This document shows positions 1 through 64,000 of a stretch of DNA of 64,000 nucleotides, one piece after another. The position numbers and the translations under genes are program-made. This stretch comes from Deltaproteobacteria bacterium (GTDB lineage: Bacteria > Desulfobacterota > Deferrimicrobia > Deferrimicrobiales > Deferrimicrobiaceae): positions 7,723 through 71,722 of the forward strand of contig JACRCO010000071.1 in NCBI GenBank assembly GCA_016218975.1, given 5' to 3'. The notes under the pieces are model-generated. The model was not told where the DNA came from. It did not search any database and saw only the letters and a program-made list of their open reading frames with translations. How positions within the stretch are numbered: the stretch's first letter is position 1; each line of letters begins with the position of its first letter.

Positions 1-396
1 CCCGACCCGGAGCATAAACCGCCCCGTATGAATACCGGCCAGACGAAGAGGGGTTACTCCCTTCGGCTCGTCACGAAGAAAAACATCCGCCCCGTCCGGA
101 TCGGAAAAGACGCGGATAATTCCTCCTCTGGGACCCTCCCCCTTGAAAGATTCGCGCAATGCCGCAAGCGCGGAATTGTCAAGCCCCTGGCCCCGAAGTC
201 TGTTCTCCACTTCCTCCGATATGCGAAAATCGACGCCGTGTTCCCTGACAAGGTCCGACACTCTCCTGCTCGTCACGCTGTTGGACAAAAGCATCTCTAT
301 CTCGTCCAGGGCGAGCGGACGCCAATCCGATCCGAGGGAATCCCGGCAAAAAAGACCGATCAACAGAAAGAGCAAGATGCAAATATTCGGTTTTTT
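1..396 (-). CDS. Secreted/lipoprotein-like hypothetical protein; 3' end lies beyond window position 1, start codon uncertain
   Basis: Minus-strand frame not in the ORF track (runs off the window edge). It translates to ...KKPNICILLFLLIGLFCRDSLGSDWRPLALDEIEMLLSNSV...RLAGIHTGRFMLRVG with a signal-peptide-like N-terminus (KK + hydrophobic stretch + Cys). No ATG/GTG/TTG lies in frame upstream of the KK; candidate starts are CTG at 396 or TTG at 375. It is co-directional with the two genes upstream. Preferred over the + strand ORF 28..423. Confidence 0.35.
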
Positions 397-497
397 CAGG
401 CCCGTATCTCCATAAACATGTAATCGTCAGCGGATTGCATTTCTACCCTTTAGACAAACCTCGAAACAGGATACGAATTCCTTCGGGATATTTCGAA

Positions 498-1259
498 TTA
501 CTTTCCGTTCGTATTTTTCTCCCTGTTCTGCCGGAGGGTCTGTTCGGCGACAGCGGCCTTCCTCGCTTTTTCGACCCCTTCCCTGGCTGCGCGGTTATCC
601 TTGTCCAGGCTCAGTATCCTGCCGTAGATCTCGATCGCTTTTTCGTATTGACCTTCATCCCTGAATGCATCGCCAAGTTCCCTGTAACGATCGATCAACT
701 CCCTTCCCGCGGTTCCGGACGGCCTCTTCGAGGAATCCGAACGGGCAATCAGGTCCTTCTCCTTTTTCTGTTTGCGAGGCAACCGGGTTGCCTTTCCCTC
801 ATCAACCGCCGTTTCCAGCTGAGTCGGTTTTTCCACCGATCCCGTTTTTCGGGCGACACCGACGACATCCCCGGATATCGAATTATCCGCCACCAAATTG
901 CCGGGCAAAGCGGTTTTCGCCCTCGCTGCATCGGAACCCGTCGTTTGACTGGAACCCACATTTCGGGTCCCTCTGATGGAGTACAATACGGCGATAAGGA
1001 ACACCCCGATCATTGCAGCGGGCACAACCCGGGTCAATACGCTGCGGTCGCCGGGAAACCTTTTTTTGACATTCCCGATCCGTTCCCGGACAAACACCCC
1101 CAAGTCCGGATATTTCCTGTAGAGATAATATCCGAACGAAGCGACAAGTATCGATGCGGCGAGGATGGAACCAAAAACGTTTCGCACATTCCCGTAACCG
1201 GAGTCGCCGCCGGGAATTGAATTCAAATAAAAATCGATAAGACGGTCGAACCGGGTCAT
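498..1259 (-). CDS. Membrane-anchored TPR-repeat protein (hypothetical)
   Basis: ORF 253 aa. N-terminal hydrophobic helix (GSILAASILVASFGYYLY). C-terminal TPR-like repeat (GDAFRDEGQYEKAIEIYGRILSLDKDNRAAREG). The opposite-frame ORF 435..1220 is low complexity. Confidence 0.55.
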   Translation of the reverse strand: MTRFDRLIDFYLNSIPGGDSGYGNVRNVFGSILAASILVASFGYYLYRKYPDLGVFVRERIGNVKKRFPGDRSVLTRVVPAAMIGVFLIAVLYSIRGTRNVGSSQTTGSDAARAKTALPGNLVADNSISGDVVGVARKTGSVEKPTQLETAVDEGKATRLPRKQKKEKDLIARSDSSKRPSGTAGRELIDRYRELGDAFRDEGQYEKAIEIYGRILSLDKDNRAAREGVEKARKAAVAEQTLRQNREKNTNGK

Positions 1260-1302
1260 GCCGATTCTGTTTGCCGAAGGAAAAGAAACTGTTTAAAGAC
1301 AT

Positions 1303-2379
1303 TCATTCGCATGAGAACTTGTTCTTTAGCCCGACATATACTTCCCGGATTTTCAATCGAGCCTCCACAACATCCCGGAACGGAATCCCTTTCTTCGTCA
1401 TTTCATCTTCCACGCGATCCATATGATCATTTAGGAGCCCAAAATATCCTTCGTCTCCAAGCGCGGACAAGATTCGTCCGACCTCCATCCGAAAGAGATC
1501 GAAGGCACGTGGATTCCTTATGAGAAACTCCGCCCCTTCCTTATTCATCAATAACTTAGTTTCTAATCCTCCTTCCTCCTTGAGGAGGAAAGACGGATCG
1601 CCTTGCCGTATTAATAACAACGGATTTTCAATCCGATTTCCGTTCCTCAGGTCCGATAATTGCTTCGCCTCGCACCATACGCCGTTTCCGTCCCGGGTAA
1701 AGAACAGTTGCGTGATCACCTTGAACAGGTCGGCCACTGTTTTTCGACGTTCATCGGTCCCCTGATCGGCCGTCGCATCATTTACTTTTTCTTCGACATG
1801 CAACTCCGCTTCTGCGGCGGATGACTCCGACGCAGGCTCAACCCGCTGCCCCACAACATCATCGGCAAGACATGGAAATTCACGCAGGCTCCATACTTTG
1901 TCCGGCGCTTCCCGAATGCCGTCGGCAGTAACCGTCTTCTTTCCTGAAGTCGCTGCCTCTTCGCCCCCCCGGTCCTCCGATAAATCCTTAATTCCCCCGC
2001 GGAACTTGAAAGCAAAAAACAAGCTTCCGAGAACGAATGCACAGGGAAGAATCCAATGCGCGGGGGACGTGACCCCAAGTGCTCCGACGAGAAGCAGCAG
2101 AACGAGGACCAGACCCGCGAACGGGGCCGAAAGCCATATTTTCCCGCGAAACCCGAAAGGCTTGAACCGGTCAGTCGAGGGACCGTTTAACGAACGCCAG
2201 CTTGCATATTGAGACAACATCCCAACTCCAAGAAATGCTAATCCAATGACAAAATCCGCACTGCTTTTCATGGAGGTAAAGAGGATTAATCCGGTCGCGC
2301 CGAATAGCGCTCCCGTAAAATAGGCAGCCTCGAGACCAAGGATTGCGGAGCGAGCAAGATGCGGTTTGTCAGTAGACAT
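1303..2379 (-). CDS. Polytopic membrane protein with cytoplasmic C-terminal domain (hypothetical)
   Basis: ORF 358 aa with about four N-terminal hydrophobic helices (LILFTSM.., FVIGLAFLGVGML.., GLVLVLLLLVGALG.., ILPCAFVLGSLFFAF) followed by an acidic linker and a soluble domain. No recognisable family from sequence alone. Confidence 0.5.
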   Translation of the reverse strand: MSTDKPHLARSAILGLEAAYFTGALFGATGLILFTSMKSSADFVIGLAFLGVGMLSQYASWRSLNGPSTDRFKPFGFRGKIWLSAPFAGLVLVLLLLVGALGVTSPAHWILPCAFVLGSLFFAFKFRGGIKDLSEDRGGEEAATSGKKTVTADGIREAPDKVWSLREFPCLADDVVGQRVEPASESSAAEAELHVEEKVNDATADQGTDERRKTVADLFKVITQLFFTRDGNGVWCEAKQLSDLRNGNRIENPLLLIRQGDPSFLLKEEGGLETKLLMNKEGAEFLIRNPRAFDLFRMEVGRILSALGDEGYFGLLNDHMDRVEDEMTKKGIPFRDVVEARLKIREVYVGLKNKFSCE

Positions 2380-2712
2380 TACATCTCGTTTCGATCACCG
2401 GATTATCGGATCGCTTTCGACCGAACCGGCCTAATTATATAGGGGAAAAATTAACTTCGCCACATCCAACCATCGATCCCTCAACTAACTGATTTCAAAC
2501 GCTTAAACCACCTTCGCATCACCACCCCTGCCAGAAACCGCCGCCGCCTTTCCCTTCCCGATTTACGTGCTCCACAGGGGATTTCTCGTCCCAGGAGATT
2601 TTTGATATCATTCCAACATTTCCATGGCGATCGTATTCAGTCAATTGGAGCGAGATTCTTTTACTGCGGTGCGTATATATTTTGGAGAGAATCAGCATGG
2701 CAGAGGATTGAA

Positions 2713-3819
2713 ATGAGTCTCATGCAGGAAGGACAGATCATTCGCGGGACGTATGAAGTCGAACGCCTGCTTGGCGAAGGCGCCTTCGCGGAAGTCTACC
2801 GCGTAAAGCATCGCTTCCTGGGACGGCAGGCCATGAAGGTTTTCAAGATGATCGGTATGACGATAGAAGAAACGGAACAAATGCTGGGAGAGGCGATCAT
2901 GCTTTCCCGGATCAGTCATCCGAACATCGTCCAGGTATTCGACGCCAACATCACCGAGACCTCAAGGGGAATCTGCGGTTTTTTCACGATGGAGTACGTT
3001 GCGGGAGGAAATCTCGAGCAGTATTGGAGATCCCACGGCGCGAGGTTCGTCCCGCTGAAGTCCGTGGTGGAAATCATCAAGCAGGTTTGCCGGGGCCTCT
3101 CCGTCGCGCACGGAGAGAATCCCCCGATCGTCCACCGGGACATCAAGCCGCATAACATCCTCGTTGGGTACGACGCGGCAGGACTGCGCGTCCGGGTCAG
3201 CGATTTCGGCCTCGCCAAGCGGGTGAACCCGCTGACCCTGAGGGCAAGCACGCGCGGAACACGCTGCTTCAAAGCTCCTGAGGCATTCAAGGATCCGCAA
3301 AGCGACTCGTGCACGGCGGACGTTTGGTCAATCGGAGCCACACTCTACCTTCTCCTGACGGACAGGCTTCCGTACGCGGATCCCGACGGGTACGACGTGT
3401 TCGATCCGGAAGCGTTCGAGAGGCCGATGCTTCCTCCGAGCCGGTTAAACATCGAAGTGGACGCCACCATCGACCGGATCCTGGAAAAAGCTCTTGATCG
3501 CCGGCCGGAGCACAGGTACAGGGACGCGCAGAGCCTTCTGGAGGATCTTTTGAAGTGGAAGCCGCGAACAGGGGGAAAGACATCACCCTCCGGCGGTGCG
3601 GATTCCAGTGGGTGGTCCAAGAGCGCGCTGGGCACTCATACTCCCGCCGATGAGGAACAGGCCAAGGCGATGGCAGATCAGGCCCTCGCGCTATCTCGAC
3701 AGGCGGAGATGCTGGCCGAAGCGGCGGACCTCATGGAAGAAGCGTTCAACAAATGCAGGGACCTTCGAACGAAACACGAGTATCAAGTTCGACTCTGGCG
3801 CAGGGGAATCGCATACTGA
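2713..3819 (+). CDS. Hanks-type serine/threonine protein kinase
   Basis: Within ORF 2602..3819. Start taken at ATG 2713 (MSLMQEGQIIRGTYEVERLLGEGAFAEVYRV). Gly-rich loop GEGAFAEV, VAIK-like AMKVFK, catalytic loop HRDIKPHNIL, DFG motif (VSDFGLAK), APE motif (FKAPEAF). Confidence 0.85.
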   Translation: MSLMQEGQIIRGTYEVERLLGEGAFAEVYRVKHRFLGRQAMKVFKMIGMTIEETEQMLGEAIMLSRISHPNIVQVFDANITETSRGICGFFTMEYVAGGNLEQYWRSHGARFVPLKSVVEIIKQVCRGLSVAHGENPPIVHRDIKPHNILVGYDAAGLRVRVSDFGLAKRVNPLTLRASTRGTRCFKAPEAFKDPQSDSCTADVWSIGATLYLLLTDRLPYADPDGYDVFDPEAFERPMLPPSRLNIEVDATIDRILEKALDRRPEHRYRDAQSLLEDLLKWKPRTGGKTSPSGGADSSGWSKSALGTHTPADEEQAKAMADQALALSRQAEMLAEAADLMEEAFNKCRDLRTKHEYQVRLWRRGIAY

Positions 3820-3845
3820 GCGAATACCGACGGAGCGCGTGAAGC

Positions 3846-5513
3846 GTGAGTGAAGCGGGTTTGGAAAAAAGGGATGACCGGCCGTCATCCGGTCCCGATA
3901 TCCTTCTGGCATCGGGCCGACCGGACCTTTACCGGAAGAATCCGTTCCGTGTCGCATGCCTGCCCGTGGACGCAACCCCAAGGGAGATATCGAAACAGAT
4001 CCACGCAATGGAAATGGAGGCGAAGTTCAGCGGAAAACTCCCGATGGGAAACCTTCCGCTGGATCCTCCGCCCGACCTGGATACCATTCGGGAATCCATA
4101 CATCGCCTCCGCGATTCGGAAGAGCGCCTTGTCGCAGAACTTTTCTGGATTTGGCCCAATCCGTCGGACAAGGGAACGGCGGATGAAGCCATGGTGGCCT
4201 TTTCGCGGGGGGATATCCACAAGGCAAAACAAATCTGGACGGCACGGGAGAGGACGGACGGCGTAAAAGGCATTCCGTCGCACAATCTGGCCGTCCTGGC
4301 TCATGCATCCGCCCTGGATCTCGAAGCACAATCCCTGTTTTTCCCTCTCTCGCGAACCCAGATCCATCAAAGAGAGGCGTACTGGAACGATGCCCTGGCG
4401 AAATGGAAGGCTGTGCTCGAGTGCGAAGGTTTCTGGAGCCGCGTTTCGACTCGCATCCGGGAACTCGATGACCCGCGCCTTAAATCAGGAGCCGCCCGCA
4501 GAATAAGGACTTCCCTTCCATCGGCCCTTGTTTCCATAACGGTGCGGCTGGCCGTCGCCGCAGCGGAAAAGGGAAACGATCCGGAGATCCGTAGACATCA
4601 TTCCATCCTCAAGAAGTGGGACGATGCTCTTTCCGGGCGGCAATCCGGCGGAAATTCATCGATATACCGTTCCCCAATCATCGTCGACGCTCTCCGGCAA
4701 GGCGTCGATCCGCTTCGCCAGCGGATCAAAGCGCTGACGAGGGCCGCGGAAAAAGACAAGGAAGTCAATGCCCGTAACGGACATTCGATCGCATCGAATC
4801 TTATCGAGCATTCGAGGCCCGTTCTTTCCGTGATGGACTCTATATTGCCGGAGGATTTCTCTTCCGGGGAAGCCGCTCATGACGAGGTTGCTCTTTCCCT
4901 TCATTCCTGCATCATCTCCTTCGGCGTCGAAACGAAGGACTGGAAGACGTGCGGAGAACTTCTTGAAATCGCGCTGGCAGTCGCGGCCGGGGAAGCCGCC
5001 AAAAGCAAGATCAAGGAAGATTTGCGGACAGTAAAGGAAAATCACGAATTCGGGAAAGTCCATGATACATGTTGGTTTTGCGGAAAGCAGCCGAAAGAGG
5101 AATCGCATTCCATCGAAGTCAGGATGCACGGCAATATTCAGCGAACACCGACAATCGGCGGGACGAATATCACCTGGCGACACATCAGAATCGTCGTTCC
5201 CAGGTGCGGGAAATGCCGTGCGGCTCATGCGAAAGCTTCCGAATGGGCCGCTATCGGCGGGATCGGCGGAGCGGTTGCAGGCGGATTGACCGGGTGCGGC
5301 GCAATCGGACACGGCGGGGCCGGAATATTGCTCATGATCTTGTTCGGCGCCGTCGGATTCCTGATCGGAAAATCGATCGATGAGAACAACCTGAGCGCCA
5401 TAAAAAATGCACATGCGGATTTCAAGCCTTTCAGCCACAGGAACGAATTCCCCCAGATCAAGCAACTCCTTTCCGAAGGGTGGCAATTCGGCGAAAGACC
5501 GAACAACAACTAA
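3846..5513 (+). CDS. J-like (HPD-less J-domain) protein with C-terminal zinc ribbon and Gly-rich membrane anchor
   Basis: ORF 555 aa with GTG start at 3846, 27 nt after the kinase stop. The N-terminus NPFRVACLPVDATPREISKQIHAM...IRESIHRLRDSEERLVAELF resembles J-domain helices II and III (compare [24 protein letters not shown]...EAYEVLSDPEKRAAYD) but lacks the HPD tripeptide. C-terminus has CWFCGK...PRCGKC (zinc-ribbon-like four Cys), then GGIGGAVAGGLTGCGAIGHGGAGILLMILFGAVGFLIG (Gly-rich hydrophobic helix). Confidence 0.6.
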   Translation: MSEAGLEKRDDRPSSGPDILLASGRPDLYRKNPFRVACLPVDATPREISKQIHAMEMEAKFSGKLPMGNLPLDPPPDLDTIRESIHRLRDSEERLVAELFWIWPNPSDKGTADEAMVAFSRGDIHKAKQIWTARERTDGVKGIPSHNLAVLAHASALDLEAQSLFFPLSRTQIHQREAYWNDALAKWKAVLECEGFWSRVSTRIRELDDPRLKSGAARRIRTSLPSALVSITVRLAVAAAEKGNDPEIRRHHSILKKWDDALSGRQSGGNSSIYRSPIIVDALRQGVDPLRQRIKALTRAAEKDKEVNARNGHSIASNLIEHSRPVLSVMDSILPEDFSSGEAAHDEVALSLHSCIISFGVETKDWKTCGELLEIALAVAAGEAAKSKIKEDLRTVKENHEFGKVHDTCWFCGKQPKEESHSIEVRMHGNIQRTPTIGGTNITWRHIRIVVPRCGKCRAAHAKASEWAAIGGIGGAVAGGLTGCGAIGHGGAGILLMILFGAVGFLIGKSIDENNLSAIKNAHADFKPFSHRNEFPQIKQLLSEGWQFGERPNNN

Positions 5514-5538
5514 CCGGAACGAAAATGGAATTTCCACG

Positions 5539-6126
5539 ATGACGACGGGCAAGGACATGAAATCGATGTGGCACTCAAGATCCGGCGCGTTTTCCGCGGA
5601 ATTGAGACAGCTTTACCATCCGAAGGAGTTTCAGATTCCCACGGTGGAATGGCCGGCCGACCTGATCGGTGCGATGGAACGCCTAAGCCGGGGCATGCTC
5701 GATTCGCAATCGAAGGGCATCCAGGGGGTAGAAAACCATTCCGACGATGCTGCGCGCCGCGATGAGTACCGGTTGTTCGCCGAGATAGGAACCGGTTTAT
5801 GGAGATTGAAGAGGCGGATGGTTCACCCGCAAACCGGGCGGCCGCAGGAAGAAATGAAGCGTGCTTTTCGTCACCTCGAATCTGTTTGGGACACGCTCGT
5901 CCAGGCGGGATTCGAGATTCGGGATCACACGGGGGACACAATGCCGGAAGGGGGTATATACGGCTTGAAGGTCATCGCGTTTCAGCCCGCCGCGGGCATC
6001 AGCCGTGATGTCGTTATCGAAACGGTCAAACCCTCCGTCTTCCGCATGAACAAGATGATCCAGATGGGAGAAGTCATCGTGGGCACTCCGGAAATAACGC
6101 CGGCCCCGCAAAAAGCGAAGGATTGA
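5539..6126 (+). CDS. GrpE-like nucleotide-exchange-factor candidate (divergent)
   Basis: Within ORF 5407..6126. Start taken at ATG 5539, just after the upstream stop at 5513. The C-terminal region AGFEIRDHTGDTMPEGGIYGLKVIAFQP...VKPSVFRMNKMIQMGEVIV aligns in spacing with the GrpE beta-sheet domain (G-V-E-[IL]...D-P..H-A...Q-K-G-Y-x-L-N-x-R-V-[IL]-R-x-A-x-V-x-V). It is divergent: the canonical DPxxH-A signature is not conserved. AAGGAGA RBS precedes the downstream Hsp70 gene. Confidence 0.45.
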   Translation: MTTGKDMKSMWHSRSGAFSAELRQLYHPKEFQIPTVEWPADLIGAMERLSRGMLDSQSKGIQGVENHSDDAARRDEYRLFAEIGTGLWRLKRRMVHPQTGRPQEEMKRAFRHLESVWDTLVQAGFEIRDHTGDTMPEGGIYGLKVIAFQPAAGISRDVVIETVKPSVFRMNKMIQMGEVIVGTPEITPAPQKAKD

Positions 6127-6159
6127 GGATCAGGGAATCCACTCAAGGAGAAACCCGAC

Positions 6160-8652
6160 ATGTCCAGAACGACCATAGACTTCGGAATCGATTTGGGAAC
6201 GACGAACAGCAGCATAGGGGTTATCCGGGGGACCGAGGTCGATATCATCCTGAACAACGAAAGTCAGCCGATCACGCCTTCCGCCGTGATGGTCGACAAG
6301 GGGGGGAGGATCATCGTAGGGCGCAGCGCCAAGGAAGGCCTCATGAAAGACCATGAAAACGCCTTCTGCGAATTCAAGCTCCAGATGGGAGAGAACACCG
6401 AATACGTTTTTCGGCGGAGCGGACGGCGATCGAAACCCGAAGACCTCTCGGCGGAAGTTCTCAAATCCCTTAAAGCGGACGTGAGGCTGAAGTTGAAGGA
6501 AGATATCGAAGCTGCGGTGATCACCGTGCCCGCAGCCTTCGAACTTCCGCAATGCGAAGCTACAAGGCAGGCCGCCCAACAAGCCGGCCTGCACACGACC
6601 ATCCTGATTCAGGAACCCGTCGCGGCCGCCTTGGCCTATGGATTTCAAACCGAAAGCGAGAAGGTATATTGGCTGGTCTACGATCTCGGGGGAGGAACGT
6701 TCGACGCCGCCGTCATGCAGGTACGGGACGACGAAATCCGCGTCGTGCATCATGACGGCGATAATCACCTCGGGGGAAAGCTTATCGATTGGGCAATCGT
6801 CGAGGATCTCCTAGTCCCGGCATTGCTCAAAGAACATCGTCTTCCTGATTTCCAACGCGGTAATCCGAAATGGGAGGGCGCGTTCCATGCACTGAAATGC
6901 TACGCGGAAAATGCGAAAATCCGCGTCTCCCGGGATGAAAAGGCGTATATCGACATCCCATTCATCTGCCATGAATATCCGAAGCCGTTCGAGTTCGAAT
7001 TGAAGCGGGATGACGTGGAGCGGCTTGCCCGGCCGATAATAATCCGCTCGATCAATCTATGTAAAAAAGTGTTGGCGGAAAAGCGGCTTGGGTTTGCCGA
7101 CATCGAAAAGGTACTTCTCGTGGGTGGTCCGACGTTGATGCCCTACTTGAGAAACCTTCTCTCGGACACCAACGACGGATTGGGAATCCCCTTGTCATAC
7201 ACGAACGATCCGCTCACTGTCGTCACCCACGGGGCGTCAATCTATGCGGGAACCAAGCGGCTGGAATCGGCAACCCCAATAAAAGCCGCCAAGGGACAAT
7301 ATGTCGTCGATCTCGAATACAAACCCAGCGGCCCGGACACGGAACCGTTCGTTTGGGGACGCGTCCGGGGATACGATGGAGAAATTCCGGACGGATTGAC
7401 GATCGAATTCATAAACACGGACTGCCGTCAGCAATGGCGAAGCGGCAGGATAGGAATTTCTCCCGACGGTACATTCAGGACGAACGTGCTGGCCGAGAAG
7501 GGACGAAGGAATGTGTTCTCGATCGAATTGTTCGATGCAAGGGGGACGAAACTCAATTGCCAGCCGGACAACTTCGCATACACGGTAGCGATTGAAATCG
7601 TCGACCCTCCTCTACCCCACAATGTGGGAGTCGCACTGGTCAACAATGATATGAACTGGGTGCTCGAAAAAGGCACGCCGCTGCCGGTAAGGAGAAAAAC
7701 CGATCTGAAATCCGCCTTCGAAGTCCGCAAGGGGGTGAAGGAACATATCATCAAGATCCCCTTGATGGAGGGGCAGAAAGCCCGGGCCAACCGAAACAAG
7801 TATATCGGGACTCTCGAAATTTACGGAGATCAAATAACCCGGGATGTTCCGGCAGGCAGCGACGTCGAGGTAACAATCCATATCGACCAGTCCCGTCAAA
7901 TGGTCGCGAAAGCCTACATCCCCATTCTCGATGAAGAATACGAGTTGAAATTCAATAAGAACGGCTACAGCGACAAAAGGAACCAAGAGGAAATCGCCAA
8001 GGAGCTTGAAATCCAGAAAAAGAGACTGGAGACCGTCCGTGAGAAAGCCCGCGGAATCTCTGACGGCGACGCCCGGCGCATCCTGCAACAAATCGACGAA
8101 GAGAGAATGATCCAGGACGTGGAAAAATCGCTGGCCGCATCACGCACCGACCGCGACGCCTCCGTCAAATGCGAAAAGAGACTTCTCGACCTCATGTCGG
8201 CGATCGACGAGGTCGAGGATGCGATAGAGTGGCCATCCCTCGTGTCGAACGCGGAGCGGGAGATCGAGGAGGAACGCAAAATCGTCAACAATAACGATTT
8301 CGGTGTAAAACCCGACGAGAAGAGACTTTTCACCGATCTGGAGCGCGAGGTCAGAACCGTGATGGATACACGGGACGCCGACCATCTCGCGCTTAAGGTC
8401 CGGGAACTGGAACGGCTGGGGATAACCATTCTGTTCCGCCAGCCCGGATGGTGGGTCGGATGTCTCGATCATCTGGAAAACCGAAGATCGACGATGAGCA
8501 ACCAGGACCTGGCCGGAAACTACATTGCGCAAGGCCGGAGGGCAATCAATACCGGCGATCTAGAATCCCTCAAGGCCGCAGTGCGCCAACTCTGGGGATT
8601 GCTGCCCCCGGGAGACAAGGATCGTGAAATATTTTCGACCGTAGGAAAGTAG
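6160..8652 (+). CDS. Non-canonical Hsp70 (DnaK-like) ATPase, 830 aa with extended coiled-coil C-terminus
   Basis: N-terminal actin-fold ATPase motifs: IDLGTTNSS; ITVPAAFELPQCEATRQAAQQAGLHTTILIQEPVAAALAYGF; VYDLGGGTFDAAVMQV; GDNHLGGKLIDWAIVE. Substrate-binding-domain-like middle region. About 250 aa of charged, coiled-coil-like C-terminus that canonical DnaK lacks. AAGGAGA RBS 8 nt upstream. Confidence 0.85.
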   Translation: MSRTTIDFGIDLGTTNSSIGVIRGTEVDIILNNESQPITPSAVMVDKGGRIIVGRSAKEGLMKDHENAFCEFKLQMGENTEYVFRRSGRRSKPEDLSAEVLKSLKADVRLKLKEDIEAAVITVPAAFELPQCEATRQAAQQAGLHTTILIQEPVAAALAYGFQTESEKVYWLVYDLGGGTFDAAVMQVRDDEIRVVHHDGDNHLGGKLIDWAIVEDLLVPALLKEHRLPDFQRGNPKWEGAFHALKCYAENAKIRVSRDEKAYIDIPFICHEYPKPFEFELKRDDVERLARPIIIRSINLCKKVLAEKRLGFADIEKVLLVGGPTLMPYLRNLLSDTNDGLGIPLSYTNDPLTVVTHGASIYAGTKRLESATPIKAAKGQYVVDLEYKPSGPDTEPFVWGRVRGYDGEIPDGLTIEFINTDCRQQWRSGRIGISPDGTFRTNVLAEKGRRNVFSIELFDARGTKLNCQPDNFAYTVAIEIVDPPLPHNVGVALVNNDMNWVLEKGTPLPVRRKTDLKSAFEVRKGVKEHIIKIPLMEGQKARANRNKYIGTLEIYGDQITRDVPAGSDVEVTIHIDQSRQMVAKAYIPILDEEYELKFNKNGYSDKRNQEEIAKELEIQKKRLETVREKARGISDGDARRILQQIDEERMIQDVEKSLAASRTDRDASVKCEKRLLDLMSAIDEVEDAIEWPSLVSNAEREIEEERKIVNNNDFGVKPDEKRLFTDLEREVRTVMDTRDADHLALKVRELERLGITILFRQPGWWVGCLDHLENRRSTMSNQDLAGNYIAQGRRAINTGDLESLKAAVRQLWGLLPPGDKDREIFSTVGK

Positions 8653-8653
8653 C

Positions 8654-9565
8654 ATGAGCGTAGATCCGATATCCGCCGCGTTAGCCCCTCTCATTCGGAA
8701 CGCCTTGATTTCCCGGGCGGCCAGCCTTGCAAGAAAAGGGAGTTACACTGAAGCGGAGAACCTGCTCGCTGCGGAAACCGGAGGAAAAGTAGAACACCCC
8801 TCGGTTCTCGACCTGCTCGCCCGTATCAAGGCACAACAGGGAAAGCTGTTCGAAGCGGAAGAATTGTGGACGAAGGCGTCCCGCATGGAACCGGGCAATC
8901 CAGAATATCAGGCCGGCTTGAGGCGGATTTCGCAAATCAGAAAGAGGGGATTCTCACGGCGATCCCTGCTCACATCCACAACAGCAGTTTGCGGGGTCCT
9001 GGTCCTTCTCGCCGCGGGTATCTTTCTGAAAATCCGTTTCACGGAATCGGGCGTTCGCAACGAAACCGTTTCCGGCAAGGTCGGCGGATCTTACGCCGAC
9101 GGAATCCCCGCTTCGGCAACCGGCGTGCTGCAATCCATCGTGCTCGACATCCCCGGTGGAATCGTAACAAAAAGGAACTCGGGTTTCGATATCACATTCG
9201 AATACGGACTTTTTTCTTCGAAGGTCCGACTCAAGGGCAAGGCGAAAAAATCCATCGCCGCCCTCGCCCGCCGACTGGAACCATACAAGGAACGGATTTC
9301 CATAACCGTGATCGGTCATGCGGACAGCAATCCGGTTCCGGATGGCGCGTATTTCAGGGACAATATGTCCCTCTCGCTCGCCCGGGCCGTCGCCGTGATC
9401 GAGTCGATGCGCTCGGCTGCCTCCCTCCCCTCCGGGATCTTCCTGGCAACGGGATACGGCGAATATTCCCCTCCGTATTCAAACAGGACGAGAAATGAAC
9501 GTCTTCGCAACAGGTCGGTTACGATAAAGATATCGGCGCAGGGGACAAATCCAACACTTCCATAG
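8654..9565 (+). CDS. TPR-containing, membrane-anchored OmpA/MotB-domain (peptidoglycan-binding) protein
   Basis: Starts 1 nt after the Hsp70 stop. N-terminal TPR-like segment, one TM helix (AVCGVLVLLAAGIFL). C-terminal OmpA-like domain (ITVIGHADSNPVPDGAYFRDNMSLSLARAVAVIESM...RNRSVTIKI). Confidence 0.75.
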   Translation: MSVDPISAALAPLIRNALISRAASLARKGSYTEAENLLAAETGGKVEHPSVLDLLARIKAQQGKLFEAEELWTKASRMEPGNPEYQAGLRRISQIRKRGFSRRSLLTSTTAVCGVLVLLAAGIFLKIRFTESGVRNETVSGKVGGSYADGIPASATGVLQSIVLDIPGGIVTKRNSGFDITFEYGLFSSKVRLKGKAKKSIAALARRLEPYKERISITVIGHADSNPVPDGAYFRDNMSLSLARAVAVIESMRSAASLPSGIFLATGYGEYSPPYSNRTRNERLRNRSVTIKISAQGTNPTLP

Positions 9566-9592
9566 CGCGAATGATATCTACCCGCGCATGGA

Positions 9593-11107
9593 TCACCCTT
9601 CTCCGTCCCCGGTCCACTCGAACAGGGTTTCGGGGATTTTCTTCGTCCACGAATATTTCCCCTGGAACATTTGTCTGGCTTGTCCCCGGCTCGTACCCGC
9701 CTCGCGGAAGAACCGGTCCACAAACGCGCTCGGCGACAGCAGCAAAGCGTAAAAGAGATGCTTCTTCTCCACGAACTTCCGCCCTTCGTCGCCGGCTACG
9801 AAGCGGGCGTCCTCAAGTACACGCCGGTAGTTCAGGGTCGGCCGCGGGATAGCACCCTTCGTGCGGATGCCTGCCCTCGAGATTTTCCTGTATATTCCGA
9901 GGAGGAACGTCCGGTCGGCAGCTAAATATGAAAAAATTTGTTCCATAAAAGGATCTTCCGCCCCCTCGTACAACAGGAAACTACCGAAAAGGTGCCGTGT
10001 CTCGAGAGTGGCGTATCCTTCCTCCCGGGCGATAACTTCCGCTCGCCTAATCACCTCGACCGCTCCCGGCTGGAACGGAAACTGGAGAGGCGCCACCGTC
10101 TGGCGCGCCGCAGCGACATCGACGGCAAAGAGGAATCGGTCCTCATGGAGAAGTTCGCATGCAAGGCCTGCGGACTCATTGAACGAAAGAACCTTCCCTG
10201 CTCTTCCCGTCACTCCGGTTGCTTCAAGGAGTAGCAGTTTCGCCTTCCTTATCGCATCGATCAACCGTCCGGGATCGGTCACAACCGGTTCGAATCGTTC
10301 GGACAGATCGGTCCAGCACCCGAGAAGGCAATGGAGGAAGCTCTCTCCCTCCCGGACGACGATCAGCAACGGCTGAAGACGGACGCTTTCAAGGCACGAC
10401 GCAAACAGGAGACAAAGGTCGATGCAGGTGCCCACACCCGCTTTCTTTTCGACGGACGGAATGATTACATGCGGAGGGCGGATGACCTGGCAGTCCCGCT
10501 CGTAACTCGGGGGTTCGAACGCATACCGGATCCGGTATTCCCGGGCAAGGCAATCGTAGAGAGCTTTGTTTACACCTTCGGTTCCGCCGACCCACCCAGC
10601 CCTTCTAAACGGATCGAACAGGTAGGAGGACGCATCGGCGCCCAGCCGATCCGCCGAATCCAGGAGAATATGCTGAACGACCGGGTGGGAAGGCTGAACG
10701 AACGCCGCAAGGCTCGCACGGAATTCTGAGGCCAACGGCCATTCATAGAATCCGAGAATAGGGATATCATCTGTCCGAGCCTTCCGGCCGTCGATGTAAA
10801 AATCCAGCCTCCCGTTCTTTTTCCCCTCTTGCCCTTCAAGGATTTCGTATCGGAGGACCGGGGAGATCCCGGAGACCGTGATTTTTCCCCCGGGAAGTAT
10901 CGGGCCCAGGCGCCGTTCCCACCGTTCTCCATACCCCGGAATCTCGAACCCCACGACCGGGGTAACGGGCGAATGACCTTCATTCCGAACGACAAAATCG
11001 GAAATAACGGGAATGCCGCAGTGATAAAGGACATAATTTACCGCGGAAGCTTTTCGGTAGGAGACCGCAAGATCCCCCATCCGGAACCTGACGAAAGCTG
11101 ATTTCAT
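9593..11107 (-). CDS. Transglutaminase-like cysteine-protease-domain protein with C-terminal Clp-N-like repeats
   Basis: ORF 504 aa. Core GVGTCIDLCLLFASCLESVRLQPLLIVV...H...D resembles the transglutaminase-like Cys-His-Asp core (G.C.DFA.LF.AL.RA.GIPAR). The C-terminal half has two Clp_N-type repeats (ATLETRHLFGSFLL..., KKHLFYALLLSP). Overlaps the upstream anti-sigma gene by 4 nt. Confidence 0.55.
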   Translation of the reverse strand: MKSAFVRFRMGDLAVSYRKASAVNYVLYHCGIPVISDFVVRNEGHSPVTPVVGFEIPGYGERWERRLGPILPGGKITVSGISPVLRYEILEGQEGKKNGRLDFYIDGRKARTDDIPILGFYEWPLASEFRASLAAFVQPSHPVVQHILLDSADRLGADASSYLFDPFRRAGWVGGTEGVNKALYDCLAREYRIRYAFEPPSYERDCQVIRPPHVIIPSVEKKAGVGTCIDLCLLFASCLESVRLQPLLIVVREGESFLHCLLGCWTDLSERFEPVVTDPGRLIDAIRKAKLLLLEATGVTGRAGKVLSFNESAGLACELLHEDRFLFAVDVAAARQTVAPLQFPFQPGAVEVIRRAEVIAREEGYATLETRHLFGSFLLYEGAEDPFMEQIFSYLAADRTFLLGIYRKISRAGIRTKGAIPRPTLNYRRVLEDARFVAGDEGRKFVEKKHLFYALLLSPSAFVDRFFREAGTSRGQARQMFQGKYSWTKKIPETLFEWTGDGEG

Positions 11108-11790
11108 ATCAAAAACGGTCTGTACTCACCGTCGGGGACGCCTTCGAATTCGGTCACGAGAATATCCCCTCCCGGCTGCGAAACCGCCCTAAATGCGCCG
11201 ATCAGAGGCTCCCCCCCATGCTCCGGGACGAGGAGGACGATGGGCCATGGTTCATCGAGCATCTGTGATGCAACCGAGATTGTACGCGAAGCGGCGCTGG
11301 CGGTTATTTTCATCCATGGCGGCCCGCCCGTTTCCACCGTGACGACCTCCGATCCCCCTGCGCCGCGGATACGGCCTTGTGATACGGTAGCAAACAGCGG
11401 ATTCGGCCCCCCCGAAAAGATATTTTCAAGCTCCTCTCCGGCGCCTTTCGCGATTCTCCCTCGCGCGTCAAGCAGAAACCGGACAGGACTTCGAACCTTT
11501 CCACCGAATTTCTCAACCCAGGAAGCGATCCTCGCAGCGATCCGGGTATCCCCGGCATATGCAGGAAGGAACCCCTGAATCGCCCGTTTCGAAGCATCGG
11601 GTCCGACGCCTCCGGATGTCCACCATTCCCAGACCTCGCCGAACCATTCCTTGATAAGAAAGCATCGCCGAACCTTGCCCGCGCAGAGGTCGCACGAAGC
11701 CATGTGGACCTCAGCGCGAAAAGCTTCCTCTCCGGAAACAAGATCCCGGACATATGCCTGCATTTCCTTAAGCGTCAGGTGCGCGATCAT
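11104..11790 (-). CDS. Zinc-finger anti-sigma factor (putative)
   Basis: N-terminus MIAHLTLKEMQAYVRDLVSGEEAFRAEVHMASCDLCAGK carries the H-x3-C-x2-C zinc-binding anti-sigma motif. Start overlaps the sigma gene stop by 4 nt (operonic). Confidence 0.6.
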   Translation of the reverse strand: MIAHLTLKEMQAYVRDLVSGEEAFRAEVHMASCDLCAGKVRRCFLIKEWFGEVWEWWTSGGVGPDASKRAIQGFLPAYAGDTRIAARIASWVEKFGGKVRSPVRFLLDARGRIAKGAGEELENIFSGGPNPLFATVSQGRIRGAGGSEVVTVETGGPPWMKITASAASRTISVASQMLDEPWPIVLLVPEHGGEPLIGAFRAVSQPGGDILVTEFEGVPDGEYRPFLI

Positions 11791-12674
11791 CGCTCGATCT
11801 CCGGCGTCAACTCGTCTCCCTGCGGTTCGACGTCGAATTCCTCCTTGATCCTTTTCTTCACTTTATGGCACCAGTCGTAAATGGAAGACTCCCTCCGATC
11901 TTCGGCGGTGATGAATTTTCCCAGCGGGATATCGCGGACCTTCCCGTCCCCGCATAAATCCCTGATGTCGAGGTATTCCTTCTCGACATAAACTTCCCGG
12001 GCCGTTCTCTCAAGGGATCGGTTCGTGCCCTCCCAGCAATTGCGGTAGGCCGCGCGGGAAACCATTTCCGAAGGATCGGAAAAACCGCCAGTGAACGATT
12101 GATGGTGGATATCGATCAGGCTTTCGAGGAGATCCCCCAATCGGCGGTTTTCGCTGTTTTTCAGGAAAAATCGCGGTTTCCAATGCAGCAGCTTGACAAA
12201 CCCGAAGGCAATGGCCTGATGAGGTTTGACTGAACACTCCGAGAGCGCCTGGATCATCAACAGGGAGGTCTGGGGATCCGGATGGACGGGCGTGCTGAAT
12301 GCCGGCCGGGGAAGCGGGTTTCTTTCAGCGAAGTCGATCATTCCCTTTTTCATTTTCGTCAAGTAACGCAAATAGACGAATCCCGCCAGATTGCGAAGAA
12401 AAGTGAAAAAGGCATATTCGTACTTGTACTTGCCCCCAAGCAGATTTTTATACGCATAGATGAACGTGTCCTGGCAAAGATCTTCATGAGCGCTTTCGTC
12501 CCAAACGCGGCACCGAAAGTACCCCTTTATCGCCTCGTTATACGCATCGTAAAGTAGTTCCCATGCGGACATGTCCCCGTTTCCGGCAAGTTCGGCGAGG
12601 CGGCGCTGTTCTTCCCTGGATAAAGCGGCATCGGCCACCGCCGACCTCCATTCCATCCGGTATGCGATCGACAT
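11787..12674 (-). CDS. RNA polymerase sigma-70 family factor (ECF-like, divergent)
   Basis: ORF 295 aa. Region-2-like DLCQDTFIYAYKNL and downstream FLRNLAGFVYLRYL. Adjacent and coupled to a zinc-finger anti-sigma gene. Longer than typical ECF sigma factors, so the assignment is moderate. Confidence 0.5.
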   Translation of the reverse strand: MSIAYRMEWRSAVADAALSREEQRRLAELAGNGDMSAWELLYDAYNEAIKGYFRCRVWDESAHEDLCQDTFIYAYKNLLGGKYKYEYAFFTFLRNLAGFVYLRYLTKMKKGMIDFAERNPLPRPAFSTPVHPDPQTSLLMIQALSECSVKPHQAIAFGFVKLLHWKPRFFLKNSENRRLGDLLESLIDIHHQSFTGGFSDPSEMVSRAAYRNCWEGTNRSLERTAREVYVEKEYLDIRDLCGDGKVRDIPLGKFITAEDRRESSIYDWCHKVKKRIKEEFDVEPQGDELTPEIER

Positions 12675-12858
12675 CCCTCGGTTCCGTGTATTTTACGTGT
12701 TGCGCCATCTTCAATGCCATAACAACGATCCGGATTTTATTCCCCTCCCCGTCTTTATTTTCCATTTACGCCGAACCGGGGGTTTTCTCGCTCTCCCCGT
12801 GCCGCGGATGCTGCGGGCTCGAAAGTCAGCGGATTTACGGAGCGGGTTCCCGGGGACG

Positions 12859-15108
12859 TTAAACCATCATGTGGTACGGGTCGACGTCGGCCTCGATGCG
12901 GACGCCGTGCTTGCGGACGAGGTCGCGCAGGGGTCGAAGGAGCGGCGGGAAGAAATCCCCGACGGGAAACCGCGGGGGCATCTTCAAAAGGATCTGGAAC
13001 CGGTGCTTCTTTTTCACGAAGGAAATGGGGGACGGGGCGGGGCCCAACAGGCCGATGCCCGCGGCGGACACCGGCTTCGACAGCTCTTCCGCCGCTTCCT
13101 CCGCCGCCTGCCGGACACGGTCTTCCTTCGGCCCCCACAGGCGCAACAGAAGCATACGACCGAAGGGAGGGTAGCCCAGCGCTTTCCTCCCCGCCAGTTC
13201 CTCCTCCATGAAACGGGCGAAATCGTGTGCGGCCGCCGCGCGTATGCAGACATGTTCCGGGGAAAGGGTCTGGACGATCACCCTTCCCGGCCGGTCCCCT
13301 CTCCCTGCGCGCCCCGCCACCTGCGTCAGTATCTGGAACGTCCGCTCCGAGGACCGGAAATCGGGGAAGGAAAGGGACAGGTCGGCGAGAAGCACACCCA
13401 CGAGCGTCACCTCCGGGAAATCGTGTCCCTTGGCGATCATCTGGGTGCCCACAAGGATGTCCACGTCCCCGGAATGCATACGGGCAAGGATTTCTCCGTA
13501 CATTCCTTTCCTGCGGCTTATGTCGGAATCCAGGCGGGCAACACGGGCATCCTTCCAGCGTTTGGAGGCCCACGCAAGGAGCCGTTCCGTGCCGATCCCT
13601 ACCTGTGCCAGCTTGTGCCCGCCGCACACCGCGCACCTCTCCGGAGGGGATGTCCTGGCATCGCAATAGTGGCACAACAGCGCGTCGTGCTGCTGGTGGA
13701 AGGTAAGGGTCACCCGGCAGTTGCGGCATTGAACCGTCTGTCCGCAATCGAGGCAGGTGACGGCCGGCGCATATCCCCTGCGGTTGAGGAAGAGCATGGC
13801 CTTTTCACCCCGGCCCATCGTTTCCTCGACGGCCTCCTCCAGTTCGGGGGAAAAATAGCGGTCCGCGCCCCGCAGGGAAGTGCGGTTTTTCAGGTCCACG
13901 ATCCGGATCTCCGGCAGATCCCTTCCGCCGATCCGCTCCGGCAGGGAGAGCAGCGCCGCCTCCCCTTCCCGAGCCATCTGCATCGATTCCGCGGAAGGGG
14001 TAGCGGAGCCCAGCAGGACGACGGCGTTCTCCAGCTTCCCCCGCAGGATCGCCAGATCCCGTGCCTGGTAGCGGATCCCGTCTTCCTGCTTGTAAGCGGC
14101 GTCATGCTCTTCGTCGACGATGAAAAGCCCGGGTGCAGGGAATGGCGAGAAGACGGCGGACCGCGCGCCGACGCATAAGAAAACCTCGCCGGCCCGGACC
14201 TTGCGCCATTGCGCCGCCCGCTCCGCAGGCGAGAGCCCGCTGTGAAGTACGGCCACGCCGCCGCCGAACCGGGAGGCGACCCGGCCGAGAAGCTGGGGAG
14301 TCAGCGCGATCTCGGGCACGAGATAAACCGCTTGCCTTCCCGTCTGCCGGACCTGTTCAACGGCCCGCAGGTAGACTTCCGTCTTCCCGGAACCTGTTAT
14401 GCCGTGCAGCACGAAGACTGCGAACTTCTCCGAGGAGAGCGCTACTCCTATTTTCACGAGCGCCGCTTCCTGGTGCGGGGTGGGGACGATCTCCCCCGTC
14501 ATGTCGGGGAGGTGCATTTCATGCAGCCCGACGGGTTTCTCCCGCACCGCCGCGGCGAGCCGTCCCTTCGCAGCCAGCCTCTTCGCGGCCTCCGCCCCGC
14601 CCGGAATGCGCGCGGAGAGATCGGCGGCGGATATCTCGCCGGCCTCCAGCACGGCGGAAAGGACCTCCCGCTGCTTCGGGGTCGTGTCGCCGTCGTTTCC
14701 GCCGTCCACCGGACGGAAGACCGTCTCCGTGCGGGGCCCGGAGGGGATGTCTCTCCGGGGAAGGCCGCGGGGAAGCGCGGCGCGCAGCATTTCGCCCAGC
14801 GGCGCAAGGCATTCGCGGGAGGCGATGGAAAGGAACTCCAGGTGGCGGGGCGTTACGTACGGCTCCTCGTCGAGGAAGGAAATGACGGATTTCGCTTCCC
14901 GCCCGGCGAGGGAGGAGCCGTCCGCCAAAGCGACGATCAGGCCCGCGACCTTCCTCGGCCCGAACGGAACGAGGACGCGGACGCCTACCTTCGCACGCTC
15001 CTCCGCGCCTGGCGGAACCCGGTAAGTGAACGTGTGGTCGAGCGGCAGCGGGACCGCCACTTCGACATATAAAGGCGAAGGGGATGGAACGGGATTCATC
15101 CGCTCCAT
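12859..15108 (-). CDS. priA: Primosomal protein N' (PriA helicase)
   Basis: N-terminus VAVPLPLDHTFTYRVP. Walker A GITGSGKT. DEEH box (FIVDEEHD). Cys-rich zinc-binding insert (CLDCGQTVQCRNCRVTLTFHQQHDALLCHYCDARTSPPERCAVCGG). Start ambiguous among 15108, 15099 and 15174. Confidence 0.9.
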   Translation of the reverse strand: MERMNPVPSPSPLYVEVAVPLPLDHTFTYRVPPGAEERAKVGVRVLVPFGPRKVAGLIVALADGSSLAGREAKSVISFLDEEPYVTPRHLEFLSIASRECLAPLGEMLRAALPRGLPRRDIPSGPRTETVFRPVDGGNDGDTTPKQREVLSAVLEAGEISAADLSARIPGGAEAAKRLAAKGRLAAAVREKPVGLHEMHLPDMTGEIVPTPHQEAALVKIGVALSSEKFAVFVLHGITGSGKTEVYLRAVEQVRQTGRQAVYLVPEIALTPQLLGRVASRFGGGVAVLHSGLSPAERAAQWRKVRAGEVFLCVGARSAVFSPFPAPGLFIVDEEHDAAYKQEDGIRYQARDLAILRGKLENAVVLLGSATPSAESMQMAREGEAALLSLPERIGGRDLPEIRIVDLKNRTSLRGADRYFSPELEEAVEETMGRGEKAMLFLNRRGYAPAVTCLDCGQTVQCRNCRVTLTFHQQHDALLCHYCDARTSPPERCAVCGGHKLAQVGIGTERLLAWASKRWKDARVARLDSDISRRKGMYGEILARMHSGDVDILVGTQMIAKGHDFPEVTLVGVLLADLSLSFPDFRSSERTFQILTQVAGRAGRGDRPGRVIVQTLSPEHVCIRAAAAHDFARFMEEELAGRKALGYPPFGRMLLLRLWGPKEDRVRQAAEEAAEELSKPVSAAGIGLLGPAPSPISFVKKKHRFQILLKMPPRFPVGDFFPPLLRPLRDLVRKHGVRIEADVDPYHMMV

Positions 15109-15189
15109 CTTACCCCGGACGCGGCCGGTAGCGAGCCCGCATTTCTCATCATGCTTCGCCGCTGTGGGAAGCATTGCGAACAGAGAAGG

Positions 15190-16428
15190 CTAAACGTAAA
15201 CAGTACGCTCCACCATCCCTCCCCGGATCGTGAGCATCAAGGCAAGGTAATCCCGCAGGTTCCGGGTAAGCAGGAAATTCTCCCGGACGAACTCCCGGCC
15301 CCTTTCGCCCATTTCCTTCATCCGGTCACGGTGGTGCAGCAGGTACCGGATCCTGTGCGCCGCTCCTTCGGGAGTGTTGACGAGGAATCCGGTCTGATAA
15401 TTGGTCACCTGGATACGGATCCCTCCGACGTCTCCCCCGATCACGGGTTTACCCTTCCAAAGCCCTTCCGTGACGGTTAGGCCGAACCCCTCACGGGTCG
15501 ATTTCTGAAGGACGATCTCCGCCAGGCGCTGGAGGGCATTGACGGTCTTGTGCGCGTCCGACGGGAGCAGGAGGACGTGAATGTCCGGGTCCCCGTTCGC
15601 AGCCTCCATCACATCGTCGAATACCGCCTTCCCTTCGGGGTCGTCGGTCGCCCCTCCTCCGGCCAGGACGAGCTGTACGGGAGCCACGTTGCGCACCAGC
15701 CGGTACGCCCGGATCACCCCGACCGGGTCCTTGAACCGGTCGAACCGTGAGATCTGGACGAGCAGCGGCCGCTCCGGGTCGAGCCGGAATTCCGCGCGGA
15801 CGCTCTCAAGCTCCGCCGGGGTCAAATCACGGTTCTTCTCGCTTAAAGGGTTTATGCTCGGCGGGATCAGGAACTGCGGGATCGGCAGGTGCTGGGCGAA
15901 TTGAGCCATCGAGAAGATGCTTGCGTCGTACTTGTCCACGTATGTGCGCAGGACTTTCCAGACGGGCCGGAACGGATGGCTTATGTCGATGTGGGCGCGC
16001 CAGATCCATTTCCCCTTCCTGTTTGAGCACAGTTTCAGCAGGAAAGCCGGCTGGGGATCGTGGATGACGACGAAGTCCGCTTCCGCCAGCAGCGGACGAA
16101 GCCGCTCCGCGTTAGTCTCGTTTTCCTCCTGGTAGGTCCTCCAGTCCTTTTTCGGAATGTCGACAGGCTTCCCCTGGAGGCCGTTGTGGATCGCCTTGGT
16201 GATCTCGAAGAACCTGCGAGTGCCGTGGATAACCTCCCAGGAGGCATCCACCCCCACGTCCTGCATGTGCGGGATCATCCAGTCCAGGATCTCCGCGACT
16301 CCGCCCCCTTCACGCGTGGAATTCACGTGGACGATCCGTTGCCCGGCAAGTTTTTCGCCGAGCCGCCGCAGCTGCCCGACGACGGAGGAGCCCACGATCG
16401 GCTCATAGGCGGCAAGGGAGGAGCTCAT
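15190..16428 (-). CDS. GT4 glycosyltransferase, TreT-like trehalose synthase (putative)
   Basis: Within ORF 15190..16560. Start taken at ATG 16428 (MSSSLAAYEP). HVNSTREGGGVAEIL N-terminal motif typical of TreT-type GT4 enzymes. C-terminal GT-B motif KSTREGFGLTVTEGLWKGKPVIGGDVGGI. Sits in the trehalose (TreY/TreZ) neighbourhood. Confidence 0.7.
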   Translation of the reverse strand: MSSSLAAYEPIVGSSVVGQLRRLGEKLAGQRIVHVNSTREGGGVAEILDWMIPHMQDVGVDASWEVIHGTRRFFEITKAIHNGLQGKPVDIPKKDWRTYQEENETNAERLRPLLAEADFVVIHDPQPAFLLKLCSNRKGKWIWRAHIDISHPFRPVWKVLRTYVDKYDASIFSMAQFAQHLPIPQFLIPPSINPLSEKNRDLTPAELESVRAEFRLDPERPLLVQISRFDRFKDPVGVIRAYRLVRNVAPVQLVLAGGGATDDPEGKAVFDDVMEAANGDPDIHVLLLPSDAHKTVNALQRLAEIVLQKSTREGFGLTVTEGLWKGKPVIGGDVGGIRIQVTNYQTGFLVNTPEGAAHRIRYLLHHRDRMKEMGERGREFVRENFLLTRNLRDYLALMLTIRGGMVERTVYV

Positions 16429-17078
16429 ATGCCTTCCTTCACCTGCAACAGGACCCGCGCCAGTTCCTTGCGAAGGTGGGCGAGGTTGTGGAACTGGAAG
16501 TCGATCGATGCAAGCGCCTTGAGGTAAGGCTCGAATTCCTTGCCTGCCTCCGACAGCCATGCCGAAAAATCGTCCTTTCCCACCGGCGGACGTCTCAAGG
16601 CTTCAAGGAAGTGGTAGTAGATGCTCCCGTTCGTCATCCTGAGGATGGCGGGGGCCAGGTCCAGCGGAGCATGGATGAAATCCCCGGTGTCGAAGACGAC
16701 GGTCGTGGCTTCCATGAACAGGAATTCATCGCCGTGCCTCACCCAGGGGACGTACGGCAACTCCCCGAGCCGGTCGTCTATGATGTCGAGGGTAACCGTT
16801 CTCATCTCATCCATGCCGGATGCGGCGTACGGGTCCAGGATCCCCAGCCGCTCCGCCAGTACGCGGTCGCCCAGGTACCGCTTGATCCAGACCGCGAAGT
16901 CGTTCCGGTAATCCGGATCGTCGAACGTCGGCCGGAGCGTCGTTTCGCAGAAGTGATGGTAAAGCACCCCTTCCCCGCAGACGGCGATTCGTTCCCGCAA
17001 CTCACGCATGCTCATCGCCGGGGGCAGGCCGCTCGTCCGGACGAGCAGCGCGCAATCCTTCACCTCGAAAGGGGCCAT
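16425..17078 (-). CDS. Hypothetical protein (operonic with TreT-like gene)
   Basis: ORF 16425..17105. Preferred start ATG 17078, preceded by an AAGGAGA RBS. No recognisable motifs. 4-nt overlap with the downstream GT4 gene. Confidence 0.45.
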   Translation of the reverse strand: MAPFEVKDCALLVRTSGLPPAMSMRELRERIAVCGEGVLYHHFCETTLRPTFDDPDYRNDFAVWIKRYLGDRVLAERLGILDPYAASGMDEMRTVTLDIIDDRLGELPYVPWVRHGDEFLFMEATTVVFDTGDFIHAPLDLAPAILRMTNGSIYYHFLEALRRPPVGKDDFSAWLSEAGKEFEPYLKALASIDFQFHNLAHLRKELARVLLQVKEGI

Positions 17079-17226
17079 GCCGCCTCGTCTCCTTTTTCCC
17101 GGCATTCTTCATAGAAGTAGACAGGCGATGAAACTCGCAAGTTTCAGGAAAGGACACGAATCAGCAAGGCGCGCCTCTCATCTTAGTGAGTGGAATATCG
17201 GATGGGGTGGGATAGGAACCGCCTGG

Positions 17227-19068
17227 ATGGAAAACGGATTTCGCCTGGGTGCCACCTACATGGGGAGCGGCCGTTGCGCATTTTTCGTATATGCGCCCAA
17301 GGCGGAGAAAGTAGAGGTGCGCATTCTATCCACGCGGGAACGTACGGAGGCCCTGGCGAGGAAGGGGCAAGGGTACCATGGCGCAGTGCTGGACGGGATC
17401 GAGCCGGGATCCCTTTACGTCTACCGCCTCGACGGGCGAACGGAGCGTCCCGATCCCGCTTCCCGATTCCAGCCGCAGGGGGTCCACGGACCCTCGCAGG
17501 TGGTGGATCCCGCCACGATCCGGCAGGAGGACGTGCACTGGGCCGGCCTCCCGCTCGAAGAATATATCCTGTATGAACTTCACATAGGAACATTCACGCC
17601 CGATGGGACCTTCGATGCCGTCGTTCCTCATCTTCCGTCCCTGAAAGACCTCGGCGTCACCGCGATCGAGATCATGCCGGCGGCCCAGTTCCCCGGGAAC
17701 CGCAACTGGGGTTACGACGGGGCTTATCCTTTCGCCGTGCAGAACAGTTACGGAGGACCGGGCGGACTGAAACGTCTCGTGGAAGCCTGCCACCGGCAGG
17801 GATTGGCCGTCGTTCTCGACGTCGTATACAACCATCTCGGCCCCGAAGGGAATTACCTGGCGGATTTCGGTCCGTACTTCACCGACCGGTACCGGACACC
17901 GTGGGGATCGGCCGTCAATTTCGACGGGCCTTGCAGCGACGAGGTCAGGCGCTACTTCATCGAGAACGCGCTCTACTGGCTCTCCGATTTCCGCGTGGAC
18001 GCCCTGCGGATCGACGCCATCCACGGAATCATGGACTTCAGCGCATATCCATTCCTGGCGGATTTGGCGGATGCGGTCCATGATCTGGCCGCAAGGGAAA
18101 AACGGAAAATCCATCTTATCCCGGAAAGCGACCTGAACGACGCGCGGGCGGTTACTCCAAGGGGGGCCGGCGGGCACGGGCTGGATGCGCAGTGGAACGA
18201 TGACTTCCACCACGCGCTGCACACCCTGCTGACCGGAGAAAAGGACGGGTATTACCGGGATTTCGGAACCATCGGGGACCTTGCGAAGGCCCATACGGAC
18301 GGATTCGTTTATTCGGGGCAATATTCCGCCTATCGGAACCGCCGGCACGGCAATTCGTCGCGCGATGTTCCGGCTTCCAGGTTGGTCGTCTTTTCCCAGA
18401 ACCACGACCAGGTGGGTAATCGCATGGAAGGTGAACGGCTGAGCCGCCTTGTTCCCTTCGAAGCACTGAAGCTCGCCGCCGGTGTGGTCCTGCTCTCGCC
18501 CTTCCTCCCACTCCTGTTCATGGGCGAGGAATACGGGGAGACCGCCCCGTTCCTCTACTTCATCGGCCATTCGGACAAGGACCTTGTCGAAGCGGTCCGA
18601 AAAGGGAGGAAGGAGGAATTCGCCGCATTCCGGTGGAGAGGAGAACCGCCGGATCCCCAGGACGAAGATACGTTCCAGCGGTCCCGGCTCGACCGCATGC
18701 CGGCGGAAGGAAAGCGCAACCGCGTTCTGCGGGAGTTCTACAGGGAATTGATCGGCCTCCGGAAAGGGCATCCGGCCCTGTCGCTATCGAGCAAGGAAGA
18801 TATGGAAGCGACGGCTTACGAAACGGAAAAAGTGCTCCACGTACGACGCCGGAACGGCCCCTCCCAGGCGGCGGCGGCCTATCGCTTCGGCGATGCGGCC
18901 GTTTCCATCGAACTTCCGCTGCCCGCAGGGGCGTGGAAAAAACTCCTGGATTCCTCCGACGCGCGGTGGAAAGGAAGCGGAAGTGCGACCCCGGAGAGGA
19001 TCGAATCCCGCGGGATGGCGGCTCTGACGTTGAACCCGTGGTCGTTCGTCCTCCTGTCGAAGGAATGA
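17227..19068 (+). CDS. treZ: Malto-oligosyltrehalose trehalohydrolase (TreZ, GH13)
   Basis: Within ORF 17008..19068. Start taken at ATG 17227 (MENGFRLGATY...). The N-terminal CBM48-like region DPASRFQPQGVHGPSQVVDP matches the TreZ hallmark DPASRYQPEGVHGPSQ. GH13 catalytic regions GLAVVLDVVYNHLGPEGN, FRVDALRIDAIHGI, VVFSQNHDQVGNR. Confidence 0.85.
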   Translation: MENGFRLGATYMGSGRCAFFVYAPKAEKVEVRILSTRERTEALARKGQGYHGAVLDGIEPGSLYVYRLDGRTERPDPASRFQPQGVHGPSQVVDPATIRQEDVHWAGLPLEEYILYELHIGTFTPDGTFDAVVPHLPSLKDLGVTAIEIMPAAQFPGNRNWGYDGAYPFAVQNSYGGPGGLKRLVEACHRQGLAVVLDVVYNHLGPEGNYLADFGPYFTDRYRTPWGSAVNFDGPCSDEVRRYFIENALYWLSDFRVDALRIDAIHGIMDFSAYPFLADLADAVHDLAAREKRKIHLIPESDLNDARAVTPRGAGGHGLDAQWNDDFHHALHTLLTGEKDGYYRDFGTIGDLAKAHTDGFVYSGQYSAYRNRRHGNSSRDVPASRLVVFSQNHDQVGNRMEGERLSRLVPFEALKLAAGVVLLSPFLPLLFMGEEYGETAPFLYFIGHSDKDLVEAVRKGRKEEFAAFRWRGEPPDPQDEDTFQRSRLDRMPAEGKRNRVLREFYRELIGLRKGHPALSLSSKEDMEATAYETEKVLHVRRRNGPSQAAAAYRFGDAAVSIELPLPAGAWKKLLDSSDARWKGSGSATPERIESRGMAALTLNPWSFVLLSKE

Positions 19069-19080
19069 AGGGCAAGGGGC

Positions 19081-21519
19081 ATGGACAAGTACGTATGCAT
19101 ACACGGCCACTTCTACCAACCGCCAAGGGAGAATCCCTGGCTGGAGGCGATCGAACGGCAGGACTCGGCCTACCCGCACCACGACTGGAACGAGCGGATC
19201 TCCTCCGAGTGCTACGCGCCTAATTCAGCCTCGCGCATCCTGAACGGCGAAGGCATGATAGATAAAATAGTCAACAATTACGGCAAGATCAGCTTCGATT
19301 TCGGCCCCACCCTGCTGTCCTGGCTCGAGGAGAAAGACCCGGAAATATACCAGGCGATCCTGGCGGGGGACCGGGAAAGCAGGAAGACCTTTTCCGGCCA
19401 CGGCTCCGCGATGGCACAGGCATACAACCACGTGATACTCCCGCTTTCGAACACGCGCGACAAGCACACCCAGATCCTCTGGGGGATACGGGACTTCGAG
19501 CGGCGCTTCGGCCGCAAACCGGAAGGGATGTGGCTTCCCGAAACCGCAGTCGACATCGAAAGCCTGGAGATCATGAGGAAAATGGGGATCCGTTTCACGA
19601 TCCTGGCTCCCCACCAGGCAAGCCGCGTGCGAAAAAAGGGCAGCCGCGAGTGGCAGGACGCAAGCGGCGGGCGGATCGACCCGACGCTCCCTTACGATCT
19701 TCGGCTGCCATCCGGACGGAAGATCGCGCTGTTTTTCTACGACGGACCGATTTCCAGGGCCGTCGCCTTCGAGAGATTGCTCACCCGGGGAGAGACCTTC
19801 GCCGAACGGATCATGGGAGGATTTCCCGGGAACCCTTCCACGGATGACAGGCTTGTGCATATCGCGACGGACGGCGAGACCTTCGGCCATCATCACCGAT
19901 GGGGAGATATGGCCCTGTCGTATGCGCTTCAACACCTGGGTTCGAACGGCGATGCGCACATCACGAACTATGGGGAATACCTCGAGCTGCATCCCCCTTC
20001 GCATGAAGCGGAGATCGTCGAAAACACCTCGTGGAGCTGCATGCACGGGATAGAGCGCTGGCGCGCCGATTGCGGATGCAGCTCGGGCGCCCACCCCGGC
20101 TGGACCCAGCAGTGGCGGGCGCCGCTTCGCGAGGCGCTCGATTCCCTTCGGGACGAGCTATCCTCACGCTTCGAGGACGCCGGAAAGAAGCTGCTGAAAA
20201 ATCCCTGGGTGGCCCGGGACGGCTACATAGAGGTCGTCCTCGACCGCTCCCCTGAAAACGTTTCGAAGTTCCTCGCCGGGCATGCAAATCGCAAGCTCAC
20301 GCCTGCCCAGTCGGTCACTGCGCTTTCGCTCCTGGAACTCCAGCGGCACGCCCAGCTCATGTATACGAGCTGCGGCTGGTTTTTCGACGAGATTTCCGGC
20401 ATCGAGACGGTTCAGGTTCTGCAATACGCGGGAAGGGCCCTGCAGCTCGCCGAAGGGCTCTTCGGCGGGGGGCTGGAATCCGGGTTCCTGGAGCGGCTCG
20501 AACTGGCGAAGAGCAACGTTCCCGCGCACGGGAACGGAAGGAAAGTCTACGAAAAATTCGTTCGGCCCGCCATGCTCGACCTCCGGAAGGTAGGCGCCCA
20601 TTATGCCGTCAGCACTCTTTTCGAGACCTACGAGGACCGCGCAAGGCTTTATTGCTACGAAGTGGAGCGGGAGGATTTCCGGACCCTTCAATCGGGAGAA
20701 GCGCGGCTTGCGCTCGGAAAGGCGAAGATCGCATCCGCGATCACGCGGGAAGAAGGGAGATTCACGTTCGGCGTACTTCACCTCGGCGACCACAACGTGA
20801 GCGGCGGAATCCGGGAATTCGCCGGGGAGGAGGCCTACCAGGCCGTCCTGCGGGAAATAGGCGATGCTTTCCGAAGCGCCGATCTGCCGGAGACGCTCCG
20901 TGCGGTCGACCGGGCTTTCGGGGGCAGCACCTATTCCCTCAAGCTCCTGTTTCGGGACCATCAGCGGAAGATACTCGAGAAACTTCTGCAAAAATCCCAG
21001 GGCGACGCCCTTGCCGCCTACCGCCGGGTTTATGAACAGAACTCCCAGCTCGTGCGGTTCCTTTCGAAAGTGGGGCATCCCGTTCCGCGCTCTTTCAGCG
21101 CCGCGGCGGAACTTGCCATAGGAACGGACTTGAAGGCGGCCCTGGAAGCAGAAGAACCGGATGCGGAAAAGATCCGCGCGTTGCTCGACGAATCGGCGGA
21201 AACCGGCATACCCCTCTCGGACGAAACGGGCCTGGCGTACGACTTCGAGAAGGCCGCGGAACGTATTGCCGCGCGATTACGGGCTTCACCCGCCGAACTT
21301 TTCCTCCTGCTCTCCCTCGATGCCGTTGTCGGAATGGGCATGGCCCTGCCCACCCCCGCGAACTTCTGGAAAGCCCAGAACATCTTCTACGAGATGCTGC
21401 AAACCGTTTACCCCGAATACCTCGCTTTGGCCGGCAGGGGGGACGGGAACGCGGGGGAGTGGGTGCGGGCATTCTGCGAACTGGGGGATAAATTGCACAT
21501 CAGGGTCCGGGGGGAGTGA
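19081..21519 (+). CDS. GH57-family glycoside hydrolase with C-terminal DUF3536-like domain
   Basis: N-terminal HGHFYQPPRENPW is the signature GH57 motif. 812 aa with a long C-terminal extension. GGAG-type RBS. Confidence 0.85.
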   Translation: MDKYVCIHGHFYQPPRENPWLEAIERQDSAYPHHDWNERISSECYAPNSASRILNGEGMIDKIVNNYGKISFDFGPTLLSWLEEKDPEIYQAILAGDRESRKTFSGHGSAMAQAYNHVILPLSNTRDKHTQILWGIRDFERRFGRKPEGMWLPETAVDIESLEIMRKMGIRFTILAPHQASRVRKKGSREWQDASGGRIDPTLPYDLRLPSGRKIALFFYDGPISRAVAFERLLTRGETFAERIMGGFPGNPSTDDRLVHIATDGETFGHHHRWGDMALSYALQHLGSNGDAHITNYGEYLELHPPSHEAEIVENTSWSCMHGIERWRADCGCSSGAHPGWTQQWRAPLREALDSLRDELSSRFEDAGKKLLKNPWVARDGYIEVVLDRSPENVSKFLAGHANRKLTPAQSVTALSLLELQRHAQLMYTSCGWFFDEISGIETVQVLQYAGRALQLAEGLFGGGLESGFLERLELAKSNVPAHGNGRKVYEKFVRPAMLDLRKVGAHYAVSTLFETYEDRARLYCYEVEREDFRTLQSGEARLALGKAKIASAITREEGRFTFGVLHLGDHNVSGGIREFAGEEAYQAVLREIGDAFRSADLPETLRAVDRAFGGSTYSLKLLFRDHQRKILEKLLQKSQGDALAAYRRVYEQNSQLVRFLSKVGHPVPRSFSAAAELAIGTDLKAALEAEEPDAEKIRALLDESAETGIPLSDETGLAYDFEKAAERIAARLRASPAELFLLLSLDAVVGMGMALPTPANFWKAQNIFYEMLQTVYPEYLALAGRGDGNAGEWVRAFCELGDKLHIRVRGE

Positions 21520-21523
21520 CCAC

Positions 21524-24400
21524 GTGGGCATCCTGCGGATCCCCGTCACCACCTATCGTCTCCAATTCAGCCCGCGGTTCCGGTTCAAGGACGCGCAGGA
21601 GATCCTCGCCTACCTGGACGCGCTCGGCATAACGGACGTATATGTGTCTCCCCTATTCATGGCTCGCAAGGGGAGTTCCCACGGCTATGACGTGACGGAT
21701 CCGTCGAGGCTCAATCCCGACCTCGGCTCCGGGGAAGAATTCGACACGCTGGCAGCCACCCTCAACGGCAAGGGGATGGGGCTTCTCCTGGACATCGTCC
21801 CCAACCACATGGCCGCAGGCAGCGAAAACCGCTGGTGGATGGACGTGCTGGAAAGGGGCGTGGGCTCGGCTTACGCCAGGTTCTTCGACATCGACTGGCT
21901 CCCTTCGAAAAAGGCGCTGGAAAGAAAAATCCTTTTGCCCATCCTCGGAGGCCCGTATGGAGACGTCCTCGAAAACCGGGAGTTGACCCTGTCCCTCGAC
22001 AAAAGCGGGTTCATCGTCCGCTATTCCGGGATGAAACTTCCCGTATGCGTAAAATCCTGCAACAGGATCCTGTCGCACAGAATAGAGACAGTGGAGGAAA
22101 CCTACGGGCGGGACTCGCCGTCGTTCCGGGAACTGTGGGAACTCATCGCATCCATCGACCGCCTGCAGGATACGGCGGCGCCGGAACCTGCCTACACGGC
22201 CGCAAGGACTGCGGAAGAGGAATCGATCAAGCGGAAACTCGGGCGCCTCTACAGGAACCGTCCCGAGGTCCGGTCGTTTCTCGAAGAGAACATCCGGATC
22301 TTCAACGGGCGCAAGGGGGAACCTGCGAGTCTCGAACTCCTTGACCGCCTTTTGTCGGAGCAGCATTACTGGCTGTCCTACTGGCGGTTCGGAAACGAGG
22401 AGATCAACTACCGCCGGTTTTTCACCATAAGCGACCTGGTCGGCCTCCGGGTCGAAGAGCTCGAGGTGTTCAACGCCACGCACGATCTGGTACTGCGGCT
22501 TGCCAGGGAAGAAAAAGTCACCGGCCTGAGGGTGGATCACATCGACGGTCTTTCCGATCCGCTCGGTTACCTTACCACCCTTCGGGACCGTATCGCCGGA
22601 TCGGCGGAAGCAGGTGCGGAAACGGCGGGATGCTTCTATACGGTGGTGGAGAAGATCCTGCAGGGAGACGAGGATATCCCGCCGGAGTGGCCCGTTAACG
22701 GCACGACCGGATACGATTTCCTGAACGCGGTGAACGGTGTTTTCATAAGCGCCCGCGGAGTCCGTGAGCTTGACGAAATATATGCGCGCTTCATAGGGAG
22801 GAAAACGAATTTCGGAGACCTGGTTTACAGGTGCAGGAAACTCGTCATGGAGGCGCATTTCGCCGGCGAGATGCATTCGCTGGGGAAATACCTCGGCAGC
22901 ATCGCGGAACAGGACCGCCGCGGGCGGGACCTCCCGAGGAAGGAGCTGCGGCAGGCGATGATCGAGGTTACCGCATGCTTTCCGGTCTACCGTACTTATA
23001 TACGCGGCCCCGATATCTCCGCCAGGGACAGGCTTTACATCGGCAGGGCGATTCGGGAAGCCCGCCGGCGCGGCGCAGGGATAAGCTCGCCGGTATTCGA
23101 TTTCGTGGCCCGGATCCTGTTGCCGGAAGGGCCTTCCTCCTTCTCCGGAGAGCATGGCCAGGACCGCCTCCGTTTCCTGATGCGCTGGCAGCAGTTCACG
23201 GGACCGATAATGGCGAAGGGATTCGAGGACACCGCGCTGTATCTCTACAACCGGCTCGTATCGGCGAACGAAGTGGGCGGGGAGCCGGCCTCCCCCGCCG
23301 TCGCCCCGGCGGAGTTTCACCGTCGGGCAAAAGCCGCGCTTTCCCGTTTTCCACACGGAATGAACGCCACTTCAAGCCACGACACGAAACGAAGCGAGGA
23401 TGTGCGCGCCCGCATCGACGTCCTCTCCGAACTCCCTGCGGAATGGGAGAAGCGGCTTCTTCTGTGGAGCCGCTGGAACTCCGACAGGAAACGGTCCGTC
23501 GGCGGGAGGCACGTCCCCGATCCGAGCGAGGAGACCCTTGTCTACCAGACGCTGCTCGGCGCCTGGCCCTTCGAAGAGGTGGAAATCCCCTCGTTCGCGG
23601 AAAGGGTGAAGGACTACATGGTAAAGGCGGTGAGGGAGGCGAAAGCCCACACCCATTGGGATCGGCCGAACCATCCTCACGAAAACGCCGTGAGGGACTT
23701 CGTGGACGCCATCCTGGAAGGCCGGGGAGAGAGCCGGTTCTTCGAGGACTTTCTCTCCTTCCGGAAAAAGATCGCCTGGTACGGTGCGCTCAACAGTCTC
23801 TCGCAGGTCGTTCTGAAAATCGCTTCTCCTGGTGTGCCCGATTTCTACCAGGGGACGGAATTGTGGGACTTCTCTCTCGTCGATCCGGACAACCGGCGGC
23901 CGGTCGATTTTTCCCGGCGCTCAATTCTTCTGGGCGAATCGATCGACAGGAAAAACCGCGATCCGTTGTCTTTCATACTGGAGATCCTCGCGGGCTGGGA
24001 GGACGGACGGATCAAGCTGTTCCTTACGCACTCGGCCCTGAATTTCCGGAGACTGCACCGGGAGCTGTTTCAGGCCGGTTCCTACATTCCGCTCGGGGCT
24101 TCGGCGGGGAAAAAGGAGCATGTCCTCTCCTTCGCCCGGGAGCGAAACGGATTCTGGGTAATCGCCGCCGTACCGAGGCTGATGACGCGCCTCGCGCCGC
24201 CTGGCGAATTTCCCCTGGGCAGGAAAACCTGGGGGGCGCAAGGCGGTCTTCTCCTCCCGGTGGAATCCCCGGTCCGGTGGACCGACGTATTCACGGGCGA
24301 AACGATGGATGCAACGCAAGAGGCAGGGAAGAAGTTGCTTGCGCTGGACCGCGTATTCGAATCCTTCCCGGTGGCGATCCTTTCGGGGAGCGGCCGATGA
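21524..24400 (+). CDS. treY: Malto-oligosyltrehalose synthase (TreY)
   Basis: Within ORF 21161..24400. Start taken at GTG 21524, after a GGGGAG RBS and 5 nt after the upstream stop. N-terminus TTYRLQFSPRFRFKDAQEILAYLDALGITDVYVSPLFMARKGSSHGYDVTDPSRLNPDLG is the canonical TreY N-terminus. About 958 aa. Confidence 0.85.
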   Translation: MGILRIPVTTYRLQFSPRFRFKDAQEILAYLDALGITDVYVSPLFMARKGSSHGYDVTDPSRLNPDLGSGEEFDTLAATLNGKGMGLLLDIVPNHMAAGSENRWWMDVLERGVGSAYARFFDIDWLPSKKALERKILLPILGGPYGDVLENRELTLSLDKSGFIVRYSGMKLPVCVKSCNRILSHRIETVEETYGRDSPSFRELWELIASIDRLQDTAAPEPAYTAARTAEEESIKRKLGRLYRNRPEVRSFLEENIRIFNGRKGEPASLELLDRLLSEQHYWLSYWRFGNEEINYRRFFTISDLVGLRVEELEVFNATHDLVLRLAREEKVTGLRVDHIDGLSDPLGYLTTLRDRIAGSAEAGAETAGCFYTVVEKILQGDEDIPPEWPVNGTTGYDFLNAVNGVFISARGVRELDEIYARFIGRKTNFGDLVYRCRKLVMEAHFAGEMHSLGKYLGSIAEQDRRGRDLPRKELRQAMIEVTACFPVYRTYIRGPDISARDRLYIGRAIREARRRGAGISSPVFDFVARILLPEGPSSFSGEHGQDRLRFLMRWQQFTGPIMAKGFEDTALYLYNRLVSANEVGGEPASPAVAPAEFHRRAKAALSRFPHGMNATSSHDTKRSEDVRARIDVLSELPAEWEKRLLLWSRWNSDRKRSVGGRHVPDPSEETLVYQTLLGAWPFEEVEIPSFAERVKDYMVKAVREAKAHTHWDRPNHPHENAVRDFVDAILEGRGESRFFEDFLSFRKKIAWYGALNSLSQVVLKIASPGVPDFYQGTELWDFSLVDPDNRRPVDFSRRSILLGESIDRKNRDPLSFILEILAGWEDGRIKLFLTHSALNFRRLHRELFQAGSYIPLGASAGKKEHVLSFARERNGFWVIAAVPRLMTRLAPPGEFPLGRKTWGAQGGLLLPVESPVRWTDVFTGETMDATQEAGKKLLALDRVFESFPVAILSGSGR

Positions 24401-24534
24401 AACACCGGGAATACGAAACGGAACGGAAGGACCCGGCGTCGAAATCCGGTAAGGGAAATTGGATCGGGAATGAGTGCCCCGGAAAGAAACAGTTAATGAA
24501 ACGAGAGGCTCGGAATGAAAGGAGCGGAAAGAAA

Positions 24535-25236
24535 ATGAAAACACGCTTTTCGATTCTGTTACCGGTCATTGTCCTGTCGTTGGTCGCCGCGGCTTCGCAG
24601 TCGTTCGCGGCGGCGAAGGAAGCCGCCCGGGTTGAAACGGCAACCGACGTAATGGAAAAGATCATGGGGATCCCCGAAAAAGCGATCCCTCCCGCACTTC
24701 TTTCCAATGCTCACGGCATCGCCATCGTACCCGGCGTGATCAAGGTGGGTTTCATCCTCGGGGGGCAGTACGGGACCGGCGTCCTTGTCGTTCGGGACAA
24801 GAACGGCGGATGGAGCAACCCCGTGTTCGTCAAACTGATGAGCGGCAGCGTCGGGTGGCAGATCGGCGCGGAATCGACGGACTTCGTGCTCGTCTTCAAG
24901 ACGCCGAAAAGCGTGGAAGGAATAATGAAGGGCAAGTTCACCTTCGGAGCGGACGCGTCGATAGCGGCGGGACCGGTGGGACGGCGCGGGAAGGCGGAAA
25001 CGGACGTGGAGCTTAAAGCCGAGATCTACTCATATTCCCGCAGCCGGGGGCTGTTCGCGGGGATTTCCCTTGAAGGATCCTCCATGCAGATCGACCACGA
25101 TGCGGACGCCGCGTTCTACGGCAAGAAGGATGTCCTGCCGCGCGAGATCGTCGAAGGCGCCGGTATCGAAACGCCTCCGGCCGCCGCACGCCTCAAGAAC
25201 GCGCTCGGGAAACATGCTCCGGCGGGAGGAAAATAA
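24535..25236 (+). CDS. Secreted SYLF/Ysc84 (DUF500) lipid-binding-domain protein
   Basis: In-frame tail of ORF 22831..25236. Start at ATG 24535 with a GGAG RBS. Signal peptide MKTRFSILLPVIVLSLVAAASQSFAAA. SYLF core GIAIVPGVIKVGFILGGQYGTGVLVVRDKNGGWSNPVFV. Confidence 0.7.
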   Translation: MKTRFSILLPVIVLSLVAAASQSFAAAKEAARVETATDVMEKIMGIPEKAIPPALLSNAHGIAIVPGVIKVGFILGGQYGTGVLVVRDKNGGWSNPVFVKLMSGSVGWQIGAESTDFVLVFKTPKSVEGIMKGKFTFGADASIAAGPVGRRGKAETDVELKAEIYSYSRSRGLFAGISLEGSSMQIDHDADAAFYGKKDVLPREIVEGAGIETPPAAARLKNALGKHAPAGGK

Positions 25237-25406
25237 AACTGCGGCTGACGGATATTCAGATCACTCGAGGAGAAGGGATTTGCCCGCCGACCCGCATTTC
25301 TCACCATGGTTCGTCGCGAGGCGGTGGAGACGGGTATGGGCCGCTCCCGCCATTCATGGCTAAGGCGGACACCATTTTTCGCGGAAGGATACCCTTTAGC
25401 GAAAAA

Positions 25407-25482
25407 TGGTGGAGGAGAAGGGATTTGAACCCTCGACCCCCACGTTGCGAACGTGGTGCTCTCCCAACTGAGCTACTCCCCC
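25407..25482 (-). tRNA. tRNA-Ala (anticodon CGC), CCA encoded
   Basis: Reverse complement reads GGGGGAGTAGCTCAGTTGGGAGAGCACCACGTTCGCAACGTGGGGGTCGAGGGTTCAAATCCCTTCTCCTCCACCA. Cloverleaf folds by hand: 7-bp acceptor stem with G3:U70 (the Ala identity element), D-arm GCTC/GAGC, anticodon loop TTCGCAA (CGC), T-loop TTCAAAT. Confidence 0.85.
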
Positions 25483-25494
25483 ACCTGAAGTGAG

Positions 25495-25525
25495 ATATTT
25501 TCCACGATTCGACGCCCGGTGTCAA
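25495..25525 (-). promoter_or_regulatory. Candidate sigma70-type promoter for tRNA-Ala
   Basis: On the minus strand: TTGACA, then a 17-nt spacer, then GAAAAT/AAATAT, ending about 10 nt upstream of tRNA G1. Confidence 0.35.
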
Positions 25526-25666
25526 AGGAAGATGCTTCAACATCCGATTGGAGACACCTTTGTATCGATCGCCCGGCAAAGAATACGTCGGCAGGTGAAC
25601 CGCATCAAAAAATTTAGGGCCACCTCAGGGAGGGGCGGGATCTTTTTACCGCGCCCCGACGATATC

Positions 25667-27883
25667 ATGTGGGAGAAGTTGCAAGCCATGGACAAGACGG
25701 CGGTCGATGAACGTTTCTCGGCAAGCGGGGCTTTCGAGGGAAATCCTTCGGAGGAACGGCACCGGGGAGGTCGCGCCGAACGCGAGAATATACTGGCCGA
25801 AGAGCGGAACTGCTGGCGGATCGCGCAGGCGAACCGCGTCGCGTTTCTCGTCGACGCCGCCGCGTACTTCGAGGCCTTCGCTTCCGCCGCGGAAGCGGCG
25901 CGGGAATCGATACTGATCCTGGCATGGGACATCGACAGCCGGGTCCGCCTGATGCGTAAAGACCATGACAGCGGTCTGCCGCCGGAACTCGGAAATTTCC
26001 TCGATGCGATCGTCTCACGCCGAAAAGGGTTGCACGCGCACATCCTCGCCTGGGATTTCAATCCCATCTACACCTTCGAGCGGGAAGCGCTGCCCGCCGT
26101 CAAACTGGAAAGACGGACCCATCCCCGGGTTCATTTCCAGATGGATGGAAACCATCCGGTCTGGGCGTCGCTGCACCAGAAAGTGGTGGTCGTGGACGAC
26201 TCCATCGCGTTCGCCGGGGGGCTCGACCTGACCCGCAGCAGGTGGGACACGCCCGAGCATCTGCCGAAAGACACGCGGCGCGTCGATCCGTCGGGTGCGG
26301 CCTACGGTCCGTTTCATGACGTTCAGATTGCCGTCGACGGGGAGGCGGCGGCTGCGCTCGGAGACCTCGTGCGCGAGCGATGGTTTCGTGCGACGGGCCG
26401 CTTGCTGCGTCCGCCGAGGAGATGGCGGCGCGATCCGTGGCCGGACAGGCTTGCGCCTGATATCGAAGACGTGCGGGTCGGAATCGCGCGTACAGAGCCC
26501 GCCTACAAGGGCTCCCAAGGGGTCCGTGAAGTGGAATCGCTTCACCTTGATGTCATAGCCGCGGCGCGGAGATCGATTTACATCGAAAGCCCTTACCTGA
26601 GTTCCGACTCCGTAGGGAGGGCGCTTATCGCGCGCCTCGGGGAGGAAAACGGCCCCGAGATCATGATCGTCCTCCCGAAGAACTCCCCGGGCAAGTTCGA
26701 GGAAAGCACGATGGACACCGCCCGTTCGAGGCTCATCCGGCGCCTGCGGGAAGCCGACACATCCGGGCGGCTGCGCATCTATTATCCCGTCACCGGGAAC
26801 CGGGAGGAGGAATGGATAAACGTCCACTCCAAGGTCACCATCGCGGACGACGATATAGTGCGGGTGGGTTCGTCGAACCTCACCAACCGGTCGATGGGAC
26901 TCGACACGGAGTGCGACCTCGCGATCGAAGCCGAAGGAAATCCGCGCCTCCGGTCAGGGATAGTGGAATTCCGGAGCCGCCTCCTCGGCGAACATCTCGG
27001 AATCGAGCCGATGAAAGTGGCCGGGGCCGTCGTGGCAAAAGGTTCGCTGATCGAGGCGGTCGAGTCGCTCCGCGGCGGTAAAAGGACTCTCGATGTGCTC
27101 GCCGGGGAGGTGCCGGAGTGGCGGGACAAACTCATCCCGGACACGTCGATCGTCGATCCCGAGCGTCCGCTCGAACCGGAAACGGTCATCCGGGATTTCG
27201 TTTCGGACGATATCCGGGGGCCCGTACGGAGCAGGCTGCTGGGATGGGCGGTCATTTTTGCGGCGGTCCTTGCGCTGGGCGGACTCTGGAAATTCACTCC
27301 GCTCGGAAGCGCTGCAACTCCCGAGACGGTCGCGGGATGGGTGGATCGGATAAACGGGCACCCTGCGGCGCCGTTCCTTGTGATCGGGGCGTTCGTCGCG
27401 GGCGGGCTGGTCGCCTTCCCCGTCACGATTCTCATCGCGGCGACGGCATTCACGTTCGGGCCGGGGGCGGGTTTCGCCTATTCCCTGGCCGGCTCTTTCC
27501 TGAGCGCGATGGCCACGTACGGAATCGGACGAATGTTTGGCGGGATCCCGTTCCGCCTCGTCGCGGGACGGCGGCTGGACAATCTGAGCCGGATGCTGCG
27601 GCGCAGGGGACTCGTGGCTGTAGCCACAGTGAGGGTCGTGCCGGTCGCTCCCTTCACGTTCATCAATCTGACGGCGGGGGCGTTGCGGATCAGGCCTCTC
27701 GATTTCGCACTGGGGACGTTGATCGGCATGGCCCCCGGGTTGTTCGCGATCACCTTTTTCGGTGAGCGGTTGTCGTACGCGGTCCGCCATCCCGGAATCG
27801 AAAGTTTCCTGGGCCTTGCTGCGCTGGTGGCGGCGCTCGTCGCCGCGGCCGAGTGGCTCCGGCGGCGTTTGCAGGACAGGTAG
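25667..27883 (+). CDS. Phospholipase D-family (two HKD motifs) enzyme fused to a C-terminal DedA/TVP38 membrane domain
   Basis: Within ORF 25490..27883. Start taken at ATG 25667 (MWEKLQAMDK). HKD motifs HQKVVVVDD and HSKVTIADD...GSSNLTNRS. The C-terminal ~200 aa is polytopic hydrophobic with DedA/SNARE-associated-like sequences (VPVAPFTFINLTAGALRIRP). Confidence 0.8.
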   Translation: MWEKLQAMDKTAVDERFSASGAFEGNPSEERHRGGRAERENILAEERNCWRIAQANRVAFLVDAAAYFEAFASAAEAARESILILAWDIDSRVRLMRKDHDSGLPPELGNFLDAIVSRRKGLHAHILAWDFNPIYTFEREALPAVKLERRTHPRVHFQMDGNHPVWASLHQKVVVVDDSIAFAGGLDLTRSRWDTPEHLPKDTRRVDPSGAAYGPFHDVQIAVDGEAAAALGDLVRERWFRATGRLLRPPRRWRRDPWPDRLAPDIEDVRVGIARTEPAYKGSQGVREVESLHLDVIAAARRSIYIESPYLSSDSVGRALIARLGEENGPEIMIVLPKNSPGKFEESTMDTARSRLIRRLREADTSGRLRIYYPVTGNREEEWINVHSKVTIADDDIVRVGSSNLTNRSMGLDTECDLAIEAEGNPRLRSGIVEFRSRLLGEHLGIEPMKVAGAVVAKGSLIEAVESLRGGKRTLDVLAGEVPEWRDKLIPDTSIVDPERPLEPETVIRDFVSDDIRGPVRSRLLGWAVIFAAVLALGGLWKFTPLGSAATPETVAGWVDRINGHPAAPFLVIGAFVAGGLVAFPVTILIAATAFTFGPGAGFAYSLAGSFLSAMATYGIGRMFGGIPFRLVAGRRLDNLSRMLRRRGLVAVATVRVVPVAPFTFINLTAGALRIRPLDFALGTLIGMAPGLFAITFFGERLSYAVRHPGIESFLGLAALVAALVAAAEWLRRRLQDR

Positions 27884-27920
27884 CGGATCCGGGCATCTGA
27901 AAAACCGGAGTGCCGGACTA

Positions 27921-28736
27921 ATGGATGAACACGGAGAAACAGGAATACGGGAACCCGAAGGACTGCTCCTGGCGGCTTCCTATAACGTCCACAGGTGCGT
28001 GGGCATGGACGGCCGGCAGGACCCCGTCCGTGTCGCCGGGGTCCTGAGGGAACTCGGGGCGGACATCGTGGGGCTGCAGGAAGTGGATCCGCGGCCGAAT
28101 CCCTCGGGGAAGCCGAGGCAGCTGGAACGGATCGCCGCGGCCGCGGGTTTCCACTACATCGCGGAAACGGCGCCCCTCCGCCATGACGGGCGCCTCGCCA
28201 ATGCGCTTCTCACCGGCCGAAGGGCGAGGGAAATACGGCGCATCGACCTGAGCCATCCCGGAAGGGAGCCGCGTGGAGCGATCGACGTTGACATCGAAAT
28301 CGACGGCGCGATCGTTCGTGTGATCGTCACCCACCTCGGCCTTCGTCCCGTGGAACGCCGGTTCCAGGTAAAACGCCTGCTGGACGTCCTTTCCCTGGAA
28401 GGAACCCACCTGACGGTCGTCATGGGAGACATCAACGAATGGCTGCCCGGCAGCCGTCCCCTGCGATGGCTTCACGGCCGCCTCGGACGGGCGCCCGCGC
28501 AGCGGACCTTTCCCTCCTTCCTGCCGCTGTTCGCGCTCGACAGGATCTGGGTATGGCCGAGGAAGGCGCTTCAGGCGGTCGAAGCCCATGCGACATCGGC
28601 CGCCCGGATCGCCTCCGATCATCTTCCTATCAAGGCGACGATCGACGTGACGACTCCCCTCACCGTGGAAAGAAGGCGGATCGCTCCGCCGCCGGAGCTG
28701 CTCGAAGAGCCGGAAACGACAAAAATCGGGGTATAG
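27921..28736 (+). CDS. Endonuclease/exonuclease/phosphatase (EEP) family hydrolase
   Basis: Within ORF 27762..28736. Start taken at ATG 27921 (MDEHGE). EEP-like motifs: SYNVHRCVG, GADIVGLQEV, VTHLGL, MGDINEW, SDHLPIKATI. Confidence 0.65.
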   Translation: MDEHGETGIREPEGLLLAASYNVHRCVGMDGRQDPVRVAGVLRELGADIVGLQEVDPRPNPSGKPRQLERIAAAAGFHYIAETAPLRHDGRLANALLTGRRAREIRRIDLSHPGREPRGAIDVDIEIDGAIVRVIVTHLGLRPVERRFQVKRLLDVLSLEGTHLTVVMGDINEWLPGSRPLRWLHGRLGRAPAQRTFPSFLPLFALDRIWVWPRKALQAVEAHATSAARIASDHLPIKATIDVTTPLTVERRRIAPPPELLEEPETTKIGV

Positions 28737-28756
28737 AAAACCGGGCCACCGCGGAT

Positions 28757-28808
28757 AGCGGAAAGGGGCTCGAAACTTAATTTCTTTTGCGTATCCGCTA
28801 TTTTTCTG
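28757..28808 (+). terminator. Possible intrinsic terminator after the EEP gene
   Basis: GCGGATA...TATCCGC stem enclosing a long loop, followed by TATTTTT. The stem is imperfect and the loop long. Confidence 0.3.
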
Positions 28809-28837
28809 TTGACACCATTTTTCGCAAACCGTAAAAT
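28809..28837 (+). promoter_or_regulatory. Near-consensus sigma70 promoter upstream of the XRE-cupin regulator
   Basis: TTGACA (28809-28814), a 17-nt spacer, then TAAAAT (28832-28837). The XRE gene ATG is at 28877. Confidence 0.6.
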
Positions 28838-28876
28838 TCGGATAGATTACTAAACGGGGGGTTTAAAAAAACCGTA

Positions 28877-29413
28877 TTGATAGACATCGGGGCAAGGATC
28901 AAGCACCTGCGGCAGATCAACGGACTTGCCCAGGCCGATCTCGCGGAGCGGGCCGGCCTCACCAAGGGTGCCATCTCCCAGATCGAGCGCAACCACACGT
29001 CCCCCTCCGTCGCCAACCTCCTCGAAATCCTCTCCGCCCTCAACGAAACGCCCTCCTCGTTCTTCGCCGACGACGACGAAGAGAAGGTGATCTTCCGGAA
29101 GACGGAAGCCCTTCCATCCGATGTGACGGGATACGTGTCCTTCGAGACGCTGATCCCCAAGAGCCGCTATCGTTCCATGGTCGCCTACCGGGCGGAGATC
29201 AAGCCCGGCAAGGAGACGCCGCTCGAACCCGCGCAGGAAGGGGAGAACTACGTGTTCGTCCTTTCCGGCCGGCTCGGGTTGCGGCTGGGGAGCGCCGCGT
29301 ACGCGGCGCGCAAAGGCGAAAGCCTCTACTTCTACGCCGAGAAGGAGTTCGCCTTCAGCAACAAGGGAAAGGCTCCCGTCGATTTCCTCTGGGTGAAAAC
29401 CAGTGGGCGATAA
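28877..29413 (+). CDS. XRE-family HTH transcriptional regulator with C-terminal cupin domain
   Basis: HTH: LRQINGLAQADLAERAGLTKGAISQIERN. C-terminal cupin-like beta-barrel (GENYVFVLSGRLGLRLG...GESLYF). Confidence 0.8.
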   Translation: MIDIGARIKHLRQINGLAQADLAERAGLTKGAISQIERNHTSPSVANLLEILSALNETPSSFFADDDEEKVIFRKTEALPSDVTGYVSFETLIPKSRYRSMVAYRAEIKPGKETPLEPAQEGENYVFVLSGRLGLRLGSAAYAARKGESLYFYAEKEFAFSNKGKAPVDFLWVKTSGR

Positions 29414-29488
29414 TTCGGCCCGTGACGAATGCGGGCCCGGGCGGAACCCGGCAACCCAACATGCCGACGAAGAGACGACGAGGAGGAC

Positions 29489-30814
29489 ATGGACCCGAAT
29501 CTCGGTGACGATTCCGTTCCGCTGAGGATCGGCCCGGACGCGGGCGGCGGGAACCCGGTGGGGTTGCCGTGGCCGCAAATCACCCGGGAACAGTGGAACG
29601 ACTATCGCTGGCAGCTTTCCCACCGCATCACATCCGTCCGCGAACTGGCGGGGCTGCGATATTTCTCCCCGGAAGATGCCGCCGTCCTCAACCGCGTGAA
29701 CGACATCTACCACCTGGGAATAACTCCCTACTACCTCTCGCTCATCCGGTTCGACGATCCCGCCGACCCGATCGCCATGCAGGCGATCCCGCGCACCGAG
29801 GAATATTTCGGGATGTCGGTCGGCGAAGACGATCCGCTGGACGAGGAGAAGGACAGCCCCGTTCCCGGCCTCACTCACCGCTATCCCGACCGCTGCCTGA
29901 TGGTGGTGACGAACTTCTGCTCGATGTACTGCCGCCACTGCACGCGGAAGCGGATCTGGGCGCTGGGCGAAGGAGCGAAGACGGAATTCGAGCTCAACAA
30001 GATGTTCTCCTACATCAGGCGGCACGAGGAGATCCGTGACGTCATCATCTCCGGCGGCGATCCCCTCACGCTGCCGACGCAGCGGCTGGAATTCATACTG
30101 AAAGGCCTGCGGAAGATCCCGCACGTGGAGATCGTCCGGATCGGCACCCGTGTGCCGGTCGTCCTTCCCATGCGGATCGACGACGAGCTTTGCGCTTTGC
30201 TTTCGAAGTACGGCCCGATCTGGGTGAACACCCAGTTCAACCATCCCCGCGAGGTCACCGAGGAGGCGCGGCGCGCGTGCGACCGGCTCCTTCATGCCGG
30301 CGTGCCCGTGAACAACCAGACGGTGCTCCTCAAAGGGGTCAACGACCATCCGGAGATCCTGCGCAAGCTGAACACGCAGCTCCTCCGTGCGAAGGTGCGC
30401 CCCTACTACCTGTTCCAATGCGACCAGGTGCGGGGGCTGGAGCATTTCCGCACGCGGCTCTCCAAGGGCGTGGAGATCATGGAGGCGCTCCGGGGCCACA
30501 CGTCGGGGCTGGCAATCCCTACATTCGTGGTGGACGTCCCCGGCGGCGGCGGGAAGATACCCCTGATGCCCAACTACATCCTCTCGATGGGAGAGCGAAG
30601 GACGATCCTGCGCAACTACGAGGGGATAATCGTCAGTTACGAAGAGCCGCACGAAGACGGACGGCCGTCGGCGCAGCCGGAGACGGAGGGGATTCCGCCC
30701 CGCCAGGACGTGTACCGGCTGATGACCGGAGAGGTAAAGGCGCTCATCCCGGCGGGAAACGAGCGGATGGCCCGGAGAAGGAGACGGTGCGAGTCGGCCT
30801 CTCCTACAACGTAA
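29489..30814 (+). CDS. kamA: Lysine 2,3-aminomutase (radical SAM, KamA family)
   Basis: Within ORF 29429..30814. Start at ATG 29489, after an AGGAGGA RBS. Radical-SAM cluster CSMYCRHCTRKR. KamA-family N-terminus (WNDYRWQLSHRI) and PLP-binding region. Confidence 0.85.
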   Translation: MDPNLGDDSVPLRIGPDAGGGNPVGLPWPQITREQWNDYRWQLSHRITSVRELAGLRYFSPEDAAVLNRVNDIYHLGITPYYLSLIRFDDPADPIAMQAIPRTEEYFGMSVGEDDPLDEEKDSPVPGLTHRYPDRCLMVVTNFCSMYCRHCTRKRIWALGEGAKTEFELNKMFSYIRRHEEIRDVIISGGDPLTLPTQRLEFILKGLRKIPHVEIVRIGTRVPVVLPMRIDDELCALLSKYGPIWVNTQFNHPREVTEEARRACDRLLHAGVPVNNQTVLLKGVNDHPEILRKLNTQLLRAKVRPYYLFQCDQVRGLEHFRTRLSKGVEIMEALRGHTSGLAIPTFVVDVPGGGGKIPLMPNYILSMGERRTILRNYEGIIVSYEEPHEDGRPSAQPETEGIPPRQDVYRLMTGEVKALIPAGNERMARRRRRCESASPTT

Positions 30815-31779
30815 AACCGGCCCATTCTCCCGCTCACCTCCCTGAAGACGCCTTCGAGGAGTACGACTCCGAGGCGACGGTGGGGCACATCTGCAATGCC
30901 CTTTCCGCCCTCGGCCACGATGTGGTCCGGCTCGGCGCCGGCCCCGGCATCATAGACGCCATCAGGAAACACAAACCCGAAATAGTCTTCAACATAGCGG
31001 AAGGCGAAGGCGGGCGGTGCCGCGAGGCGCACGTGCCGGCCCTCCTGGAAATGCTTGGCATCCCTTATGTCGGATCGGATCCGCTGACGCTCTGCGTCAC
31101 TCTCGACAAGCCTGTCGCCAAGCGGCTGGTGGCGGCGGGAGGATTCCACACCCCGGGGTTCCGCACCTTCAGTTCGTCCGCCGAATTTTCCGCTCACGGC
31201 CTCTCCTTCCCCGTCATCGTGAAGCCCGCCTTCGAGGGGTCGAGCAAGGGGGTGCGGCTCACATCCCGGGCCGCCGAGCCATCGCAGGCGCGCGACATGG
31301 TGAAGTTCGTCACGGAAACGTATCGCCAGGAGGCCATCGTCGAGGAATTCGTAGCGGGCCCCGAGGTCACCGTGGGACTGCTGGGCAACGAAAGTCCGCG
31401 GGTGGTCGGCGTCATGGAGATCGCACCGAAGAAGGTGCGGCCGGAGGACTTCGTCTATTCCCTCGAAGTCAAGCGCGACTGGGAAAACCAGGTCGAATAC
31501 CGATGCCCGCCGCCTTTCGCGAAAGAGACGATCGCCGAAATCGAGCGGTGCGCGTGGGGGATCTACCGGCTTCTCGGTTGCAGGGATTTCTCCCGGATCG
31601 ATTTCCGGATCGACGGCGGAGGCGTTCCCCAGTTCATCGAATGCAATCCCCTTCCCGGCCTCTCCCCCGGCTACGGCGACCTGCCGATCATGGCCGAAAG
31701 GATGGGCCTGTCCTATCTTTCCCTGATCTCGGAGATCCTTTCGCACGCTCTCTCGCGCCGGGAGGTGGGGGGACGGTGA
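30787..31779 (+). CDS. D-Ala-D-Ala-ligase-like ATP-grasp ligase 1 (L-amino-acid-ligase type)
   Basis: In frame with ORF 30190..31779; the real start is inferred at GTG 30787, after a GGAGAAGGAGA RBS, overlapping the KamA 3' end. Ddl-like N-domain (LLEMLGIPYVGSDPLTLCVTLDKPVAKRL) and ATP-grasp C-domain (FPVIVKPAFEGSSKGV...IDFRIDGGGVPQFIECNPLPGLS). Confidence 0.7.
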   Translation: MRVGLSYNVKPAHSPAHLPEDAFEEYDSEATVGHICNALSALGHDVVRLGAGPGIIDAIRKHKPEIVFNIAEGEGGRCREAHVPALLEMLGIPYVGSDPLTLCVTLDKPVAKRLVAAGGFHTPGFRTFSSSAEFSAHGLSFPVIVKPAFEGSSKGVRLTSRAAEPSQARDMVKFVTETYRQEAIVEEFVAGPEVTVGLLGNESPRVVGVMEIAPKKVRPEDFVYSLEVKRDWENQVEYRCPPPFAKETIAEIERCAWGIYRLLGCRDFSRIDFRIDGGGVPQFIECNPLPGLSPGYGDLPIMAERMGLSYLSLISEILSHALSRREVGGR

Positions 31780-32807
31780 CCATCGGGGGTATCGCCGGTA
31801 AGAAGATCGCGGTGCTCTACACTTCCGTGGAGGAGTCGCTTGCGGGGGTGGAGGACCCCGGGATGCGCGAGAGCATGGACCTGGCGGTAAGCGCCCGGTC
31901 GGTCACGGATGCCCTGGCGAACCTGGGAGCCGACGCGCGGTATTTTTCGTTCGGCAGGGACATCGTGGCGCTCGCGGAATCGTTCCGCTCCTTCGGTGCG
32001 GAAGCGGTGTTCAACCTGAGCGAATGCCCCCTGAACTCGGCGCAGAAGGAGCCCCACGGCGCTGCGTTCCTGGAATTGCTGAAGATCCCCTACACGGGAA
32101 ACGGCCCGATGGCCCTGGCGGTCTGCAACAACAAGGCGCTCACCAAGAGAATCCTATCCTCGCACGGAATCGCGACGCCGGAGTTCCGCCTCTTCTCCGC
32201 CCCTCCCCGTCGCCATTCGGGACTTGTCTTCCCCGTCATCGTGAAGCCGTCGAAGGAGGACGGATCGGCGGGGATCACCGAGGAGAGCGTCGTCGACGAC
32301 GAGGCGGGGCTCAAAAAGAGGGTGGCGCACGTCGTGGAGAAGTACAACCAGGAGGCGCTCGTCGAAGAGTACGTGGGCGGAAGGGAATTCAACGTGGCCG
32401 TGCTGGGCAACGGCACGGCAGTGGATCCCCATCGCGCGTTCCCCCCTGCGGAGCTCGTATACCGGAACCGCAAGTGGCGGATCTGCTCTTTCGAATCGAA
32501 GTGGGACCCGAACCATCCGTCCTTCGCCGAAATCGCTCCCCGGTGCCCTGCGGACGTTTCGGACGGATTGAGGTCGCGCCTTGCGGAAATTACGATGGAA
32601 TGCGCGCGGATCTTCGGGCTGTGCGGCTATTCCCGCGTGGACTACCGCACCAGCCGTAGCGGGAAACTTTTCGTCCTCGAAGTGAATCCGAATCCCGATA
32701 TCTCCCCCGACGCCGGGCTTGCGCGCGCCGCCCGCGCAGAGGGGCTTGCTTATGAAGCGCTGGTCGCGGAAATCCTGCGGCTGGGGCTGGCGCGGGGGGC
32801 GCGATGA
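31776..32807 (+). CDS. D-Ala-D-Ala-ligase-like ATP-grasp ligase 2
   Basis: In frame with ORF 31017..32807. Start inferred at GTG 31776 (GTGA overlap with the upstream stop, GGAGGTGGGG RBS). Motifs LELLKIPYTGNGPMALAVCNNKALTKRIL, FPVIVKPSKEDGSAGI, VDYRTSRSGKLFVLEVNPNPDIS. Confidence 0.7.
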   Translation: MTIGGIAGKKIAVLYTSVEESLAGVEDPGMRESMDLAVSARSVTDALANLGADARYFSFGRDIVALAESFRSFGAEAVFNLSECPLNSAQKEPHGAAFLELLKIPYTGNGPMALAVCNNKALTKRILSSHGIATPEFRLFSAPPRRHSGLVFPVIVKPSKEDGSAGITEESVVDDEAGLKKRVAHVVEKYNQEALVEEYVGGREFNVAVLGNGTAVDPHRAFPPAELVYRNRKWRICSFESKWDPNHPSFAEIAPRCPADVSDGLRSRLAEITMECARIFGLCGYSRVDYRTSRSGKLFVLEVNPNPDISPDAGLARAARAEGLAYEALVAEILRLGLARGAR

Positions 32808-33304
32808 TCAGCCGGAAGGAAACGCAGGCCATGATACGCCCGATCGAAGAGAAGGACCGCGATGCGGTCCGAAATCTCATCGACGGCACCGGGGCATTCA
32901 AGCCGTTCGAGGTCGACGTGGCGATGGAGCTGGTCGACATCGCTCTCACCAGCCCCGATCAGGAGGACTACCATCCCTTCGTTCTGGAAGAGGAGGACGG
33001 GACGGTCGCCGCGTACGCCTGTTTCGGGAAGAACCCGATGACGAAGTTTACCTTCGATCTCTACTGGCTGGCCACCCGCGCCGACAGGATGGGAAAGGGA
33101 TACGGCCGGAAGATCGTCTCCTTCGTCGAGGAAGAGGTACGGAAACGCGGCGGGAAGCTCCTGGTGATCGAAACGTCCTCGAAGGAGAGCTACGGAACGA
33201 CGCGCGAGTTCTACATCCGCATCGGCTGCACCCTCGCAGCCCAACTTCCCGATTACTACGACGACGGCGACGACAAACTCATCTACCTGAAACGCATCAC
33301 GTAG
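32804..33304 (+). CDS. GNAT-family N-acetyltransferase
   Basis: ATGA overlap with the upstream stop. GNAT acetyl-CoA motif RMGKGYGRKIVSFVEEEVRKRGGKLLVIETS. Confidence 0.75.
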   Translation: MISRKETQAMIRPIEEKDRDAVRNLIDGTGAFKPFEVDVAMELVDIALTSPDQEDYHPFVLEEEDGTVAAYACFGKNPMTKFTFDLYWLATRADRMGKGYGRKIVSFVEEEVRKRGGKLLVIETSSKESYGTTREFYIRIGCTLAAQLPDYYDDGDDKLIYLKRIT

Positions 33305-33316
33305 ATCGGCGGCGGG

Positions 33317-33610
33317 TCACAAGGAATCTTCGTCGAACGGAATCCCGCAGCCTGGACAGTGGTGGAGAGTATCGTCCGCGAAAACGAATTTCAGCCCCAG
33401 CGTTTTCCCGCACTTCGGACACTTGATCCCCAAGTACACCAGCACGATCCCGGCGCCGAACACCGTGCCTGCTCCGATCGCCAGGACATCGAACAACGAT
33501 TTCGGTAAATATTTTTCGACGAACGCCAGCATGGTCAGCGCAGCAAAACTTATTCCGGCGATCAGCAGATATGTTTTTTTCTTTTTATTCAATACATCCC
33601 TTGGTTTCAT
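33317..33610 (-). CDS. Small membrane protein with C-terminal zinc ribbon
   Basis: 97 aa with two hydrophobic helices, then CPKCGK...HHCPGCG. Confidence 0.45.
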   Translation of the reverse strand: MKPRDVLNKKKKTYLLIAGISFAALTMLAFVEKYLPKSLFDVLAIGAGTVFGAGIVLVYLGIKCPKCGKTLGLKFVFADDTLHHCPGCGIPFDEDSL

Positions 33611-33898
33611 CTCACCTTACTCCTCGCCGGATTCCATTTTTTCCCTGCGTGCGGCATCCCCGGTTCGATCCGATTAAAGCATCCTACGGGACCGTCACCT
33701 CGATGGCAAGGAGGCCACGGGAAATGCCTGATGCCCAGTCCGGATTGCGCAGGCAAGGAAATGGGAATATCCTGCATTTCAACCGTCCAAAACTCCGTCG
33801 ATTTCCGTTAGCGCGAACAATTCGCAAATCATTACTGATTTTTTCTTTCACTGAATCCGATACATAAACGGAGGGTATCTCATTCAACGGGAGACGGT

Positions 33899-36535
33899 AT
33901 GGGGTGGAATCGCTTATCAAGCCTGAGGGTACGCCTCATTGCGATCTGTTTCCTTGTCGTCGTGCCCGCGTTCGGCGTGACTTATTTCACGTTCAAGCAT
34001 GAACGGAAGCACATGCTCGGCGAGTTGAAGACCAACGCCGTACGAAACGCCAACCTGGTGGCCGCCGACGAGAACCGGAAGATCGAAGAGGCCCGCAATT
34101 TCCTCGTTACGCTGTCCCGGTCTCCCGCCGTCCGTTCTCCCGAATCCAGGTCCTGCAGCGATGCGATGGCCGAACTCCTCAAGCGTTATCCGCAGTACAG
34201 AAACATCGGCATCGCCGATCCCGCCGGAAACGTCGTCTGCAGCGCCGTCCCTCCTCCCGGCCCCGTCAACGTTTCGGACCGGGAATACTTCCGCCGCGCG
34301 ATGGAGACTCGCGAGTTCTCCGTGTGCGTCTATCAGGTGGGGCGGATCTCCAATCGTCCGGGAATCATGACCGCTTACAAGTTGCCGGATGCGAACGACC
34401 GCTTGCGCGGAGTCGTTTTCGCCGCTCTCGACACGGAGGAGTTCGGGCAAATCGGGAGGGATGCAGGCGAGAGCCTTCCGAACGGCGCGGCGCTCACGAA
34501 GATCGACGCATCGGGCGCCATCCTAGGCAGATACCCGACGGAAGCGGGACTGGTCGGGAAGGCATTCCCCGACATGGACGCCGTGCGGCCTTTGCTGGCA
34601 AAGGGCGGAGGACTCGCAGCCGGAAAAAGCGGCGGCGGAACGCCTTTCCTGTTCGCGGTGGCGAAAGTGCCGAACACCTTGATCGGCAGGGATGTTTTCG
34701 CGGTCGTCGGCATTCCGGAAAGCGTCATCTTCGCGGAACTGGACACGCATACCCGGAGAGACATGGCCGTCCTTGGGTCGGGAATCGCAGCCGCGCTGTT
34801 CCTGGTGTGGCTCTCCAGCGGATATTTCGTCGTGCGTCCGGTGCAGGCACTGCTTCGGGCGACGCACCGCGTTGCGGAGGAGGATGCGGAAATACGGATC
34901 GGGCCGCCGTACGACAAGGGAGAGCTCGGCGAGCTTGCGAAGGGCTTCGACCGGATGACCGCCGCGATCGTGGGGAGGCGGGCCGAGCGGGAACGTGCGC
35001 GGGAAGCGCTGATGCTCTCCGAAAATAACTACCGGTCGATCGTCAGGAATTCCCCCCTTGGAATCTACAGGGTTACACCGGGAGGAAAGTTCCTGATGGT
35101 AAACCCCGCGCTGGTCGAAATGCTCGGGTACGAATCCGAGGGAGAGCTCCTGAACGCGAACATGGACAGGGACATCTACGTCAAGGCGGACGAACGGCAG
35201 GGCATCCTGAAAAAATACGCCGGCAGGAACCAGGCATCCTCCCTTGTGCTCAAGCTGGATTGGAATCGGAAGGACGGCGCCATCCTGCACGTGCGCGCCA
35301 GCGGAACCGCAGTCAGGGACGAGAACGGCGCCATAGACTATTACGAGGTGTTCGTCGAGGATGAAACGGAGCGCCAGGCCCTGGAAAGAAAATTCCTTCA
35401 CTCCCAGAGGATGGAAGCGGTCGGAAGGTTGGCCGGTGGCGTGGCGCATGATTTCAATAATCTCCTGAGCGTGATTCTCGGATACGGGGAGATCCTGCTT
35501 GACAGGTCGAAGAATGACAGCGACGAGCGCTCGAAACTCGAGGAGATCAAGAGGTCGGCGGGACGGGCCGCGGACCTCACCCGCCAGCTCCTCGCATTCA
35601 GCCGCAAGCAGGTGTTCGAACTGAAGGTGGTGGACCTGAACGACGTCGTTACCGATGCCCGAAAAATGTTCCAGCGCCTGATCGGAGAAGATATAGAGCT
35701 CACGCTGAACCTATCCTCCGACATCGGGTTCGTGAAGATCGACCCGGGACAGTTCGAGCAGGTCATCATGAACCTCGTCGTCAACGCACGGGACGCGATG
35801 CCCCGGGGCGGCAAGCTGGCCATCGAGACGCACCGGGCGGAATTCGCCGAACCCCAGGCCTACCTGAACGGGGAAGTCAACATGCCGCCCGGGTCCTACG
35901 TCCGGGTTTCCGTCACTGATACCGGCTGCGGGATGGACGAAGAAACCCTGAAGCGCATCTTCGACCCGTTTTTCACCACGAAGGAAGCGGGCAAGGGAAC
36001 GGGGCTGGGGCTGTCCACCAGCTACGGGATCGTCAAGCAGAGCGGAGGATTCATCTGGGCGTCCAGCAGGCCGGGAAAAGGGACGTCGATCCGGATCTTC
36101 CTGCCCCGGATCGAGGAAAAAACGGACGCCGCCGCGATACGCGCGGCCGCCGCGCCTCCCGCCCGGGGATCCGAGACGATCCTCGTCGCGGAGGATGATG
36201 CGGCCGTCAGGAACGTGATCCGGGAGTTTCTCGAATCGTACGGCTACAAGGTACTGACCGCCGGAAGCCCGTTCGAGGCCCTGCGCGTAGCGGGCGCGCA
36301 CAACGGGTTGATCCAACTGCTCGTCACGGACGTCGTCATGCCGGGAGAAAGCGGAGTTCAGCTCGCGGACCGCATCACCCGCGCCTGGCCGCAGGAAAAG
36401 GTGCTCTTCATATCCGGGTATTCCGCCGATGCCATATCGGTACACGGGGTGCTCAAGGAAGGGATCTTTTTCCTTCCGAAACCATTCACGAAAGAGGTGC
36501 TGGCGAAAAAAGTGCGCGAAGTCCTCGACTCCTGA
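33899..36535 (+). CDS. Hybrid sensor histidine kinase (Cache-like periplasmic sensor, HAMP, PAS, HisKA, HATPase, REC)
   Basis: TM1 near the N-terminus, a periplasmic ~270-aa domain, TM2 ([15 protein letters not shown]), HAMP. PAS ([35 protein letters not shown]). H-box ([17 protein letters not shown]). N, G1 and G2 boxes ([23 protein letters not shown]). C-terminal receiver ([12 protein letters not shown]...DVVMP). Confidence 0.85.
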
Positions 36536-36620
36536 GGCCGGAACCCGGTCTTGCACGCCGACGTATGGCCGGTTCCAGTATTATGGCAGCCTCCATGGAG
36601 CAAGGTGTCCGCGCCCCCGA

Positions 36621-39600
36621 TCACACCTCCACCGCCTCGCCGGTTTCGACGTACCATATGAATGCGCGGGCCGGGACGCGCCATGCCTCGGCGACGATCG
36701 ACGAATAGCGGCGCACCTGCCTGATGTAATCCTCCTCCGAATCCTTCTCCCGCCGGCCCGTCTTATAGTCGACAACCCAGTGTTCCGCGCCCGTTTTTTC
36801 CGCATTTCCCGGACGCACCGGCATCCTGACGATCAGGTCCGCCCGTTCCTCGTTCGACATCCCGCCGCTGCATGCCAGCAGCGGAACTTCCGTGCCGACG
36901 AGGGACATTTCGCGAATCTCCTTGAAGAACGCGCTTGCCGCGATCTTCCTGCATATGACGATCCAGCGGGCTTCCTCGCCTTCACCCCAGGAGACGGCCG
37001 GCGGCAGCGGCTCTCGCGGAGGCCATGGCGAGCCGGCCGGCGGAAACGCTTCCAATGCCATATGCACCTTCTCGCCGAACCGCTTCCCTTTCTCGCGGTC
37101 GTGGTACTCCTTCAGGCTCAACGGCTCGGGAAGGGGGGGAATCGGCTCCGGGGGCGGGGTCGGCCACTCCCTGACGAACGACAGGTCGAACGTGACGGAT
37201 GGAGGGGACGGCTCCACCGCGGGCGACTCCGAAACGGCGACGTCGAGCATCTCTCCTCCGCCGGGAAAGAGGCGGCGCGTTCCGGAGATCCCTGTAACGG
37301 CGCACTTCCCCGGTCCGCCGTCCGATGCGCATGCAAGCCCTTGCCGGAGAGCATCCCACTGGATCGATCCTTTCCCCTTCGCGCCCTTCACAAGATAGAG
37401 CCGGTCGCGCGCGCGGGTCGCGGCAACGTAGAACAGCCGGACCTCCTCCGCATTCTGCTTCGCCTGTTCCCACTCCTCGAAAGTCACCATCCGCTCGCCC
37501 AGCCGGATCCGGCGGAAGGCGGAATAAGTCCTGAATCCGGGAAAGATCACCGCTGATAGCTTGCGGCGCCGGTCCACACGCAGCCCTTCCACCCTCTTCC
37601 TGCCTCCCCTCGAAAGGTTTGCGAGGATCACGATGGGGAATTCCAGCCCCTTCGATGCGTGGATGGTCGAAACCTGAACGGCGTCCTCCCCTTCGTCGAA
37701 AGCCGGGAACTCGCTTTCCTGGCGGTCTTCCTCCGTCTTCCTCTTGAGGTCGGCGAGGAACGCCTTCACAGAACCGCCGCCGGTCCACTCGAACGCCCTT
37801 GCCATCCCCGCGGCCTTCGCCAGGTTCCGGACTATGCGATCGCCGTCGGGATGCCGCGCCGCGACGAACTCCACCCCGGTCTCCGCGTACAGTCCGGCCA
37901 GCAGGTTGGAAAGGGAGGCCCTGCCGCGCTCGGCGGAAAGGCGCCCGAGCAGCCCGAGCGCGTCGCGGACCTTTTCCCCCGGAGGAGGACCGCCATCCTC
38001 GTGAAGCGGCAGGATCTCCTCGTCACGCAGCCCGAAGAAGATGGTCTTCAGCGCGGCGTAACGCGCGGAGAGGTCGGCGGGAGCGTCGACCGCAGAGAGG
38101 ACGATCCGCAAATCCTGTATCTCCTGCCGGGAATAGAACCCCTTCCGCGGCGGCACGACGAGGGGGATACCCGCCCTTGCGAAGGCATCCCGGAAACCGG
38201 CAAGCGCCTCCCCGCCGGCGTCCGAGCGATAAAGCACGGCGATGTCGCGAAGAGACGCGGCCCGTTCGGGCGCGCCGCCCTTTCCTCCAACGGGAACGTT
38301 CCCGGCGATCCGCCGGACGAGCCCGCAGACGAATTCCGCTTCGGTCGCCTCCTCTCCAAGCGTGTACGACGTCACGGGGAAGCCGCCGCCCGGGTCCTGC
38401 CGGTTTGGTTTCACCGGGGCGTATCCGGGGGAAAAATCCTCGCCTCCGGAAAGAACCTGCCCGAACAGCCCGTTGACGGACGAGAGAAGGTCCGGCCGGC
38501 TCCGGAAGTTGCTGACAAGCGCAATGCCTTCCCCGCCCCGGGAAAGCATACTCTCACGGAAATGCGCGTAGACCTGGATGTCCGCCCGGCGGAAGCCGTA
38601 GATGGATTGTTTCGGATCGCCGACAACGAAAAGGCGCCCCGGCGCGGTGTTAGAGGAGAGGCGTTCCAGCATTTCCGCCTGGAGAGGGTCGGTGTCCTGG
38701 AATTCGTCCACGAAAACATACCGGAACCGCTCCGAGAGCGACTTCGCGACTTCCCGGCTCCCCGCAAGCAGATCGTTCGCCCGCAGAAGCAGGTCCATGA
38801 AATCGAGCCCGCTGCCTTTCGCTTTCCGGTAATGCCCGAGCGCCGCCCTTGCACGATCCACGAGAAAGCGGGCCGCCGCGTCCCCCGCGGGGGCCTCCGA
38901 AATCTCCCGCAGGAAGCGCTGCAGATTATCCCGGGCCTGCGCAAGGGTGAACCCCGGCGGCTGGGGGAAGATCTTCCTGCTTCTCGTCCTGTCAGCGCGG
39001 AACTCGAACGCCTGGACGGCCTCCGAGGCCTGTGCGGCGACGGCGGAAATGTCGCCGCCGGAAACCTCGGTCCACACTCGTTCCAGCATTCCGAGCGCGC
39101 GCGACAGCACTGGAGTCATCTCGTGCGCCGGGTCAGCGATCCCTTCGACGAATGCGCGGAACCACTCTACTGCGTCCGCGTACTCCGCCCGAGTGTATCC
39201 GAGAAAATCCGCCGCCGTTCCGAAATCGAGCTCCCCGGCCGTGAGAAGGTCCCGCTGGGAGAGACAAAGGCGGCGGATCGCCGACCAGACTGCTTCCGGC
39301 CCGGGAGGGCCGTGGAGCACACGCTCCCAGGATGGATCGATCTCCCGGCCGCCGAACTCCTCGCGCAAGAACGCGGTGAAGGCGTTGTCCCACGCGTCGG
39401 AGGCTTCCCCCTCCGCGAGCACTTCGAACTTCGGGTCGACACCCGCCTCCGCGGGGAAGGAAAGAAGGATGCGGCGGCAGAATGAATGGAAAGTGGTGAC
39501 GGAGAGGCGCCCCACACCGTCCGCCAGTTCCTCGACGCGCTCGCGCAGCGCCGCAGCGGCCTCCTCACCGCCGCCCGGAATCCTGACGAGGGAATTCCAC

Positions 39601-39875
39601 GCCGCGGCCTTCTCTCGAACCTCGCCCAGGGTGGCGGCCGACCGGCAGGCGTTGAGAAGAAGCTCCAGCCCTTCCACCACCCGGGACTTCATCTCCGCCG
39701 CCGCCTTGTCGGTGAATGTCAGCAGCAGCACACGGTCGGGGAGGAGGACCGGGTCTGCGAGGAACAGGTTGAGGACGCGCGCTATCAGCGTCGCCGTCTT
39801 TCCCGTTCCGGCGGAAGCGTCCACCGCGATGTCCCGCGTGAATTCCGTTACCGCCTTTATGCGATCGCTGTCCAT
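36621..39875 (-). CDS. addA: AddA/RexA-like UvrD-family helicase with C-terminal PD-(D/E)XK nuclease
   Basis: 1084 aa. Walker A DASAGTGKTATL, UvrD-type helicase motifs (VDEFQDTDP, VGDPKQSIYGFRRAD). C-terminal nuclease-like region. Immediately followed by an AddB-like gene. Confidence 0.75.
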   Translation of the reverse strand: MDSDRIKAVTEFTRDIAVDASAGTGKTATLIARVLNLFLADPVLLPDRVLLLTFTDKAAAEMKSRVVEGLELLLNACRSAATLGEVREKAAAWNSLVRIPGGGEEAAAALRERVEELADGVGRLSVTTFHSFCRRILLSFPAEAGVDPKFEVLAEGEASDAWDNAFTAFLREEFGGREIDPSWERVLHGPPGPEAVWSAIRRLCLSQRDLLTAGELDFGTAADFLGYTRAEYADAVEWFRAFVEGIADPAHEMTPVLSRALGMLERVWTEVSGGDISAVAAQASEAVQAFEFRADRTRSRKIFPQPPGFTLAQARDNLQRFLREISEAPAGDAAARFLVDRARAALGHYRKAKGSGLDFMDLLLRANDLLAGSREVAKSLSERFRYVFVDEFQDTDPLQAEMLERLSSNTAPGRLFVVGDPKQSIYGFRRADIQVYAHFRESMLSRGGEGIALVSNFRSRPDLLSSVNGLFGQVLSGGEDFSPGYAPVKPNRQDPGGGFPVTSYTLGEEATEAEFVCGLVRRIAGNVPVGGKGGAPERAASLRDIAVLYRSDAGGEALAGFRDAFARAGIPLVVPPRKGFYSRQEIQDLRIVLSAVDAPADLSARYAALKTIFFGLRDEEILPLHEDGGPPPGEKVRDALGLLGRLSAERGRASLSNLLAGLYAETGVEFVAARHPDGDRIVRNLAKAAGMARAFEWTGGGSVKAFLADLKRKTEEDRQESEFPAFDEGEDAVQVSTIHASKGLEFPIVILANLSRGGRKRVEGLRVDRRRKLSAVIFPGFRTYSAFRRIRLGERMVTFEEWEQAKQNAEEVRLFYVAATRARDRLYLVKGAKGKGSIQWDALRQGLACASDGGPGKCAVTGISGTRRLFPGGGEMLDVAVSESPAVEPSPPSVTFDLSFVREWPTPPPEPIPPLPEPLSLKEYHDREKGKRFGEKVHMALEAFPPAGSPWPPREPLPPAVSWGEGEEARWIVICRKIAASAFFKEIREMSLVGTEVPLLACSGGMSNEERADLIVRMPVRPGNAEKTGAEHWVVDYKTGRREKDSEEDYIRQVRRYSSIVAEAWRVPARAFIWYVETGEAVEV

Positions 39876-39876
39876 G

Positions 39877-42800
39877 TCATCCCGCCGCCGGCCTGTGTTC
39901 TCCGATAGCCCGTAACGCGGGATCTTCGATCACGCGCCGGACAAGCGATTCCTTTTCCTTCTTCGCACCTTCGTAGCGTGGAGAGACGCGGCAGTGGTCC
40001 GCAAACAGGCAGGCATCGCAATACCGGGGCGATTTTGCGCCGGCATAAGTGAACCCGTCATGGGGCAACGGTGGAAACGTTCCCGACCGTTCGAGTCCGA
40101 TCCATTCGGACAGGGACGAAGCCCACCCCTCCTGCACGGCTTTCCACTGCTCCCCCACGACAGTCACGGGCGTTACGCCATCCTTCAGGAACAGCAGCGT
40201 AGCGCGGATTTCGGGCGGAGGAGGAGAAAGCGTCCGTGCAAAGGAAAGGTACACGGGAATCTGGCTCGCGAGCCCGTGAAGTATCCGTTCGAGCGGCGGC
40301 TTTTCATCCTTCCCGCCGCCGTATTTGTAATCGATTATCTCCGCTTCTCCCCGGGGGCCCCGGTCGACGCGGTCGACTCTCCCCCGGAATGCGGGGAGGG
40401 TTCTTCCCGCGGGCACTTTGAACCTGAGCTCCACGTCTTCCACGCGGTACGCCTCGGGCCTCTCCGCGCGGCCGCGCTCCCACTCGACCAGCACGGCCGC
40501 GTCCCTCTCGATTTCCCGGCACCGCAAAAGGAAGAGCCCCGGCAGGCCGGTGGGGTTCTCACGCGCAAACCGGATGAATGCCTTCCTCGCTGCGGACGCT
40601 GCGTCCCCCCATCCTTTTCCGGCGGCCGCCTCCTTCCCCAGCCGGTGAAGGATGTCGTGAAGGATGAGCCCCGCCTCGGCGGGCGTCAGCGACAGCTCCT
40701 CCTCCGGTTCCTCCACGGGCGAGAGACCGAGGCGGTATCGCAGGAAGTAGCGATATGGGCAGCGTGCGAGCTCGTCAAGCTCGGTCGCGCTCCAGTCCGG
40801 ACGCGGCGGGACGATTCGCCTTTCCGGAAACAGGGAGGTCCCCGACCACCGGCTTTCCCATTCCGAAAGGATCGCCGCGATCCTGCGCCACGGGATTCCG
40901 TCCGCGCCGTCTTTCGGCGGAACGCCTTCGCTCCATGCGCGTAGCGCCTCTTCCCTCCTGCTCAAGGGCCCGTCGGCGCGCAACATCGCGAAGGGGGAGC
41001 GCGGCAGGAACCGGACCTTCGCCCCCGATTTCGCCGTCCACTCCTCCCCGAATACGCCGGGGCCTGCGAACCGCGAGAGAAGGTTCAGCAGGTACCTGGA
41101 TGGGCGCTTCACGGCCCCTTCCGAATCGGCTCGCGGAACGGAGAAGCAGACTTCCCGGCGCGCGGAGATCACGGGAAGGGAAAAAAGAAGCTTCTCCTGC
41201 GCCGCGTTCCTGCGCAGAAGGGAGAGGGCGTCGGGCAGCTCAGGGCGCCGCGTCAGCCGGTTGAGCGTCTCCCGATCCTCGTCGGGCAGCAGCGGGTCTT
41301 CGTCTATCTGCGCGGGGACCGAGCCGTCGTCGACGGAAAGGAATATCACCCGGTCTGCGGTTACCCCGCGCAGCGCGTTCAGGTCGCCCGCCGTTACGAC
41401 GCCGGGCAACCGCATCCCGCCCCTCTTTCCCACGAAAAGGCGCCGGCTTTCCAGCAGCGCGGCGAACCAGGCGACGGCGTCGTCCGTTCCCGGCCACGGC
41501 GCGGCTCGGTCCGGAACCTGCTCGACCTCGTCAAGGATGGAGAAAAGGTCCGAAAGCGCCCTGCGGTCACGCTCGGCCTCGGCGCTCTCGTCGTCCAGGA
41601 AGCGGAAGTTTTCGATCAGCAGGCGCCGCAGCGCCTTCCCGAAGCCGGCGTACCCTCCTGCCTTCCACACCGGCGCCATCGAGGCGCGAAGCGCCTTCAC
41701 CTCTCCCCGCAGGAGCCTGAGCTGCCGCTCCTTCTCCTTCCATGAGTCGCTCTCCGCTTCTTCCGCGTCCCGGGGGCGGAGACCGAAGAGCCGCGCGTCC
41801 CAGTCCTTTCCGGAAACCACAAGCAGTTCGCGGGTCCATACATCCCAGAAATCGGGGCGTGGAGCGACCGCGGCCGAAGCGGCGGAATGCCGGCGGTACG
41901 GCGAGGAAAGGATGTCCATCGTCTTGCGCCGCGGAAAGTCCTCTCTGGCCGCCTCGATCATCTGGAGCAGCACCCGTACAAGGGGAACGGAGGACAGCGG
42001 CACGGCCAGCCGCTCAACGGTCGGAATATCGTATTCCTTCGCCGCCCGCTCCCAGGCGGAAACCCCCGCTTCGTCAAGTCTCCGGTAAACGAGCATCACC
42101 TCTTCTCCCGGATGTTCGTCGAGCCAGCGGCGGACATGCCGGGCGGCCAGGCGGGCCTCCCCTTCCTCGTGGGGAGGAGACAGGATCGTCACCGGCGCGG
42201 GGGCGAGCGTATCGGGAGATGCGGTGGAAAAGATCCGCTCCCGCGCATCGTGCAACGCCGGGGGGACCGGATCTTCACGGAATTCGAAATTCCCCTCGAA
42301 AGCCCGTAAAAGGCGGTCCCACGCATGCGCCGCGAAGAAGAAGGAAGGGGAAAGGGAACCGTCCTCACGGAAGATGCCGGGGAAATACACTTCGTCCAGG
42401 AGGCCGCTCGAAAGCAGCGCATCGACGAGGGTCCATTGCAGCCGCGTGAAATCATAGAAGCCGTAGAGTGAAACGCGGAATGGGTAGCCCGGGTGCTCGA
42501 AACCGGAAACCGCTTCCCGGAAGATCCGCCGCCTCGTCATCCCGCCCATCGCGTGGACCTTGCGCTCTACCTCCTCGACGAGCGCGCGCCATTCGGCCCA
42601 ACGGGACGCCTTCCCGGGGCGTCCTTCTTTCCTCGCGCACATTTCGGCCGCGCGCAGGACTTCCGCGTCGAGCCATCCCTCCTCGAGATCGCTCAAAGTT
42701 CGCTGGAGCGCCGGGAGAAATCCCGGCGTCGAGGAAATCGCCGCGAAGTCCCCGCTCCCTTCCTCGTAGGTTTGCCGGACGGCCGCGAAAAAGGCCGCAG

Positions 42801-43092
42801 ACATGACCGCCTGGGGGAGCTCCCTCGGGAACATCCCTCGGTGCTTGAGCAACCGGATGGTGAAATCGTAGAGTGTCATGATGGAAACACGAGCCGCGAC
42901 TCCGTCCCAGCGCGCTGCAAGCCGCCTGAGCAGATGCTCCCTCAAATCGTTCGACGGGACGAGCAGCACATGTTCCCAATCCCCCCCACGCGCGATCGTT
43001 TCGGGAAGGCGGGAGAGGAGCCTCTCCTCGATGGCCGGGAACGTGCCGGCGAACAGCCTTGAAACGGGAGCTGGATGGGCGGTCATCGCCAC
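39877..43092 (-). CDS. addB: AddB/RexB-like helicase-nuclease subunit with C-terminal Fe-S/nuclease domain
   Basis: 1071 aa. C-terminal Cys cluster CPYRYF...CDACLFADHC typical of the AddB Fe-S-stapled nuclease domain. Begins 2 nt after the AddA-like gene. Confidence 0.7.
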   Translation of the reverse strand: MAMTAHPAPVSRLFAGTFPAIEERLLSRLPETIARGGDWEHVLLVPSNDLREHLLRRLAARWDGVAARVSIMTLYDFTIRLLKHRGMFPRELPQAVMSAAFFAAVRQTYEEGSGDFAAISSTPGFLPALQRTLSDLEEGWLDAEVLRAAEMCARKEGRPGKASRWAEWRALVEEVERKVHAMGGMTRRRIFREAVSGFEHPGYPFRVSLYGFYDFTRLQWTLVDALLSSGLLDEVYFPGIFREDGSLSPSFFFAAHAWDRLLRAFEGNFEFREDPVPPALHDARERIFSTASPDTLAPAPVTILSPPHEEGEARLAARHVRRWLDEHPGEEVMLVYRRLDEAGVSAWERAAKEYDIPTVERLAVPLSSVPLVRVLLQMIEAAREDFPRRKTMDILSSPYRRHSAASAAVAPRPDFWDVWTRELLVVSGKDWDARLFGLRPRDAEEAESDSWKEKERQLRLLRGEVKALRASMAPVWKAGGYAGFGKALRRLLIENFRFLDDESAEAERDRRALSDLFSILDEVEQVPDRAAPWPGTDDAVAWFAALLESRRLFVGKRGGMRLPGVVTAGDLNALRGVTADRVIFLSVDDGSVPAQIDEDPLLPDEDRETLNRLTRRPELPDALSLLRRNAAQEKLLFSLPVISARREVCFSVPRADSEGAVKRPSRYLLNLLSRFAGPGVFGEEWTAKSGAKVRFLPRSPFAMLRADGPLSRREEALRAWSEGVPPKDGADGIPWRRIAAILSEWESRWSGTSLFPERRIVPPRPDWSATELDELARCPYRYFLRYRLGLSPVEEPEEELSLTPAEAGLILHDILHRLGKEAAAGKGWGDAASAARKAFIRFARENPTGLPGLFLLRCREIERDAAVLVEWERGRAERPEAYRVEDVELRFKVPAGRTLPAFRGRVDRVDRGPRGEAEIIDYKYGGGKDEKPPLERILHGLASQIPVYLSFARTLSPPPPEIRATLLFLKDGVTPVTVVGEQWKAVQEGWASSLSEWIGLERSGTFPPLPHDGFTYAGAKSPRYCDACLFADHCRVSPRYEGAKKEKESLVRRVIEDPALRAIGEHRPAAG

Positions 43093-43152
43093 CCCATTGT
43101 AATCGCTGCCGCCGCATCGGAGAATAGTCTTGGGAATTCAAGGAGGAAGCAC

Positions 43153-43932
43153 TTGTCCGACTTGCCGTCGAAGCGGAAAACGCGGAACCTGTTCGCGGGA
43201 GTCGCCGGAAGATATCGGGTGAGCGCCGACCACACCGACGCCGAGGACCGGCGCATTCTCATCTCGCGACTCGCGTTTGCGCCTTCCCATATCGTTCTCG
43301 ACGTGGCGACGGGAGGCGGCCACACGGCCGTGACCATCGCTCCGGTAGTCCGCAGGATGATAGCTTCCGACCTCACCCCCGAAATGCTCCGGGAGGCGCG
43401 CATCCTTGCCGCCGAGCGGGGTTGCGGGAACATGGACTTCATGTCCGCGGACGCGGAGCTTCTCCCTTTTCGCTCCGAATCGTTCGACCGCGTCGTCTGC
43501 CGCATCGCCCCCCACCATTTCCCGGACGTGCGTGAGGCCCTTTCCGAGATAGTCCGCGTCACGAAGACCGGAGGGAAGGTAGGCATAATCGACAGCGTTG
43601 TGCCGGAAGACCCGGCCCTGGATGCGTTCATGAACGGCATCGAAAAGGTACGAGATCCCTCGCACGTGCACAGCTACCGGGTCGAGGAATGGGTCTCCTT
43701 TCTCAAGGAAGCGGGGCTGTACCTTCTGCACGTTTCCTGCGCCTGGAAGGAGCACCCCTTCGAGGAGTGGGTGAGCAGGACCGGGATGCCGGAGGCCGTC
43801 CAGCGGGAAGTGGAGGAGATGTTCCTGAACGCTTTCCCGCGGGCGCGGGATTTCTTCCGGGTCCGCATCAAGGACGGCAGGGTCGTCTCCTACTCCGACG
43901 AAAAGGGTATCTTCGTAGGCCGCAAGGAATGA
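43153..43932 (+). CDS. Class I SAM-dependent methyltransferase (Methyltransf_11-like)
   Basis: Within ORF 43075..43932. Start inferred at TTG 43153 after an AGGAGGAAG RBS, avoiding overlap with the divergent addB start. Motif I VLDVATGGGHTAV; post I LREARILAAERG; motif II FDRVVC. Confidence 0.65.
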   Translation: MSDLPSKRKTRNLFAGVAGRYRVSADHTDAEDRRILISRLAFAPSHIVLDVATGGGHTAVTIAPVVRRMIASDLTPEMLREARILAAERGCGNMDFMSADAELLPFRSESFDRVVCRIAPHHFPDVREALSEIVRVTKTGGKVGIIDSVVPEDPALDAFMNGIEKVRDPSHVHSYRVEEWVSFLKEAGLYLLHVSCAWKEHPFEEWVSRTGMPEAVQREVEEMFLNAFPRARDFFRVRIKDGRVVSYSDEKGIFVGRKE

Positions 43933-43958
43933 CGAGGATCTTACATTAATATAAGAGA

Positions 43959-46109
43959 ATGAATACCGGCAGGAACACCACCCTCTCCCGGATCTTCATC
44001 CCGGCGATGGATTGCCCGGACGAAGAGAAGGAAATCCGCGTCGCGCTGGGGCGTCTCTCCAGGGTGGAAGCGCTCACTTTCCACCTTTTCTCGCGCCAGG
44101 TGGAGGTTAGGCACCGGGGGGATCTCGATGAAATCCTCCACGCGCTGCGGGCCATCGGGATGGAGGGGCATCCCGTGGACGAATCCCTGCGGAAAGCCGA
44201 AATCCCGGAAACGTCCAGGGCATCGCTTAAAACCTTCTACGCGAGCGCCGTTCTGCTCCTTGCCGGGGCGGCGCTTTTCGCGCTGGCGAAGGATTCGCCC
44301 TGGGCGGGACGGCTCTTTCTCGCCTCGATAACGGCGGGAGGCGCGCCGGTCGCATGGCGGGGATTTCGGGAACTGCGCAACCGCTCCCTGGGGATGAACA
44401 CTCTCATGACCATCTCCATTTCCGGGGCGGCGGCGATGGGGGAGTGGGCGGAAGGTGCAGTCGTGGTCACCCTCTTCGCGCTGGCGAATCACCTGGAAGC
44501 GCGCAGCCTGGACCGCGCCCGGAAGGCCACAGCCGATCTTTTCGCATCCTCCCCCGACACCGCCGTCATCCGGGAAGGCGGCGTGGAGGGCAAGGAGCGC
44601 ACGGTCGCGGCGGAAGAGGTCCGGCCGGGCGACATGCTGATAATCCGGCCCGGCGCGCGCGTGCCTGTGGACGCCGTTGTATTCAAGGGATCCTCGGACG
44701 TCGGCGAGGCCATACTCACCGGCGAATCCCTGCCCGTGGAGAAACGGGAAGGCGATCCGCTGTACGCAGGCACGGTGAACGGTCGCGGGCTCCTGCTGGC
44801 GGAGGCGGAAAGACCGCTGTCGGAATCGGCATACGCGCGGATCCTGCGGCGCGTCGAGGAGGCCCAGTCGCAGAAGGCCCCCATCCAGGCCTTCATGGAA
44901 CGGTTCGCGGAAGTCTATACCCCCTCGGTGCTCGCGGCCGCCGCGCTGGTGGCGACGATCCCTCCGATCTTCGGCTTCGGCGCGCTCATCCCGTGGGCGT
45001 ACCGTGCGCTGGTCCTGCTCGTCATCGCCTGCCCCTGCGCCATAGTCCTTGCCGCTCCGGTCGTCACCATCACCGCTCTCACCCGCGCCACCCGCGACGG
45101 CATCCTGGTCAAGGGAGCGCATCACCTGGAGACCCTTGGCAAGATCCGCATGGTGGCGTTCGACAAGACGGGCACCCTCACCCGCGGAAAGCTGAAGATC
45201 ACCCGCGTGCGGGCGGCGGACGGATTTTCGGAGGAGGAGGTCGTTCGGCTGGCGGGCGCGGTGGAGGCGGGCTCCGCGCATCCCGTCGCCGAGGCGATCC
45301 GTCACGAGGCGAGGCGGCGGGGTGTTGCGCTGGCGGCGCGCGGGACTGTGGCGCGAACCATGGAGGTTTTCGGAGGACGGGGCGTATCGGCGCAGGTGGA
45401 GGGGAAACGCGTGCTCGTCGGAAACAGGCGTCTCTTCGAAGAGACAGGCATTCCGTTGTCCACGCTGGGCGCGCTGCACCCCGAAGGAGGGAAGGACGAT
45501 TCCCGGTTGACCGCCATTGTGGGGACGCCGGACGGAATCGCGGGGGTCCTCGAAATGGAGGACGAACTCAGGGGGGAGGCCCAGGCGGCGGTTCGCTCGC
45601 TGCAGGCGCTGGGCGTCGAGCACGTGGCCATGCTTACCGGCGACCGTTCCGGCATCGCGCGGGCCGCCGCCGCCACGATCGGAATCCGCGAGGTCTTTTC
45701 GGGACTCTTACCGGAAGACAAACTCGAAAAGGTGAGGGAGCTCGTGAATGTCAACGGAGCGGTCGCGATGGTCGGGGACGGCGTCAACGACGCTCCTGCG
45801 CTTGCCCTTTCCACCGTCGGCATCGCGATGGGCGCCGCGGGATCTCCGGTGGCCATCGAGACGGCGGACGTCGCGCTGATGACGGAGGACCTGCGAAAGA
45901 TCCCCGCCGCGATCGTTCTGGGGCGCAGGATGGTTTCGGTCATCCGGCAGAACGTCGCATACTCCCTCGCGATCAAGGCCGGCTTCCTGGCATTGGCGGT
46001 GGCCGGTTACGCGACCCTGTGGATGGCGGTGGCCGCCGACATGGGGACGACGCTGCTCGTCATCGGGAACGGCATGAGGTTGCTGCGGAACCAGGGAATC
46101 CCCGGATAA
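43959..46109 (+). CDS. P1B-type heavy-metal-translocating P-type ATPase
   Basis: CPC motif in TM6 (ACPCAIVLAAP), DKTGTLT phosphorylation site, GDGVNDAPAL hinge. Degenerate N-terminal HMA-like domain with a single Cys (MDCPDE). Confidence 0.9.
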   Translation: MNTGRNTTLSRIFIPAMDCPDEEKEIRVALGRLSRVEALTFHLFSRQVEVRHRGDLDEILHALRAIGMEGHPVDESLRKAEIPETSRASLKTFYASAVLLLAGAALFALAKDSPWAGRLFLASITAGGAPVAWRGFRELRNRSLGMNTLMTISISGAAAMGEWAEGAVVVTLFALANHLEARSLDRARKATADLFASSPDTAVIREGGVEGKERTVAAEEVRPGDMLIIRPGARVPVDAVVFKGSSDVGEAILTGESLPVEKREGDPLYAGTVNGRGLLLAEAERPLSESAYARILRRVEEAQSQKAPIQAFMERFAEVYTPSVLAAAALVATIPPIFGFGALIPWAYRALVLLVIACPCAIVLAAPVVTITALTRATRDGILVKGAHHLETLGKIRMVAFDKTGTLTRGKLKITRVRAADGFSEEEVVRLAGAVEAGSAHPVAEAIRHEARRRGVALAARGTVARTMEVFGGRGVSAQVEGKRVLVGNRRLFEETGIPLSTLGALHPEGGKDDSRLTAIVGTPDGIAGVLEMEDELRGEAQAAVRSLQALGVEHVAMLTGDRSGIARAAAATIGIREVFSGLLPEDKLEKVRELVNVNGAVAMVGDGVNDAPALALSTVGIAMGAAGSPVAIETADVALMTEDLRKIPAAIVLGRRMVSVIRQNVAYSLAIKAGFLALAVAGYATLWMAVAADMGTTLLVIGNGMRLLRNQGIPG

Positions 46110-46116
46110 CCGCGGC

Positions 46117-47313
46117 ATGGGAAGATCGCGACTGCACCGCAACGTCTTCGCGCTGGGTCTGGTAAGCCTTCTCACCGACTTCTCAAGCGAAATGATCTAT
46201 CCCTTGCTGCCCGTGTTCCTCACGTCCACGCTCGGCGCGGGGCCGGCGGCGCTCGGGATCATCGAAGGCGTGGCGGAAACAACCGCCAGCCTGCTCAAGC
46301 TCTTTTCCGGCATGTGGGCCGACCGGACGGGCCGTAAAAAACCGCTGGTGCTCTCCGGCTACGGCCTTTCCGCCCTGATGCGCCCGCTGGTGGGGTTCGC
46401 CACGGCGTGGGGACACGTACTGGCGGTGCGATTCTCCGACCGGATCGGCAAAGGAATCCGCTCTTCCCCCCGGGATGCGCTGATCGCCGGAGCGGTCCCC
46501 GCGGCGGACCGCGGCCGGGCCTTCGGCCTGCAGAGGTCGATGGACCACATGGGGGCGGTCATCGGCCCTCTGGCCGCCTTCCTGCTGCTCTACGGGGCGG
46601 ACCTGTCCCTGCGGAGCGTCTTTTTTCTTTCGGCGGTCCCGGGCGCCGCGGCGGTCCTTGCGCTGTTCCTGTTCGTCCGGGAGCCGGAAACCCCGCCCCC
46701 CGTGCACGTCGGGGGTAAATTGAAGGACGGGGATCTGCCTCCCGCCTTCCGGCGCTACCTGTTCATCGTGGGACTGTTCACGCTCGGAAATGCCAGCGAC
46801 GCCTTCCTCATCCTGCGCGCCGTGGAATCGGGCGTCCCGGTTGCTTACGTTCCGCTGCTGTGGGGGGCGTTTCATGTCGTCAAGTCCGCCCTGTCCACCC
46901 CGGCAGGGATCCTTTCCGACCGCATGGACCGCAGGAAGGTGGTCGTCGCGGGGTGGATCGTCTACGCGGCCGCGTACGCGGCATGGGGGATCGCGCGGGG
47001 GCCGGCCTGGATGACGGGTTTGTTCCTGGTGTACGGGCTTTACGCCGCGGCCACCGAAGGCGTCGAGCGGGCTTTGGTTGCCGATTTCGTTCCGCCGGAG
47101 CGACGCGGGACGGCTTTCGGCTGGTTCCACCTCGTCGTCGGCCTTGCCGCCCTGCCGGCGAGCGTCATCTTCGGGGTTCTCTATAAAATGTACGGCGCCG
47201 GTGCCGCGTTCGGGACAAGCGCGTCCCTGGCGGTCATCGCGTCCGCGCTGCTCCTGCTTCTAAAGACCCCCACTGCGTCTGCGGGGACCGGCCGGGAGAC
47301 TCGATCACCCTGA
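46117..47313 (+). CDS. MFS transporter
   Basis: 12 predicted hydrophobic segments. MFS loop motif GMWADRTGRKKPL. Starts 8 nt after the ATPase stop. Confidence 0.8.
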   Translation: MGRSRLHRNVFALGLVSLLTDFSSEMIYPLLPVFLTSTLGAGPAALGIIEGVAETTASLLKLFSGMWADRTGRKKPLVLSGYGLSALMRPLVGFATAWGHVLAVRFSDRIGKGIRSSPRDALIAGAVPAADRGRAFGLQRSMDHMGAVIGPLAAFLLLYGADLSLRSVFFLSAVPGAAAVLALFLFVREPETPPPVHVGGKLKDGDLPPAFRRYLFIVGLFTLGNASDAFLILRAVESGVPVAYVPLLWGAFHVVKSALSTPAGILSDRMDRRKVVVAGWIVYAAAYAAWGIARGPAWMTGLFLVYGLYAAATEGVERALVADFVPPERRGTAFGWFHLVVGLAALPASVIFGVLYKMYGAGAAFGTSASLAVIASALLLLLKTPTASAGTGRETRSP

Positions 47314-48328
47314 GGACGAAGGGGCGACGCGTTGTCGGTCCGCCGAACCGCATGTCGAGAAAGGTGACGACCGTTTTCCCGTCTTCCGTTGCCACGCGCA
47401 CCGTGGGGAAGCGCGCGAACCAGAGATAGGTGCGGACGTCCTGAAGGTCCCGCAGCGCCTTCGCTTCAGGTGCCTCACGCCCCTTCCACTCCCGCTCCTT
47501 CCAGTCCACCGCGCCGTCGAACGGATTCACTTCGGCCCTTAGATACGTTCGGCCGTCGTCCACGAAGCCGTTCCAGGCGCACGGTCCCGCCGGGATCGGG
47601 AACCTGTCGCGGCGTGCGATCGCCGCAAGCCCGGGGGCAACCTCTTCGAACTTCGGCTTCTGCGCGGCCTCGGCCCTCCTCCCCGGTGTCAGGTCCGGCA
47701 GGGAACGAATTTCGGGAAGACGCGGCAGCGCCCATGCCGAAACCACCGGAACCCCGTTCCGGACCGCCGCGTACCGCACGGCTTCCTCGGCCCTCAGGTG
47801 CAGAAATGCCGCGAAACCCACATATACTGTCAGAACGGCAAGCGCCGCCCGCGCCCGTGACGGGCTATGGCGCGAAAGCAATATCCCGAGGACTATGATC
47901 CCGGTGAACGCAAGATCTACGATAAAAAGCAGATCGAAGGACACCCTGGCGTTGGAAAACGGCTGGAAGATCTGCGTCCCGTAGGAGTTGAGAAGGTCGA
48001 GCCCTATGTGGGAAAGCTGCCCGAGCAGCACCAAAAGATAAAGTTTTTTGAGGTCTTTCCACTTTCCGAACTTGTGAAAAAGCAGCGCGACTGCAAGCGA
48101 GGTGATCGCGATGCCGGCAAAGGAATGAGACACTCCCCGGTGGAGCCGAATATAGAATTCGCTCCCCAGCAACGAAGCGATGTTGTCGGCATCCGGCAGA
48201 ACCGCGCCGAGGACCATGGCAACGGTCGCTTCCCTTTTCACCGCTTTCACCGCTTCGGAATTTCCCGCTACGGGCGGAATGGCTCTTGCAATGAGCCATC
48301 CCGCAAGTCCATGGGTGACGGTATCCAT
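47234..48328 (-). CDS. YdjM-like membrane-bound metal-dependent hydrolase family protein
   Basis: N-terminus MDTVTHGLAGWLIA...LPDADNI, typical of the DUF457/YdjM family. About 5 TM helices followed by a soluble C-terminal domain. Convergent 80-nt overlap with the MFS 3' end, so the exact stop is uncertain. Confidence 0.55.
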   Translation of the reverse strand: MDTVTHGLAGWLIARAIPPVAGNSEAVKAVKREATVAMVLGAVLPDADNIASLLGSEFYIRLHRGVSHSFAGIAITSLAVALLFHKFGKWKDLKKLYLLVLLGQLSHIGLDLLNSYGTQIFQPFSNARVSFDLLFIVDLAFTGIIVLGILLSRHSPSRARAALAVLTVYVGFAAFLHLRAEEAVRYAAVRNGVPVVSAWALPRLPEIRSLPDLTPGRRAEAAQKPKFEEVAPGLAAIARRDRFPIPAGPCAWNGFVDDGRTYLRAEVNPFDGAVDWKEREWKGREAPEAKALRDLQDVRTYLWFARFPTVRVATEDGKTVVTFLDMRFGGPTTRRPFVLRVIESPGRSPQTQWGSLEAGAARTR

Positions 48329-48349
48329 TAGCGATTAATTATACCACCG

Positions 48350-49732
48350 TCAAATCATCGTCTTCGGATCGAGAACGCGCTCGATCTCCGCCTCGGTCAG
48401 GAGCCCCTTCTCCCTCAGCAGCATGCGGATGGTCTTTCCAGTGTGAAACGCCTCATGTGCAAGCTCCGCGGCCGGGTTGTAGCCGATCTTGACCGCCAGC
48501 GGGGTCACCATGGCAAGGCTCTGCTCGATCAGCTCCTCGCACCGCTTCCGGTTGGGAGATATTCCCACTACGCACTTTTCCGCAAGGAGACGGGACGCCG
48601 CGGAGAGGAGCCGGATCGATTCCAGCAGGTTGCGCGCCATCACCGGGAGCATCACGTTCAGTTCAAGCACCCCGAGCGAGCCGGAGAGCGTCACAGCCGC
48701 ATCGTTGCCTACGACCTGCGCGCATACCTGGATCCCCATCTCCAGGATGACGGGGTTGACCTTCCCCGGCATGATGGAGGACCCCGGCTGAAGCGAGGGA
48801 AGCTCGATTTCCCCTATCCCGCACCGAGGGCCGGATGATATAAGCCGCAGGTCGTTGCAGATTTTCATCAGTGAGGCGGAATAACCTTTCAGCGCACCGC
48901 TCGCGGAGACCAGCGGGTCCTGCGCCCCCATCGCCTCGAACCGGTTCTCGGCAGGCCGGAAAGGGATGCCGGTAAGCCGGTCGATCTCGGCAACGGTCCG
49001 CAGGCCGAACTCCGGATGGGCGTTCAGTCCCGTCCCCACCGCCGTCCCGCCCAAAGGCAGCTCTTCCAGGTCGGGGAAAGTCCCGCGTATGCGGCGGATG
49101 CCGTGGTCCACCTGGGAGGCGTAAGCGGAGAACTCCTGCCCCAGGGTGACGGGAACGGCGTCCTGCAAGTGGGTCCTGCCGATTTTCAGTACGTCGGAAA
49201 ACTCCCGCGCCTTCGCATCCAGCGCATCCCGCAACAGCTCGAGGGCGGGAAGAAGCTCGCCGGAGAGTTGCCTTCGCGCCGCGACCCGGATCGCGGAAGG
49301 AATGACGTCGTTGCTCGACTGGCAGCGGTTGACGTGGTCGTTCGGATGGACCGGCGCATTGCTCCCCCTGGGCTGTCCCAGAAGCTCGTTCGCCCGGTTT
49401 GCCAGCACCTCGTTGACGTTCATGTTGGTGGATGTCCCGGAGCCCGTCTGGAAGACGTCGACCACGAACTCCCGGTCGAACTTCCCTTCAAGGACTTCAC
49501 GCGCCGCCCGCGAGATCACATCCGCGAGCGGAGGAGGCAGAATCCCGAGCCCGGCGTTCACCTCCGCCGCCAGGCCCTTGATCATCGCCGCGGCGTGCAC
49601 TACCGGCAGGGGCATGGGCAAACCGCTCACGGGAAAATTATCGAAGGCCCTGCGTGTCTGCGCCCCGTAATACGCATCCTCGGGGACGAGGACCTCCCCC
49701 ATCGAATCCTTCTCGATCCGGAAACCGTTCAT
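48350..49732 (-). CDS. Class II fumarate hydratase / aspartate ammonia-lyase family enzyme
   Basis: Within ORF 48350..49930. Start taken at ATG 49732 (MNGFRIEKDSMGEVLVPEDAYYGAQTRRAFDNF). Signature GSSIMPGKVNP. FumC and AspA cannot be separated confidently by eye. Confidence 0.85.
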   Translation of the reverse strand: MNGFRIEKDSMGEVLVPEDAYYGAQTRRAFDNFPVSGLPMPLPVVHAAAMIKGLAAEVNAGLGILPPPLADVISRAAREVLEGKFDREFVVDVFQTGSGTSTNMNVNEVLANRANELLGQPRGSNAPVHPNDHVNRCQSSNDVIPSAIRVAARRQLSGELLPALELLRDALDAKAREFSDVLKIGRTHLQDAVPVTLGQEFSAYASQVDHGIRRIRGTFPDLEELPLGGTAVGTGLNAHPEFGLRTVAEIDRLTGIPFRPAENRFEAMGAQDPLVSASGALKGYSASLMKICNDLRLISSGPRCGIGEIELPSLQPGSSIMPGKVNPVILEMGIQVCAQVVGNDAAVTLSGSLGVLELNVMLPVMARNLLESIRLLSAASRLLAEKCVVGISPNRKRCEELIEQSLAMVTPLAVKIGYNPAAELAHEAFHTGKTIRMLLREKGLLTEAEIERVLDPKTMI

Positions 49733-49830
49733 CGCCTCCTCCCCGGTACCTGCATCGGCTGCCCCCCGTGAGATTCCATCCGGAAAGGAGACGTTTCCCT
49801 GGTCAGCCGGCGGCCGTTCCCGCCGGTCCC

Positions 49831-50484
49831 CTATCCCGGAAGCACCAGTTCTTCGTGGCGGACCGGCTCGTACTGCTCCTTGTCCGGATTGTAAGTATGG
49901 ACCTGTCCCTTGCCTATCTCGAAGAACCACGCATGGATGTGAAGTTTTCCATCCTGAACGGCCTTTCGGACCACGGGATATGTGCGGAGATTCTCCACCT
50001 GTACGAGCACGTTCTCTTCGGAGGTTATCGCCAGTCGCTCCTCCGATGACCGGTTGGGGTAGTTCTTCGCGACCACTTCGATCGTACGGTCACCGTGCCG
50101 AAGCCAGTACAGGATGTGCGGGGTTTCGGCGTAGTGCGATCTCTCCTTGTACAGCGCTTTCATCGCCCCGCAGTCCGAGTGGCCGCAAACGATGATGTCC
50201 CGGACGTGAAGATGTTTTACGGCGTACTCGACCGCTGCCGCCACACCGGTGCCGTCGGGAGGGTTCTCCGTGTACGGCGGCACGAAATTCCCCACGTTTT
50301 TGAATATGAAGAGGTCGCCGGGTTTCCCCTGGGTGATCACCACGGGGTCCACCCTCGAGTCGCAGCAGGTGATGAACAGCGCGTCGGGACTCTGCCCGTG
50401 CTCGGCCAGGCGGTTGAACAGCTCCCAGTGCTCGCTCCGGTAATGTTTCTGGAACCTGTGGACCCCCGCGATCAACTTTTCCAT
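49831..50484 (-). CDS. Beta-class carbonic anhydrase
   Basis: Motifs CCDSRVDP, HSDCGAM. 217 aa. Confidence 0.85.
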   Translation of the reverse strand: MEKLIAGVHRFQKHYRSEHWELFNRLAEHGQSPDALFITCCDSRVDPVVITQGKPGDLFIFKNVGNFVPPYTENPPDGTGVAAAVEYAVKHLHVRDIIVCGHSDCGAMKALYKERSHYAETPHILYWLRHGDRTIEVVAKNYPNRSSEERLAITSEENVLVQVENLRTYPVVRKAVQDGKLHIHAWFFEIGKGQVHTYNPDKEQYEPVRHEELVLPG

Positions 50485-50579
50485 GGCGTCGGCCTCCGGG
50501 TGGGGTGTGTTTCCCGTATCCCGACATATTAAACGATTTAAGCGTCTTTCAAACGGTAATTGCGGTTTCCGGCAGCCGC

Positions 50580-50593
50580 TTGACGTATATCAA
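50580..50593. promoter_or_regulatory. FNR/DNR/NnrR-type box (TTGAC-N4-ATCAA) upstream of norCB
   Basis: TTGACGTATATCAA is a near-perfect palindrome in the CA/norC divergent intergenic region, about 145 nt upstream of the norC ATG. TATTCT lies at the spacing expected for a class II activated promoter. Confidence 0.5.
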
Positions 50594-50735
50594 GGCGGAC
50601 CACCTTCCCGCCGCACTATTCTGGCGGTGAAATATTAAAAAAACAAAATGTTTCCCGGGCGCATCGAAGCCGGAAACAACGGTAAATGCGGGTGAAAACC
50701 GGAGATTCACATTCAGGGGATAAGGAGGTTCAGGG

Positions 50736-51437
50736 ATGACGAAGAAGACAGCCTTCTGGATTTTCCTGTTGGGCACCCTTTCGTCGGCGGTGCTTTTTCT
50801 TGCGCTTACGTGGGACACGCACCGGCAGGTGGTCGCCCTTTCTCACGCGGACAAGATAGACGACCGCGTGGTGGCCGGGAAAAGAGCCTTCGAAAAGTAC
50901 AACTGCAACGACTGCCACACGATCCTCGGGTTCGGCGCGTATTACGCCCCCGACCTGACGCGGGTGTCCCGGCGCGTCGGCGACGACGGGATCCGGTTCC
51001 GGATCAGGAATCCGCAGGCGGCGTTCGCCAACTCATGGCGGAAGATGCCCGACGTACACGCCTCCGACGCCGAAATCGAGGACATGGTCGCCTTCTTCCG
51101 TTGGGTGGGCGAGGTCAACAACAACGACTGGCCGCCGCAGGACAGTAAAAAGCGCCTTTCACGCGGCGAGCAGGTGATGGTCGCGTCGGTCGGGGTGTCG
51201 CCCGGCGCGGCGGTCTTCCAGTCGAAGGGGTGCATGAACTGCCACTCGCTGCGCGGGACGGGAGGTACGTTCGCCCCGCCCCTGGACACGATCGGCCGGT
51301 CGCTGTCCGCGGAGCAGATCGAGCATTACGTACGCGACCCGAAAAGCGTCAACCCGAACGCGAAAATGCCGCCGCAGAAGGATCTTACCGAACGCGAGAT
51401 CGATGAAGTGGCGAAATTCCTTTCGAGCCTGAAATAA
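50736..51437 (+). CDS. norC: Membrane-anchored di-haem cytochrome c, NorC-like (cNOR small subunit)
   Basis: N-terminal TM anchor. CNDCH and CMNCH haem-binding motifs. AAGGAGG RBS. Immediately upstream of the NorB-like gene. Confidence 0.75.
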   Translation: MTKKTAFWIFLLGTLSSAVLFLALTWDTHRQVVALSHADKIDDRVVAGKRAFEKYNCNDCHTILGFGAYYAPDLTRVSRRVGDDGIRFRIRNPQAAFANSWRKMPDVHASDAEIEDMVAFFRWVGEVNNNDWPPQDSKKRLSRGEQVMVASVGVSPGAAVFQSKGCMNCHSLRGTGGTFAPPLDTIGRSLSAEQIEHYVRDPKSVNPNAKMPPQKDLTEREIDEVAKFLSSLK

Positions 51438-51447
51438 GGAGGGGAAG

Positions 51448-52770
51448 ATGGAATACAAATCCCAGAAAATCGCCTACTGGTACTTCGCCGCGGCGCTGCC
51501 GCTGTTCGTGCTCCAGATCTTCCTCGGGCTGTACCTGGCGTACAGCTACACCTGGACAGTACCGCAGTCCGTCGTGGACGTCTTCCCCTTCTCGACGGCG
51601 CGCGCGATGCACACCAACCTCCTCGTCCTCTGGATGCTCCTTGGATTCATGGGGGGCACGTATTACATCGTCCCGGAGGAGACCAGGTCCGAAATCTATT
51701 CCGAAAAGCTCGCATACTTCCAGTTGTTCGCCCTGCTCGCGACGGGCGTCGTGGCGCTCGTCGGCTTCCTCTTCGGATGGACACAGGGGCGGCCGCTGCT
51801 GGAGATCCCGCGCCCGCTCGACTTCGTCGTGGTGGTGGGTGCGCTCATCTTCCTGTTCAACGTCGGCATGACGATGTTGAAGGCGGGGAAATGGACCGTG
51901 ATCCAGGGGACGCTGCTCGGCGGCCTCATCTTCCTCGCGCTTCTCTACCTGTTCGGGATCCCCTTCTATAAAAACGAAGTGATCGACTGGTACTACTGGT
52001 GGTGGGTCATCCACCTGTGGGTGGAGGGGGCGTGGGAGCTGGTCACCGGCGCCATCATGGCCTTCATCCTGATGAAGCTCACCGGCGTGGAGCGGGAGGT
52101 CGTGGAGAAGTGGCTCTACGTCGAGATCGGCCTCTTCCTCTTCACCGGGATCGCCGGGACGGGGCATCATTACTACTGGATCGGCGCCCCGCGGTACTGG
52201 CTGTGGATCGGGGGGATATTCTCGGCGCTGGAGCCTCTCCCAATCCTGCTGATGGTCATCGACACGATGCATCACGTCAAGAAGCGGCAGGCGAAGATCG
52301 TTAACCCCTTGACCTGGACCTACGCGGTGGGATGCGCGATCTATCACATGATCGGCGCGGGCGTCTGGGGGTTCCTGCACACGCTGCCGCAGATCAACTA
52401 CTATACGCACGGATCGCAGGTCACCGTGTCGCACGGCCACCTGGCTTTCTTCGGCGCCTATGCCCTTCTCAACCTCACGACCTTCTACTTCGCGATGCCG
52501 AAGTTGAAAGGAATCGAGGTGTACGACGATTCCCGCGGCAAGTACGGCTTCTGGATCATGTGCATCGCGATGATGCTCATGGGGCTCTTCTTCGGCGTGG
52601 CGGGAGTGCTGCAGAGCTACGTGGAACGGGTCATGGGGATGGGATACATGACGGCGCAGTCCTACATGCGGCTTTGGATGGGGGTCGTCTTCTTCTGCGG
52701 CATCTCGTTCCTTGCCGGGCTTTTGACGACGGTCGCCGACCTGCTCACCCTGCGGCCTGCGAAGGCTTAG
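51448..52770 (+). CDS. norB: Nitric oxide reductase large subunit NorB (haem-copper oxidase superfamily)
   Basis: 440 aa, 12 hydrophobic segments. Conserved His ligands in helices (HTNLLVLWMLLGFMGG, WWVIHLWVEGAWE, GTGHHYYWIG, HHV, SHGHLAFFGAY). AGGAGG RBS. Confidence 0.85.
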   Translation: MEYKSQKIAYWYFAAALPLFVLQIFLGLYLAYSYTWTVPQSVVDVFPFSTARAMHTNLLVLWMLLGFMGGTYYIVPEETRSEIYSEKLAYFQLFALLATGVVALVGFLFGWTQGRPLLEIPRPLDFVVVVGALIFLFNVGMTMLKAGKWTVIQGTLLGGLIFLALLYLFGIPFYKNEVIDWYYWWWVIHLWVEGAWELVTGAIMAFILMKLTGVEREVVEKWLYVEIGLFLFTGIAGTGHHYYWIGAPRYWLWIGGIFSALEPLPILLMVIDTMHHVKKRQAKIVNPLTWTYAVGCAIYHMIGAGVWGFLHTLPQINYYTHGSQVTVSHGHLAFFGAYALLNLTTFYFAMPKLKGIEVYDDSRGKYGFWIMCIAMMLMGLFFGVAGVLQSYVERVMGMGYMTAQSYMRLWMGVVFFCGISFLAGLLTTVADLLTLRPAKA

Positions 52771-52861
52771 AATGGAAAAATGAGGAGCTCCCCGGGTGCC
52801 CGGGAAGTAACCGCGGGGAGCGCCTCGATCGCACTTTGCATCTGACGCAAACGGAGGAAAC

Positions 52862-53806
52862 ATGGATCGATACACCAAGGGATTCGTCATCGCATCGCTG
52901 GTCTACTTTTTCCTGGCTTCCGTGCTGGGAATCTGGATGGGTTCTGCGGAGCCGGCAGGGTGGGTCCGGTTCACGCACGTGCATTTCAACCTGCTCGGCT
53001 TCATGTCCATGATGATCTACGGCGTCGGCTACTTCATCCTTCCCCGGTTCAACGGGCGTGCGCTCCGGTACCCGTCCTGGGTCAAGGCGCACTTCTACAT
53101 CTCCAACATCGGCCTGATCGGGATGGTGGCCGCTTATCCTTCGATGCCGTCGGCGGCGTTCGTGCTGTTCGCCGTACTCTCGGTCGCAGGTGTCGCATTG
53201 TTCGTCGCGAACCTCGGGGCGACGATGCTGCTTGCGCCCGCGGAAACGGGGGAAGCGGAGGAGGTAGAGGATGCACCGCCGGCCGCGGCGGGGGAAACCG
53301 CTCCCGAGCCGCAACCGCGTGTGGACATTGACCCGGACATGCGGGTCGGAGAGATTCTGACCCGGTGGCCCGACACGGTGGGCGTGTTCGTGGCGAACGG
53401 ATTCGCCTCCCTTGGGAACCCCGAGCACCGGGAGCAGGTTAAACAAATACCGATCACGCTGCGCATGGCTTGCCAGCGGCACAACGTCGACCTTGAGCCG
53501 ATGGTCGCCATGTTGATCTCGGCCGCTGGAGGAGAAGCGCCGAAAGCGGCGGCCGCCGGCCCGGGAACTTCAGCCAGGCCGCGCAAAGGCGGGCTCAGGA
53601 GGGGAGATCCGATCGGCACCGAAAACATCCTGGGCGAAATCCTGGACGTCTACCCGGAAACGACGAACGTATTCAGGAAGTACTACGGTGAAGGATGCTT
53701 CTCCTGCCCGGGACAGGCGACCGAGAGCGTCAAGCAGAGCGCGATGATGCACAACGTGAGCGAAAAGCAGCTTTTGTCCGAGCTGAACCGTGCCGCGGGA
53801 TTCTGA
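52862..53806 (+). CDS. Membrane protein (about 4 TM, conserved His) with two C-terminal DUF1858-like redox-disulfide domains
   Basis: N-terminal 4-TM region HVHFNLLGFMSMMIYGVGYFILPRF. Two repeats of the DUF1858-type module (VGEILTRWPDTVGVFVANGF...LRMACQRHNVDLEPMVAML and LGEILDVYPETTNVFRKYYGEGCFSCPGQATESVKQSAMMHNVSEKQLLSELN). Confidence 0.6.
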   Translation: MDRYTKGFVIASLVYFFLASVLGIWMGSAEPAGWVRFTHVHFNLLGFMSMMIYGVGYFILPRFNGRALRYPSWVKAHFYISNIGLIGMVAAYPSMPSAAFVLFAVLSVAGVALFVANLGATMLLAPAETGEAEEVEDAPPAAAGETAPEPQPRVDIDPDMRVGEILTRWPDTVGVFVANGFASLGNPEHREQVKQIPITLRMACQRHNVDLEPMVAMLISAAGGEAPKAAAAGPGTSARPRKGGLRRGDPIGTENILGEILDVYPETTNVFRKYYGEGCFSCPGQATESVKQSAMMHNVSEKQLLSELNRAAGF

Positions 53807-53822
53807 TGAGGGGGGGGGGAAG

Positions 53823-54215
53823 ATGATAGAGCGGATGCAGGAACTGCTGGAAGCCGAGAGGGCGGGAGTCGCCTGCCTGGGGGCGATGGCGGAGAAGGCC
53901 CCTCCGGGGGAAATGAGGGACTTTCTGATAAAATTGCGGAACGACGAGGGGAAGTTCTGCGCGGGCCTTTACCGGCTCATCGAATCGCGGGGATCGACCC
54001 CCCGGCAGAAGGTCGGGGCCTTCGCCGAAAAGGTCCTCGCCCTTCCGGGGGATTCCGAGCGGCTCGCGCTGCTCGTCAAGGGGCAGGCCTGGGTCGTTCG
54101 GAAGATCGACGAGATTCCCGCCGAAGAGATGACGCCCGGCGAGAAGGACTTCTTCGCCGGCATGCGGGAAGACCACGTCGTCAACATCGAAGCCTGCCGC
54201 AAATATTTACCATAA
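53823..54215 (+). CDS. Hypothetical helical protein (possible four-helix-bundle/ferritin-like)
   Basis: Within ORF 53790..54215. Start taken at ATG 53823 (MIERMQELLEAERAGV). No confident family assignment. Confidence 0.45.
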   Translation: MIERMQELLEAERAGVACLGAMAEKAPPGEMRDFLIKLRNDEGKFCAGLYRLIESRGSTPRQKVGAFAEKVLALPGDSERLALLVKGQAWVVRKIDEIPAEEMTPGEKDFFAGMREDHVVNIEACRKYLP

Positions 54216-54224
54216 GGAGGCTCC

Positions 54225-54578
54225 ATGCACGTATCCCGTTGGGAAGAAGTGGAAGGTAAAGCCGTAACCGATCCCGGCGCGAAGAACGTTTCCATCCGGG
54301 TGCTGATGGGCGACAACGTGGGAGCCCCGAACTTCGCGATGCGTCACTTTTCGCTCGGACCGGGCGGCAGCACTCCGTACCATACCCATCCCTGGGAACA
54401 TGAGGTATTCGTCCTTTCGGGAACCGGAAAAGCGTTGAAAAAGGGGGGAGAAGAGGCGGTTTCCCCGGGTAGTTTCGTCTACGTGGCCCCCGACGAGGAG
54501 CACTCCTTCGCGAACTCGGGCGATTCGCATTTCGAATTCCTCTGCATCATCCCGGCGGCGAAATTCTGCCTCCGATAG
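54225..54578 (+). CDS. Cupin-domain protein
   Basis: 117 aa. Cupin motifs G(X)5HTHPWEHEVFVLSG and GSFVYVAPDEEHSFAN. AAGGAGG RBS. Confidence 0.7.
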   Translation: MHVSRWEEVEGKAVTDPGAKNVSIRVLMGDNVGAPNFAMRHFSLGPGGSTPYHTHPWEHEVFVLSGTGKALKKGGEEAVSPGSFVYVAPDEEHSFANSGDSHFEFLCIIPAAKFCLR

Positions 54579-54815
54579 GGACGGTCCTGTGTGAGGACAC
54601 CCTTGGGCGAATACGGAAACTGGTTATTCAGCAGGGGCGTGTAAACCAAAAGGAGACATCAGGACCGTCCCTGTTTTCGCGGGTCCTGTGTGACGACACC
54701 CTTGGGCGAATACGGAAACTGGTTATTCAGCAGGGGCGTGTAAACCAAAAGGAGACATCAGGACCGTCCCTGTTTTCGCGGGTCCCGTGTGAGGACACCC
54801 TTGGGCGAATACGGA
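54579..54815. repeat. Tandem direct repeat, 99-bp unit, 2.35 copies, each bounded by a 12-bp inverted repeat
   Basis: Unit copies start at 54582, 54681 and 54780 (partial). Copies 1 and 2 differ at one position (gaggac vs gacgac). Each unit is flanked by GGGACGGTCCTG ... CAGGACCGTCCC and followed by TGTTTTCGCG. An internal GTCCTgtgtgAGGAC hairpin is present. No ORF. Confidence 0.8.
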
Positions 54816-54885
54816 TTTTCTTTGTGACGAAAACGGTTTTTTTGCATCATAACGATGCCCGCCCGCATTTTGGGGCCAGCCCCGC

Positions 54886-54914
54886 TTGACCGAGCTGGAT
54901 TTATTATGTAAAAC
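54886..54914 (+). promoter_or_regulatory. Candidate sigma70 promoter for the alternative complex III operon
   Basis: TTGACC (54886-54891), a 17-nt spacer, then TAAAAC (54909-54914), about 45 nt upstream of the actA ATG. Confidence 0.4.
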
Positions 54915-54959
54915 GAGCGCTTACGGGGCAAGGGCATTCATGGAACCGAAAGGGGCCCG

Positions 54960-55457
54960 ATGCAACGACCAAGCCCGCAGGCCGTCATCGCAGCTTCCCT
55001 TTTCGCCTTCGCACTGATCGCCGCGTCGGTTGCCTCGTTCGCGGAGACCCCGCAGCCTGTCGCGTACAGCCACAGGATCCACGTAACCGACAACAAAATC
55101 GATTGCCGGTTCTGCCACTCTTCCGCAAACAAATCCGCCTCCGCGAGGATCCCTCCAGTGGAGAAGTGCATGTCCTGCCACCGGGTTATCGCGACGGACC
55201 GCCCGGAAATAAAGAAGATCGCGCAGTACTGGAGAGAGAAAAAGCCGATCTACTGGAACCGGGTGACGGAACTTCCCGATTACGTCTACTTCCCGCACAT
55301 GCGGATGGTCAACGCGGGCGTGCCCTGCCTTACCTGCCACCCCGGGATGGACCGGGCCGACGGGGCGGTCCAGAAGCGGGAGTTCACGATGGGCTGGTGC
55401 ATGGATTGCCATAAAAAGCGCGGCGTCTCCATCGACTGCTGGACGTGCCACATATGA
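54960..55457 (+). CDS. actA: Pentahaem cytochrome c, ActA-like (alternative complex III)
   Basis: Five CxxCH motifs (CRFCH, CMSCH, CLTCH, CMDCH, CWTCH). N-terminal signal/anchor. Confidence 0.8.
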   Translation: MQRPSPQAVIAASLFAFALIAASVASFAETPQPVAYSHRIHVTDNKIDCRFCHSSANKSASARIPPVEKCMSCHRVIATDRPEIKKIAQYWREKKPIYWNRVTELPDYVYFPHMRMVNAGVPCLTCHPGMDRADGAVQKREFTMGWCMDCHKKRGVSIDCWTCHI

Positions 55458-57643
55458 AAAGGAGAGATTTCCTCAAACTCGGCGGCGCGACGGCCTTCGC
55501 GGCCCTCTTCGGAGGATGCGACAACCTGCCGAAGAAGCTCGTCCCCTTCGTCATCCCGCCGGAAAATTACACGCTGGGCGAATCTCTTTGGTATGCCTCG
55601 GTATGCCGCCAGTGCCCCGCCGGGTGCGGCATCGTGGTTCGGGTCTCGGAAGGGCGCGCAAAGAAGATAGAGGGTAACCCGCTCCACCCGGTAAACAGCG
55701 GGAAACTCTGCGCTCGGGGGCAGGCGGGCCTCCAGGCGCTTTATCACCCTGAACGGCTCGGGCGTCCGCTGAAACTGTCGGGGCCGCGGGGATCGGGAAA
55801 GTTCACCGAGACTTCCTGGGAAGATGCGCTTTCCATATTGATGACCGGCCTGAAAAAAATCCGTGCCGAGGCACCGGGCTCGCTGCTGATGCTGGCGGAG
55901 CCGATGAGGGGCCACCGGAACCTCGTCGTCCACCGATTCCTGCGCGCGTTCGGCGCCCCCGCTCCCGTGGCGTGGGATCCCTTCGGACACGACGCGCTCC
56001 TTGCGGCGAACGAGGATGTTTTCGGCATCCGCGACATTCCCGAATACGACATCGCCAACGCCCGTTATCTCCTCTCCTTCAGCGGTGATTTTCTCGAAAC
56101 GTGGCTCTCTCCTGTACATTACGGCCGCGCCTACGGCAGGATGCGGCAGGAGCGCCCCACGGTAAGGGGGAAATTCGTCCATTTCGGCCCCCGCTTGTCG
56201 ATGACGGCCGCGAACGCGGATGTCTTCCTGCCGATCGCGCCCGGAACGGAAGGTTTCGCCGCGCTGGGAATCGCGCACGTGATGGTGCGTGAGAAGCTCA
56301 CGCCCTCTCCCGCCGCCTCCTCCCTGTGGACGGCGGGTCTCCGGCAGATGACTCCCGAAACCGTGGGGGAGAAAACCGGCCTTCGGCCTTCCGACATCGA
56401 GGCCGTCGCCCGGGAGTTCGCAGGTAACCAGCCCGGTCTCGCGATAGCAGGGGATGGCGCCGCCGGATGCACGAACGGTACGTTCCACTTTTCGGCCGCC
56501 GCGCTCCTGAACGTCCTGGCCGGCAACCTCGGCAAGCCGGGAGGACTATCCTTCCCGGACCGGCGTTCGGCGTTTCCGCGGGCCGGCGCAGATGCATCCA
56601 CGCTCGCGCCTCTCCCCGAAAGCGGATTCGCATCCGTTCGCAACACCCTGGAAAAGATGCGGGGCGGCGCCTTCCAAGTGGCGCTGCTCTCGGGGGAGAC
56701 CAATCCGGCGTTCACGCTCCCGGCGGGGCTCAAGTTTCCCGAATCGCTTCTCTCCGTTCCGCTGGTCGTGTCGTTCTCCTCGTTCCTGGACGAAACCTCC
56801 TCACTCTCCGACCTCGTCCTTCCCGTTCCCACGTATCTCGAAGAATGGGGAGACGATATCGCGCCCGCGGGGCATTCGGGAGACGCCGTCGGCCTGCTCC
56901 AGCCGGTCATAGAGCCGTTCCGGGACGCCCGTCCCATGCCCGACATCCTGATCGCGGCGGCTAAAGAGCTCGGCGGCCCGGTGGCGGCGGCCCTTCCATG
57001 GAAGAATTTCCGGGAATGCCTGGAACAAGGCTATACCGGGATGGGCGTTAATCTTGAGAACGCCCGCAGGGAAGGAGGGATCTTCTCCCGGAAGGGATCG
57101 CTTTCACGCACTGCGAAGCGGGCTGGAAATCCTCCTCTTCCCAAAGCTATCGAGGCGTCATACGAGGGCGATGCGGCGCGCTACCCGCTCGTTCTTCACG
57201 TCTACCCCTCCATCGCCCTCTCCGACGGCCGCGGGGCGAACCTGTCGTGGCTGCAGGAGATGCCCGACCCCATCAGCACCGCCGTCTGGCGCAACTGGGT
57301 GGAAGTGCATCCGAAGACCGCCGAATCGCTGGGGATAGCGGACGGCGACGGCGTCGTCGTGACGTCCCCCTTCGGTTCAATGGAAGCGTTCGCCGTTCTT
57401 CATCCGGCGGTCGCGAAGGGAACGGCCGCCATGCCGCTGGGACAGGGGCACACAAGATACGGAAGGAACGCGGCGGGCCGTGGGGGGAACCCGTTCTCTC
57501 TCCTTCCCGTGAAGGATACGGCCGGGGCGAAGTCCCACGCGCGGCAATCGACGCGGGTCTCCATCGCGAAGGCGAGGATCAAGGGGAAACTGGTCCGTAC
57601 CGTCAACGTCGAAGGCCAGTGGAAGTACGAGAACATCCTGTGA
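55454..57643 (+). CDS. actB: ActB1-like molybdopterin-oxidoreductase-family subunit with Tat signal
   Basis: ATGA overlap with actA. Twin-arginine signal MKRRDFLKLGGATAFAALFGGC. N-terminal Cys cluster (CRQCPAGCG...C) of the MopB superfamily. Confidence 0.85.
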   Translation: MKRRDFLKLGGATAFAALFGGCDNLPKKLVPFVIPPENYTLGESLWYASVCRQCPAGCGIVVRVSEGRAKKIEGNPLHPVNSGKLCARGQAGLQALYHPERLGRPLKLSGPRGSGKFTETSWEDALSILMTGLKKIRAEAPGSLLMLAEPMRGHRNLVVHRFLRAFGAPAPVAWDPFGHDALLAANEDVFGIRDIPEYDIANARYLLSFSGDFLETWLSPVHYGRAYGRMRQERPTVRGKFVHFGPRLSMTAANADVFLPIAPGTEGFAALGIAHVMVREKLTPSPAASSLWTAGLRQMTPETVGEKTGLRPSDIEAVAREFAGNQPGLAIAGDGAAGCTNGTFHFSAAALLNVLAGNLGKPGGLSFPDRRSAFPRAGADASTLAPLPESGFASVRNTLEKMRGGAFQVALLSGETNPAFTLPAGLKFPESLLSVPLVVSFSSFLDETSSLSDLVLPVPTYLEEWGDDIAPAGHSGDAVGLLQPVIEPFRDARPMPDILIAAAKELGGPVAAALPWKNFRECLEQGYTGMGVNLENARREGGIFSRKGSLSRTAKRAGNPPLPKAIEASYEGDAARYPLVLHVYPSIALSDGRGANLSWLQEMPDPISTAVWRNWVEVHPKTAESLGIADGDGVVVTSPFGSMEAFAVLHPAVAKGTAAMPLGQGHTRYGRNAAGRGGNPFSLLPVKDTAGAKSHARQSTRVSIAKARIKGKLVRTVNVEGQWKYENIL

Positions 57644-57665
57644 TGCGGGCGGAAGGAAACGCACG

Positions 57666-58367
57666 ATGAAGCACAAGTGGGCGATGGCGATCGACATGGA
57701 CCGCTGCACCGGCTGCGGCGCCTGCGTCGTCGCCTGCGTCGCCGAGAACAACACCCCGACCGCGGGCGAGGAGGAGGCCGGGAAGGGCCGCCTCATGCAG
57801 TGGCTCCGCGTGTCCCGTTTCTGGAAAAAGGAAGGGGAGGAAACGCGCGCGATCTTCGTGCCGACCCCCTGCATGCACTGCGAGAAGGCCCCATGCGAAA
57901 TCGTGTGCCCGGTGTACGCCACCTACCACGACGAGGACGACCACCTGAACGCGATGGTCTACAACCGCTGCATCGGGACGAGGTATTGCGCGAACAACTG
58001 CCCCTACTCGGTGCGCGTCTTCAACTGGTGGCCCGCAAAATGGGAAAAGCCGCTCGACGAGCAGCTGAACCCGGACCTTTCGGTCCGCTCGCGCGGCGTG
58101 ATGGAAAAATGCACCTATTGCATCCAGCGGATAAGGCGGGGCAAGGAAACGGCCATTAAAGAAGGACGGAAGATAAGGGACGGCGAGGTCATGCCTGCCT
58201 GCGCGCAGACCTGCCCGCCCGGGGCGATAATCTTCGGGGACCTGCTGGATCCGGAGAGCGAGATCTCCCGGACCGTCAAGGACACGCGGCTGTTCAAGCT
58301 TATGGAGCACCTGGGGACGGAGCCGAGTACGGTGTATCTCAAGAAGCAAAAAGGGCCCGGGCGATGA
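57666..58367 (+). CDS. ActB2-like 4Fe-4S ferredoxin-type subunit
   Basis: Cys clusters CTGCGACVVAC, CMHCEKAPC..C, C..C..NC..C, CTYC...C. Confidence 0.85.
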   Translation: MKHKWAMAIDMDRCTGCGACVVACVAENNTPTAGEEEAGKGRLMQWLRVSRFWKKEGEETRAIFVPTPCMHCEKAPCEIVCPVYATYHDEDDHLNAMVYNRCIGTRYCANNCPYSVRVFNWWPAKWEKPLDEQLNPDLSVRSRGVMEKCTYCIQRIRRGKETAIKEGRKIRDGEVMPACAQTCPPGAIIFGDLLDPESEISRTVKDTRLFKLMEHLGTEPSTVYLKKQKGPGR

Positions 58368-59749
58368 ACGAAAGGAATCACCTCGCCAGGCAGGGGGAAG
58401 GGAAACTCTACGAGGAGTTGTCCCGTTCCAACCTCGTCACCACGAAGGCGTGGTACAGGGCGGCGGGGATCCTGTTCGCGGTCACCGCGGGCGCTGCAGG
58501 GGTCTTCTTCTACATGATGGCTACGGGCATCGGGGTCACCGGCCTCTCCCGGCCCGTCATGTGGGGGACGATGATCATCCTCTTCGTCTTCTGGATCGGG
58601 TTGTCCCACTCGGGAACGCTGATCTCGGCGATCCTGCGGATAACCAGGGCCGGATGGCGTGCGCCGGTGCTTCGCGGCGCGGAGGCGATGACGGTCTTCG
58701 CGTTGATGGTGGGGGGCCTCTTCCCCCTCATGCACCTGGGCCGGAACTGGCGCTTCTACTACATGATCCCCTATCCCAACGATCGGTTGCTCTGGCCGAA
58801 CTTCCGGTCCCCCCTGCTTTGGGACATGGTGGCCATCGGCACGTATCTCACTGGGAGCATCCTCTTCCTTTATTTCGGGATGATCCCGGACCTTGCCGTA
58901 GCCCGGGACTTTTCCACCGGGTGGCGGAAGAAGCTGTACACGATCCTGGCCGCGGGCTTCCGTGGGACGCACTCCGAGTGGCGCCGCTACCACGTCGCAT
59001 CGACCCTGTTCGCGGTGCTCATCATTCCGGTCGCCGTCTCGGTCCACTCCATCGTGAGCTGGGACTTCGCCATGGCCATGGTCCCGGGCTGGCACAGCAC
59101 CATCTTCGCCCCGTACTTCGTGGCGGGTGCGATCTACTCGGGGATCGCGGGGGTCATCACGGTGATGGCGTTCCTGCGCAGGGTCTTCCGGCTGGAAAAC
59201 TTCCTCACGGAGCGCCACTTCGACAACCTCGGCAAGCTGCTCCTTACGATGACGCTCGTCTGGGGGTATTTCTACTTCGCCGAATTCCTGACCACCTGGT
59301 ACAGCCGGCTCCCCGAGGACTGGGCGCTCATAAGCTCATACGGCGGCCATTTCCTCCCGCTATTCATCCTGATGCTGACGTGCAATTTCCTCATTCCGCT
59401 GCCCGCGCTCTGCCTTTCGAAGGTGCGGAGATCGGTGCCCGCAATCCTTGCCGTCTCCCTCGTCGTCAACGTCGGCATGCTCGCGGAGCGTGCGCTCATC
59501 GTGGTCCCGTCCCTCGCGCGGCGAAACGACCCCTCCATATGGCTCAACTACTTCCCCACGTGGGTGGAAATCTCCTTCATCGTGGGATCGATCACGCTGT
59601 TCTCGCTCCTGTACGTGATCTTCGCCAAGCTTTTCCCCGTCATGGCGATAAGCGACATAAAGGAGCACCTCTTCAGAACGACCGACAGAGCCGTAGGCGG
59701 TGCCGTCGTACCGTCGGTGGCCGAAGAGGACGAAGGGGAAGGGAAATGA
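58364..59749 (+). CDS. actC: ActC-like NrfD/PsrC-family integral membrane quinol-interacting subunit
   Basis: ATGA overlap with the upstream stop. 461 aa polytopic. NrfD-type helices. Confidence 0.85.
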   Translation: MNERNHLARQGEGKLYEELSRSNLVTTKAWYRAAGILFAVTAGAAGVFFYMMATGIGVTGLSRPVMWGTMIILFVFWIGLSHSGTLISAILRITRAGWRAPVLRGAEAMTVFALMVGGLFPLMHLGRNWRFYYMIPYPNDRLLWPNFRSPLLWDMVAIGTYLTGSILFLYFGMIPDLAVARDFSTGWRKKLYTILAAGFRGTHSEWRRYHVASTLFAVLIIPVAVSVHSIVSWDFAMAMVPGWHSTIFAPYFVAGAIYSGIAGVITVMAFLRRVFRLENFLTERHFDNLGKLLLTMTLVWGYFYFAEFLTTWYSRLPEDWALISSYGGHFLPLFILMLTCNFLIPLPALCLSKVRRSVPAILAVSLVVNVGMLAERALIVVPSLARRNDPSIWLNYFPTWVEISFIVGSITLFSLLYVIFAKLFPVMAISDIKEHLFRTTDRAVGGAVVPSVAEEDEGEGK

Positions 59750-60279
59750 GCGGAGAAGGCAGGATGGTCGTCATCGGACTTTTCGACAGCGTCGAGGGAG
59801 CCGCGGCCGGGGCCCGTTCGCTGCTCGCGTTGCCTCTTCCTGCGGACCGCGTTACGACCATCTCGTCTGTGGCGCTGCCCGACGGCGCCGTCGTACATGA
59901 CCCCCGCCCCATCCGGTTCCCATGGATCGTGGTGCTCTTCTGGTTCGTCGGAGCCGTCTTCGGCGCGGGGCTCACACTTTACTCGTACCTTGTATATCCC
60001 ATGATAACGGCCGGGAAGCCGATCGCCACGGTCCCGCCGACGATCATCGTCACTTACGAAATGGCCATGCTCGGGGCGCTTCTTTCCACGCTCGTGGCGG
60101 CATTCGTGTCGATCGGGCTGGCGAGGATCCGCAGGAAGAAGGTGTACGATCCGCGTATCCACGACGGCAGGATCGCCGTGTGCGCCGCCGTCGAACCGGG
60201 CGACCAGGCCCGGCGGGCAGCCGATGCGCTGATGGAGCGCGGCGGCACTTCGATCCGGACAGAGGAAGGGGAACTGTGA
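59746..60279 (+). CDS. ActD-like small membrane subunit
   Basis: In-frame tail of ORF 58450..60279. Start at ATG 59746 (ATGA overlap with actC). Soluble N-domain plus two TM helices, as in ActD (DUF3341). Confidence 0.6.
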   Translation: MSGEGRMVVIGLFDSVEGAAAGARSLLALPLPADRVTTISSVALPDGAVVHDPRPIRFPWIVVLFWFVGAVFGAGLTLYSYLVYPMITAGKPIATVPPTIIVTYEMAMLGALLSTLVAAFVSIGLARIRRKKVYDPRIHDGRIAVCAAVEPGDQARRAADALMERGGTSIRTEEGEL

Positions 60280-60791
60280 TGTCCGACCGAACACCCTCGC
60301 TGTACGCCCTCCTTCGGATCGCGCTCCTTTTAGTTTTTGCGATTGCAGCGGTTCTCCTTTTCGGATGCGAGAAGATCGACCGGAACATGTGGGACAACCC
60401 CGCCTTCAAGCCGCAGGAAGATCCGGTACGACTTCCGCCGAAAGACTCCATCCCGACGAAGGGAAGGGAGCAGATCCCGTCGATGGCGGAAGCGAGGGAA
60501 CTGAAGAACCCGGTCGAACCGACCGAATGGGCGCTTCTCCAGGGGAAGGAGCTGTTCGGGATCCACTGCGTTCCCTGCCACGGAATCTCGGGAGCCGGTG
60601 ACGGCCCCGTGGGGAAGAAATACGTCCCCACTCCCGCCGACCTTCGTCCCGGTTCCCGCGGCGCCCGCCATTCCGACGGCGAACTCTTCGCCGTCATATC
60701 CTCCGGGTACGGAGGGATGCCAGCCTACCGGGCGGACCTGTCTCCATCCGAGCGGTGGCACATCGTCGCCTACTTGCGCACTTTGAAGTAG
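60279..60791 (+). CDS. ActE-like membrane-anchored mono-haem cytochrome c
   Basis: TGATG overlap with the upstream gene. Signal/anchor then lipobox-like LLFGC. Single CVPCHG haem motif with Met ligand region (GYGGMPAY). Confidence 0.7.
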   Translation: MSDRTPSLYALLRIALLLVFAIAAVLLFGCEKIDRNMWDNPAFKPQEDPVRLPPKDSIPTKGREQIPSMAEARELKNPVEPTEWALLQGKELFGIHCVPCHGISGAGDGPVGKKYVPTPADLRPGSRGARHSDGELFAVISSGYGGMPAYRADLSPSERWHIVAYLRTLK

Positions 60792-60892
60792 CCCGCATTT
60801 CCCGCCGGGCGTTGCGTGATAAAATTCGAATATAGGAACCCGGCGAATCGCCAGGAGCGGCTTTCTCATCAATTTCCCGTGAGGTGATTACG

Positions 60893-61624
60893 ATGTGCAG
60901 GATGATCGCTTTCGCTTCCTCCGATCCGGTGGACGTGTCGCCATTCCTCGGAAAACTGTCGGATTTGGCGCGGTGCGGCAACCTCGTCGAGGGCTGGGAG
61001 AAGAGGCCGGGGGGAAACCATCCGAACGGTTGGGGGATCGCCTTCCGCAACAGCGGCGGGATCGACGTCCGGCGCAGCGGGAATTCGGCGTGGGGCGACC
61101 CGGCGTTTGAGGAAGTCCGCGCGCGGTCCGACCGTTTCATAGGCCACGTAAGGTACGCTTCCAACACAGCAACGGTGAACGCGGCCAACTCCCATCCCTT
61201 CTTCGCCGACGGAGTGGCTTTGGCGCACAACGGGACGTTCTACGGAACGCTCGGCGATGAAGCGGACCGCAGGAACGTAAGCGATACGTTGATATTTCTG
61301 GAACGGCTTTGCGCGCTCTGGAAGGATCGGACGTTCCCTAAACTGAAAGAGACGATCGAAAAGATGCTCAACGACCCCGCACTCGTCGGCGATTATTCCG
61401 CTGCCAACCTGTTTATCGCAACGGGAGGATCTCTGTTCGCCCTGCGTCGCTACCGGAGGAACGAGGACTACTACACGCTTTATGTGCGTACCTCGCCCGG
61501 AAGCGTCGTAGCCGCAAGCCAGCCGCTCGACGATGGACAGGACTGGCGTCTATTGGGAAACGGGGAACTGGTGGACATGGGCGGACTGCCCTCCGGTTCC
61601 GTCTCCCTTGACGTGATTTCCTGA
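60893..61624 (+). CDS. Class II (Ntn) glutamine amidotransferase-domain protein (YafJ-like)
   Basis: Start at ATG 60893, so that Cys2 becomes the N-terminal nucleophile (MCRMIAFAS). GATase-2 fold motifs (GHVRYASN, LAHNGTF). Confidence 0.7.
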   Translation: MCRMIAFASSDPVDVSPFLGKLSDLARCGNLVEGWEKRPGGNHPNGWGIAFRNSGGIDVRRSGNSAWGDPAFEEVRARSDRFIGHVRYASNTATVNAANSHPFFADGVALAHNGTFYGTLGDEADRRNVSDTLIFLERLCALWKDRTFPKLKETIEKMLNDPALVGDYSAANLFIATGGSLFALRRYRRNEDYYTLYVRTSPGSVVAASQPLDDGQDWRLLGNGELVDMGGLPSGSVSLDVIS

Positions 61625-61631
61625 GGCTTCG

Positions 61632-62681
61632 ATGCAGGAACTTCTCGACCTGCGCTCGGATACCGTAACTCTCCCGACGCCCGGGATGCGGAAGGCGATG
61701 GCGCGCGCGAAGGTCGGTGACTCCCGGCGCGGGGAGGACCCGACCGTCCGCGAGCTTGAGGAGATCTCCGCGTCGCTCTTCGGAAAGGAAGCGGCCATAT
61801 TCGTCCCGTCGGGAACGATGGGGAACCTTTGCGCCGTCGCCACATGGACCCGACCGGGAGACGTGATCGTGGCATCCTCCGCGTCGCACATCGCCGGGCG
61901 CGAGGGTCCCGCCGTTTCACACATGGCTTCCGTCGCCATACTCGGGATCGATGCGCCGGGCGGGATATTCACCGCGCAGGAGGTGGACGCCGCTATCGCC
62001 GCGACGCCCGCGCGGGCAGAGTCGAAGGTACGAATGGTGACGGTGGAAAACACCCACAACGCAGGTGGCGGAACGGTGTATCCCCTGGCGGAATTCAAGC
62101 GGATCCGCTCCCTGTGCGCGAAACATTCCCTGCCCCTGCACGTCGACGGCTCCCGCATCTTCAACGCCACGGTGGCGACGGGCATCTCTCCGGCATCCTA
62201 CGGCAAGGCCGCGAGTTCCATCATGTTCTGCCTCTCCAAGGGGTTAGGGGCGCCGGTCGGATCGGTGCTGGCGGGACCGCGGGATTTTCTCGAGGAGGCG
62301 CGCAAGACCAGCCTGCGCGTTGGAGGCGGGATGCGGCAGGCGGGAATCGTGGCGGCCGGCGGGATATATGCCTTGCGCCACCACATCGACCGGCTCGCGG
62401 AAGACCACGAAAACGCTCGCACCCTGGCGAAGGGGCTCGAAGATATCCCCGGCGTCGAGGTCATAAACGCGCCGGTTCCCACCAATATCGTGCTGTTCCG
62501 CTGGCGGACCCCTTCGGACGGACGGCCTAACTTCCGGGAGGCTATAGCCCCGACCGGAGTACTCGTGGACGACCGTATGTTCCCGCTGTTCCGGGCGGTC
62601 ACCCACCTCGGTATAGGCAAGAAGGAGATCGCCCGCGTCCTGCGGGCGTTCCGGGAAGTCTTCGGCAAACCTAAAATCTAG
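61632..62681 (+). CDS. ltaE: Low-specificity L-threonine aldolase
   Basis: N-terminus LRSDTVTLPTPGMRKAM. PLP-fold motifs (GTMGNL, MFCLSKGLGAPVGSVLAG). Confidence 0.8.
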   Translation: MQELLDLRSDTVTLPTPGMRKAMARAKVGDSRRGEDPTVRELEEISASLFGKEAAIFVPSGTMGNLCAVATWTRPGDVIVASSASHIAGREGPAVSHMASVAILGIDAPGGIFTAQEVDAAIAATPARAESKVRMVTVENTHNAGGGTVYPLAEFKRIRSLCAKHSLPLHVDGSRIFNATVATGISPASYGKAASSIMFCLSKGLGAPVGSVLAGPRDFLEEARKTSLRVGGGMRQAGIVAAGGIYALRHHIDRLAEDHENARTLAKGLEDIPGVEVINAPVPTNIVLFRWRTPSDGRPNFREAIAPTGVLVDDRMFPLFRAVTHLGIGKKEIARVLRAFREVFGKPKI

Positions 62682-62724
62682 TCCGCATTTCTCACCACGC
62701 TTCTGCTGCGGCGGCGGATACGGG

Positions 62725-63006
62725 CTAGTGATATTTCCCGGGGGGCGGGGAGTGCTTCGCGATGTCTTCCGCGACCTCGCCGACCGTCTGCTTCATGAAA
62801 CGGTCCGCTTTTTTCTTCGGGCTTTCTCCCGAGGACGCCATCTTGGAAGGCCAGTTGGATCCCTTGAGCACGAATCCGCCGCCCCCAGCGATCAGCCGCT
62901 CCACCTTACCCCCGCACGTCGGGCACTTCTTGAGCGGAGGATCCGACATCTTCTGGACTTTCTCGAACTCTCCGCATTCCTTGCATTTGTATTCGTATGT
63001 CGGCAC
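62725..63006 (-). CDS. FmdB-family zinc-ribbon protein
   Basis: MPTYEYKCKECGEFEKVQKMSDPPLKKCPTCGG is the canonical FmdB CxxC...CxxC N-terminus. Confidence 0.7.
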   Translation of the reverse strand: MPTYEYKCKECGEFEKVQKMSDPPLKKCPTCGGKVERLIAGGGGFVLKGSNWPSKMASSGESPKKKADRFMKQTVGEVAEDIAKHSPPPGKYH

Positions 63007-63079
63007 GCCGCTCCTCCGGTGTCTATATATCGGTGTGGAATTATCTCATATTATAGGCGGATAGAGGAGGCGTTACCCC

Positions 63080-64000
63080 TTGTCCCTTTTCCTGATCGCT
63101 TTCTTCCTGATTTACGGCGGAACCCACGCGTATGCGCTCCATAAGGCTCATGCGGCGCTCGGCTTCGGGTGGAGGACCACGCTAGCTGCGATCCCGCCGC
63201 TCGCCGCGCTTGCCGGCGGCCCCCTGGTCGTATATGCCTTCGGGGTGCGCGGAATGGAAGGCGCCTCCAGGGCCGCTTCATGGATCGCCTACGTCTGGAT
63301 GGGGCTTCTATTCTTCTTCACCTGGACGAACCTGGCCCTTGACGCGGCGAACCTCGTGGCGCGCATCCTGACCGCGTTATCGGGAAAGGGAGCCCGGCCG
63401 CTCGTGACGTACGGAAAACCCGCGTTCCTGGCGTTGGCGGGACTGTCCATCGCCCTTGCCGCCTATTCCTTCGTCGAGGCTTCCCATATCCGCTTGAAGC
63501 ATTTCCGGGTCGCCACGGACAAATTGCCCGCGGGAACGGCGCGCATCCGGGTAGCGCAGATATCCGACATCCACCTGGGGCTGATGGTACGGCACCGGAA
63601 AGCCGCCGACGTCGCGGACGCGGTCCGGCGGTCCGCACCGGACATCCTCGTTTCGACGGGCGACCTCGTCGACGGCCGGATCAACCATCTCGACGGGCTT
63701 TCGGAAATCTTCAGGGAAATTCCCGCGCCGCTGGGCAAGTACGCCGTGACCGGAAACCACGAGTTCTTCGCGGGAGCCGGGGCGGCGCTCGACTTCACCC
63801 GGCGGGCCGGGTTCACCGTCCTGCGGGGGGAAGCGGTGACGGTCGGGAATGTCCTTCGGATCGCGGGGGTGGACGACACGGTGGGCAGCCGGTTCGGCCA
63901 GGCTCATGGGCGCACGGAGGAGGAGATTCTCGGTAACGCGACCTCTCCGCTTTTCACGATCCTGCTCAAGCATCGGCCGACCCTGACGCCCGCGGCGCGC
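63080..64000 (+). CDS. Membrane-anchored metallophosphoesterase (calcineurin-like), 3' end beyond the window
   Basis: Not in the ORF track because there is no stop in the window. TTG start at 63080, after a GAGGAGG RBS. Three to four N-terminal TM helices, then MPP motifs (IAQISDIHLG, STGDLVDG, VTGNHEF). Confidence 0.6.
   Translation, partial: MSLFLIAFFLIYGGTHAYALHKAHAALGFGWRTTLAAIPPLAALAGGPLVVYAFGVRGMEGASRAASWIAYVWMGLLFFFTWTNLALDAANLVARILTALSGKGARPLVTYGKPAFLALAGLSIALAAYSFVEASHIRLKHFRVATDKLPAGTARIRVAQISDIHLGLMVRHRKAADVADAVRRSAPDILVSTGDLVDGRINHLDGLSEIFREIPAPLGKYAVTGNHEFFAGAGAALDFTRRAGFTVLRGEAVTVGNVLRIAGVDDTVGSRFGQAHGRTEEEILGNATSPLFTILLKHRPTLTPAAR

Follow-up and report, generated by a model that had tools for sequence, protein, structure and literature searches.

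A kinase-linked Hsp70 cassette outside the DnaK and HscA families, with a proposed role in conflict or envelope-stress sensing

In Escherichia coli, the specialised Hsp70 paralogue HscC is recruited by a dedicated, membrane-anchored J-protein, DjlC, whose J-domain has the canonical HPD; HscC is not known to be regulated by GrpE, and to our knowledge the pair has no kinase or OmpA partner. The Myxococcus proteins SglK/GrpS and StkA are non-housekeeping DnaK paralogues with roles outside general folding; they are DnaK-sized and have a recognisable GrpE (sglK lies beside a grpE homologue), and we know of no kinase/J-like/OmpA cassette for them. The mitochondrial PAM import motor is built from mtHsp70, Pam18, the J-like Pam16, Mge1 (GrpE) and Tim44. 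Among conflict systems, the CoCoNuT CnuD Hsp70-like proteins are coupled to McrB/McrC homologues and have degenerate ATPase motifs (eLife 2024; PMC11090510), and an HSP70+GrpE theme occurs in the GAP1-N2 DO-GTPase systems, as set out in section 29 of Kaur, Burroughs, Iyer & Aravind (eLife 2020; PMC7159879), where a module related to the one described here has been reported in silico.

We analysed a 64,000-nucleotide stretch of a Deltaproteobacteria bacterium genome (contig JACRCO010000071.1; hereafter, the window), for which a preliminary description had proposed, at 2713–9565 on the + strand, a tight operon of five co-directional genes encoding a Hanks kinase, a membrane-anchored protein with an HPD-less J-domain, a small GrpE-like protein, an Hsp70 and a TPR/OmpA anchor. 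All five open reading frames were recovered at those coordinates (Table 1), separated by 26, 25, 33 and 1 nt, and no terminator-like or promoter-like sites were found on the + strand within the cluster. We estimate a probability of about 60% that the cluster codes for an Hsp70 machine that is self-contained and separate from the housekeeping chaperones, is built up at the inner membrane, is linked to a cognate Ser/Thr kinase and has a proposed role in conflict or envelope-stress sensing.

Table 1. Positions in the window of the cassette genes, their domains and the convergent neighbour (aa, residues of the respective protein)
Feature	Position	Strand	Evidence
Soluble Ser/Thr kinase of the Hanks type, 368 aa, predicted catalytically active	2713..3819	+	Pfam Pkinase E 4e-43
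J-like protein, membrane-anchored putative adaptor, 555 aa	3846..5513	+	AF2 model; homologues in cassettes
J-like domain without HPD motif, aa 32-101	3939..4148	+	hhalign; PDB profile matches; helix pattern
All-helical repeat (TPR/solenoid-like) domain of J-like protein, aa 114-407	4185..5066	+	
Zinc ribbon of J-like protein, CxxC 409/412 and 454/457, beta hairpin 423-451	5070..5216	+	conserved Cys; AF2 strands
Glycine-zipper and hydrophobic membrane anchor of J-like protein, aa 458-522	5217..5411	+	hydropathy; AF2 helices
Predicted nucleotide-exchange factor with a very divergent GrpE fold, 195 aa	5539..6126	+	
Hsp70, 830 aa, whole gene	6160..8652	+	
Hsp70 nucleotide-binding domain, aa 1-366	6160..7257	+	Pfam HSP70 E 1.8e-74; PDB DnaK NBDs E 1e-54
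Hsp70 family-specific insert, ~100 aa, between NBD/linker and substrate-binding beta domain, aa 385-484	7312..7611	+	DnaK alignments
Hsp70 divergent DnaK-like substrate-binding beta subdomain, aa 485-590	7612..7929	+	weak in-register SBD-beta matches
Hsp70 C-terminal extension, ~240 aa (aa 591-830), conserved L..LLP motif at end	7930..8652	+	family conservation
Gene 5, TPR-TM-OmpA protein, 303 aa, whole gene	8654..9565	+	
Gene 5 cytoplasmic TPR-like domain, aa 1-100	8654..8953	+	weak TPR matches
Gene 5 single transmembrane helix, aa 109-127	8978..9034	+	hydropathy 2.18
Gene 5 periplasmic OmpA/MotB-type peptidoglycan-binding domain, aa 186-296	9209..9541	+	Pfam OmpA E 3.5e-10
Possible accessory partner (uncertain), 504 aa, convergent	9593..11107	-	NCBIfam NF058533; Clp_N-like C-terminus

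The cassette has the same three folds as the housekeeping DnaK–DnaJ–GrpE machine (an Hsp70 with an intact catalytic site, a GrpE-fold protein and a J-domain homologue) and presumably follows the same ATP cycle. The Hsp70 nucleotide-binding domain (NBD), covered by the Pfam match over aa 8–364, is ~40% similar to DnaK, and the equivalents of DnaK D8, K70, E171, D194, T199 and D201 are fully or almost fully conserved (176–177 of 177 family members); with all catalytic residues kept, the protein is predicted from its sequence to be ATPase-competent. It differs from DnaK in its length, its insert, which has no DnaK counterpart in the alignments and is moderately conserved inside the family, and its long tail. 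The substrate-binding beta subdomain was matched weakly (1q5l and 1dg4, E 0.2), and the extension beyond it ends in L811, L814, L815 and P816, conserved in at least 169 of 177 family members. Scores far below the NCBIfam cut-offs for DnaK (260 against 822 bits) and HscA (204 against 708 bits) show that this is no ordinary DnaK or HscA, the outcome that in the preliminary description would have made it just a paralogue; it is a member of a distinct ~830-aa family. The equivalent of DnaK R167, which contacts HPD, is proline in this family and Ile148 in the window protein, and that of N170 is glutamine.

The J-like protein, identical to the NCBI hypothetical protein HY896_10000 (550 aa in the NCBI model), matched nothing in Pfam, NCBIfam or PADLOC, and none of the 80 family members checked had a Pfam DnaJ match. 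The J-domain proposed for its N-terminus was nevertheless recovered by hhalign of a family sub-alignment against nine J-domains (probability 93.8%, P 1.7e-7) and by PDB profile matches, eight of eight to J-domains in the same register (E 0.6–1.8); its helices span residues 33–36, 45–61, 78–89 and 91–99 in the AF2 model (pLDDT 92, pTM 0.84 for the whole protein). K-F-S occupies the HPD position (family consensus K-L-G), the domain loop has a conserved LPLDPPPD, and stimulation of ATPase activity may be absent altogether from such a domain. In the zinc ribbon, C409, C412 and C454 are invariant and C457 nearly so, and several family members have zinc-ribbon Pfam matches. Membrane anchoring, also part of the preliminary description, is supported by a hydropathy peak at 490–508 and AF2 helices at 455–489 and 492–522, a region with weak YiaD glycine-zipper and Gly-zipper matches. 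The C-terminal modules vary among homologues and include FHA, HEAT, Sel1 and EAD11.

The GrpE-like protein, previously given as 196 aa, is 195 aa long and too divergent for Pfam, where it matched no model, GrpE included; NCBIfam and PADLOC likewise gave no match. Its GrpE fold was upheld, with Pfam support at the family level, and from this fold alone we infer a nucleotide-exchange factor. With its divergent helpers, its HPD-less J-like protein and its attached kinase, membrane anchor and OmpA protein, and with no hrcA/dnaJ context, the locus is not the housekeeping dnaK-dnaJ-grpE operon, as had been argued from the outset.

The Hanks kinase call was confirmed by Pfam (Table 1). The protein has complete motifs (G-loop, AMK, HRD141, DFG164 and APE188) and no transmembrane segment by hydropathy; its top PADLOC matches were mad6 (E 6e-59) and PD-T4-6 (E 1e-55), and it scored 150 bits against NCBIfam MADS6 (cut-off 460). 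In gene 5, an OmpA domain, a transmembrane helix and a weak TPR similarity were found. The part specific to the system is the cytoplasmic TPR-like and transmembrane region and not the OmpA domain: of 43 homologues, 42 matched the N-terminal part but only 30 the OmpA part. The TssL, MotB and MotD C-terminal domains of NCBIfam matched the OmpA domain, all below cut-off, and PADLOC ZorB matches fell on that domain only.

As generally described, HscC–DjlC resembles the cassette in joining a dedicated Hsp70 paralogue to a membrane-anchored J-type partner. The PAM motor offers an analogy only: there, a membrane-tethered Hsp70 operates at a membrane complex together with an HPD-less J-like protein and an exchange factor of the GrpE family. 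The cassette has no translocon or equivalent of the HPD-bearing Pam18, adds a kinase and a peptidoglycan anchor, and has no evolutionary link to the motor. The Myxococcus paralogues, the closest analogy named in the preliminary description, are likewise non-housekeeping Hsp70 proteins. In contrast to the CoCoNuT systems, the window has no McrBC genes and the Hsp70 catalytic residues are invariant. The GAP1-N2 theme involves the same Hsp70 family (56% identity in locus L001), whose partners there are a GrpE-like and a J/TPR-type protein, and NBD-only second copies in some loci; the commonest context is instead that of a cognate Hanks kinase and a TPR-TM-OmpA protein, sometimes joined by a Clp_N-AAA+ gene, and this kinase plus TPR-TM-OmpA arrangement is not described in the available portion of PMC7159879. 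Our literature search found no paper on the kinase-linked cassette.

A family search returned 75 matches among 185,579 species representatives, spread patchily across more than 12 phyla, and synteny was assessed in a set of 74 species-representative genomes, which also cover more than 12 phyla, with denominators that vary by gene. Chthoniobacter flavus Ellin428 and Actinomadura rayongensis are among the carriers in culture. The J-like gene was present in 60 of 60 loci, the GrpE-like gene adjoined the Hsp70 gene in 60 of 62, and the kinase and gene 5 were present in 41 of 52 (79%) and 43 of 61 (70%), respectively; the strict order kinase, J-like, GrpE-like, Hsp70, gene 5 was kept in 22 of 46, and a Nitrospira MAG has the identical architecture with a PP2C gene upstream. 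The conserved core is J-like, GrpE-like and Hsp70, with the kinase and gene 5 very frequent additions, and the five-gene cassette is inherited as a unit across phyla. The cassette is not a chance assembly, since dozens of genomes without close relationship have their genes arranged in this way. Mean identity across phyla is highest for the kinase (56%) and is 48% for Hsp70, and the J-like protein (30%) and gene 5 (27%) evolve fastest. Mirror-tree correlations with Hsp70 across 31 loci, uncorrected for shared species phylogeny, were r 0.87 for the kinase, 0.75 for the GrpE-like protein and 0.73 for the J-like protein. An AAA+ unfoldase of ClpA/B type often lies downstream, and a common sixth gene fuses a Clp_N-like domain to an AAA+ unfoldase or cyclase.

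In the machine that we propose, the J-like protein would act as an adaptor or sensor: it would hold Hsp70 at the membrane and use its swappable, rapidly evolving C-terminal modules (two transmembrane helices and a zinc ribbon in the window; elsewhere HEAT, Sel1, FHA or a DGR-diversified lectin-fold protein) to present a client or ligand. Since HPD is missing and R167 is replaced, its coupling to Hsp70 probably runs through a co-evolved, non-canonical interface. The GrpE-like protein would reset Hsp70 through nucleotide exchange. Gene 5 would serve as the peptidoglycan anchor of the complex, with its cytoplasmic TPR-like domain as the probable binding site of the Hsp70 tail; we infer all of these protein–protein contacts. 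The kinase may gate assembly or activity by phosphorylation, a role suggested by the FHA-fused J-like variants and neighbouring PP2C/FHA genes, and in many genomes output probably goes to a protein in which a Clp_N-like domain is joined either to a double AAA+ unfoldase of ClpA/B type or to a nucleotide cyclase. The role of the cassette, the least certain element of this proposal, is most likely NTP-driven sensing and thresholding in a conflict (anti-invader) or envelope-stress response, as Kaur et al. 2020 use these ideas, rather than general protein folding.

Several observations bear on the choice between a conflict role and an envelope proteostasis or transport motor without one, in which a membrane-tethered Hsp70 pulls, holds or extracts polypeptides at the inner membrane, like the mitochondrial PAM motor, under phosphorylation control in ordinary cell physiology (envelope stress, development or secretion; also motility or EPS, on the model of the Myxococcus DnaK paralogues). 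We consider such a motor possible, if rather unlikely. The membrane anchor of the J-like protein and its peptidoglycan-anchored partner are in its favour, as is the frequent downstream unfoldase, which recalls Hsp70–ClpB bichaperone logic. The 143 genes flanking cassettes show no clear enrichment in known defence genes; FHA, GAF, sigma-54 activators, cyclases and TPR proteins recur among them, which suggests signal transduction, and FHA, PP2C and sigma-54 regulators nearby again suit a motor. No toxic effector is recognisable in the window, and the cross-phylum conservation of kinase and Hsp70, unusual for arms-race genes, counts against a conflict role and in favour of a motor. Against the motor stand the patchy distribution, which speaks against a core physiological role and hints at a conflict one, the swappable J-like modules and the lack of conserved client, translocon or secretion genes nearby. 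Relatives also have conflict associations: one cassette encloses a genuine DGR whose TR/VR differences are adenine-specific, a distant version on a plasmid, with TerB and a kinase-AAA+ fusion, adjoins BREX, and the same Hsp70 family is found in a GAP1-N2/DO-GTPase locus.

That last association raises the very unlikely alternative that the cassette is a reduced DO-GTPase/GAP1-N2 conflict system of Kaur et al. 2020, with HSP70 and GrpE accessory to a GTPase-centred switch. In L001, the related Hsp70, GrpE-like and J-like genes do lie between GAP1-N2/GAP1-M, FN3-repeat and DO-GTPase2 genes; the GAP1-N2 part of PMC7159879 gives HSP70+GrpE, NBD-only Hsp70 and DnaJ- or TPR-fused partners for 14% of neighbourhoods, and NBD-only second Hsp70 copies also occur in L040, L045 and L050. 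However, the first ~24 kb of the window contain no DO-GTPase or GAP1 gene, searches at single-sequence sensitivity with L001 proteins as queries found none in 75 genome loci, and the kinase-linked cassette is the predominant context; the Hsp70 triad therefore looks like a free-standing module on which GTPase systems sometimes draw. It is highly improbable that the Hsp70 is a paralogue of ordinary DnaK/HscA type whose neighbours are there by chance, or that the kinase is a stand-alone PD-T4-6/MAD6-type defence kinase beside a chaperone gene: the kinase's PADLOC matches and the NBD similarity to DnaK lend this something, against which stand the sub-cut-off DnaK, HscA and MADS6 scores, the kinase–Hsp70 co-divergence and the dedicated GrpE-fold and J-like partners. 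Both versions are contradicted by synteny, the gene order being conserved across phyla as the preliminary description required of a dedicated system.

The convergent gene downstream encodes a possible, though uncertain, accessory partner. No full-length homologue was found in other cassette loci; aa 24–351 matched NCBIfam NF058533 (antiphage_ProA-N-like; E 4.6e-40, far below cut-off), and aa 349–493 matched the profile for the Clp_N-like N-domain that sixth-gene proteins have in other cassettes (E 2.6e-7).

We propose that the five-gene cassette encodes a dedicated Hsp70 machine coupled to a protein kinase, a reading to which we assign a probability of about 0.8. Its genes are separated, in order, by 26, 25, 33 and 1 nt, and a simple scan detected no promoter-like or terminator-like site on the + strand within the cluster, which, as weak evidence, fits a single transcription unit. 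The genes around the island are housekeeping and metabolic ones, so the cassette appears to occupy a short variable stretch amid ordinary genes. The J-like and GrpE-like products are identical to HY896_10000 and HY896_10005, respectively, annotated by NCBI as hypothetical proteins from a Deltaproteobacteria MAG. Neither matched any family in Pfam, NCBIfam or PADLOC, and the analysis supplies fold assignments for two "hypothetical" families that all three collections miss.

Coordinates of the cassette, its surroundings in the window and related features at other loci (L numbers denote loci with cassette relatives in other genomes or plasmids)
Feature	Sequence	Position	Strand	Length or remark
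Kinase	window	2713-3819	+	368 aa
J-like protein	window	3846-5513	+	555 aa
GrpE-like protein	window	5539-6126	+	195 aa
Hsp70	window	6160-8652	+	830 aa
Gene 5 (TPR-TM-OmpA)	window	8654-9565	+	303 aa
Three-gene operon	window	9593-12674	-	convergent with cassette
ProA-N-like/Clp_N-like protein	window	9593-11107	-	504 aa; antiphage_ProA-N-like domain, Clp_N-like C-terminus
228-aa protein	window	11104-11790	-	
ECF-sigma-like protein	window	11787-12674	-	295 aa; region-2 matches, E 2e-7 to 1e-5
Housekeeping and metabolic genes	window	12859-24400		around cassette island
PriA helicase	window	12859-15174	-	flank of cassette island
TreT-type trehalose synthase	window	15190-16560	-	flank of cassette island
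Two alpha-amylase-family proteins	window	17008-19068, 21161-24400		flank of cassette island
Sixth gene	L009	14034-16502		
Sixth gene	L019	14040-16373		
Sixth gene	L026	14052-15191		
Sixth gene	L042	5278-5766		
Second Hsp70 copy	L040	13000-14220		
Second Hsp70 copy	L045	5877-6992		
Second Hsp70 copy	L050	6177-7298		
DGR	L004	4356-7241		
DGR variable repeat (VR)	L004	5185-5321		
DGR template repeat (TR)	L004	5867-6003		
Direct repeat	L004	4129-4255, 4356-4482		127 nt, perfect
Third repeat copy	L004	4484-4531		48 nt, 92% identical
Distant cassette version	L082	5202-12727		plasmid pHALHY02 (NC_015512.1)
TPR-like, GrpE-like-motif and Hsp70 genes	L081	5421-10401		plasmid pSDM007

In the AF2 model of the 195-aa protein (pLDDT 87), a six-stranded beta domain comes after long helices; the model has the long helix, helical bundle and C-terminal beta domain that characterize the GrpE fold. 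When the 105 homologues in its alignment (A1) were scanned singly, 33 weakly matched Pfam GrpE (PF01025; best E 2.8e-4), by far the most frequent Pfam family among these relatives; the family profile matched nothing among PDB sequences. Against 1.84 billion sequences, the profile retrieved representatives of 1,076 clusters with E<=1e-10, and only 1,554 matches with E<=1e-3. It misses the bulk of canonical GrpEs, which indicates deep divergence from them. The modelled fold and the weak family matches mark the protein as a probable divergent GrpE with a predicted role in nucleotide exchange.

For the 555-aa protein, AF2 gave a model with pLDDT 92 and pTM 0.84. A PDB search with the profile of its family returned eight matches, all of them J-domains in one shared register (E 0.6-1.8), and hhalign of residues 10-115 with nine J-domains, three of them corroborated by the PDB search, gave a probability of 93.8% (P 1.7e-7). 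The helix pattern of the modelled N-terminus agrees with the four-helix J-domain fold. The position of the HPD tripeptide aligns to K-F-S in this protein and to K-L-G in the family consensus, and the lengthened loop between helices II and III holds a conserved LPLDPPPD. Since Pfam DnaJ matches none of the 80 aligned family members (A2), the homology is remote, and the N-terminus is best described as a predicted J-like domain without HPD. Downstream of it lie a zinc ribbon with invariant cysteines and a glycine-zipper with a hydrophobic membrane anchor, and the C-terminus is swappable across the family (HEAT arrays, Sel1 repeats, FHA or EAD11).

The 830-aa protein carries a Pfam HSP70 nucleotide-binding domain at aa 8-364 (E 1.8e-74). 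DnaK and HscA identities were rejected, its scores of 260 bits against the DnaK equivalogs TIGR02350 and NF001413 (cut-offs 822.55 and 648) and 204 bits against HscA TIGR01991 (cut-off 708.55) lying far under the NCBIfam cut-offs; no isc genes were found among the cassette neighbours scanned in the window. More than 8,000 relatives were recovered, the closest being about 830 aa long and 50-60% identical over their full length in many phyla. Equivalents of DnaK D8, K70, E171, D194, T199 and D201, mapped with a DnaK reference sequence checked against the alignment, are kept in 176-177 of 177 family members, and because these catalytic residues are invariant or nearly so, the predicted ATPase is very likely active. 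DnaK R167, which is reported to contact the Asp of HPD in the DnaK-DnaJ complex 5NRO, is Pro in the family and Ile148 in the window protein, and N170 is Gln. The loss of both HPD and its reader residue suggests that the J-like protein and Hsp70 may be coupled through a co-evolved, non-canonical interface. An insert of about 100 aa (aa 385-484) separates the linker region from a weakly DnaK-like substrate-binding beta subdomain, so that the direct NBD-linker-SBD-beta junction of DnaK is absent, and the tail of about 240 aa bears a conserved L..LLP motif near its end. The parts list of the preliminary description (five co-directional genes, an HPD-less J-like N-terminus, a GrpE-like small protein and an Hsp70 paralogue) holds, and the structure predictions it proposed returned the J-domain helix pattern and the GrpE fold. 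Second Hsp70 copies of about 370-406 aa, comprising the nucleotide-binding domain alone, occur at L040, L045 and L050 and fit the "HSP70 sans peptide-binding domain" noted by Kaur et al. 2020 (PMC7159879).

The kinase (Pfam Pkinase, E 4e-43) retains the full set of catalytic motifs and is predicted to be active; it has no TM segment. Its top PADLOC matches were mad6 and PD-T4-6, the latter (E 1e-55) as expected of any Hanks kinase. Identity as MAD6 of the MADS system was rejected, given 149.7 bits against NCBIfam MADS6 (cut-off 460) and no PADLOC match to other mads genes in the operon. Gene 5 combines a cytoplasmic TPR-like domain (weak TPR matches) with a single TM helix and, in the periplasm, an OmpA domain (Pfam OmpA, E 3.5e-10). 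Its matches to ZorB, MotB and TssL are limited to the OmpA domain (ZorB: aa 191-295), and Zorya ZorB was rejected on this restriction, the lack of a ZorA match and a TM helix without an acidic residue. Among 43 homologues of gene 5, the TPR-like and TM part was matched in 42 and the OmpA part in 30.

A scan with the GrpE-like profile, in which each species was represented by a single genome, yielded 75 loci, in Acidobacteriota, Nitrospirota, Chloroflexota, Planctomycetota, Verrucomicrobiota, Actinomycetota, Bacteroidota, Myxococcota, Thermodesulfobacteriota, Proteobacteria, Gemmatimonadota, Elusimicrobia, Firmicutes and a single Methanothrix MAG. Among the carriers available in culture are Chthoniobacter flavus Ellin428 and members of Actinomadura, Streptomyces and Promicromonospora. 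Clustering at 50% identity divides the cassette family into about 1,000 clusters. We searched the ORFs of the 75 loci, using profiles of the window proteins and taking as denominators the loci with enough flanking sequence. Hsp70 directly follows the GrpE-like gene at 60 of 62 loci, the J-like gene lies within the cassette at 60 of 60, the kinase at 41 of 52 and gene 5 at 43 of 61. The strict order kinase, J-like, GrpE-like, Hsp70, gene 5 is kept at 22 of 46 loci, and the remainder are mostly small permutations of it. Across 31 complete cassettes, pairwise-identity matrices, uncorrected for phylogeny, correlated at 0.87 for kinase-Hsp70, 0.75 for GrpE-like-Hsp70 and 0.73 for J-like-Hsp70; mean identity was highest for the kinase (56%) and lowest for the J-like protein (30%) and gene 5 (27%). 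In a Nitrospira MAG, an identical cassette has PP2C upstream and a ClpB-like AAA+ gene downstream. Four Pyrinomonadaceae loci (L020, L023, L024, L031) show the order kinase, GrpE-like, short J-like (about 390 aa), Hsp70, near a divergent second kinase of about 630 aa, a vWA/TerY-C protein and GAF-cyclase genes, surroundings that resemble a TerY-P-like signalling context.

At about 29 loci, gene 5 is closely followed by a sixth gene. It encodes an approximately 200-aa Clp_N-like N-domain, either on its own or joined to a ClpA/ClpB-like double AAA+ module or an adenylate/guanylate cyclase; the AAA+ proteins, of about 775-820 aa, score under all curated Clp cut-offs. This gene is absent from the + strand of the window. 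The 504-aa product of the convergent operon begins with a region resembling the NCBIfam antiphage_ProA N-terminus (E 4.6e-40, under the cut-off), which by sequence may adopt a transglutaminase-like Cys fold, and its C-terminal Clp_N-like repeat matches the sixth-gene Clp_N-like profile (E 2.6e-7). The operon was rejected as a conserved cassette partner, as its three genes have no homologues in the other 80 loci, the Clp_N-like domain similarity excepted; membership of the 504-aa gene in the cassette system is uncertain.

Hsp70 systems have been studied more thoroughly than most molecular machines, but to our knowledge few dedicated bacterial ones are known, namely HscA/HscB and HscC/DjlC; the cassette would add a widespread example. 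It presumably resembles DnaK-DnaJ-GrpE in its working but fails membership of DnaK, HscA and the canonical J-proteins, and HscC-DjlC and the mitochondrial PAM motor are probably its closest functional analogues. An HPD-less partner paired with an Hsp70 lacking the HPD reader offers a natural test case for coupling without the canonical J-domain mechanism. With its tightly co-evolving Hanks kinase, the cassette also allows a direct test of phospho-control in a bacterial Hsp70 cycle. Full-text searching, of incomplete coverage such that absence is no proof, found no paper on a kinase-linked Hsp70 cassette. The DO-GTPase/GAP1-N2 systems of Kaur et al. 2020, in which HSP70 and GrpE are reported (PMC7159879, section 29), differ in their core DO-GTPase and GAP1 pair: Pfam detected neither family among window neighbours within about 24 kb, and phmmer with proteins from L001, the one locus that has such genes, found them at none of the 75 genome loci, so the cassette is not a system of that type. 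CoCoNuT (CnuD) identity was likewise rejected, since the neighbours include neither the McrB-like GTPase nor the McrC-like partner that define it (PMC11090510), and EACC1-DnaK fusions represent a different system. The gene-neighbourhood comparison proposed at the outset found the same cassette in many phyla, and the initial statement that no named system fits survived comparison with DnaK, HscA, DO-GTPase/GAP1, MADS, Zorya and CoCoNuT.

The folds of a full Hsp70 cycle are inherited as one unit with a tether to membrane and peptidoglycan and with a cognate kinase. In such a machine the J-like protein would act as an adaptor or sensor bringing Hsp70 to the membrane, the GrpE-like protein would reset the cycle, the kinase would gate it, and output might be handed to Clp_N-linked modules; FHA-fused J-like variants and PP2C/FHA genes nearby support phospho-dependent control. 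Both our confidence in this dedicated machine and our more guarded view of a defence role, which we consider plausible although somewhat against the odds, were drawn from weighing pointers to biological conflict against counter-evidence. Close Hsp70 homologues also occur inside the GAP1-N2/DO-GTPase locus L001 and in a DGR-containing variant, L004 (Zhuqueibacterota MAG GCA_049322915.1), where a DGR with an FGE-sulfatase/lectin-fold target, bAvd and RT sits between the J-like and GrpE-like genes; its VR and TR are 88% identical, with all mismatches at TR adenines. A distant version on Haliscomenobacter hydrossis plasmid pHALHY02 (L082) adjoins BREX brxL/pglZ and McrBC-like genes and encodes a "CFI-box-CTERM" protein that matches the profile of the J-like family (E 3.5e-30), a protein of 299 aa whose beta end is GrpE-like, an 841-aa Hsp70, a 604-aa kinase-AAA+ fusion and TerB. 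Against a conflict role, the cassette core is unusually conserved and the window shows no evident toxic effector. The 143 cassette-flanking genes, in crude longest-ORF calls scanned with Pfam and PADLOC, showed no clear enrichment in defence genes, a weak negative, and look like signal transduction.

A more specific and rather unlikely version of the conflict reading is an Hsp70-cycle immune or stress sensor that would detect foreign or aberrant envelope proteins, for example as phages enter or assemble, and then trigger outputs. Hsp70, anchored to membrane and cell wall, would be phospho-gated, with the J-like protein as receptor and the GrpE-like protein as reset factor, and a Clp_N-AAA+ unfoldase, a nucleotide cyclase and protease-like proteins would be the outputs. 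If true, it would be a chaperone-based analogue of STAND or MoxR-vWA switches in more than 12 phyla. The cassette would represent a chaperone-based immune switch if the conflict reading is true, and an uncharacterised envelope-tethered chaperone motor if it is false.

At L004, the perfect direct repeat joins the 3' end of a gene for a HEAT-like protein of 394 aa to the 5' end of the gene for the DGR target, followed by a shorter third copy; L039 likewise has an RT homologue. The plasmid search recovered only four relatives, all distant. L081, on the Pseudomonas hygromyciniae conjugative plasmid pSDM007, encodes a TPR-like protein of 706 aa, a protein of 117 aa bearing a GrpE-like beta-domain motif (E 4.5e-5) and an Hsp70 of 833 aa; around them lie IS elements, a RelE/ParE toxin-antitoxin pair and genes of the PAPS-reductase family.

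Follow-up and report, generated by a model that had tools for sequence, protein, structure and literature searches.

An HPD-less J-like protein with a predicted membrane anchor, encoded in a conserved cassette with its own Hsp70

In E. coli, the specialised Hsp70 HscC is found beside DjlB and DjlC, tail-anchored membrane proteins with an N-terminal J-type domain, and in the neighbourhood of the Sel1/TPR-like YbeQ/YbeT. DjlB and DjlC deviate from the HPD motif with HPE, keeping H-P-acidic; HscC retains R167, Q378 and R151, and has no exchange factor. The mitochondrial import motor has an HPD-less J-like subunit, Pam16/Tim16 (Magmas), beside Pam18, mtHsp70 and Mge1/GrpE; the Hsp70 of this motor is of the canonical type, and Pam16 acts in a pair with Pam18, which is a true J protein. 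In the DnaK-DnaJ-GrpE system, D35 of HPD hydrogen-bonds R167 and Q378, and stimulation is lost in all HPD mutants examined to date (Mayer 2021, PMC8215388). HSP70, GrpE and DnaJ/TPR proteins also occur in about 14% of GAP1-N2 neighbourhoods, and a role as NTP-driven switch was proposed for the DO-GTPase/GAP1-N2 systems (Kaur et al. 2020, eLife, PMC7159879); that paper makes no mention of HPD absence, its sole mention of OmpA concerns iSTAND systems, and the kinase/OmpA cassette reported below was not found described in it. A 2026 review has flagged a 'dark matter' of bacterial DnaK derivatives.

The DNA analysed here, referred to as the window, is a 64,000-nucleotide (64-kb) stretch of a Deltaproteobacteria bacterium genome. 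It carries five genes on one strand with gaps of 1-33 nt, in the order Ser/Thr kinase, J-like protein, GrpE-like protein, 830-aa Hsp70 and TPR-TM-OmpA protein (Table 1). The G + C content of this region is 0.53-0.58, compared with 0.60-0.67 in the rest of the window. The kinase has HRD, DFG and APE motifs, and the last protein also matched the C-terminal domains of TssL/MotB in NCBIfam. Among 79 genome loci, the Hsp70 gene lies near the J-like gene in 65, the GrpE-like gene is present in 67 and the TPR/OmpA gene in 55, and the kinase gene adjoins the J-like gene in 59, as it does in loci L001, L004, L089 and L090. Gene order is conserved in L001/L002, L004, L089 and L090 and permuted in Actinomadura (L003). 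At loci with a different kinase or different C-terminal modules, the J-like gene is still accompanied by the Hsp70 and GrpE-like genes. The five genes keep company in at least ten phyla. The first-pass annotation, a reading made from the sequence alone, expected a partner Hsp70; one lies two genes downstream of the J-like gene, as part of the conserved cassette. No description of a kinase/J-like/GrpE/Hsp70/OmpA cassette was found within the limited literature searched.

Table 1. Features of the five-gene cassette (nucleotide positions refer to the window)
Feature	Position	Strand	Basis and remarks
Soluble Ser/Thr protein kinase	2602..3819	+	Pfam Pkinase, E 5.5e-43; likely start ATG 2713
J-like/helical/Zn-ribbon/membrane-hairpin protein	3846..5513	+	555-aa ORF; homologs
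J-like domain, aa 26-104	3921..4157	+	hhalign, PDB hmmsearch, Pfam DnaJ, AF2, Foldseek
Lengthened helix II-III loop, aa 62-77, SGKLPMGNLPLDPPPD	4029..4076	+	HPD aligned to SGK; holds L72 and Pro-rich motif
All-alpha middle domain, aa 114-407, 13 helices	4185..5066	+	AF2 pLDDT mostly >90
Zinc-ribbon-like module, aa 409-457: CWFC, long beta hairpin (423-451), CGKC	5070..5216	+	Cys conservation, AF2 strands
Hydrophobic helical hairpin, aa 466-510, helices joined by HGG	5241..5375	+	AF2, Kyte-Doolittle; predicted N-in/C-in anchor
Conserved cytosolic C-terminal tail, aa 511-555, FPxV...GWxxGE(K/R)P at end	5376..5510	+	Conservation, pLDDT
GrpE-like protein, 195 aa, putative nucleotide exchange factor	5539..6126	+	Pfam on relatives, hhalign
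Hsp70, 830 aa	6160..8652	+	Pfam HSP70, E 1.8e-74
TPR - TM (aa 103-131) - OmpA-like peptidoglycan-binding protein, 303 aa	8654..9565	+	Pfam OmpA, E 3.5e-10, and TPR

The cassette can be compared with the HscC locus, which likewise has a specialised Hsp70 beside membrane-anchored proteins of ~480-555 aa with an N-terminal J-type domain, and TPR-like neighbours; the cassette Hsp70 further shares the HscC-type lobe I deletion and short 203-222 hairpin. Unlike DjlB/DjlC, the J-like family has no HPE, and its anchor is a predicted hairpin followed by a cytosolic tail. The cassette Hsp70 lacks all three of the residues R167, Q378 and R151 kept in HscC, and a GrpE-like gene, a kinase and an OmpA-domain protein are added. 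Homology of the J-like protein to DjlC was considered and rejected (full-length BLASTP E 0.94; hhalign prob 0.4%). Likened by description, Pam16 shares an HPD-less J fold at a membrane with an Hsp70 and a GrpE-type exchange factor; it differs in that no HPD-bearing J protein is encoded in the cassette or the 64-kb window and in that the cassette Hsp70 has lost the residues receiving HPD. The GAP1-N2 DO-GTPase systems (PMC7159879) contain the same type of Hsp70, GrpE and J-type/TPR module, with members of the J-like family in L088 and L074, whereas the window and 78/79 loci are without DO-GTPase, GAP1 or Fn3 and the cassette is headed by a Ser/Thr kinase. The three-part logic of DnaK-DnaJ-GrpE is recognisable, as are the catalytic residues and SBD-beta of the Hsp70, whereas neither HPD nor R167, Q378, D481, R151 or the VLLLD linker is kept, the Hsp70 carries a 110-aa insert and a 240-aa C-terminal extension not seen in DnaK, and the J-type protein, predicted to be membrane-bound, is neither class A nor class B.

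The J-like protein is encoded by a GTG-started ORF of 555 aa, in which the peptides quoted in the first-pass annotation are present exactly; the quoted segments form the best-conserved part of an alignment of 60 homologs. An alternative TTG start at 3861, five codons downstream, is used in the NCBI annotation, where the protein appears at 100% identity as 'hypothetical protein HY896_10000' (P0001) of a Deltaproteobacteria MAG. A word-indexed search gave 125 homologs, and the family comprises 1,472 cluster representatives (50% identity) at E<=1e-30, is unannotated, and is spread patchily over at least 10 phyla, including the cultivable Actinomadura, Spirillospora, Thermomonospora and Parafrankia. 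For the window protein there was no Pfam match at E<=1 and no useful match in Pfam, NCBIfam, PADLOC or PDB sequences, the NCBIfam match to the YiaD glycine zipper being weak (E 0.066). PstS was rejected as a relative, its matches being chance ones across the Gly-rich stretch. Residues 1 to ~400 are retained in truncated and fusion homologs, and in some homologs the C-terminal parts are swapped for HEAT/TPR repeats.

The N-terminus had been read as following the helix II/III pattern of J domains, and the alignment holds across the 60 orthologs. By hhalign, 49 N-terminal segments of the family aligned with 8 canonical J domains, in a reference alignment compiled by hand, with a probability of 95% and E 3.3e-8, colinearly across helices I-IV. 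When 177,635 PDB sequences were searched with the J-like profile (hmmsearch), 9 of the 12 matches were J domains, with marginal E-values of 0.16-0.8. Pfam DnaJ (PF00226) matched 6 of 49 members (best E 0.011); the window protein was unmatched and did not reach the curated threshold of that model. AF2 modelled the domain with pLDDT 82 alone and 91.5 in the full-length protein, as a four-helix J fold with a helix II/helix III hairpin (helix I region 26-36, helix II 45-61, loop 62-77, helix III 78-89, helix IV 91-99). In a Foldseek search with this model, ranks 1-32 were all J domains, at E about 0.5, the best being 2och (prob 0.97, TM 0.52/0.69). From the enrichment of J domains in these searches and the agreement between methods we conclude that residues ~26-104 form a true J-domain fold.

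Within the domain, R35, E98, W101 and W103 are invariant among the 60 homologs, and Y29, R30, N32, F34, L72, L88, D90, P91, R94, L95 and P104 are at least 90% conserved. Helix II is basic in the family, with a mean net charge of +2.4 (canonical J domains, +2 to +5) and conservation of R46 (88%), K/R50 (83%), K/R54 (72%) and K/R60 (77%); the window protein itself has a helix II net charge of 0. The domain ends in an FWxWP junction (aa 100-104); being invariant, this junction suggests a firm attachment to the helical body in place of the flexible tether of most J-domain proteins.

HPD was found in 0/60 aligned homologs, and HPD, HPE or HPN in the J-like domain of 0/219 family members, so orthologs consistently lack the motif. 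The tripeptide is likewise absent from all five cassette proteins, and no canonical DnaJ homolog was found in the 64-kb window. The proposal that the HPD loop is replaced by LDPPPD therefore stands as to the loss and needs correction as to the replacement: in the profile alignment the HPD position is occupied by S62-G63-K64, and LDPPPD lies 10-15 residues further on, directly before helix III, in a loop of ~16 residues that AF2 modelled with pLDDT 83-91. The loop motif of the family is usually LPLxPPPD, PP[DTSENG] being present in 119/219 members; one subgroup carries ...GPGRALPLxxxxD instead.

The middle domain forms the conserved core of the protein together with the J-like domain. Foldseek found no convincing structural relative of it in the PDB, the full-length model giving weak matches to TPR, 14-3-3 and designed repeats (E>=0.012, TM<=0.2). 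It is followed by the zinc ribbon noted in the first-pass annotation as CWFCGK/PRCGKC, which proved right in outline: C409, C412 and C454 are invariant and C457 is at least 90% conserved in the 60 homologs, and AF2 places beta strands 423-436 and 439-451 between the two CxxC knuckles. With two conserved knuckles flanking beta strands, the module matches a zinc ribbon with a predicted metal site, as judged from conservation and the model.

A hydrophobic segment follows the last CxxC in 209/221 family members. The glycine-zipper membrane helix suggested for it stood as a Gly-rich hydrophobic anchor, and was otherwise revised to a two-helix hairpin with a conserved tail. AF2 splits the stretch into helices 455-489 and 492-522, the first hairpin helix being Gly/Ala-rich with modest hydrophobicity (maximum Kyte-Doolittle value 1.44) and the second strongly hydrophobic (2.19). 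Most homologs have two hydrophobic segments; in the window protein only the second is strongly so. GxxxG occurs at 471, 475, 479 and 504 in the window protein; relatives retain the hydrophobicity without this pattern. In the tail, G545, W546, G549 and P552 are at least 90% conserved in the 60-homolog alignment, residues 530-549 have pLDDT 96-97, and the motif was found in 184/243 sequences.

Besides an NBD (33% identical to that of DnaK), the cassette Hsp70 has a beta-rich insert of ~110 aa (aa ~372-478, nt 7273-7593). Its linker is altered, SBD-beta is recognisable, and the C-terminus is long and helical. Among 63 sequences of its family, D8, K70, P143, E171, D194, T199 and D201 are invariant. 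R167 is replaced by Pro in 54/63 and otherwise by I/T/S/V, never being Arg; Q378 is Phe/Tyr in 63/63, D481 is Ser in 61/63, and R151 is Cys in 48/63 and never Arg. P419, which contacts the proline of HPD, is kept. The linker reads xPPL(I/T)HS instead of VLLLD. In DnaK, helix II is received by an acidic NBD hairpin (net -5); in the cassette Hsp70 family this hairpin is shorter and nearly neutral (-0.2). The Hsp70 retains all its catalytic residues, and those by which DnaK receives the HPD signal are replaced. Presence of the PPP loop showed no covariation with Hsp70 residues 151, 167, 170, 173, 378 and 481, because these positions are nearly fixed. A charge swap between an acidic helix II and a basic NBD patch was rejected, since the patch is neutralised without becoming basic and helix II has kept its basic character; mimicry of the linker xPPL(I/T)HS by the J-like loop was also rejected, the resemblance being too weak. 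For the Myxococcus StkA/SglK Hsp70, likewise considered, no link to the cassette Hsp70 subfamily was established.

For the GrpE-like protein, Pfam GrpE matched 8/23 family members (best E 8.5e-5) and not the window copy; hhalign aligned residues 112-182 of the family with 126-193 of E. coli GrpE at E 0.0019 and a probability of only 14%, and a profile search of the PDB gave no GrpE match. The assignment as GrpE rests on these Pfam matches to relatives and the low-probability hhalign alignment.

A J fold without HPD, a conserved cassette and an Hsp70 without the partners of HPD together lead us to regard the J-like protein, as the somewhat better than even choice, as a dedicated HPD-independent J-like adaptor of a self-contained, orthogonal, membrane-associated Hsp70 system. 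The hairpin would insert in the inner membrane with both ends cytoplasmic, and the J-like domain would dock on the cassette Hsp70 via helix II; such docking would hold the Hsp70 at the membrane beside the TPR-TM-OmpA protein, itself presumably bound to peptidoglycan. The client or partner would be chosen by the all-helical domain together with the C-terminal modules, which vary. As neither the J-like protein nor the Hsp70 retains its half of the HPD/R167-Q378 contact, ATP hydrolysis would have to be controlled independently of HPD; the J-like protein may serve as a stable tether or targeting factor, which we prefer, or make a rewired contact via the LPLxPPPD loop. Resetting of the nucleotide state would fall to the GrpE-like protein, and the kinase is probably the gate of the system.

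The C-terminal swaps to HEAT/TPR repeats favour the adaptor reading, and an FHA domain at the N-terminus of one homolog (P0020) favours coupling to the kinase. Against the adaptor stand the nearly neutral NBD patch and the zero net charge of helix II in the window protein, the missing covariation between the PPP loop and Hsp70 position 167, the seemingly rigid FWxWP junction and the modest hydrophobicity of the first hairpin helix. What the first-pass annotation observed was confirmed, and its interpretation is partly supported: the J-domain searches and the ortholog alignment, on which it could have failed, came out in its favour, whereas its prediction of Hsp70 binding with no ATPase stimulation is one possible reading among others.

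HPD is regarded as a defining and indispensable feature of the J domain, and here a large natural family retains the fold without it, keeping a basic helix II and a tight genetic linkage to an Hsp70 and a GrpE-like gene of its own. The joint loss of HPD and of its contacts on the Hsp70 amounts to a natural experiment on how, if at all, a J fold can control Hsp70 without HPD, and the cassette makes part of the 'dark matter' of bacterial DnaK derivatives accessible to tests. Its kinase and its peptidoglycan anchor speak for a function that is regulated and associated with the envelope, and not for ordinary protein folding. We propose only tentatively, and with more doubt than for the adaptor itself, an orthogonal Hsp70 cycle without HPD that is gated by a J fold with a Pro-rich loop, in an Hsp70 with rewritten receptor residues (R167, Q378, D481, R151) and interdomain linker, fixed to the inner membrane and, via the OmpA-domain partner, to peptidoglycan, and switched by a Ser/Thr kinase; if true, the cassette would be the functional equivalent, in bacteria, of the mitochondrial import motor, or would serve a conflict system as its NTP-driven switch.

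With R167, Q378 and D481 absent from the Hsp70, the pair may have rewired the HPD trigger rather than lost it. An active J domain, in which the LPLxPPPD loop and L72 trigger ATP hydrolysis against Pro167/Phe378, is possible and of the alternatives the one that survives best, though we think it rather unlikely. Both partners have changed jointly, in each case from polar to Pro/aromatic; the loop, which AF2 models as ordered, contains the conserved L72; the Hsp70 keeps its catalytic machinery and P419; and the retained GrpE-like exchange factor implies a working ATPase cycle. However, barely more than half of the members have the PPx motif (119/219) and a subgroup has ...GPGRALPLxxxxD, position 167 is Pro whatever the loop type, and all HPD mutants so far abolish stimulation (Mayer 2021, PMC8215388).

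Slightly less probable again is that the module serves as the NTP-driven switch in a system of biological conflict or regulated assembly, the hairpin being its membrane output and the kinase its sensor or trigger. The L088 module, whose Hsp70 is 56% identical to that of the window, lies among GAP1-N2/GAP1-M, Fn3, WD40 and DO-GTPase genes, in line with the HSP70, GrpE and DnaJ/TPR theme of Kaur et al. 2020 (PMC7159879), and a minority of loci do embed the J-like/Hsp70 module in DO-GTPase/GAP1-N2 conflict systems. TIR_2, NUDIX, REase-ARP, IS110 and integrase genes flank L001 and L090, and the patchy phyletic spread, the lower G + C content of the cassette and the good scores of the kinase against PADLOC kinase models agree with such a role. 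On the other hand, DO-GTPase/Fn3 neighbours were seen in just 1/79 genome loci (L074), tblastn found GAP1 in 0/79 loci and neither DO-GTPase nor GAP1 genes in the window, and L003, L004 and L089 are surrounded by housekeeping or signalling genes. None of the PADLOC models matches the J-like, GrpE-like or Hsp70 proteins, and neither a toxin nor a nuclease domain is recognisable in the cassette. Since HEAT repeats take the place of the hairpin in some members, the hairpin would not be an indispensable effector.

For some J-like proteins a structural relic with a non-Hsp70 partner has been suggested. Applied here, this would make the protein a client of the Hsp70/kinase pair or a target of its regulation, and not a co-chaperone, which we consider improbable. 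The absence of HPD, the loss of the acidic NBD patch, the seeming welding of the domain to the helical body via FWxWP and a truncated copy of helices I-II that heads a HEAT protein in L088 would fit a relic, yet purifying selection acts strongly on the basic face of helix II and on the J-type signature of helices III/IV (RLxDPExR), and the gene keeps its Hsp70 and GrpE-like company through changes of kinase or C-terminal modules. That the N-terminus is a generic helical bundle resembling J domains by chance is very improbable, for although single-sequence E-values against J domains are all non-significant at database scale and the window protein has no Pfam match, three independent methods put J domains first almost exclusively, the alignment is colinear over all four helices, and an Hsp70 shares the operon at 65/79 loci.

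The reading frame from which the first-pass annotation had quoted its peptides does exist, and matches them exactly. Its GTG start codon is preceded by GGAG at 11 nt upstream. NCBI lists the identical product as a 'hypothetical protein' from a Deltaproteobacteria MAG, with the start placed at a TTG five codons downstream of the GTG. The window protein gave no match in Pfam, NCBIfam, PADLOC or PDB sequences. A word-indexed search nevertheless found 125 homologs, and when 1.84 billion cluster representatives were searched exhaustively with a profile, 1,472 matched at E<=1e-30 or better and 3,600 at a cut-off of E<=1e-10. A genome scan with one genome per species revealed 236 matching stretches, in Planctomycetota, Chloroflexota, Acidobacteriota, Nitrospirota, Myxococcota, Bacteroidota, Verrucomicrobiota, Actinomycetota and others. 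The family is real, widespread and unannotated.

Coordinates of the cassette genes and adjacent features in the window
Feature	Position	Strand	Remarks
Soluble Ser/Thr kinase	2602-3819	+	Cassette gene 1
J-like ORF, 555 aa	3846-5513	+	Cassette gene 2; contains exactly the peptides quoted earlier
195-aa protein, probably GrpE-like	5539-6126	+	Cassette gene 3
830-aa Hsp70	6160-8652	+	Cassette gene 4
~110-aa beta-rich Hsp70 insert	about 7273-7593	+	Separates NBD from altered linker
TPR-TM-OmpA protein	8654-9565	+	Cassette gene 5
504-aa ORF	within 9593-12674	-	No Pfam match
227-aa protein	within 9593-12674	-	Weak zf-HC2 anti-sigma-type zinc finger, E 0.0065
294-aa protein	within 9593-12674	-	Weak Sigma70_r2 match, E 0.0085

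In an alignment of 60 sequences the N-terminal ~90 residues are the most conserved region, with the consensus PDLYRxNAFRxxGLPVxAxxRDIxRxxxxLxxxxKxG...LPLDPPPDxxxxRxAxQRLxDPERRLxDExFWFWP. A profile of 49 N-terminal segments aligned colinearly, from helix I through helix IV, with a small reference set of canonical J domains whose sequences were entered by hand, a caveat on this comparison (hhalign probability 95%, E 3.3e-8). Run against the full set of 177,635 distinct PDB sequences, this profile gave 12 matches, nine of them J domains (DnaJ, Ydj1, DNAJB9 and DNAJC8), with E-values of only 0.16-1.4. Pfam DnaJ matched 6/49 segments (best E 0.011) and was the sole Pfam family to match more than two. 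AF2 modelled the full-length protein with pLDDT 91.5 and pTM 0.84, and the J-like domain alone with pLDDT 82; in a Foldseek search of the PDB with the domain model, ranks 1-32 were all J domains (best match 2och, probability 0.97, TM 0.52/0.69). These four lines of evidence, from sequence and model, identify the N-terminus as a J domain, in support of the first-pass structural reading; the case lies in the agreement and exclusivity of the matches, no single E-value being significant. Across the family, helix II keeps the basic face by which J domains characteristically dock on Hsp70 (mean net charge +2.4); helix II of the window copy has a net charge of 0.

The proposal that the HPD loop had been replaced by LDPPPD holds in its general sense, though not position by position. 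HPD, HPE and HPN were found in none of the 60 aligned homologs and in 0/219 family members carrying the J-like domain, so that orthologs consistently lack the motif. In the profile alignment, however, the HPD position falls at S62-G63-K64 (family consensus G-x-x), in a II-III loop lengthened to about 16 residues with a conserved L72, and the Pro-rich motif lies directly before helix III in 119/219 members. The HPD tripeptide is absent from every cassette protein, and no DnaJ is encoded in the 64-kb window.

In the canonical complex, D35 of HPD hydrogen-bonds R167 and Q378 of DnaK, H33 touches the main chain of the linker at L391, P34 packs against P419, and R167/I168 are clamped by D481 (Mayer 2021, PMC8215388). 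Sixty-three cassette Hsp70s were aligned with E. coli DnaK and HscC (DnaK numbering). The catalytic and phosphate-binding residues D8, K70, P143, E171, D194, T199 and D201 are invariant in all 63, and P419 is retained in 62. At position 167, 54/63 have Pro in place of Arg and the remainder Ile, Thr, Ser or Val, with no Arg; Q378 is replaced by Phe or Tyr in 63/63; D481 is Ser in 61/63; R151 is Cys in 48/63 and never Arg; and N170 is Gln in 50/63. R167, Q378 and R151 are retained even in the divergent HscC. The linker reads xPPL(I/T)HS in place of VLLLDVTP. A lobe I deletion in the cassette Hsp70 resembles that of HscC, and a helical C-terminal extension of ~240 aa finishes with a conserved LLP...STV(R/K) tail; beyond residue ~365 the Hsp70 has no Pfam family match. 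The J-like protein has thus lost HPD and the Hsp70 the residues that receive it, which argues for a co-evolved pair not using the classical trigger.

Two options are live for such a pair. The J-like protein may bind Hsp70 without stimulating its ATPase, as the first-pass annotation had it, or the Pro-rich loop may act against Pro167/Phe378 as a rewired trigger. The latter is weakened because a PP motif occurs in only about half of the family and no covariation of the loop motif with the Hsp70 positions was seen.

Residues 114-407 form 13 helices in the AF2 model, at very high confidence, with weak Foldseek resemblance to TPR, 14-3-3 and designed repeats (all TM<=0.2). C409, C412 and C454 are invariant among the 60 aligned sequences and C457 nearly so, the two pairs bracketing a long modelled beta hairpin, consistent with the zinc ribbon proposed earlier. 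Two helices follow (455-489 and 492-522). Kyte-Doolittle analysis of the window copy gives a weak, Gly/Ala-rich first hydrophobic stretch (1.44) and a strong second one (2.19); in most relatives a short polar turn separates two hydrophobic segments, and the flanks are basic. This pattern agrees with a membrane hairpin whose two ends both face the cytoplasm. The predicted GxxxG-rich membrane helix holds in outline as a predicted hydrophobic anchor region, but two helices are modelled, and GxxxG is a trait of the window copy rather than of the family. Beyond the hairpin lies a conserved tail (FPxV...GWxxGEKP, pLDDT 96-97), so the protein is not a simple tail anchor. Some relatives carry HEAT or TPR repeats instead of everything past about residue 400, and one (P0020) has an N-terminal FHA domain; the conserved core is thus the J-like and helical domains, with exchangeable localisation or interaction modules. 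The FHA domain hints at phospho-threonine-dependent coupling with the cassette kinase. Many members have an extra N-terminal CxxC...CxxC zinc-ribbon extension ahead of the J-like domain (P0009-P0013, P0016, P0018, P0019 and P0056).

The J-like gene is the second of five closely spaced same-strand genes. The 195-aa product is probably GrpE-like: Pfam GrpE matched 8/23 relatives (best E 8.5e-5), and hhalign of its family with the C-terminal half of E. coli GrpE gave E 0.0019, but a probability of only 14%; GrpE was absent among its PDB profile search matches. Gene order is the same in metagenomic and Nitrospirota loci; in an Actinomadura locus it is permuted and the kinase is missing. Among 79 genome loci, Hsp70 was found near the J-like gene in 65, GrpE-like in 67, kinase in 59 and TPR/OmpA in 55, absences being mostly at contig ends.

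As the most likely mechanism, we propose that the J-like protein is a dedicated adaptor through which the cassette Hsp70 would dock at the inner membrane, beside the TPR-TM-OmpA protein with its peptidoglycan anchor. Which client or partner is engaged would depend on the helical domain and C-terminal modules; the nucleotide would be reset by the GrpE-like protein, and the system as a whole gated by the kinase. The fold, the lack of HPD, the conserved cysteines, the hydrophobic hairpin, the linkage of the genes and the Hsp70 substitutions are shown by the present analysis, whereas binding between the proteins, membrane topology, zinc coordination and any influence on ATPase activity are inferred. 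Short conserved motifs end both the J-like protein (5376-5510, FPxV...GWxxGEKP) and the Hsp70 (8560-8652, LLPxxxx…STVxK/R), and the product of cassette gene 5 has a cytoplasmic TPR domain. C-terminal peptides, such as EEVD of eukaryotic Hsp70, are common ligands of TPR domains, so one of the two tails may, by analogy, be bound by the cassette TPR.

The closest characterised analogue is HscC with DjlB/DjlC, tail-anchored J proteins with an HPE variant and flanking Sel1/TPR-like genes. HscC keeps the R167/Q378 receptor, unlike the cassette Hsp70, and no full-length homology was detectable between DjlC and the J-like family. The textbook case of a J-like protein that lacks HPD and acts at a membrane together with Hsp70 and a GrpE homolog is Pam16/Tim16, but it works through a true J-protein partner, which has no counterpart in the cassette or the 64-kb window. 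An 'HSP70 + GrpE + DnaJ/TPR' theme was found computationally in about 14% of DO-GTPase/GAP1-N2 systems, with no mention of HPD or of a kinase/OmpA cassette (Kaur et al. 2020, PMC7159879). As an HPD-independent version of the J-protein/Hsp70/GrpE theme the cassette is new; it was partly glimpsed in that one comparative-genomics paper, is otherwise undescribed within the searchable literature, and lends itself to direct testing.

A role in conflict systems is a serious rival. The metagenomic locus L088 (1-21827; JGI 3300045950, Ga0484001_0000190) matches the published theme: its J-like/GrpE-like/Hsp70/TPR-OmpA module, with an Hsp70 56% identical to the window's, lies among GAP1-N2/GAP1-M, Fn3 (1250 aa), WD40 and DO-GTPase genes. 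Some loci adjoin TIR, NUDIX, nuclease or integrase genes, but others have none of these neighbours and the GTPase context occurs at only 1/79 genome loci, making this a minority context. L088 also encodes a 407-aa HEAT protein whose N-terminus has just helices I-II of the J-like domain.

The G + C content of the cassette region (window 1-12000) is 0.53-0.58 versus 0.60-0.675 for 12001-64000, which would be consistent with horizontal acquisition; its boundary showed neither a tRNA nor an integrase, the window tRNAs lying at 23300 and 25407. Three opposite-strand genes convergent with the cassette may include a divergent sigma/anti-sigma pair, judging from weak domain matches; they are not conserved beside the cassette in the other loci inspected. 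An Anaerolineales locus (L051, 11081-16044) has two tandem atypical Hsp70 paralogs of 822 and 832 aa, and its J-like protein (800 aa) has a different C-terminus. The Planctomycetaceae MAG JTS-RE27 carries two J-like copies, one in a full cassette (L037) and one without partner genes within 8 kb (L054).

What the first reader, a model, noticed from the sequence alone, without database searches (positions are those of the whole stretch)
28877..33304. Lysine 2,3-aminomutase + two Ddl-like ATP-grasp ligases + GNAT under an XRE-cupin regulator: candidate N-acetylated beta-lysine peptide pathway
KamA makes beta-lysine. It is translationally coupled (GTG starts overlapping upstream stops, ATGA overlap) to two paralogous D-Ala-D-Ala-ligase-type ATP-grasp enzymes (L-amino-acid-ligase class) and a GNAT. 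The known beta-lysine routes are ablAB, which makes N-epsilon-acetyl-beta-lysine, and EpmAB, which beta-lysylates EF-P; neither uses Ddl-like ligases. Two ligases plus an acetyltransferase predict an N-acetylated di- or tri-peptide containing beta-lysine. It could be an osmolyte, a siderophore-like small molecule or a modified precursor, and I cannot match it to a characterised pathway from sequence alone. A near-consensus sigma70 promoter and a dedicated cupin-type sensor-regulator sit immediately upstream.
Basis: partly seen in the sequence, partly recalled or inferred. Interest (0 to 1): 0.65.

Follow-up and report, generated by a model that had tools for sequence, protein, structure and literature searches.

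The report
Conserved beta-lysine peptide-ligase gene cassette
A five-gene operon couples the enzyme that makes beta-lysine to two D-Ala-D-Ala-ligase-like amide ligases and an acetyltransferase; the same four-enzyme cassette recurs in several bacterial phyla, including a model sulfate reducer, and I found no paper on what it makes.

Summary
Window 28877-33304 (+ strand) holds an XRE-HTH/cupin regulator, a lysine 2,3-aminomutase (KamA), two paralogous ATP-grasp ligases with a D-Ala-D-Ala-ligase (Ddl) fold (Lig1 and Lig2, 33% identical) and a small GNAT acetyltransferase. All five gene models match the NCBI annotation of the source MAG exactly.

KamA keeps the radical-SAM cysteines, the PLP lysine and the residues that bind free L-lysine. 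Both ligases keep the ATP, Mg and catalytic residues of E. coli DdlB, but not its D-Ala-binding residues.

The KamA-Lig1-Lig2-GNAT core is complete in 69 of 85 related loci. These come from Deferrimicrobiaceae, Dehalococcoidia, Rokubacteria, Planctomycetota, Desulfovibrionaceae (including Oleidesulfovibrio alaskensis G20, Dde_3041-3044) and Woeseia. Natural KamA-Lig1 and Lig1-Lig2 fusion proteins sit inside the same cassette.

The regulator differs by lineage. The sigma-70 promoter is conserved in 34 Deferrimicrobiaceae loci and is followed by a conserved palindromic leader.

No characterised pathway matched, and ten literature searches found nothing on this gene combination. The best reading is ATP-dependent assembly of a small N-acetylated beta-lysine peptide or amide, most likely a cytoplasmic solute. 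The product is inferred, not shown.

The parts
28809..28837 (+). Sigma-70-type promoter, TTGACA-17 nt-TAAAAT
   Evidence: It matches 11 of 12 consensus positions and is the only + strand hit in the region. The -35 TTGACA is invariant and the -10 follows TAnnnT in all 34 aligned Deferrimicrobiaceae loci.
28840..28872 (+). Conserved leader, GGATAGATTACTAAACGGGGGGTTTAAAAAAAC. It contains an imperfect inverted repeat (TTACTAAAC / GTTTAAAAA) around a GGAGG-like core. It is the probable operator of the XRE-cupin regulator, or a 5'-UTR element.
   Evidence: It is almost invariant across 34 loci, while the -35/-10 spacer and the upstream DNA vary. Its function is inferred. No Rfam family matches it.
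28877..29413 (+). XRE-family HTH + cupin transcription regulator (178 aa), with PuuR-like architecture
   Evidence: Pfam HTH_3 (3.8e-13) and Cupin_2 (5.8e-11). The best NCBIfam hit is PuuR, at 68 bits, far below the cut-off of 211. It is an exact match to MBI5576693.1. It is present next to the cassette in 38 of the 69 complete loci, all from the Deferrimicrobiaceae group.
29489..30814 (+). Lysine 2,3-aminomutase (KamA/AblA type, 441 aa); makes beta-lysine from L-lysine
   Evidence: Pfam Radical_SAM and LAM_C. TIGR03820 scores 519.6 bits against a cut-off of 525.4; the KamA family model TIGR00238 scores 346.8 against 199.2. E = 1.9e-132 to the C. subterminale enzyme 2A5H. The CxxxCxxC motif, R134, D293, D330 and the GGGGK lysine are all aligned and conserved. 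It is an exact match to MBI5576694.1.
30787..31779 (+). Lig1: Ddl-fold ATP-grasp amide ligase (330 aa)
   Evidence: Pfam Dala_Dala_lig_C, 2.1e-31. It falls below every NCBIfam Ddl cut-off; the best score is 164.5 against 243. The AlphaFold2 model (pLDDT 83.9, pTM 0.86) matches Ddl structures at TM 0.75-0.81 and 20-27% identity. The ATP, Mg and catalytic residues are conserved. It occurs fused to KamA or to Lig2 in other genomes.
31776..32807 (+). Lig2: second Ddl-fold ATP-grasp amide ligase (343 aa), paralogue of Lig1
   Evidence: Pfam Dala_Dala_lig_C, 4.8e-25. It is 33% identical to Lig1. The catalytic residues are conserved, but the substrate-site residues differ from both DdlB and Lig1. It is an exact match to MBI5576696.1.
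32804..33304 (+). GNAT N-acetyltransferase (166 aa)
   Evidence: Pfam Acetyltransf_1. It has no match to the AblB model at E <= 0.001. It matches PDB 2R7H ('putative D-alanine N-acetyltransferase of GNAT family') at E = 1.1e-32. A search seeded with the 2R7H sequence found a 99% identical protein cluster that includes Oleidesulfovibrio alaskensis G20 ABB39838.1, which is Dde_3044.

Best explanation
This is a self-contained biosynthetic operon for a small beta-lysine-derived amide or peptide.

1. KamA converts free L-lysine to beta-lysine by radical-SAM/PLP chemistry. Sequence evidence for this step is strong.
2. Lig1 and Lig2 are two Ddl-fold ATP-grasp enzymes. Each would form one amide bond through an acyl-phosphate intermediate. 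KamA-Lig1 fusions point to Lig1 acting directly on beta-lysine. Lig1-Lig2 fusions point to Lig2 acting on the Lig1 product, or together with Lig1. This step order is inferred.
3. The GNAT caps a remaining free amine with an acetyl group. This is inferred, and the site is unknown.

No other gene is conserved with the cassette, so the co-substrates must be common metabolites: proteinogenic amino acids, lysine, or beta-lysine itself. No exporter or immunity gene travels with it either, so the product is most likely a cytoplasmic N-acetylated di- or tripeptide-like solute. It could serve as a compatible solute, a stress protectant or a nitrogen store. In some lineages its turnover would start with an accessory GNAT-deacetylase fusion.

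In this organism the operon is read from one conserved sigma-70 promoter. It is probably autoregulated by the XRE-cupin protein binding the conserved palindromic leader, with a small ligand sensed by the cupin domain (inferred).
For: - **KamA substrate.** The radical-SAM motif, R134 (binds the lysine carboxylate), D293 and D330 (bind the epsilon-ammonium) and the PLP lysine are all conserved against 2A5H. The roles of these residues are from my knowledge of the LAM structure. The lysine 2,3-aminomutase model scores higher than the glutamate or arginine aminomutase models.
- **Ligases look active.** The equivalents of DdlB K97, K144, S151, E180, E187, K215, R255, D257, E270 and N272 are conserved in both ligase families. 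Lig1 has a full Ddl fold.
- **One pathway.** The core is complete in 69 of 85 loci, spanning Deferrimicrobiaceae, Dehalococcoidia/Chloroflexota, Rokubacteria, Planctomycetota, Desulfovibrionaceae and Woeseia. The gene order is permuted in Rokubacteria (KamA-GNAT-Lig1-Lig2). No other neighbour is conserved outside Deferrimicrobiaceae.
- **Fusions.** Among the 150 best Lig1 representatives there are 3 KamA-Lig1, 1 Lig1-KamA and 17 Lig1-Lig2 fusions. Two of these were seen in place: [KamA-Lig1]-Lig2-GNAT and KamA-[Lig1-Lig2]-GNAT.
- **Expression.** In G20, Dde_3041-3044 are expressed and change together under Cu(II) stress (PMC8836040 supplement). G20 is not believed to catabolise lysine (PMC4045070).
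- **Turnover.** An accessory GNAT + histone-deacetylase-family fusion lies inside the cluster in D. mangrovi, Woeseia and L085. This fits an N-acetyl-amine moiety that is later removed.
- **Regulation.** The promoter and leader are conserved. No second conserved promoter lies before KamA.
Against: - No product has been observed, and nothing identifies the co-substrates or the acetylation site.
- The acidic residues that mark Lig1 (E25, D27, E72, E80, D98, D267) are equally conserved in tandem-ligase proteins that have no KamA nearby. They therefore do not indicate beta-lysine specificity.
- Most carriers come from groundwater, soil and freshwater sediment rather than saline habitats. G20 expresses the genes in ordinary medium. 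Both points weaken a purely osmotic role.
- The GNAT is not an AblB orthologue.
- A few loci have only KamA + Lig1 (L057, L061).
- The operator assignment is based on sequence conservation alone.
Confidence: 0.6

Rival explanations
1. [quoted passage not shown] The two Ddl-like genes would be unrelated passengers, or true cell-wall D-Ala-D-Ala ligases.
For: KamA scores almost at the AblA cut-off, 519.6 against 525.4. A GNAT is in the same operon.
Against: - The GNAT does not match the AblB model at E <= 0.001, and its closest solved relative is a different small GNAT, 2R7H.
- The ligases are always present with KamA, across phyla, and are physically fused to KamA or to each other in some genomes.
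- They fall far below all Ddl cut-offs and lack the Ddl substrate-site residues Y216, S281/L282 and H63.
Confidence: 0.04
2. It makes a secreted bioactive compound, such as a cationic beta-lysine oligomer or peptide antibiotic, or a metal-binding molecule. The GNAT would serve as self-protection or pro-drug capping, as acetyltransferases do for streptothricin.
For: - From my own knowledge: beta-lysine chains linked through the epsilon-amine occur in streptothricins, whose resistance enzymes are GNATs that acetylate the beta-amino group, and ATP-grasp ligases build several peptide antibiotics.
- An MFS transporter lies divergently upstream in one locus (L085).
Against: - No exporter, immunity gene or tailoring gene is conserved with the cassette.
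- The cassette is a compact, vertically widespread four-gene unit in many free-living anaerobes.
- It is expressed in G20 in plain medium.
Confidence: 0.12
3. The enzymes modify a macromolecule rather than make a free metabolite. Examples would be beta-lysylation of a protein (EF-P-like, or RimK-like tailing) or of a cell-envelope precursor.
For: - From my own knowledge: beta-lysine is attached to EF-P in the EpmAB system, ATP-grasp enzymes such as RimK modify proteins, and Ddl relatives work on cell-wall precursors.
- The GNAT's only NCBIfam hit is RimI, weakly, at 27.7 bits against a cut-off of 86.4.
Against: - KamA is the full-length LAM type, not EpmB (238.8 bits against a cut-off of 369.3).
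- No EpmA, Mur ligase, transferase or candidate target gene is conserved nearby.
- The ligases have the compact Ddl architecture used for small substrates.
Confidence: 0.1
4. It is a lysine catabolic (fermentation) module in which KamA carries out the first step of lysine degradation.
For: From my own knowledge, KamA starts the clostridial lysine fermentation pathway, and the B. subtilis kamA operon also contains a GNAT.
Against: - None of the downstream fermentation genes is present: no beta-lysine 5,6-aminomutase, dehydrogenase or cleavage enzyme.
- ATP-consuming ligases are anabolic.
- G20 is not believed to catabolise lysine (PMC4045070).
Confidence: 0.03

Closest known systems
AblA/AblB pathway for N-epsilon-acetyl-beta-lysine (methanogens, green sulfur bacteria, some Bacillota)
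   Same: It starts with a lysine 2,3-aminomutase of the same type and includes an acetyl-CoA-dependent GNAT in the same operon. The product is expected to be an N-acetylated beta-lysine derivative.
   Different: Two ATP-grasp ligases are obligatory members here. The GNAT is a different, shorter family that does not match the AblB model. The end product must carry up to two extra amide bonds.
NAGGN pathway (Ngg/AsnO), which makes the osmolyte N-acetylglutaminylglutamine amide; the mammalian NAAG synthetases are a similar case
   Same: The logic is the same: a GNAT acetylation combined with ATP-grasp peptide-bond formation gives a small N-acetylated peptide solute. This comparison is from my own knowledge.
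   Different: Ngg is a single GNAT/ATP-grasp fusion of the RimK/cyanophycin-synthetase type and uses glutamine. Here the ligases are Ddl-type, there are two of them, and the building block is beta-lysine.
PylB/PylC steps of pyrrolysine biosynthesis
   Same: A radical-SAM lysine mutase is followed by an ATP-grasp ligase that joins the rearranged diamino acid to another amine (the epsilon-amine of lysine). This comparison is from my own knowledge.
   Different: PylB is a carbon-skeleton mutase, not a PLP aminomutase. PylC was not among the 60 best of 120 solved-structure matches to the Lig1 profile. There is no PylD, and here a second ligase and a GNAT follow.
D-alanine--D-alanine ligase (Ddl) and the VanA family
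   Same: Lig1 has the same three-domain fold (TM 0.75-0.81). The ATP, Mg and catalytic residues are the same in both ligases.
   Different: Identity is 20-27% (Lig1 model against solved Ddl structures). Both ligases fall below all curated cut-offs. The D-Ala-site residues are replaced: H63 becomes E, Y216 is lost or becomes W, and S281/L282 are changed. The genomic context is KamA + GNAT rather than mur/fts genes.
Tandem Lig1-like ligase + Peptidase_S58 pair in Myxococcota and Bdellovibrionota (uncharacterised sister system found here)
   Same: It belongs to the same Lig1 subfamily, with the same signature residues, and has two ligase modules working together.
   Different: It has no KamA and no GNAT. 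It is paired with a DmpA/BapA-family aminopeptidase instead.

Membership tests
Lysine 2,3-aminomutase (KamA/AblA) | Radical-SAM CxxxCxxC cluster motif and the LAM_C domain | tested here: met
   The motif C-SMY-C-RH-C is present. Pfam Radical_SAM scores 8.6e-15 and LAM_C 3.9e-32.
Lysine 2,3-aminomutase (KamA/AblA) | Residues that bind free L-lysine (R134 for the carboxylate, D293 and D330 for the epsilon-ammonium) and the PLP-binding lysine in GGGGK | tested here: met
   All are aligned and identical to 2A5H. The residue roles are from my own knowledge of the LAM structure and of glutamate 2,3-aminomutase.
Lysine 2,3-aminomutase (KamA/AblA) | Score above the curated equivalog cut-off (TIGR03820) | tested here: inconclusive
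   The score is 519.6 bits against a cut-off of 525.4. The match stops at model position 367 of 417. The KamA family model TIGR00238 is passed, at 346.8 against 199.2. The C-terminal Zn-ligand cysteines of the clostridial enzyme are absent.
AblAB N-epsilon-acetyl-beta-lysine system | An AblB-type beta-lysine acetyltransferase next to the aminomutase | tested here: not met
   The GNAT's only NCBIfam hit at E <= 0.001 is RimI, at 27.7 bits against a cut-off of 86.4. No AblB model was reported.
D-alanine--D-alanine ligase (Ddl) | Score above the curated Ddl family cut-offs | tested here: not met
   Lig1 scores at best 164.5 against 243, and Lig2 132.2 against 243. Pfam finds only the C-terminal domain family.
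D-alanine--D-alanine ligase (Ddl) | D-Ala-binding residues of E. coli DdlB (E15, H63, S150, Y216, S281, L282) | tested here: not met
   H63 becomes E in both ligases. Y216 is a gap in Lig1 and W in Lig2. S150 becomes A or G in Lig2. E15 is lost in most Lig2 sequences. L282 becomes G. The DdlB sequence used was verified against 2DLN.
ATP-grasp amide ligases (catalytically competent) | ATP, Mg and phosphoryl-transfer residues (DdlB K97, K144, E180, E187, K215, R255, D257, E270, N272) | tested here: met
   All are invariant or nearly invariant in 25 Lig1 and 21 Lig2 sequences. This was confirmed on a second alignment.
L-amino-acid ligases (BacD/YwfE, RizA, BL00235 type) | Closer sequence relationship to LAL structures than to Ddl | tested here: not met
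   BL00235 (3VOT) scores E 7.8e-07, against 1e-25 for Ddl chains. With a family profile the figures are 3.6e-16 against 3.9e-41.
EpmA/EpmB EF-P beta-lysylation | An EpmB-type aminomutase together with a LysRS-like EpmA | tested here: not met
   The EpmB model scores 238.8 bits against a cut-off of 369.3. No EpmA-like gene is in the operon or conserved nearby.
PuuR-type XRE-cupin regulators | An HTH_3 plus cupin architecture, and a score above the PuuR equivalog cut-off | tested here: inconclusive
   The architecture is met. The PuuR model scores 68.4 bits against a cut-off of 211. The protein has the same architecture but is not a PuuR orthologue. Its ligand is not testable here.

The most novel reading that the evidence does not exclude
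The cassette follows a PylB/PylC-like logic and produces a previously undescribed family of isopeptide metabolites. These could be beta-lysyl-(N-epsilon)-lysine or short beta-lysine oligomers, capped by acetylation and made without ribosomes or NRPS. Such compounds would be widespread in anaerobic bacteria of at least five phyla and would serve a physiological role that is not yet recognised, such as a new class of compatible solute, a nitrogen store or a polycation buffer.
Probability: 0.2. Interest if true: 0.75.

Novelty: new variant of a known kind. Interest (0 to 1): 0.58.

Why it matters
Beta-lysine is known in bacteria and archaea in only a few settings: an acetylated osmolyte, a modification of EF-P, a fermentation intermediate, and a building block of a few antibiotics.

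This is a compact, strongly conserved four-enzyme cassette that feeds beta-lysine into two ATP-grasp ligases. It occurs in environmentally abundant but mostly uncultured anaerobes (Deferrimicrobiaceae, Dehalococcoidia, Rokubacteria, Planctomycetota). That points to a metabolite class that has been missed, and the genes are routinely mis-annotated as cell-wall 'D-alanine--D-alanine ligase'.

The same cassette is present and expressed in Oleidesulfovibrio alaskensis G20, which has an archived transposon library. Its GNAT already has a crystal structure (2R7H). The question is therefore directly testable.

Tried and rejected
- **Literature.** None found a paper on this gene combination. The Iyer et al. 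2009 'Amidoligases' survey (PMC3268129) may discuss such neighbourhoods, but it is not held.
- **Riboswitch.** An Rfam scan of the whole window found only a tRNA.
- **Glutamate or arginine 2,3-aminomutase.** Rejected on model scores and on D293/D330.
- **Reading substrate specificity from Lig1's acidic signature residues.** Rejected, because the same residues are conserved in tandem ligases that have no KamA nearby.
- **Deacetylase gene in the window.** None was found. The GNAT-deacetylase fusion is accessory and is absent from the window and from the 80 loci of the first scan.
- **Extra conserved neighbours outside Deferrimicrobiaceae.** None was found. My crude ORF caller is noisy at this GC content.
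- **Second promoter.** The XRE-KamA spacer is not conserved apart from the Shine-Dalgarno sequence.
- **Structure prediction with the diverse alignment A1.** It was rerun with a shallower alignment. The model only confirmed the Ddl fold. Coordinates are not returned, so the binding pocket could not be analysed.

Full report
**What is in the window**

Between 28809 and 33304 on the + strand there is one compact transcription unit.
- ORF listing, Pfam and NCBIfam give an XRE-HTH + cupin regulator (28877-29413) and a KamA-family radical-SAM aminomutase (29489-30814).
- Two proteins follow that hit only the C-terminal D-Ala-D-Ala-ligase ATP-grasp family: Lig1 (30787-31779) and Lig2 (31776-32807).
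- The last gene is a 166-aa GNAT (32804-33304).
The GTG of Lig1 lies 28 nt before the KamA stop. The GTG of Lig2 overlaps the Lig1 TGA as GTGA. The GNAT ATG overlaps the Lig2 TGA as ATGA.
- All five proteins, with these exact boundaries, are consecutive NCBI entries MBI5576693-MBI5576697 on a 155.7-kb contig of a 'Deltaproteobacteria bacterium' MAG. Their closest relatives are labelled Candidatus Deferrimicrobiaceae.

**The aminomutase**

- The KamA homologue matches the Clostridium subterminale lysine 2,3-aminomutase structure 2A5H at E = 1.9e-132.
- In that alignment the CxxxCxxC cluster motif is conserved. So are R134 (in CTR-), D293 (in QCD), D330 (in VVD) and the GGGGK PLP lysine.
- From established knowledge of this enzyme, R134 binds the substrate carboxylate, and D293 and D330 bind the epsilon-ammonium group. 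D293 and D330 are replaced in glutamate 2,3-aminomutase. The enzyme should therefore act on free L-lysine and make beta-lysine.
- NCBIfam agrees. The AblA-type lysine 2,3-aminomutase model scores 519.6 bits, 6 bits under its cut-off. The glutamate, arginine and EpmB models are far below theirs.
- The shortfall comes from the C-terminus. The four Zn-ligand cysteines of the clostridial enzyme are missing here.

**The two ligases**

- Lig1 and Lig2 are 33% identical to each other. They are about 20-27% identical to solved Ddl and VanA enzymes, which are their best solved relatives by sequence. Ddl scores about 1e-25, against 7.8e-07 for the L-amino-acid ligase BL00235.
- Fold comparison of the Lig1 model agrees. 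The AlphaFold2 model has pLDDT 83.9 and pTM 0.86, and matches Ddl at TM 0.75-0.81.
- I verified my copy of the E. coli DdlB sequence against 2DLN, then aligned it with 25 Lig1 and 21 Lig2 sequences from several phyla.
- The ATP, Mg and phosphoryl-transfer residues are conserved in both families: K97, K144, S151, E180, E187, K215, R255, D257, E270 and N272. Both ligases should therefore be active.
- The D-Ala-site residues are not conserved. H63 is Glu in both. Y216 is deleted in Lig1 and is Trp in Lig2. S150 is Ala or Gly in Lig2. E15 is kept in Lig1 (an EEYD motif) but lost in most Lig2 sequences. G276 is Asp in Lig2. S281 and L282 are changed.
- Both proteins score well below every curated Ddl cut-off.
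- They are Ddl-fold amide ligases with new, mutually different substrate sites. They are not cell-wall Ddl enzymes.

**The acetyltransferase**

- The GNAT does not match the AblB model.
- Its closest solved relative is 2R7H, a structural-genomics entry named 'putative D-alanine N-acetyltransferase of GNAT family' (E = 1.1e-32).
- A search seeded with the 2R7H sequence found a 99% identical protein cluster that includes Oleidesulfovibrio alaskensis G20 ABB39838.1.

**One conserved cassette**

- A scan of one genome per species with Lig1 returned 80 loci. Context look-ups added more.
- Of the 85 loci compared, 69 have KamA, Lig1, Lig2 and GNAT together on one strand. Another 13 are cut by contig ends. 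Three are exceptions: L021 lacks the GNAT, and L057 and L061 have only KamA + Lig1.
- The carriers are labelled Deferrimicrobiaceae or 'Deltaproteobacteria', Dehalococcoidia/Chloroflexota, Rokubacteria, Planctomycetota, Desulfovibrionaceae (D. mangrovi and O. alaskensis-like) and Woeseia. In Rokubacteria the gene order is KamA-GNAT-Lig1-Lig2.
- Outside Deferrimicrobiaceae no further neighbour is conserved. The four genes are therefore the functional unit.
- A search of 1.84 billion representative proteins gave 923 relatives at E <= 1e-30.
- Among the best 150 there are 3 KamA-Lig1 fusions, 1 Lig1-KamA fusion, 17 Lig1-Lig2 fusions and 26 Lig1-like tandems.
- Two fusions were inspected in place: [KamA-Lig1]-Lig2-GNAT (L088) and KamA-[Lig1-Lig2]-GNAT (L089). 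These fusions are the strongest evidence that Lig1 handles the KamA product and that the two ligases work together.
- The Lig1-like tandems form a sister system. In Anaeromyxobacter and a Bacteriovoracia MAG they sit next to a Peptidase_S58 (DmpA/BapA family) gene, with no KamA.
- The sister system carries the same acidic signature residues as Lig1. Those residues therefore cannot be read as beta-lysine-specific.

**Accessory gene**

- In D. mangrovi, Woeseia and locus L085 the cluster also holds a GNAT + histone-deacetylase-family fusion.
- It is absent from this window and from the first 80 loci.
- This family removes acetyl groups from lysine-like and polyamine amines (my own knowledge). 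That fits an N-acetyl-amine product that is later deacetylated.

**Regulation**

- The promoter TTGACA-17-TAAAAT (28809-28837) is the only + strand consensus hit.
- In an alignment of 34 Deferrimicrobiaceae loci the -35 is invariant and the -10 keeps TAnnnT.
- The 33 nt that follow (28840-28872) are almost invariant and contain an imperfect inverted repeat around a GGAGG core. I read this as the operator of the XRE-cupin protein, which would give autoregulation. This is an inference.
- The XRE-KamA spacer is variable apart from the Shine-Dalgarno sequence and the ATG, so no second conserved promoter is evident.
- No Rfam riboswitch is present.
- The regulator differs between lineages. It accompanies the cassette only in the Deferrimicrobiaceae group (38 of 69 complete loci).
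- The Desulfovibrio loci have a sigma-54 enhancer-binding protein instead. D. mangrovi also has a TGGCAT-N5-TTGCT promoter-like site and GGAAC-N7-GTTCC palindromes before KamA.

**Evidence from a cultured organism**

- In O. alaskensis G20 the cassette is Dde_3041-3044, with the sigma-54 regulator Dde_3040 upstream (PMC8836040 supplement).
- All four genes are expressed in standard medium and fall together (log2 change -1.3 to -2.7) under Cu(II) stress.
- G20 is stated not to catabolise lysine (PMC4045070). This argues for an anabolic role.
- UniProt-derived annotation in that data set calls Dde_3042 a cell-wall D-alanine--D-alanine ligase. The residue and cut-off tests above do not support that name.

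**Most likely mechanism**

- Supported by sequence: lysine is converted to beta-lysine by KamA, and there are two catalytically competent ATP-grasp amide ligases and an acetyl-CoA-type transferase.
- Inferred: Lig1 couples beta-lysine to a common metabolite. Lig2 adds a second amide bond. The GNAT acetylates a remaining amine. The result would be a small N-acetylated beta-lysine di- or tripeptide-like compound.
- No exporter or immunity gene travels with the cassette, so the product is probably retained in the cytoplasm as a solute, protectant or nitrogen store.
- The nearest functional analogies are AblAB, the GNAT + ATP-grasp route to the osmolyte NAGGN, and the PylB/PylC pair (a radical-SAM lysine mutase followed by an ATP-grasp ligase). 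All three comparisons are from my own knowledge.
- Membership of the AblAB, Ddl, L-amino-acid-ligase and EpmAB families was tested and not met.

**Rival explanations**

- Plain N-epsilon-acetyl-beta-lysine synthesis is contradicted by the obligatory and sometimes fused ligases.
- Lysine fermentation is contradicted by the missing downstream genes and the ATP-consuming ligases.
- A secreted antibiotic or chelator, and modification of a protein or envelope precursor, cannot be excluded. They lack supporting genes in any of the loci.

**Novelty and limits**

- Ten full-text searches found no study of this gene combination. One relevant survey could not be read.
- I rate the cassette a new variant of known kinds: beta-lysine solute synthesis combined with ATP-grasp peptide ligation.
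- The product, the co-substrates, the acetylation site, the physiological role and the operator assignment are all unproven.

Noticed in passing
window 1-12000: This segment has lower GC (0.53-0.58, against 0.60-0.67 elsewhere). It holds a Ser/Thr protein kinase (2602-3819), a 555-aa ORF with no Pfam hit (3846-5513), an 830-aa Hsp70-like ATPase (6160-8652), an OmpA-domain protein (8654-9565) and two more ORFs with no Pfam hit on the - strand. It may be an acquired island of unknown function.
   Followed up: partly
window 17008-24400: Three glucan-metabolism genes lie here: alpha-amylase/CBM48 (17008-19068), GH57 + DUF3536 (19081-21519) and a protein of about 960 aa from the alpha-amylase family (ending at 24400). 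They look like a glycogen/trehalose-type cluster a few kb upstream of the beta-lysine operon. The adjacency is not conserved in related loci.
   Followed up: partly
window 29489-30814 (KamA C-terminal part): The aminomutase lacks all four Zn-ligand cysteines of the C. subterminale enzyme. C268 is His here, and the C375/C377/C380 motif is absent. This probably explains why it falls 6 bits short of the AblA cut-off.
   Followed up: partly
L086:8001-11763 (Anaeromyxobacter dehalogenans 2CP-1) and L087:8001-11256: This is a sister system. A roughly 700-aa protein made of two Lig1-like ATP-grasp modules is followed by a Peptidase_S58 (DmpA/BapA family) gene, with no KamA or GNAT. It is widespread in Myxococcota and looks uncharacterised.
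   Followed up: partly
L081:9629-11386, L085:7268-9004, L084:7505-9001: An accessory gene lies inside the cassette in D. mangrovi, an unnamed 3.7-Mb genome and Woeseia. It fuses a GNAT-like N-terminal domain to a histone-deacetylase-family domain. The pairing of an acetyltransferase-like domain with a deacetylase domain is odd.
   Followed up: partly
L081:5298-5472 and L082:5316-5423: Desulfovibrio versions of the cassette are preceded by GGAAC-N7-GTTCC palindromes. D. mangrovi also has a TGGCAT-N5-TTGCT sigma-54-type promoter. The palindromes lie just downstream of a sigma-54 activator gene and are probably its binding sites.
   Followed up: no
window 25410-25482 (-), 25490-27883 (+), 27762-28736 (+): Just upstream of the operon lie a tRNA gene, a two-PLD-motif + VTT/DedA fusion protein (797-aa ORF) and an endonuclease/exonuclease/phosphatase-family protein.
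   Followed up: no
window 33317-33610 (-) and 33899-43092: A convergent 97-aa membrane protein with a zinc-ribbon-like CxxC...CxxC motif starts 13 nt after the GNAT stop. It is followed by a dCache-HAMP-PAS hybrid histidine kinase (33899-36535, +) and an AddA/AddB-like helicase-nuclease pair (36621-43092, -). The helicase is a conserved neighbour within Deferrimicrobiaceae only.
   Followed up: no
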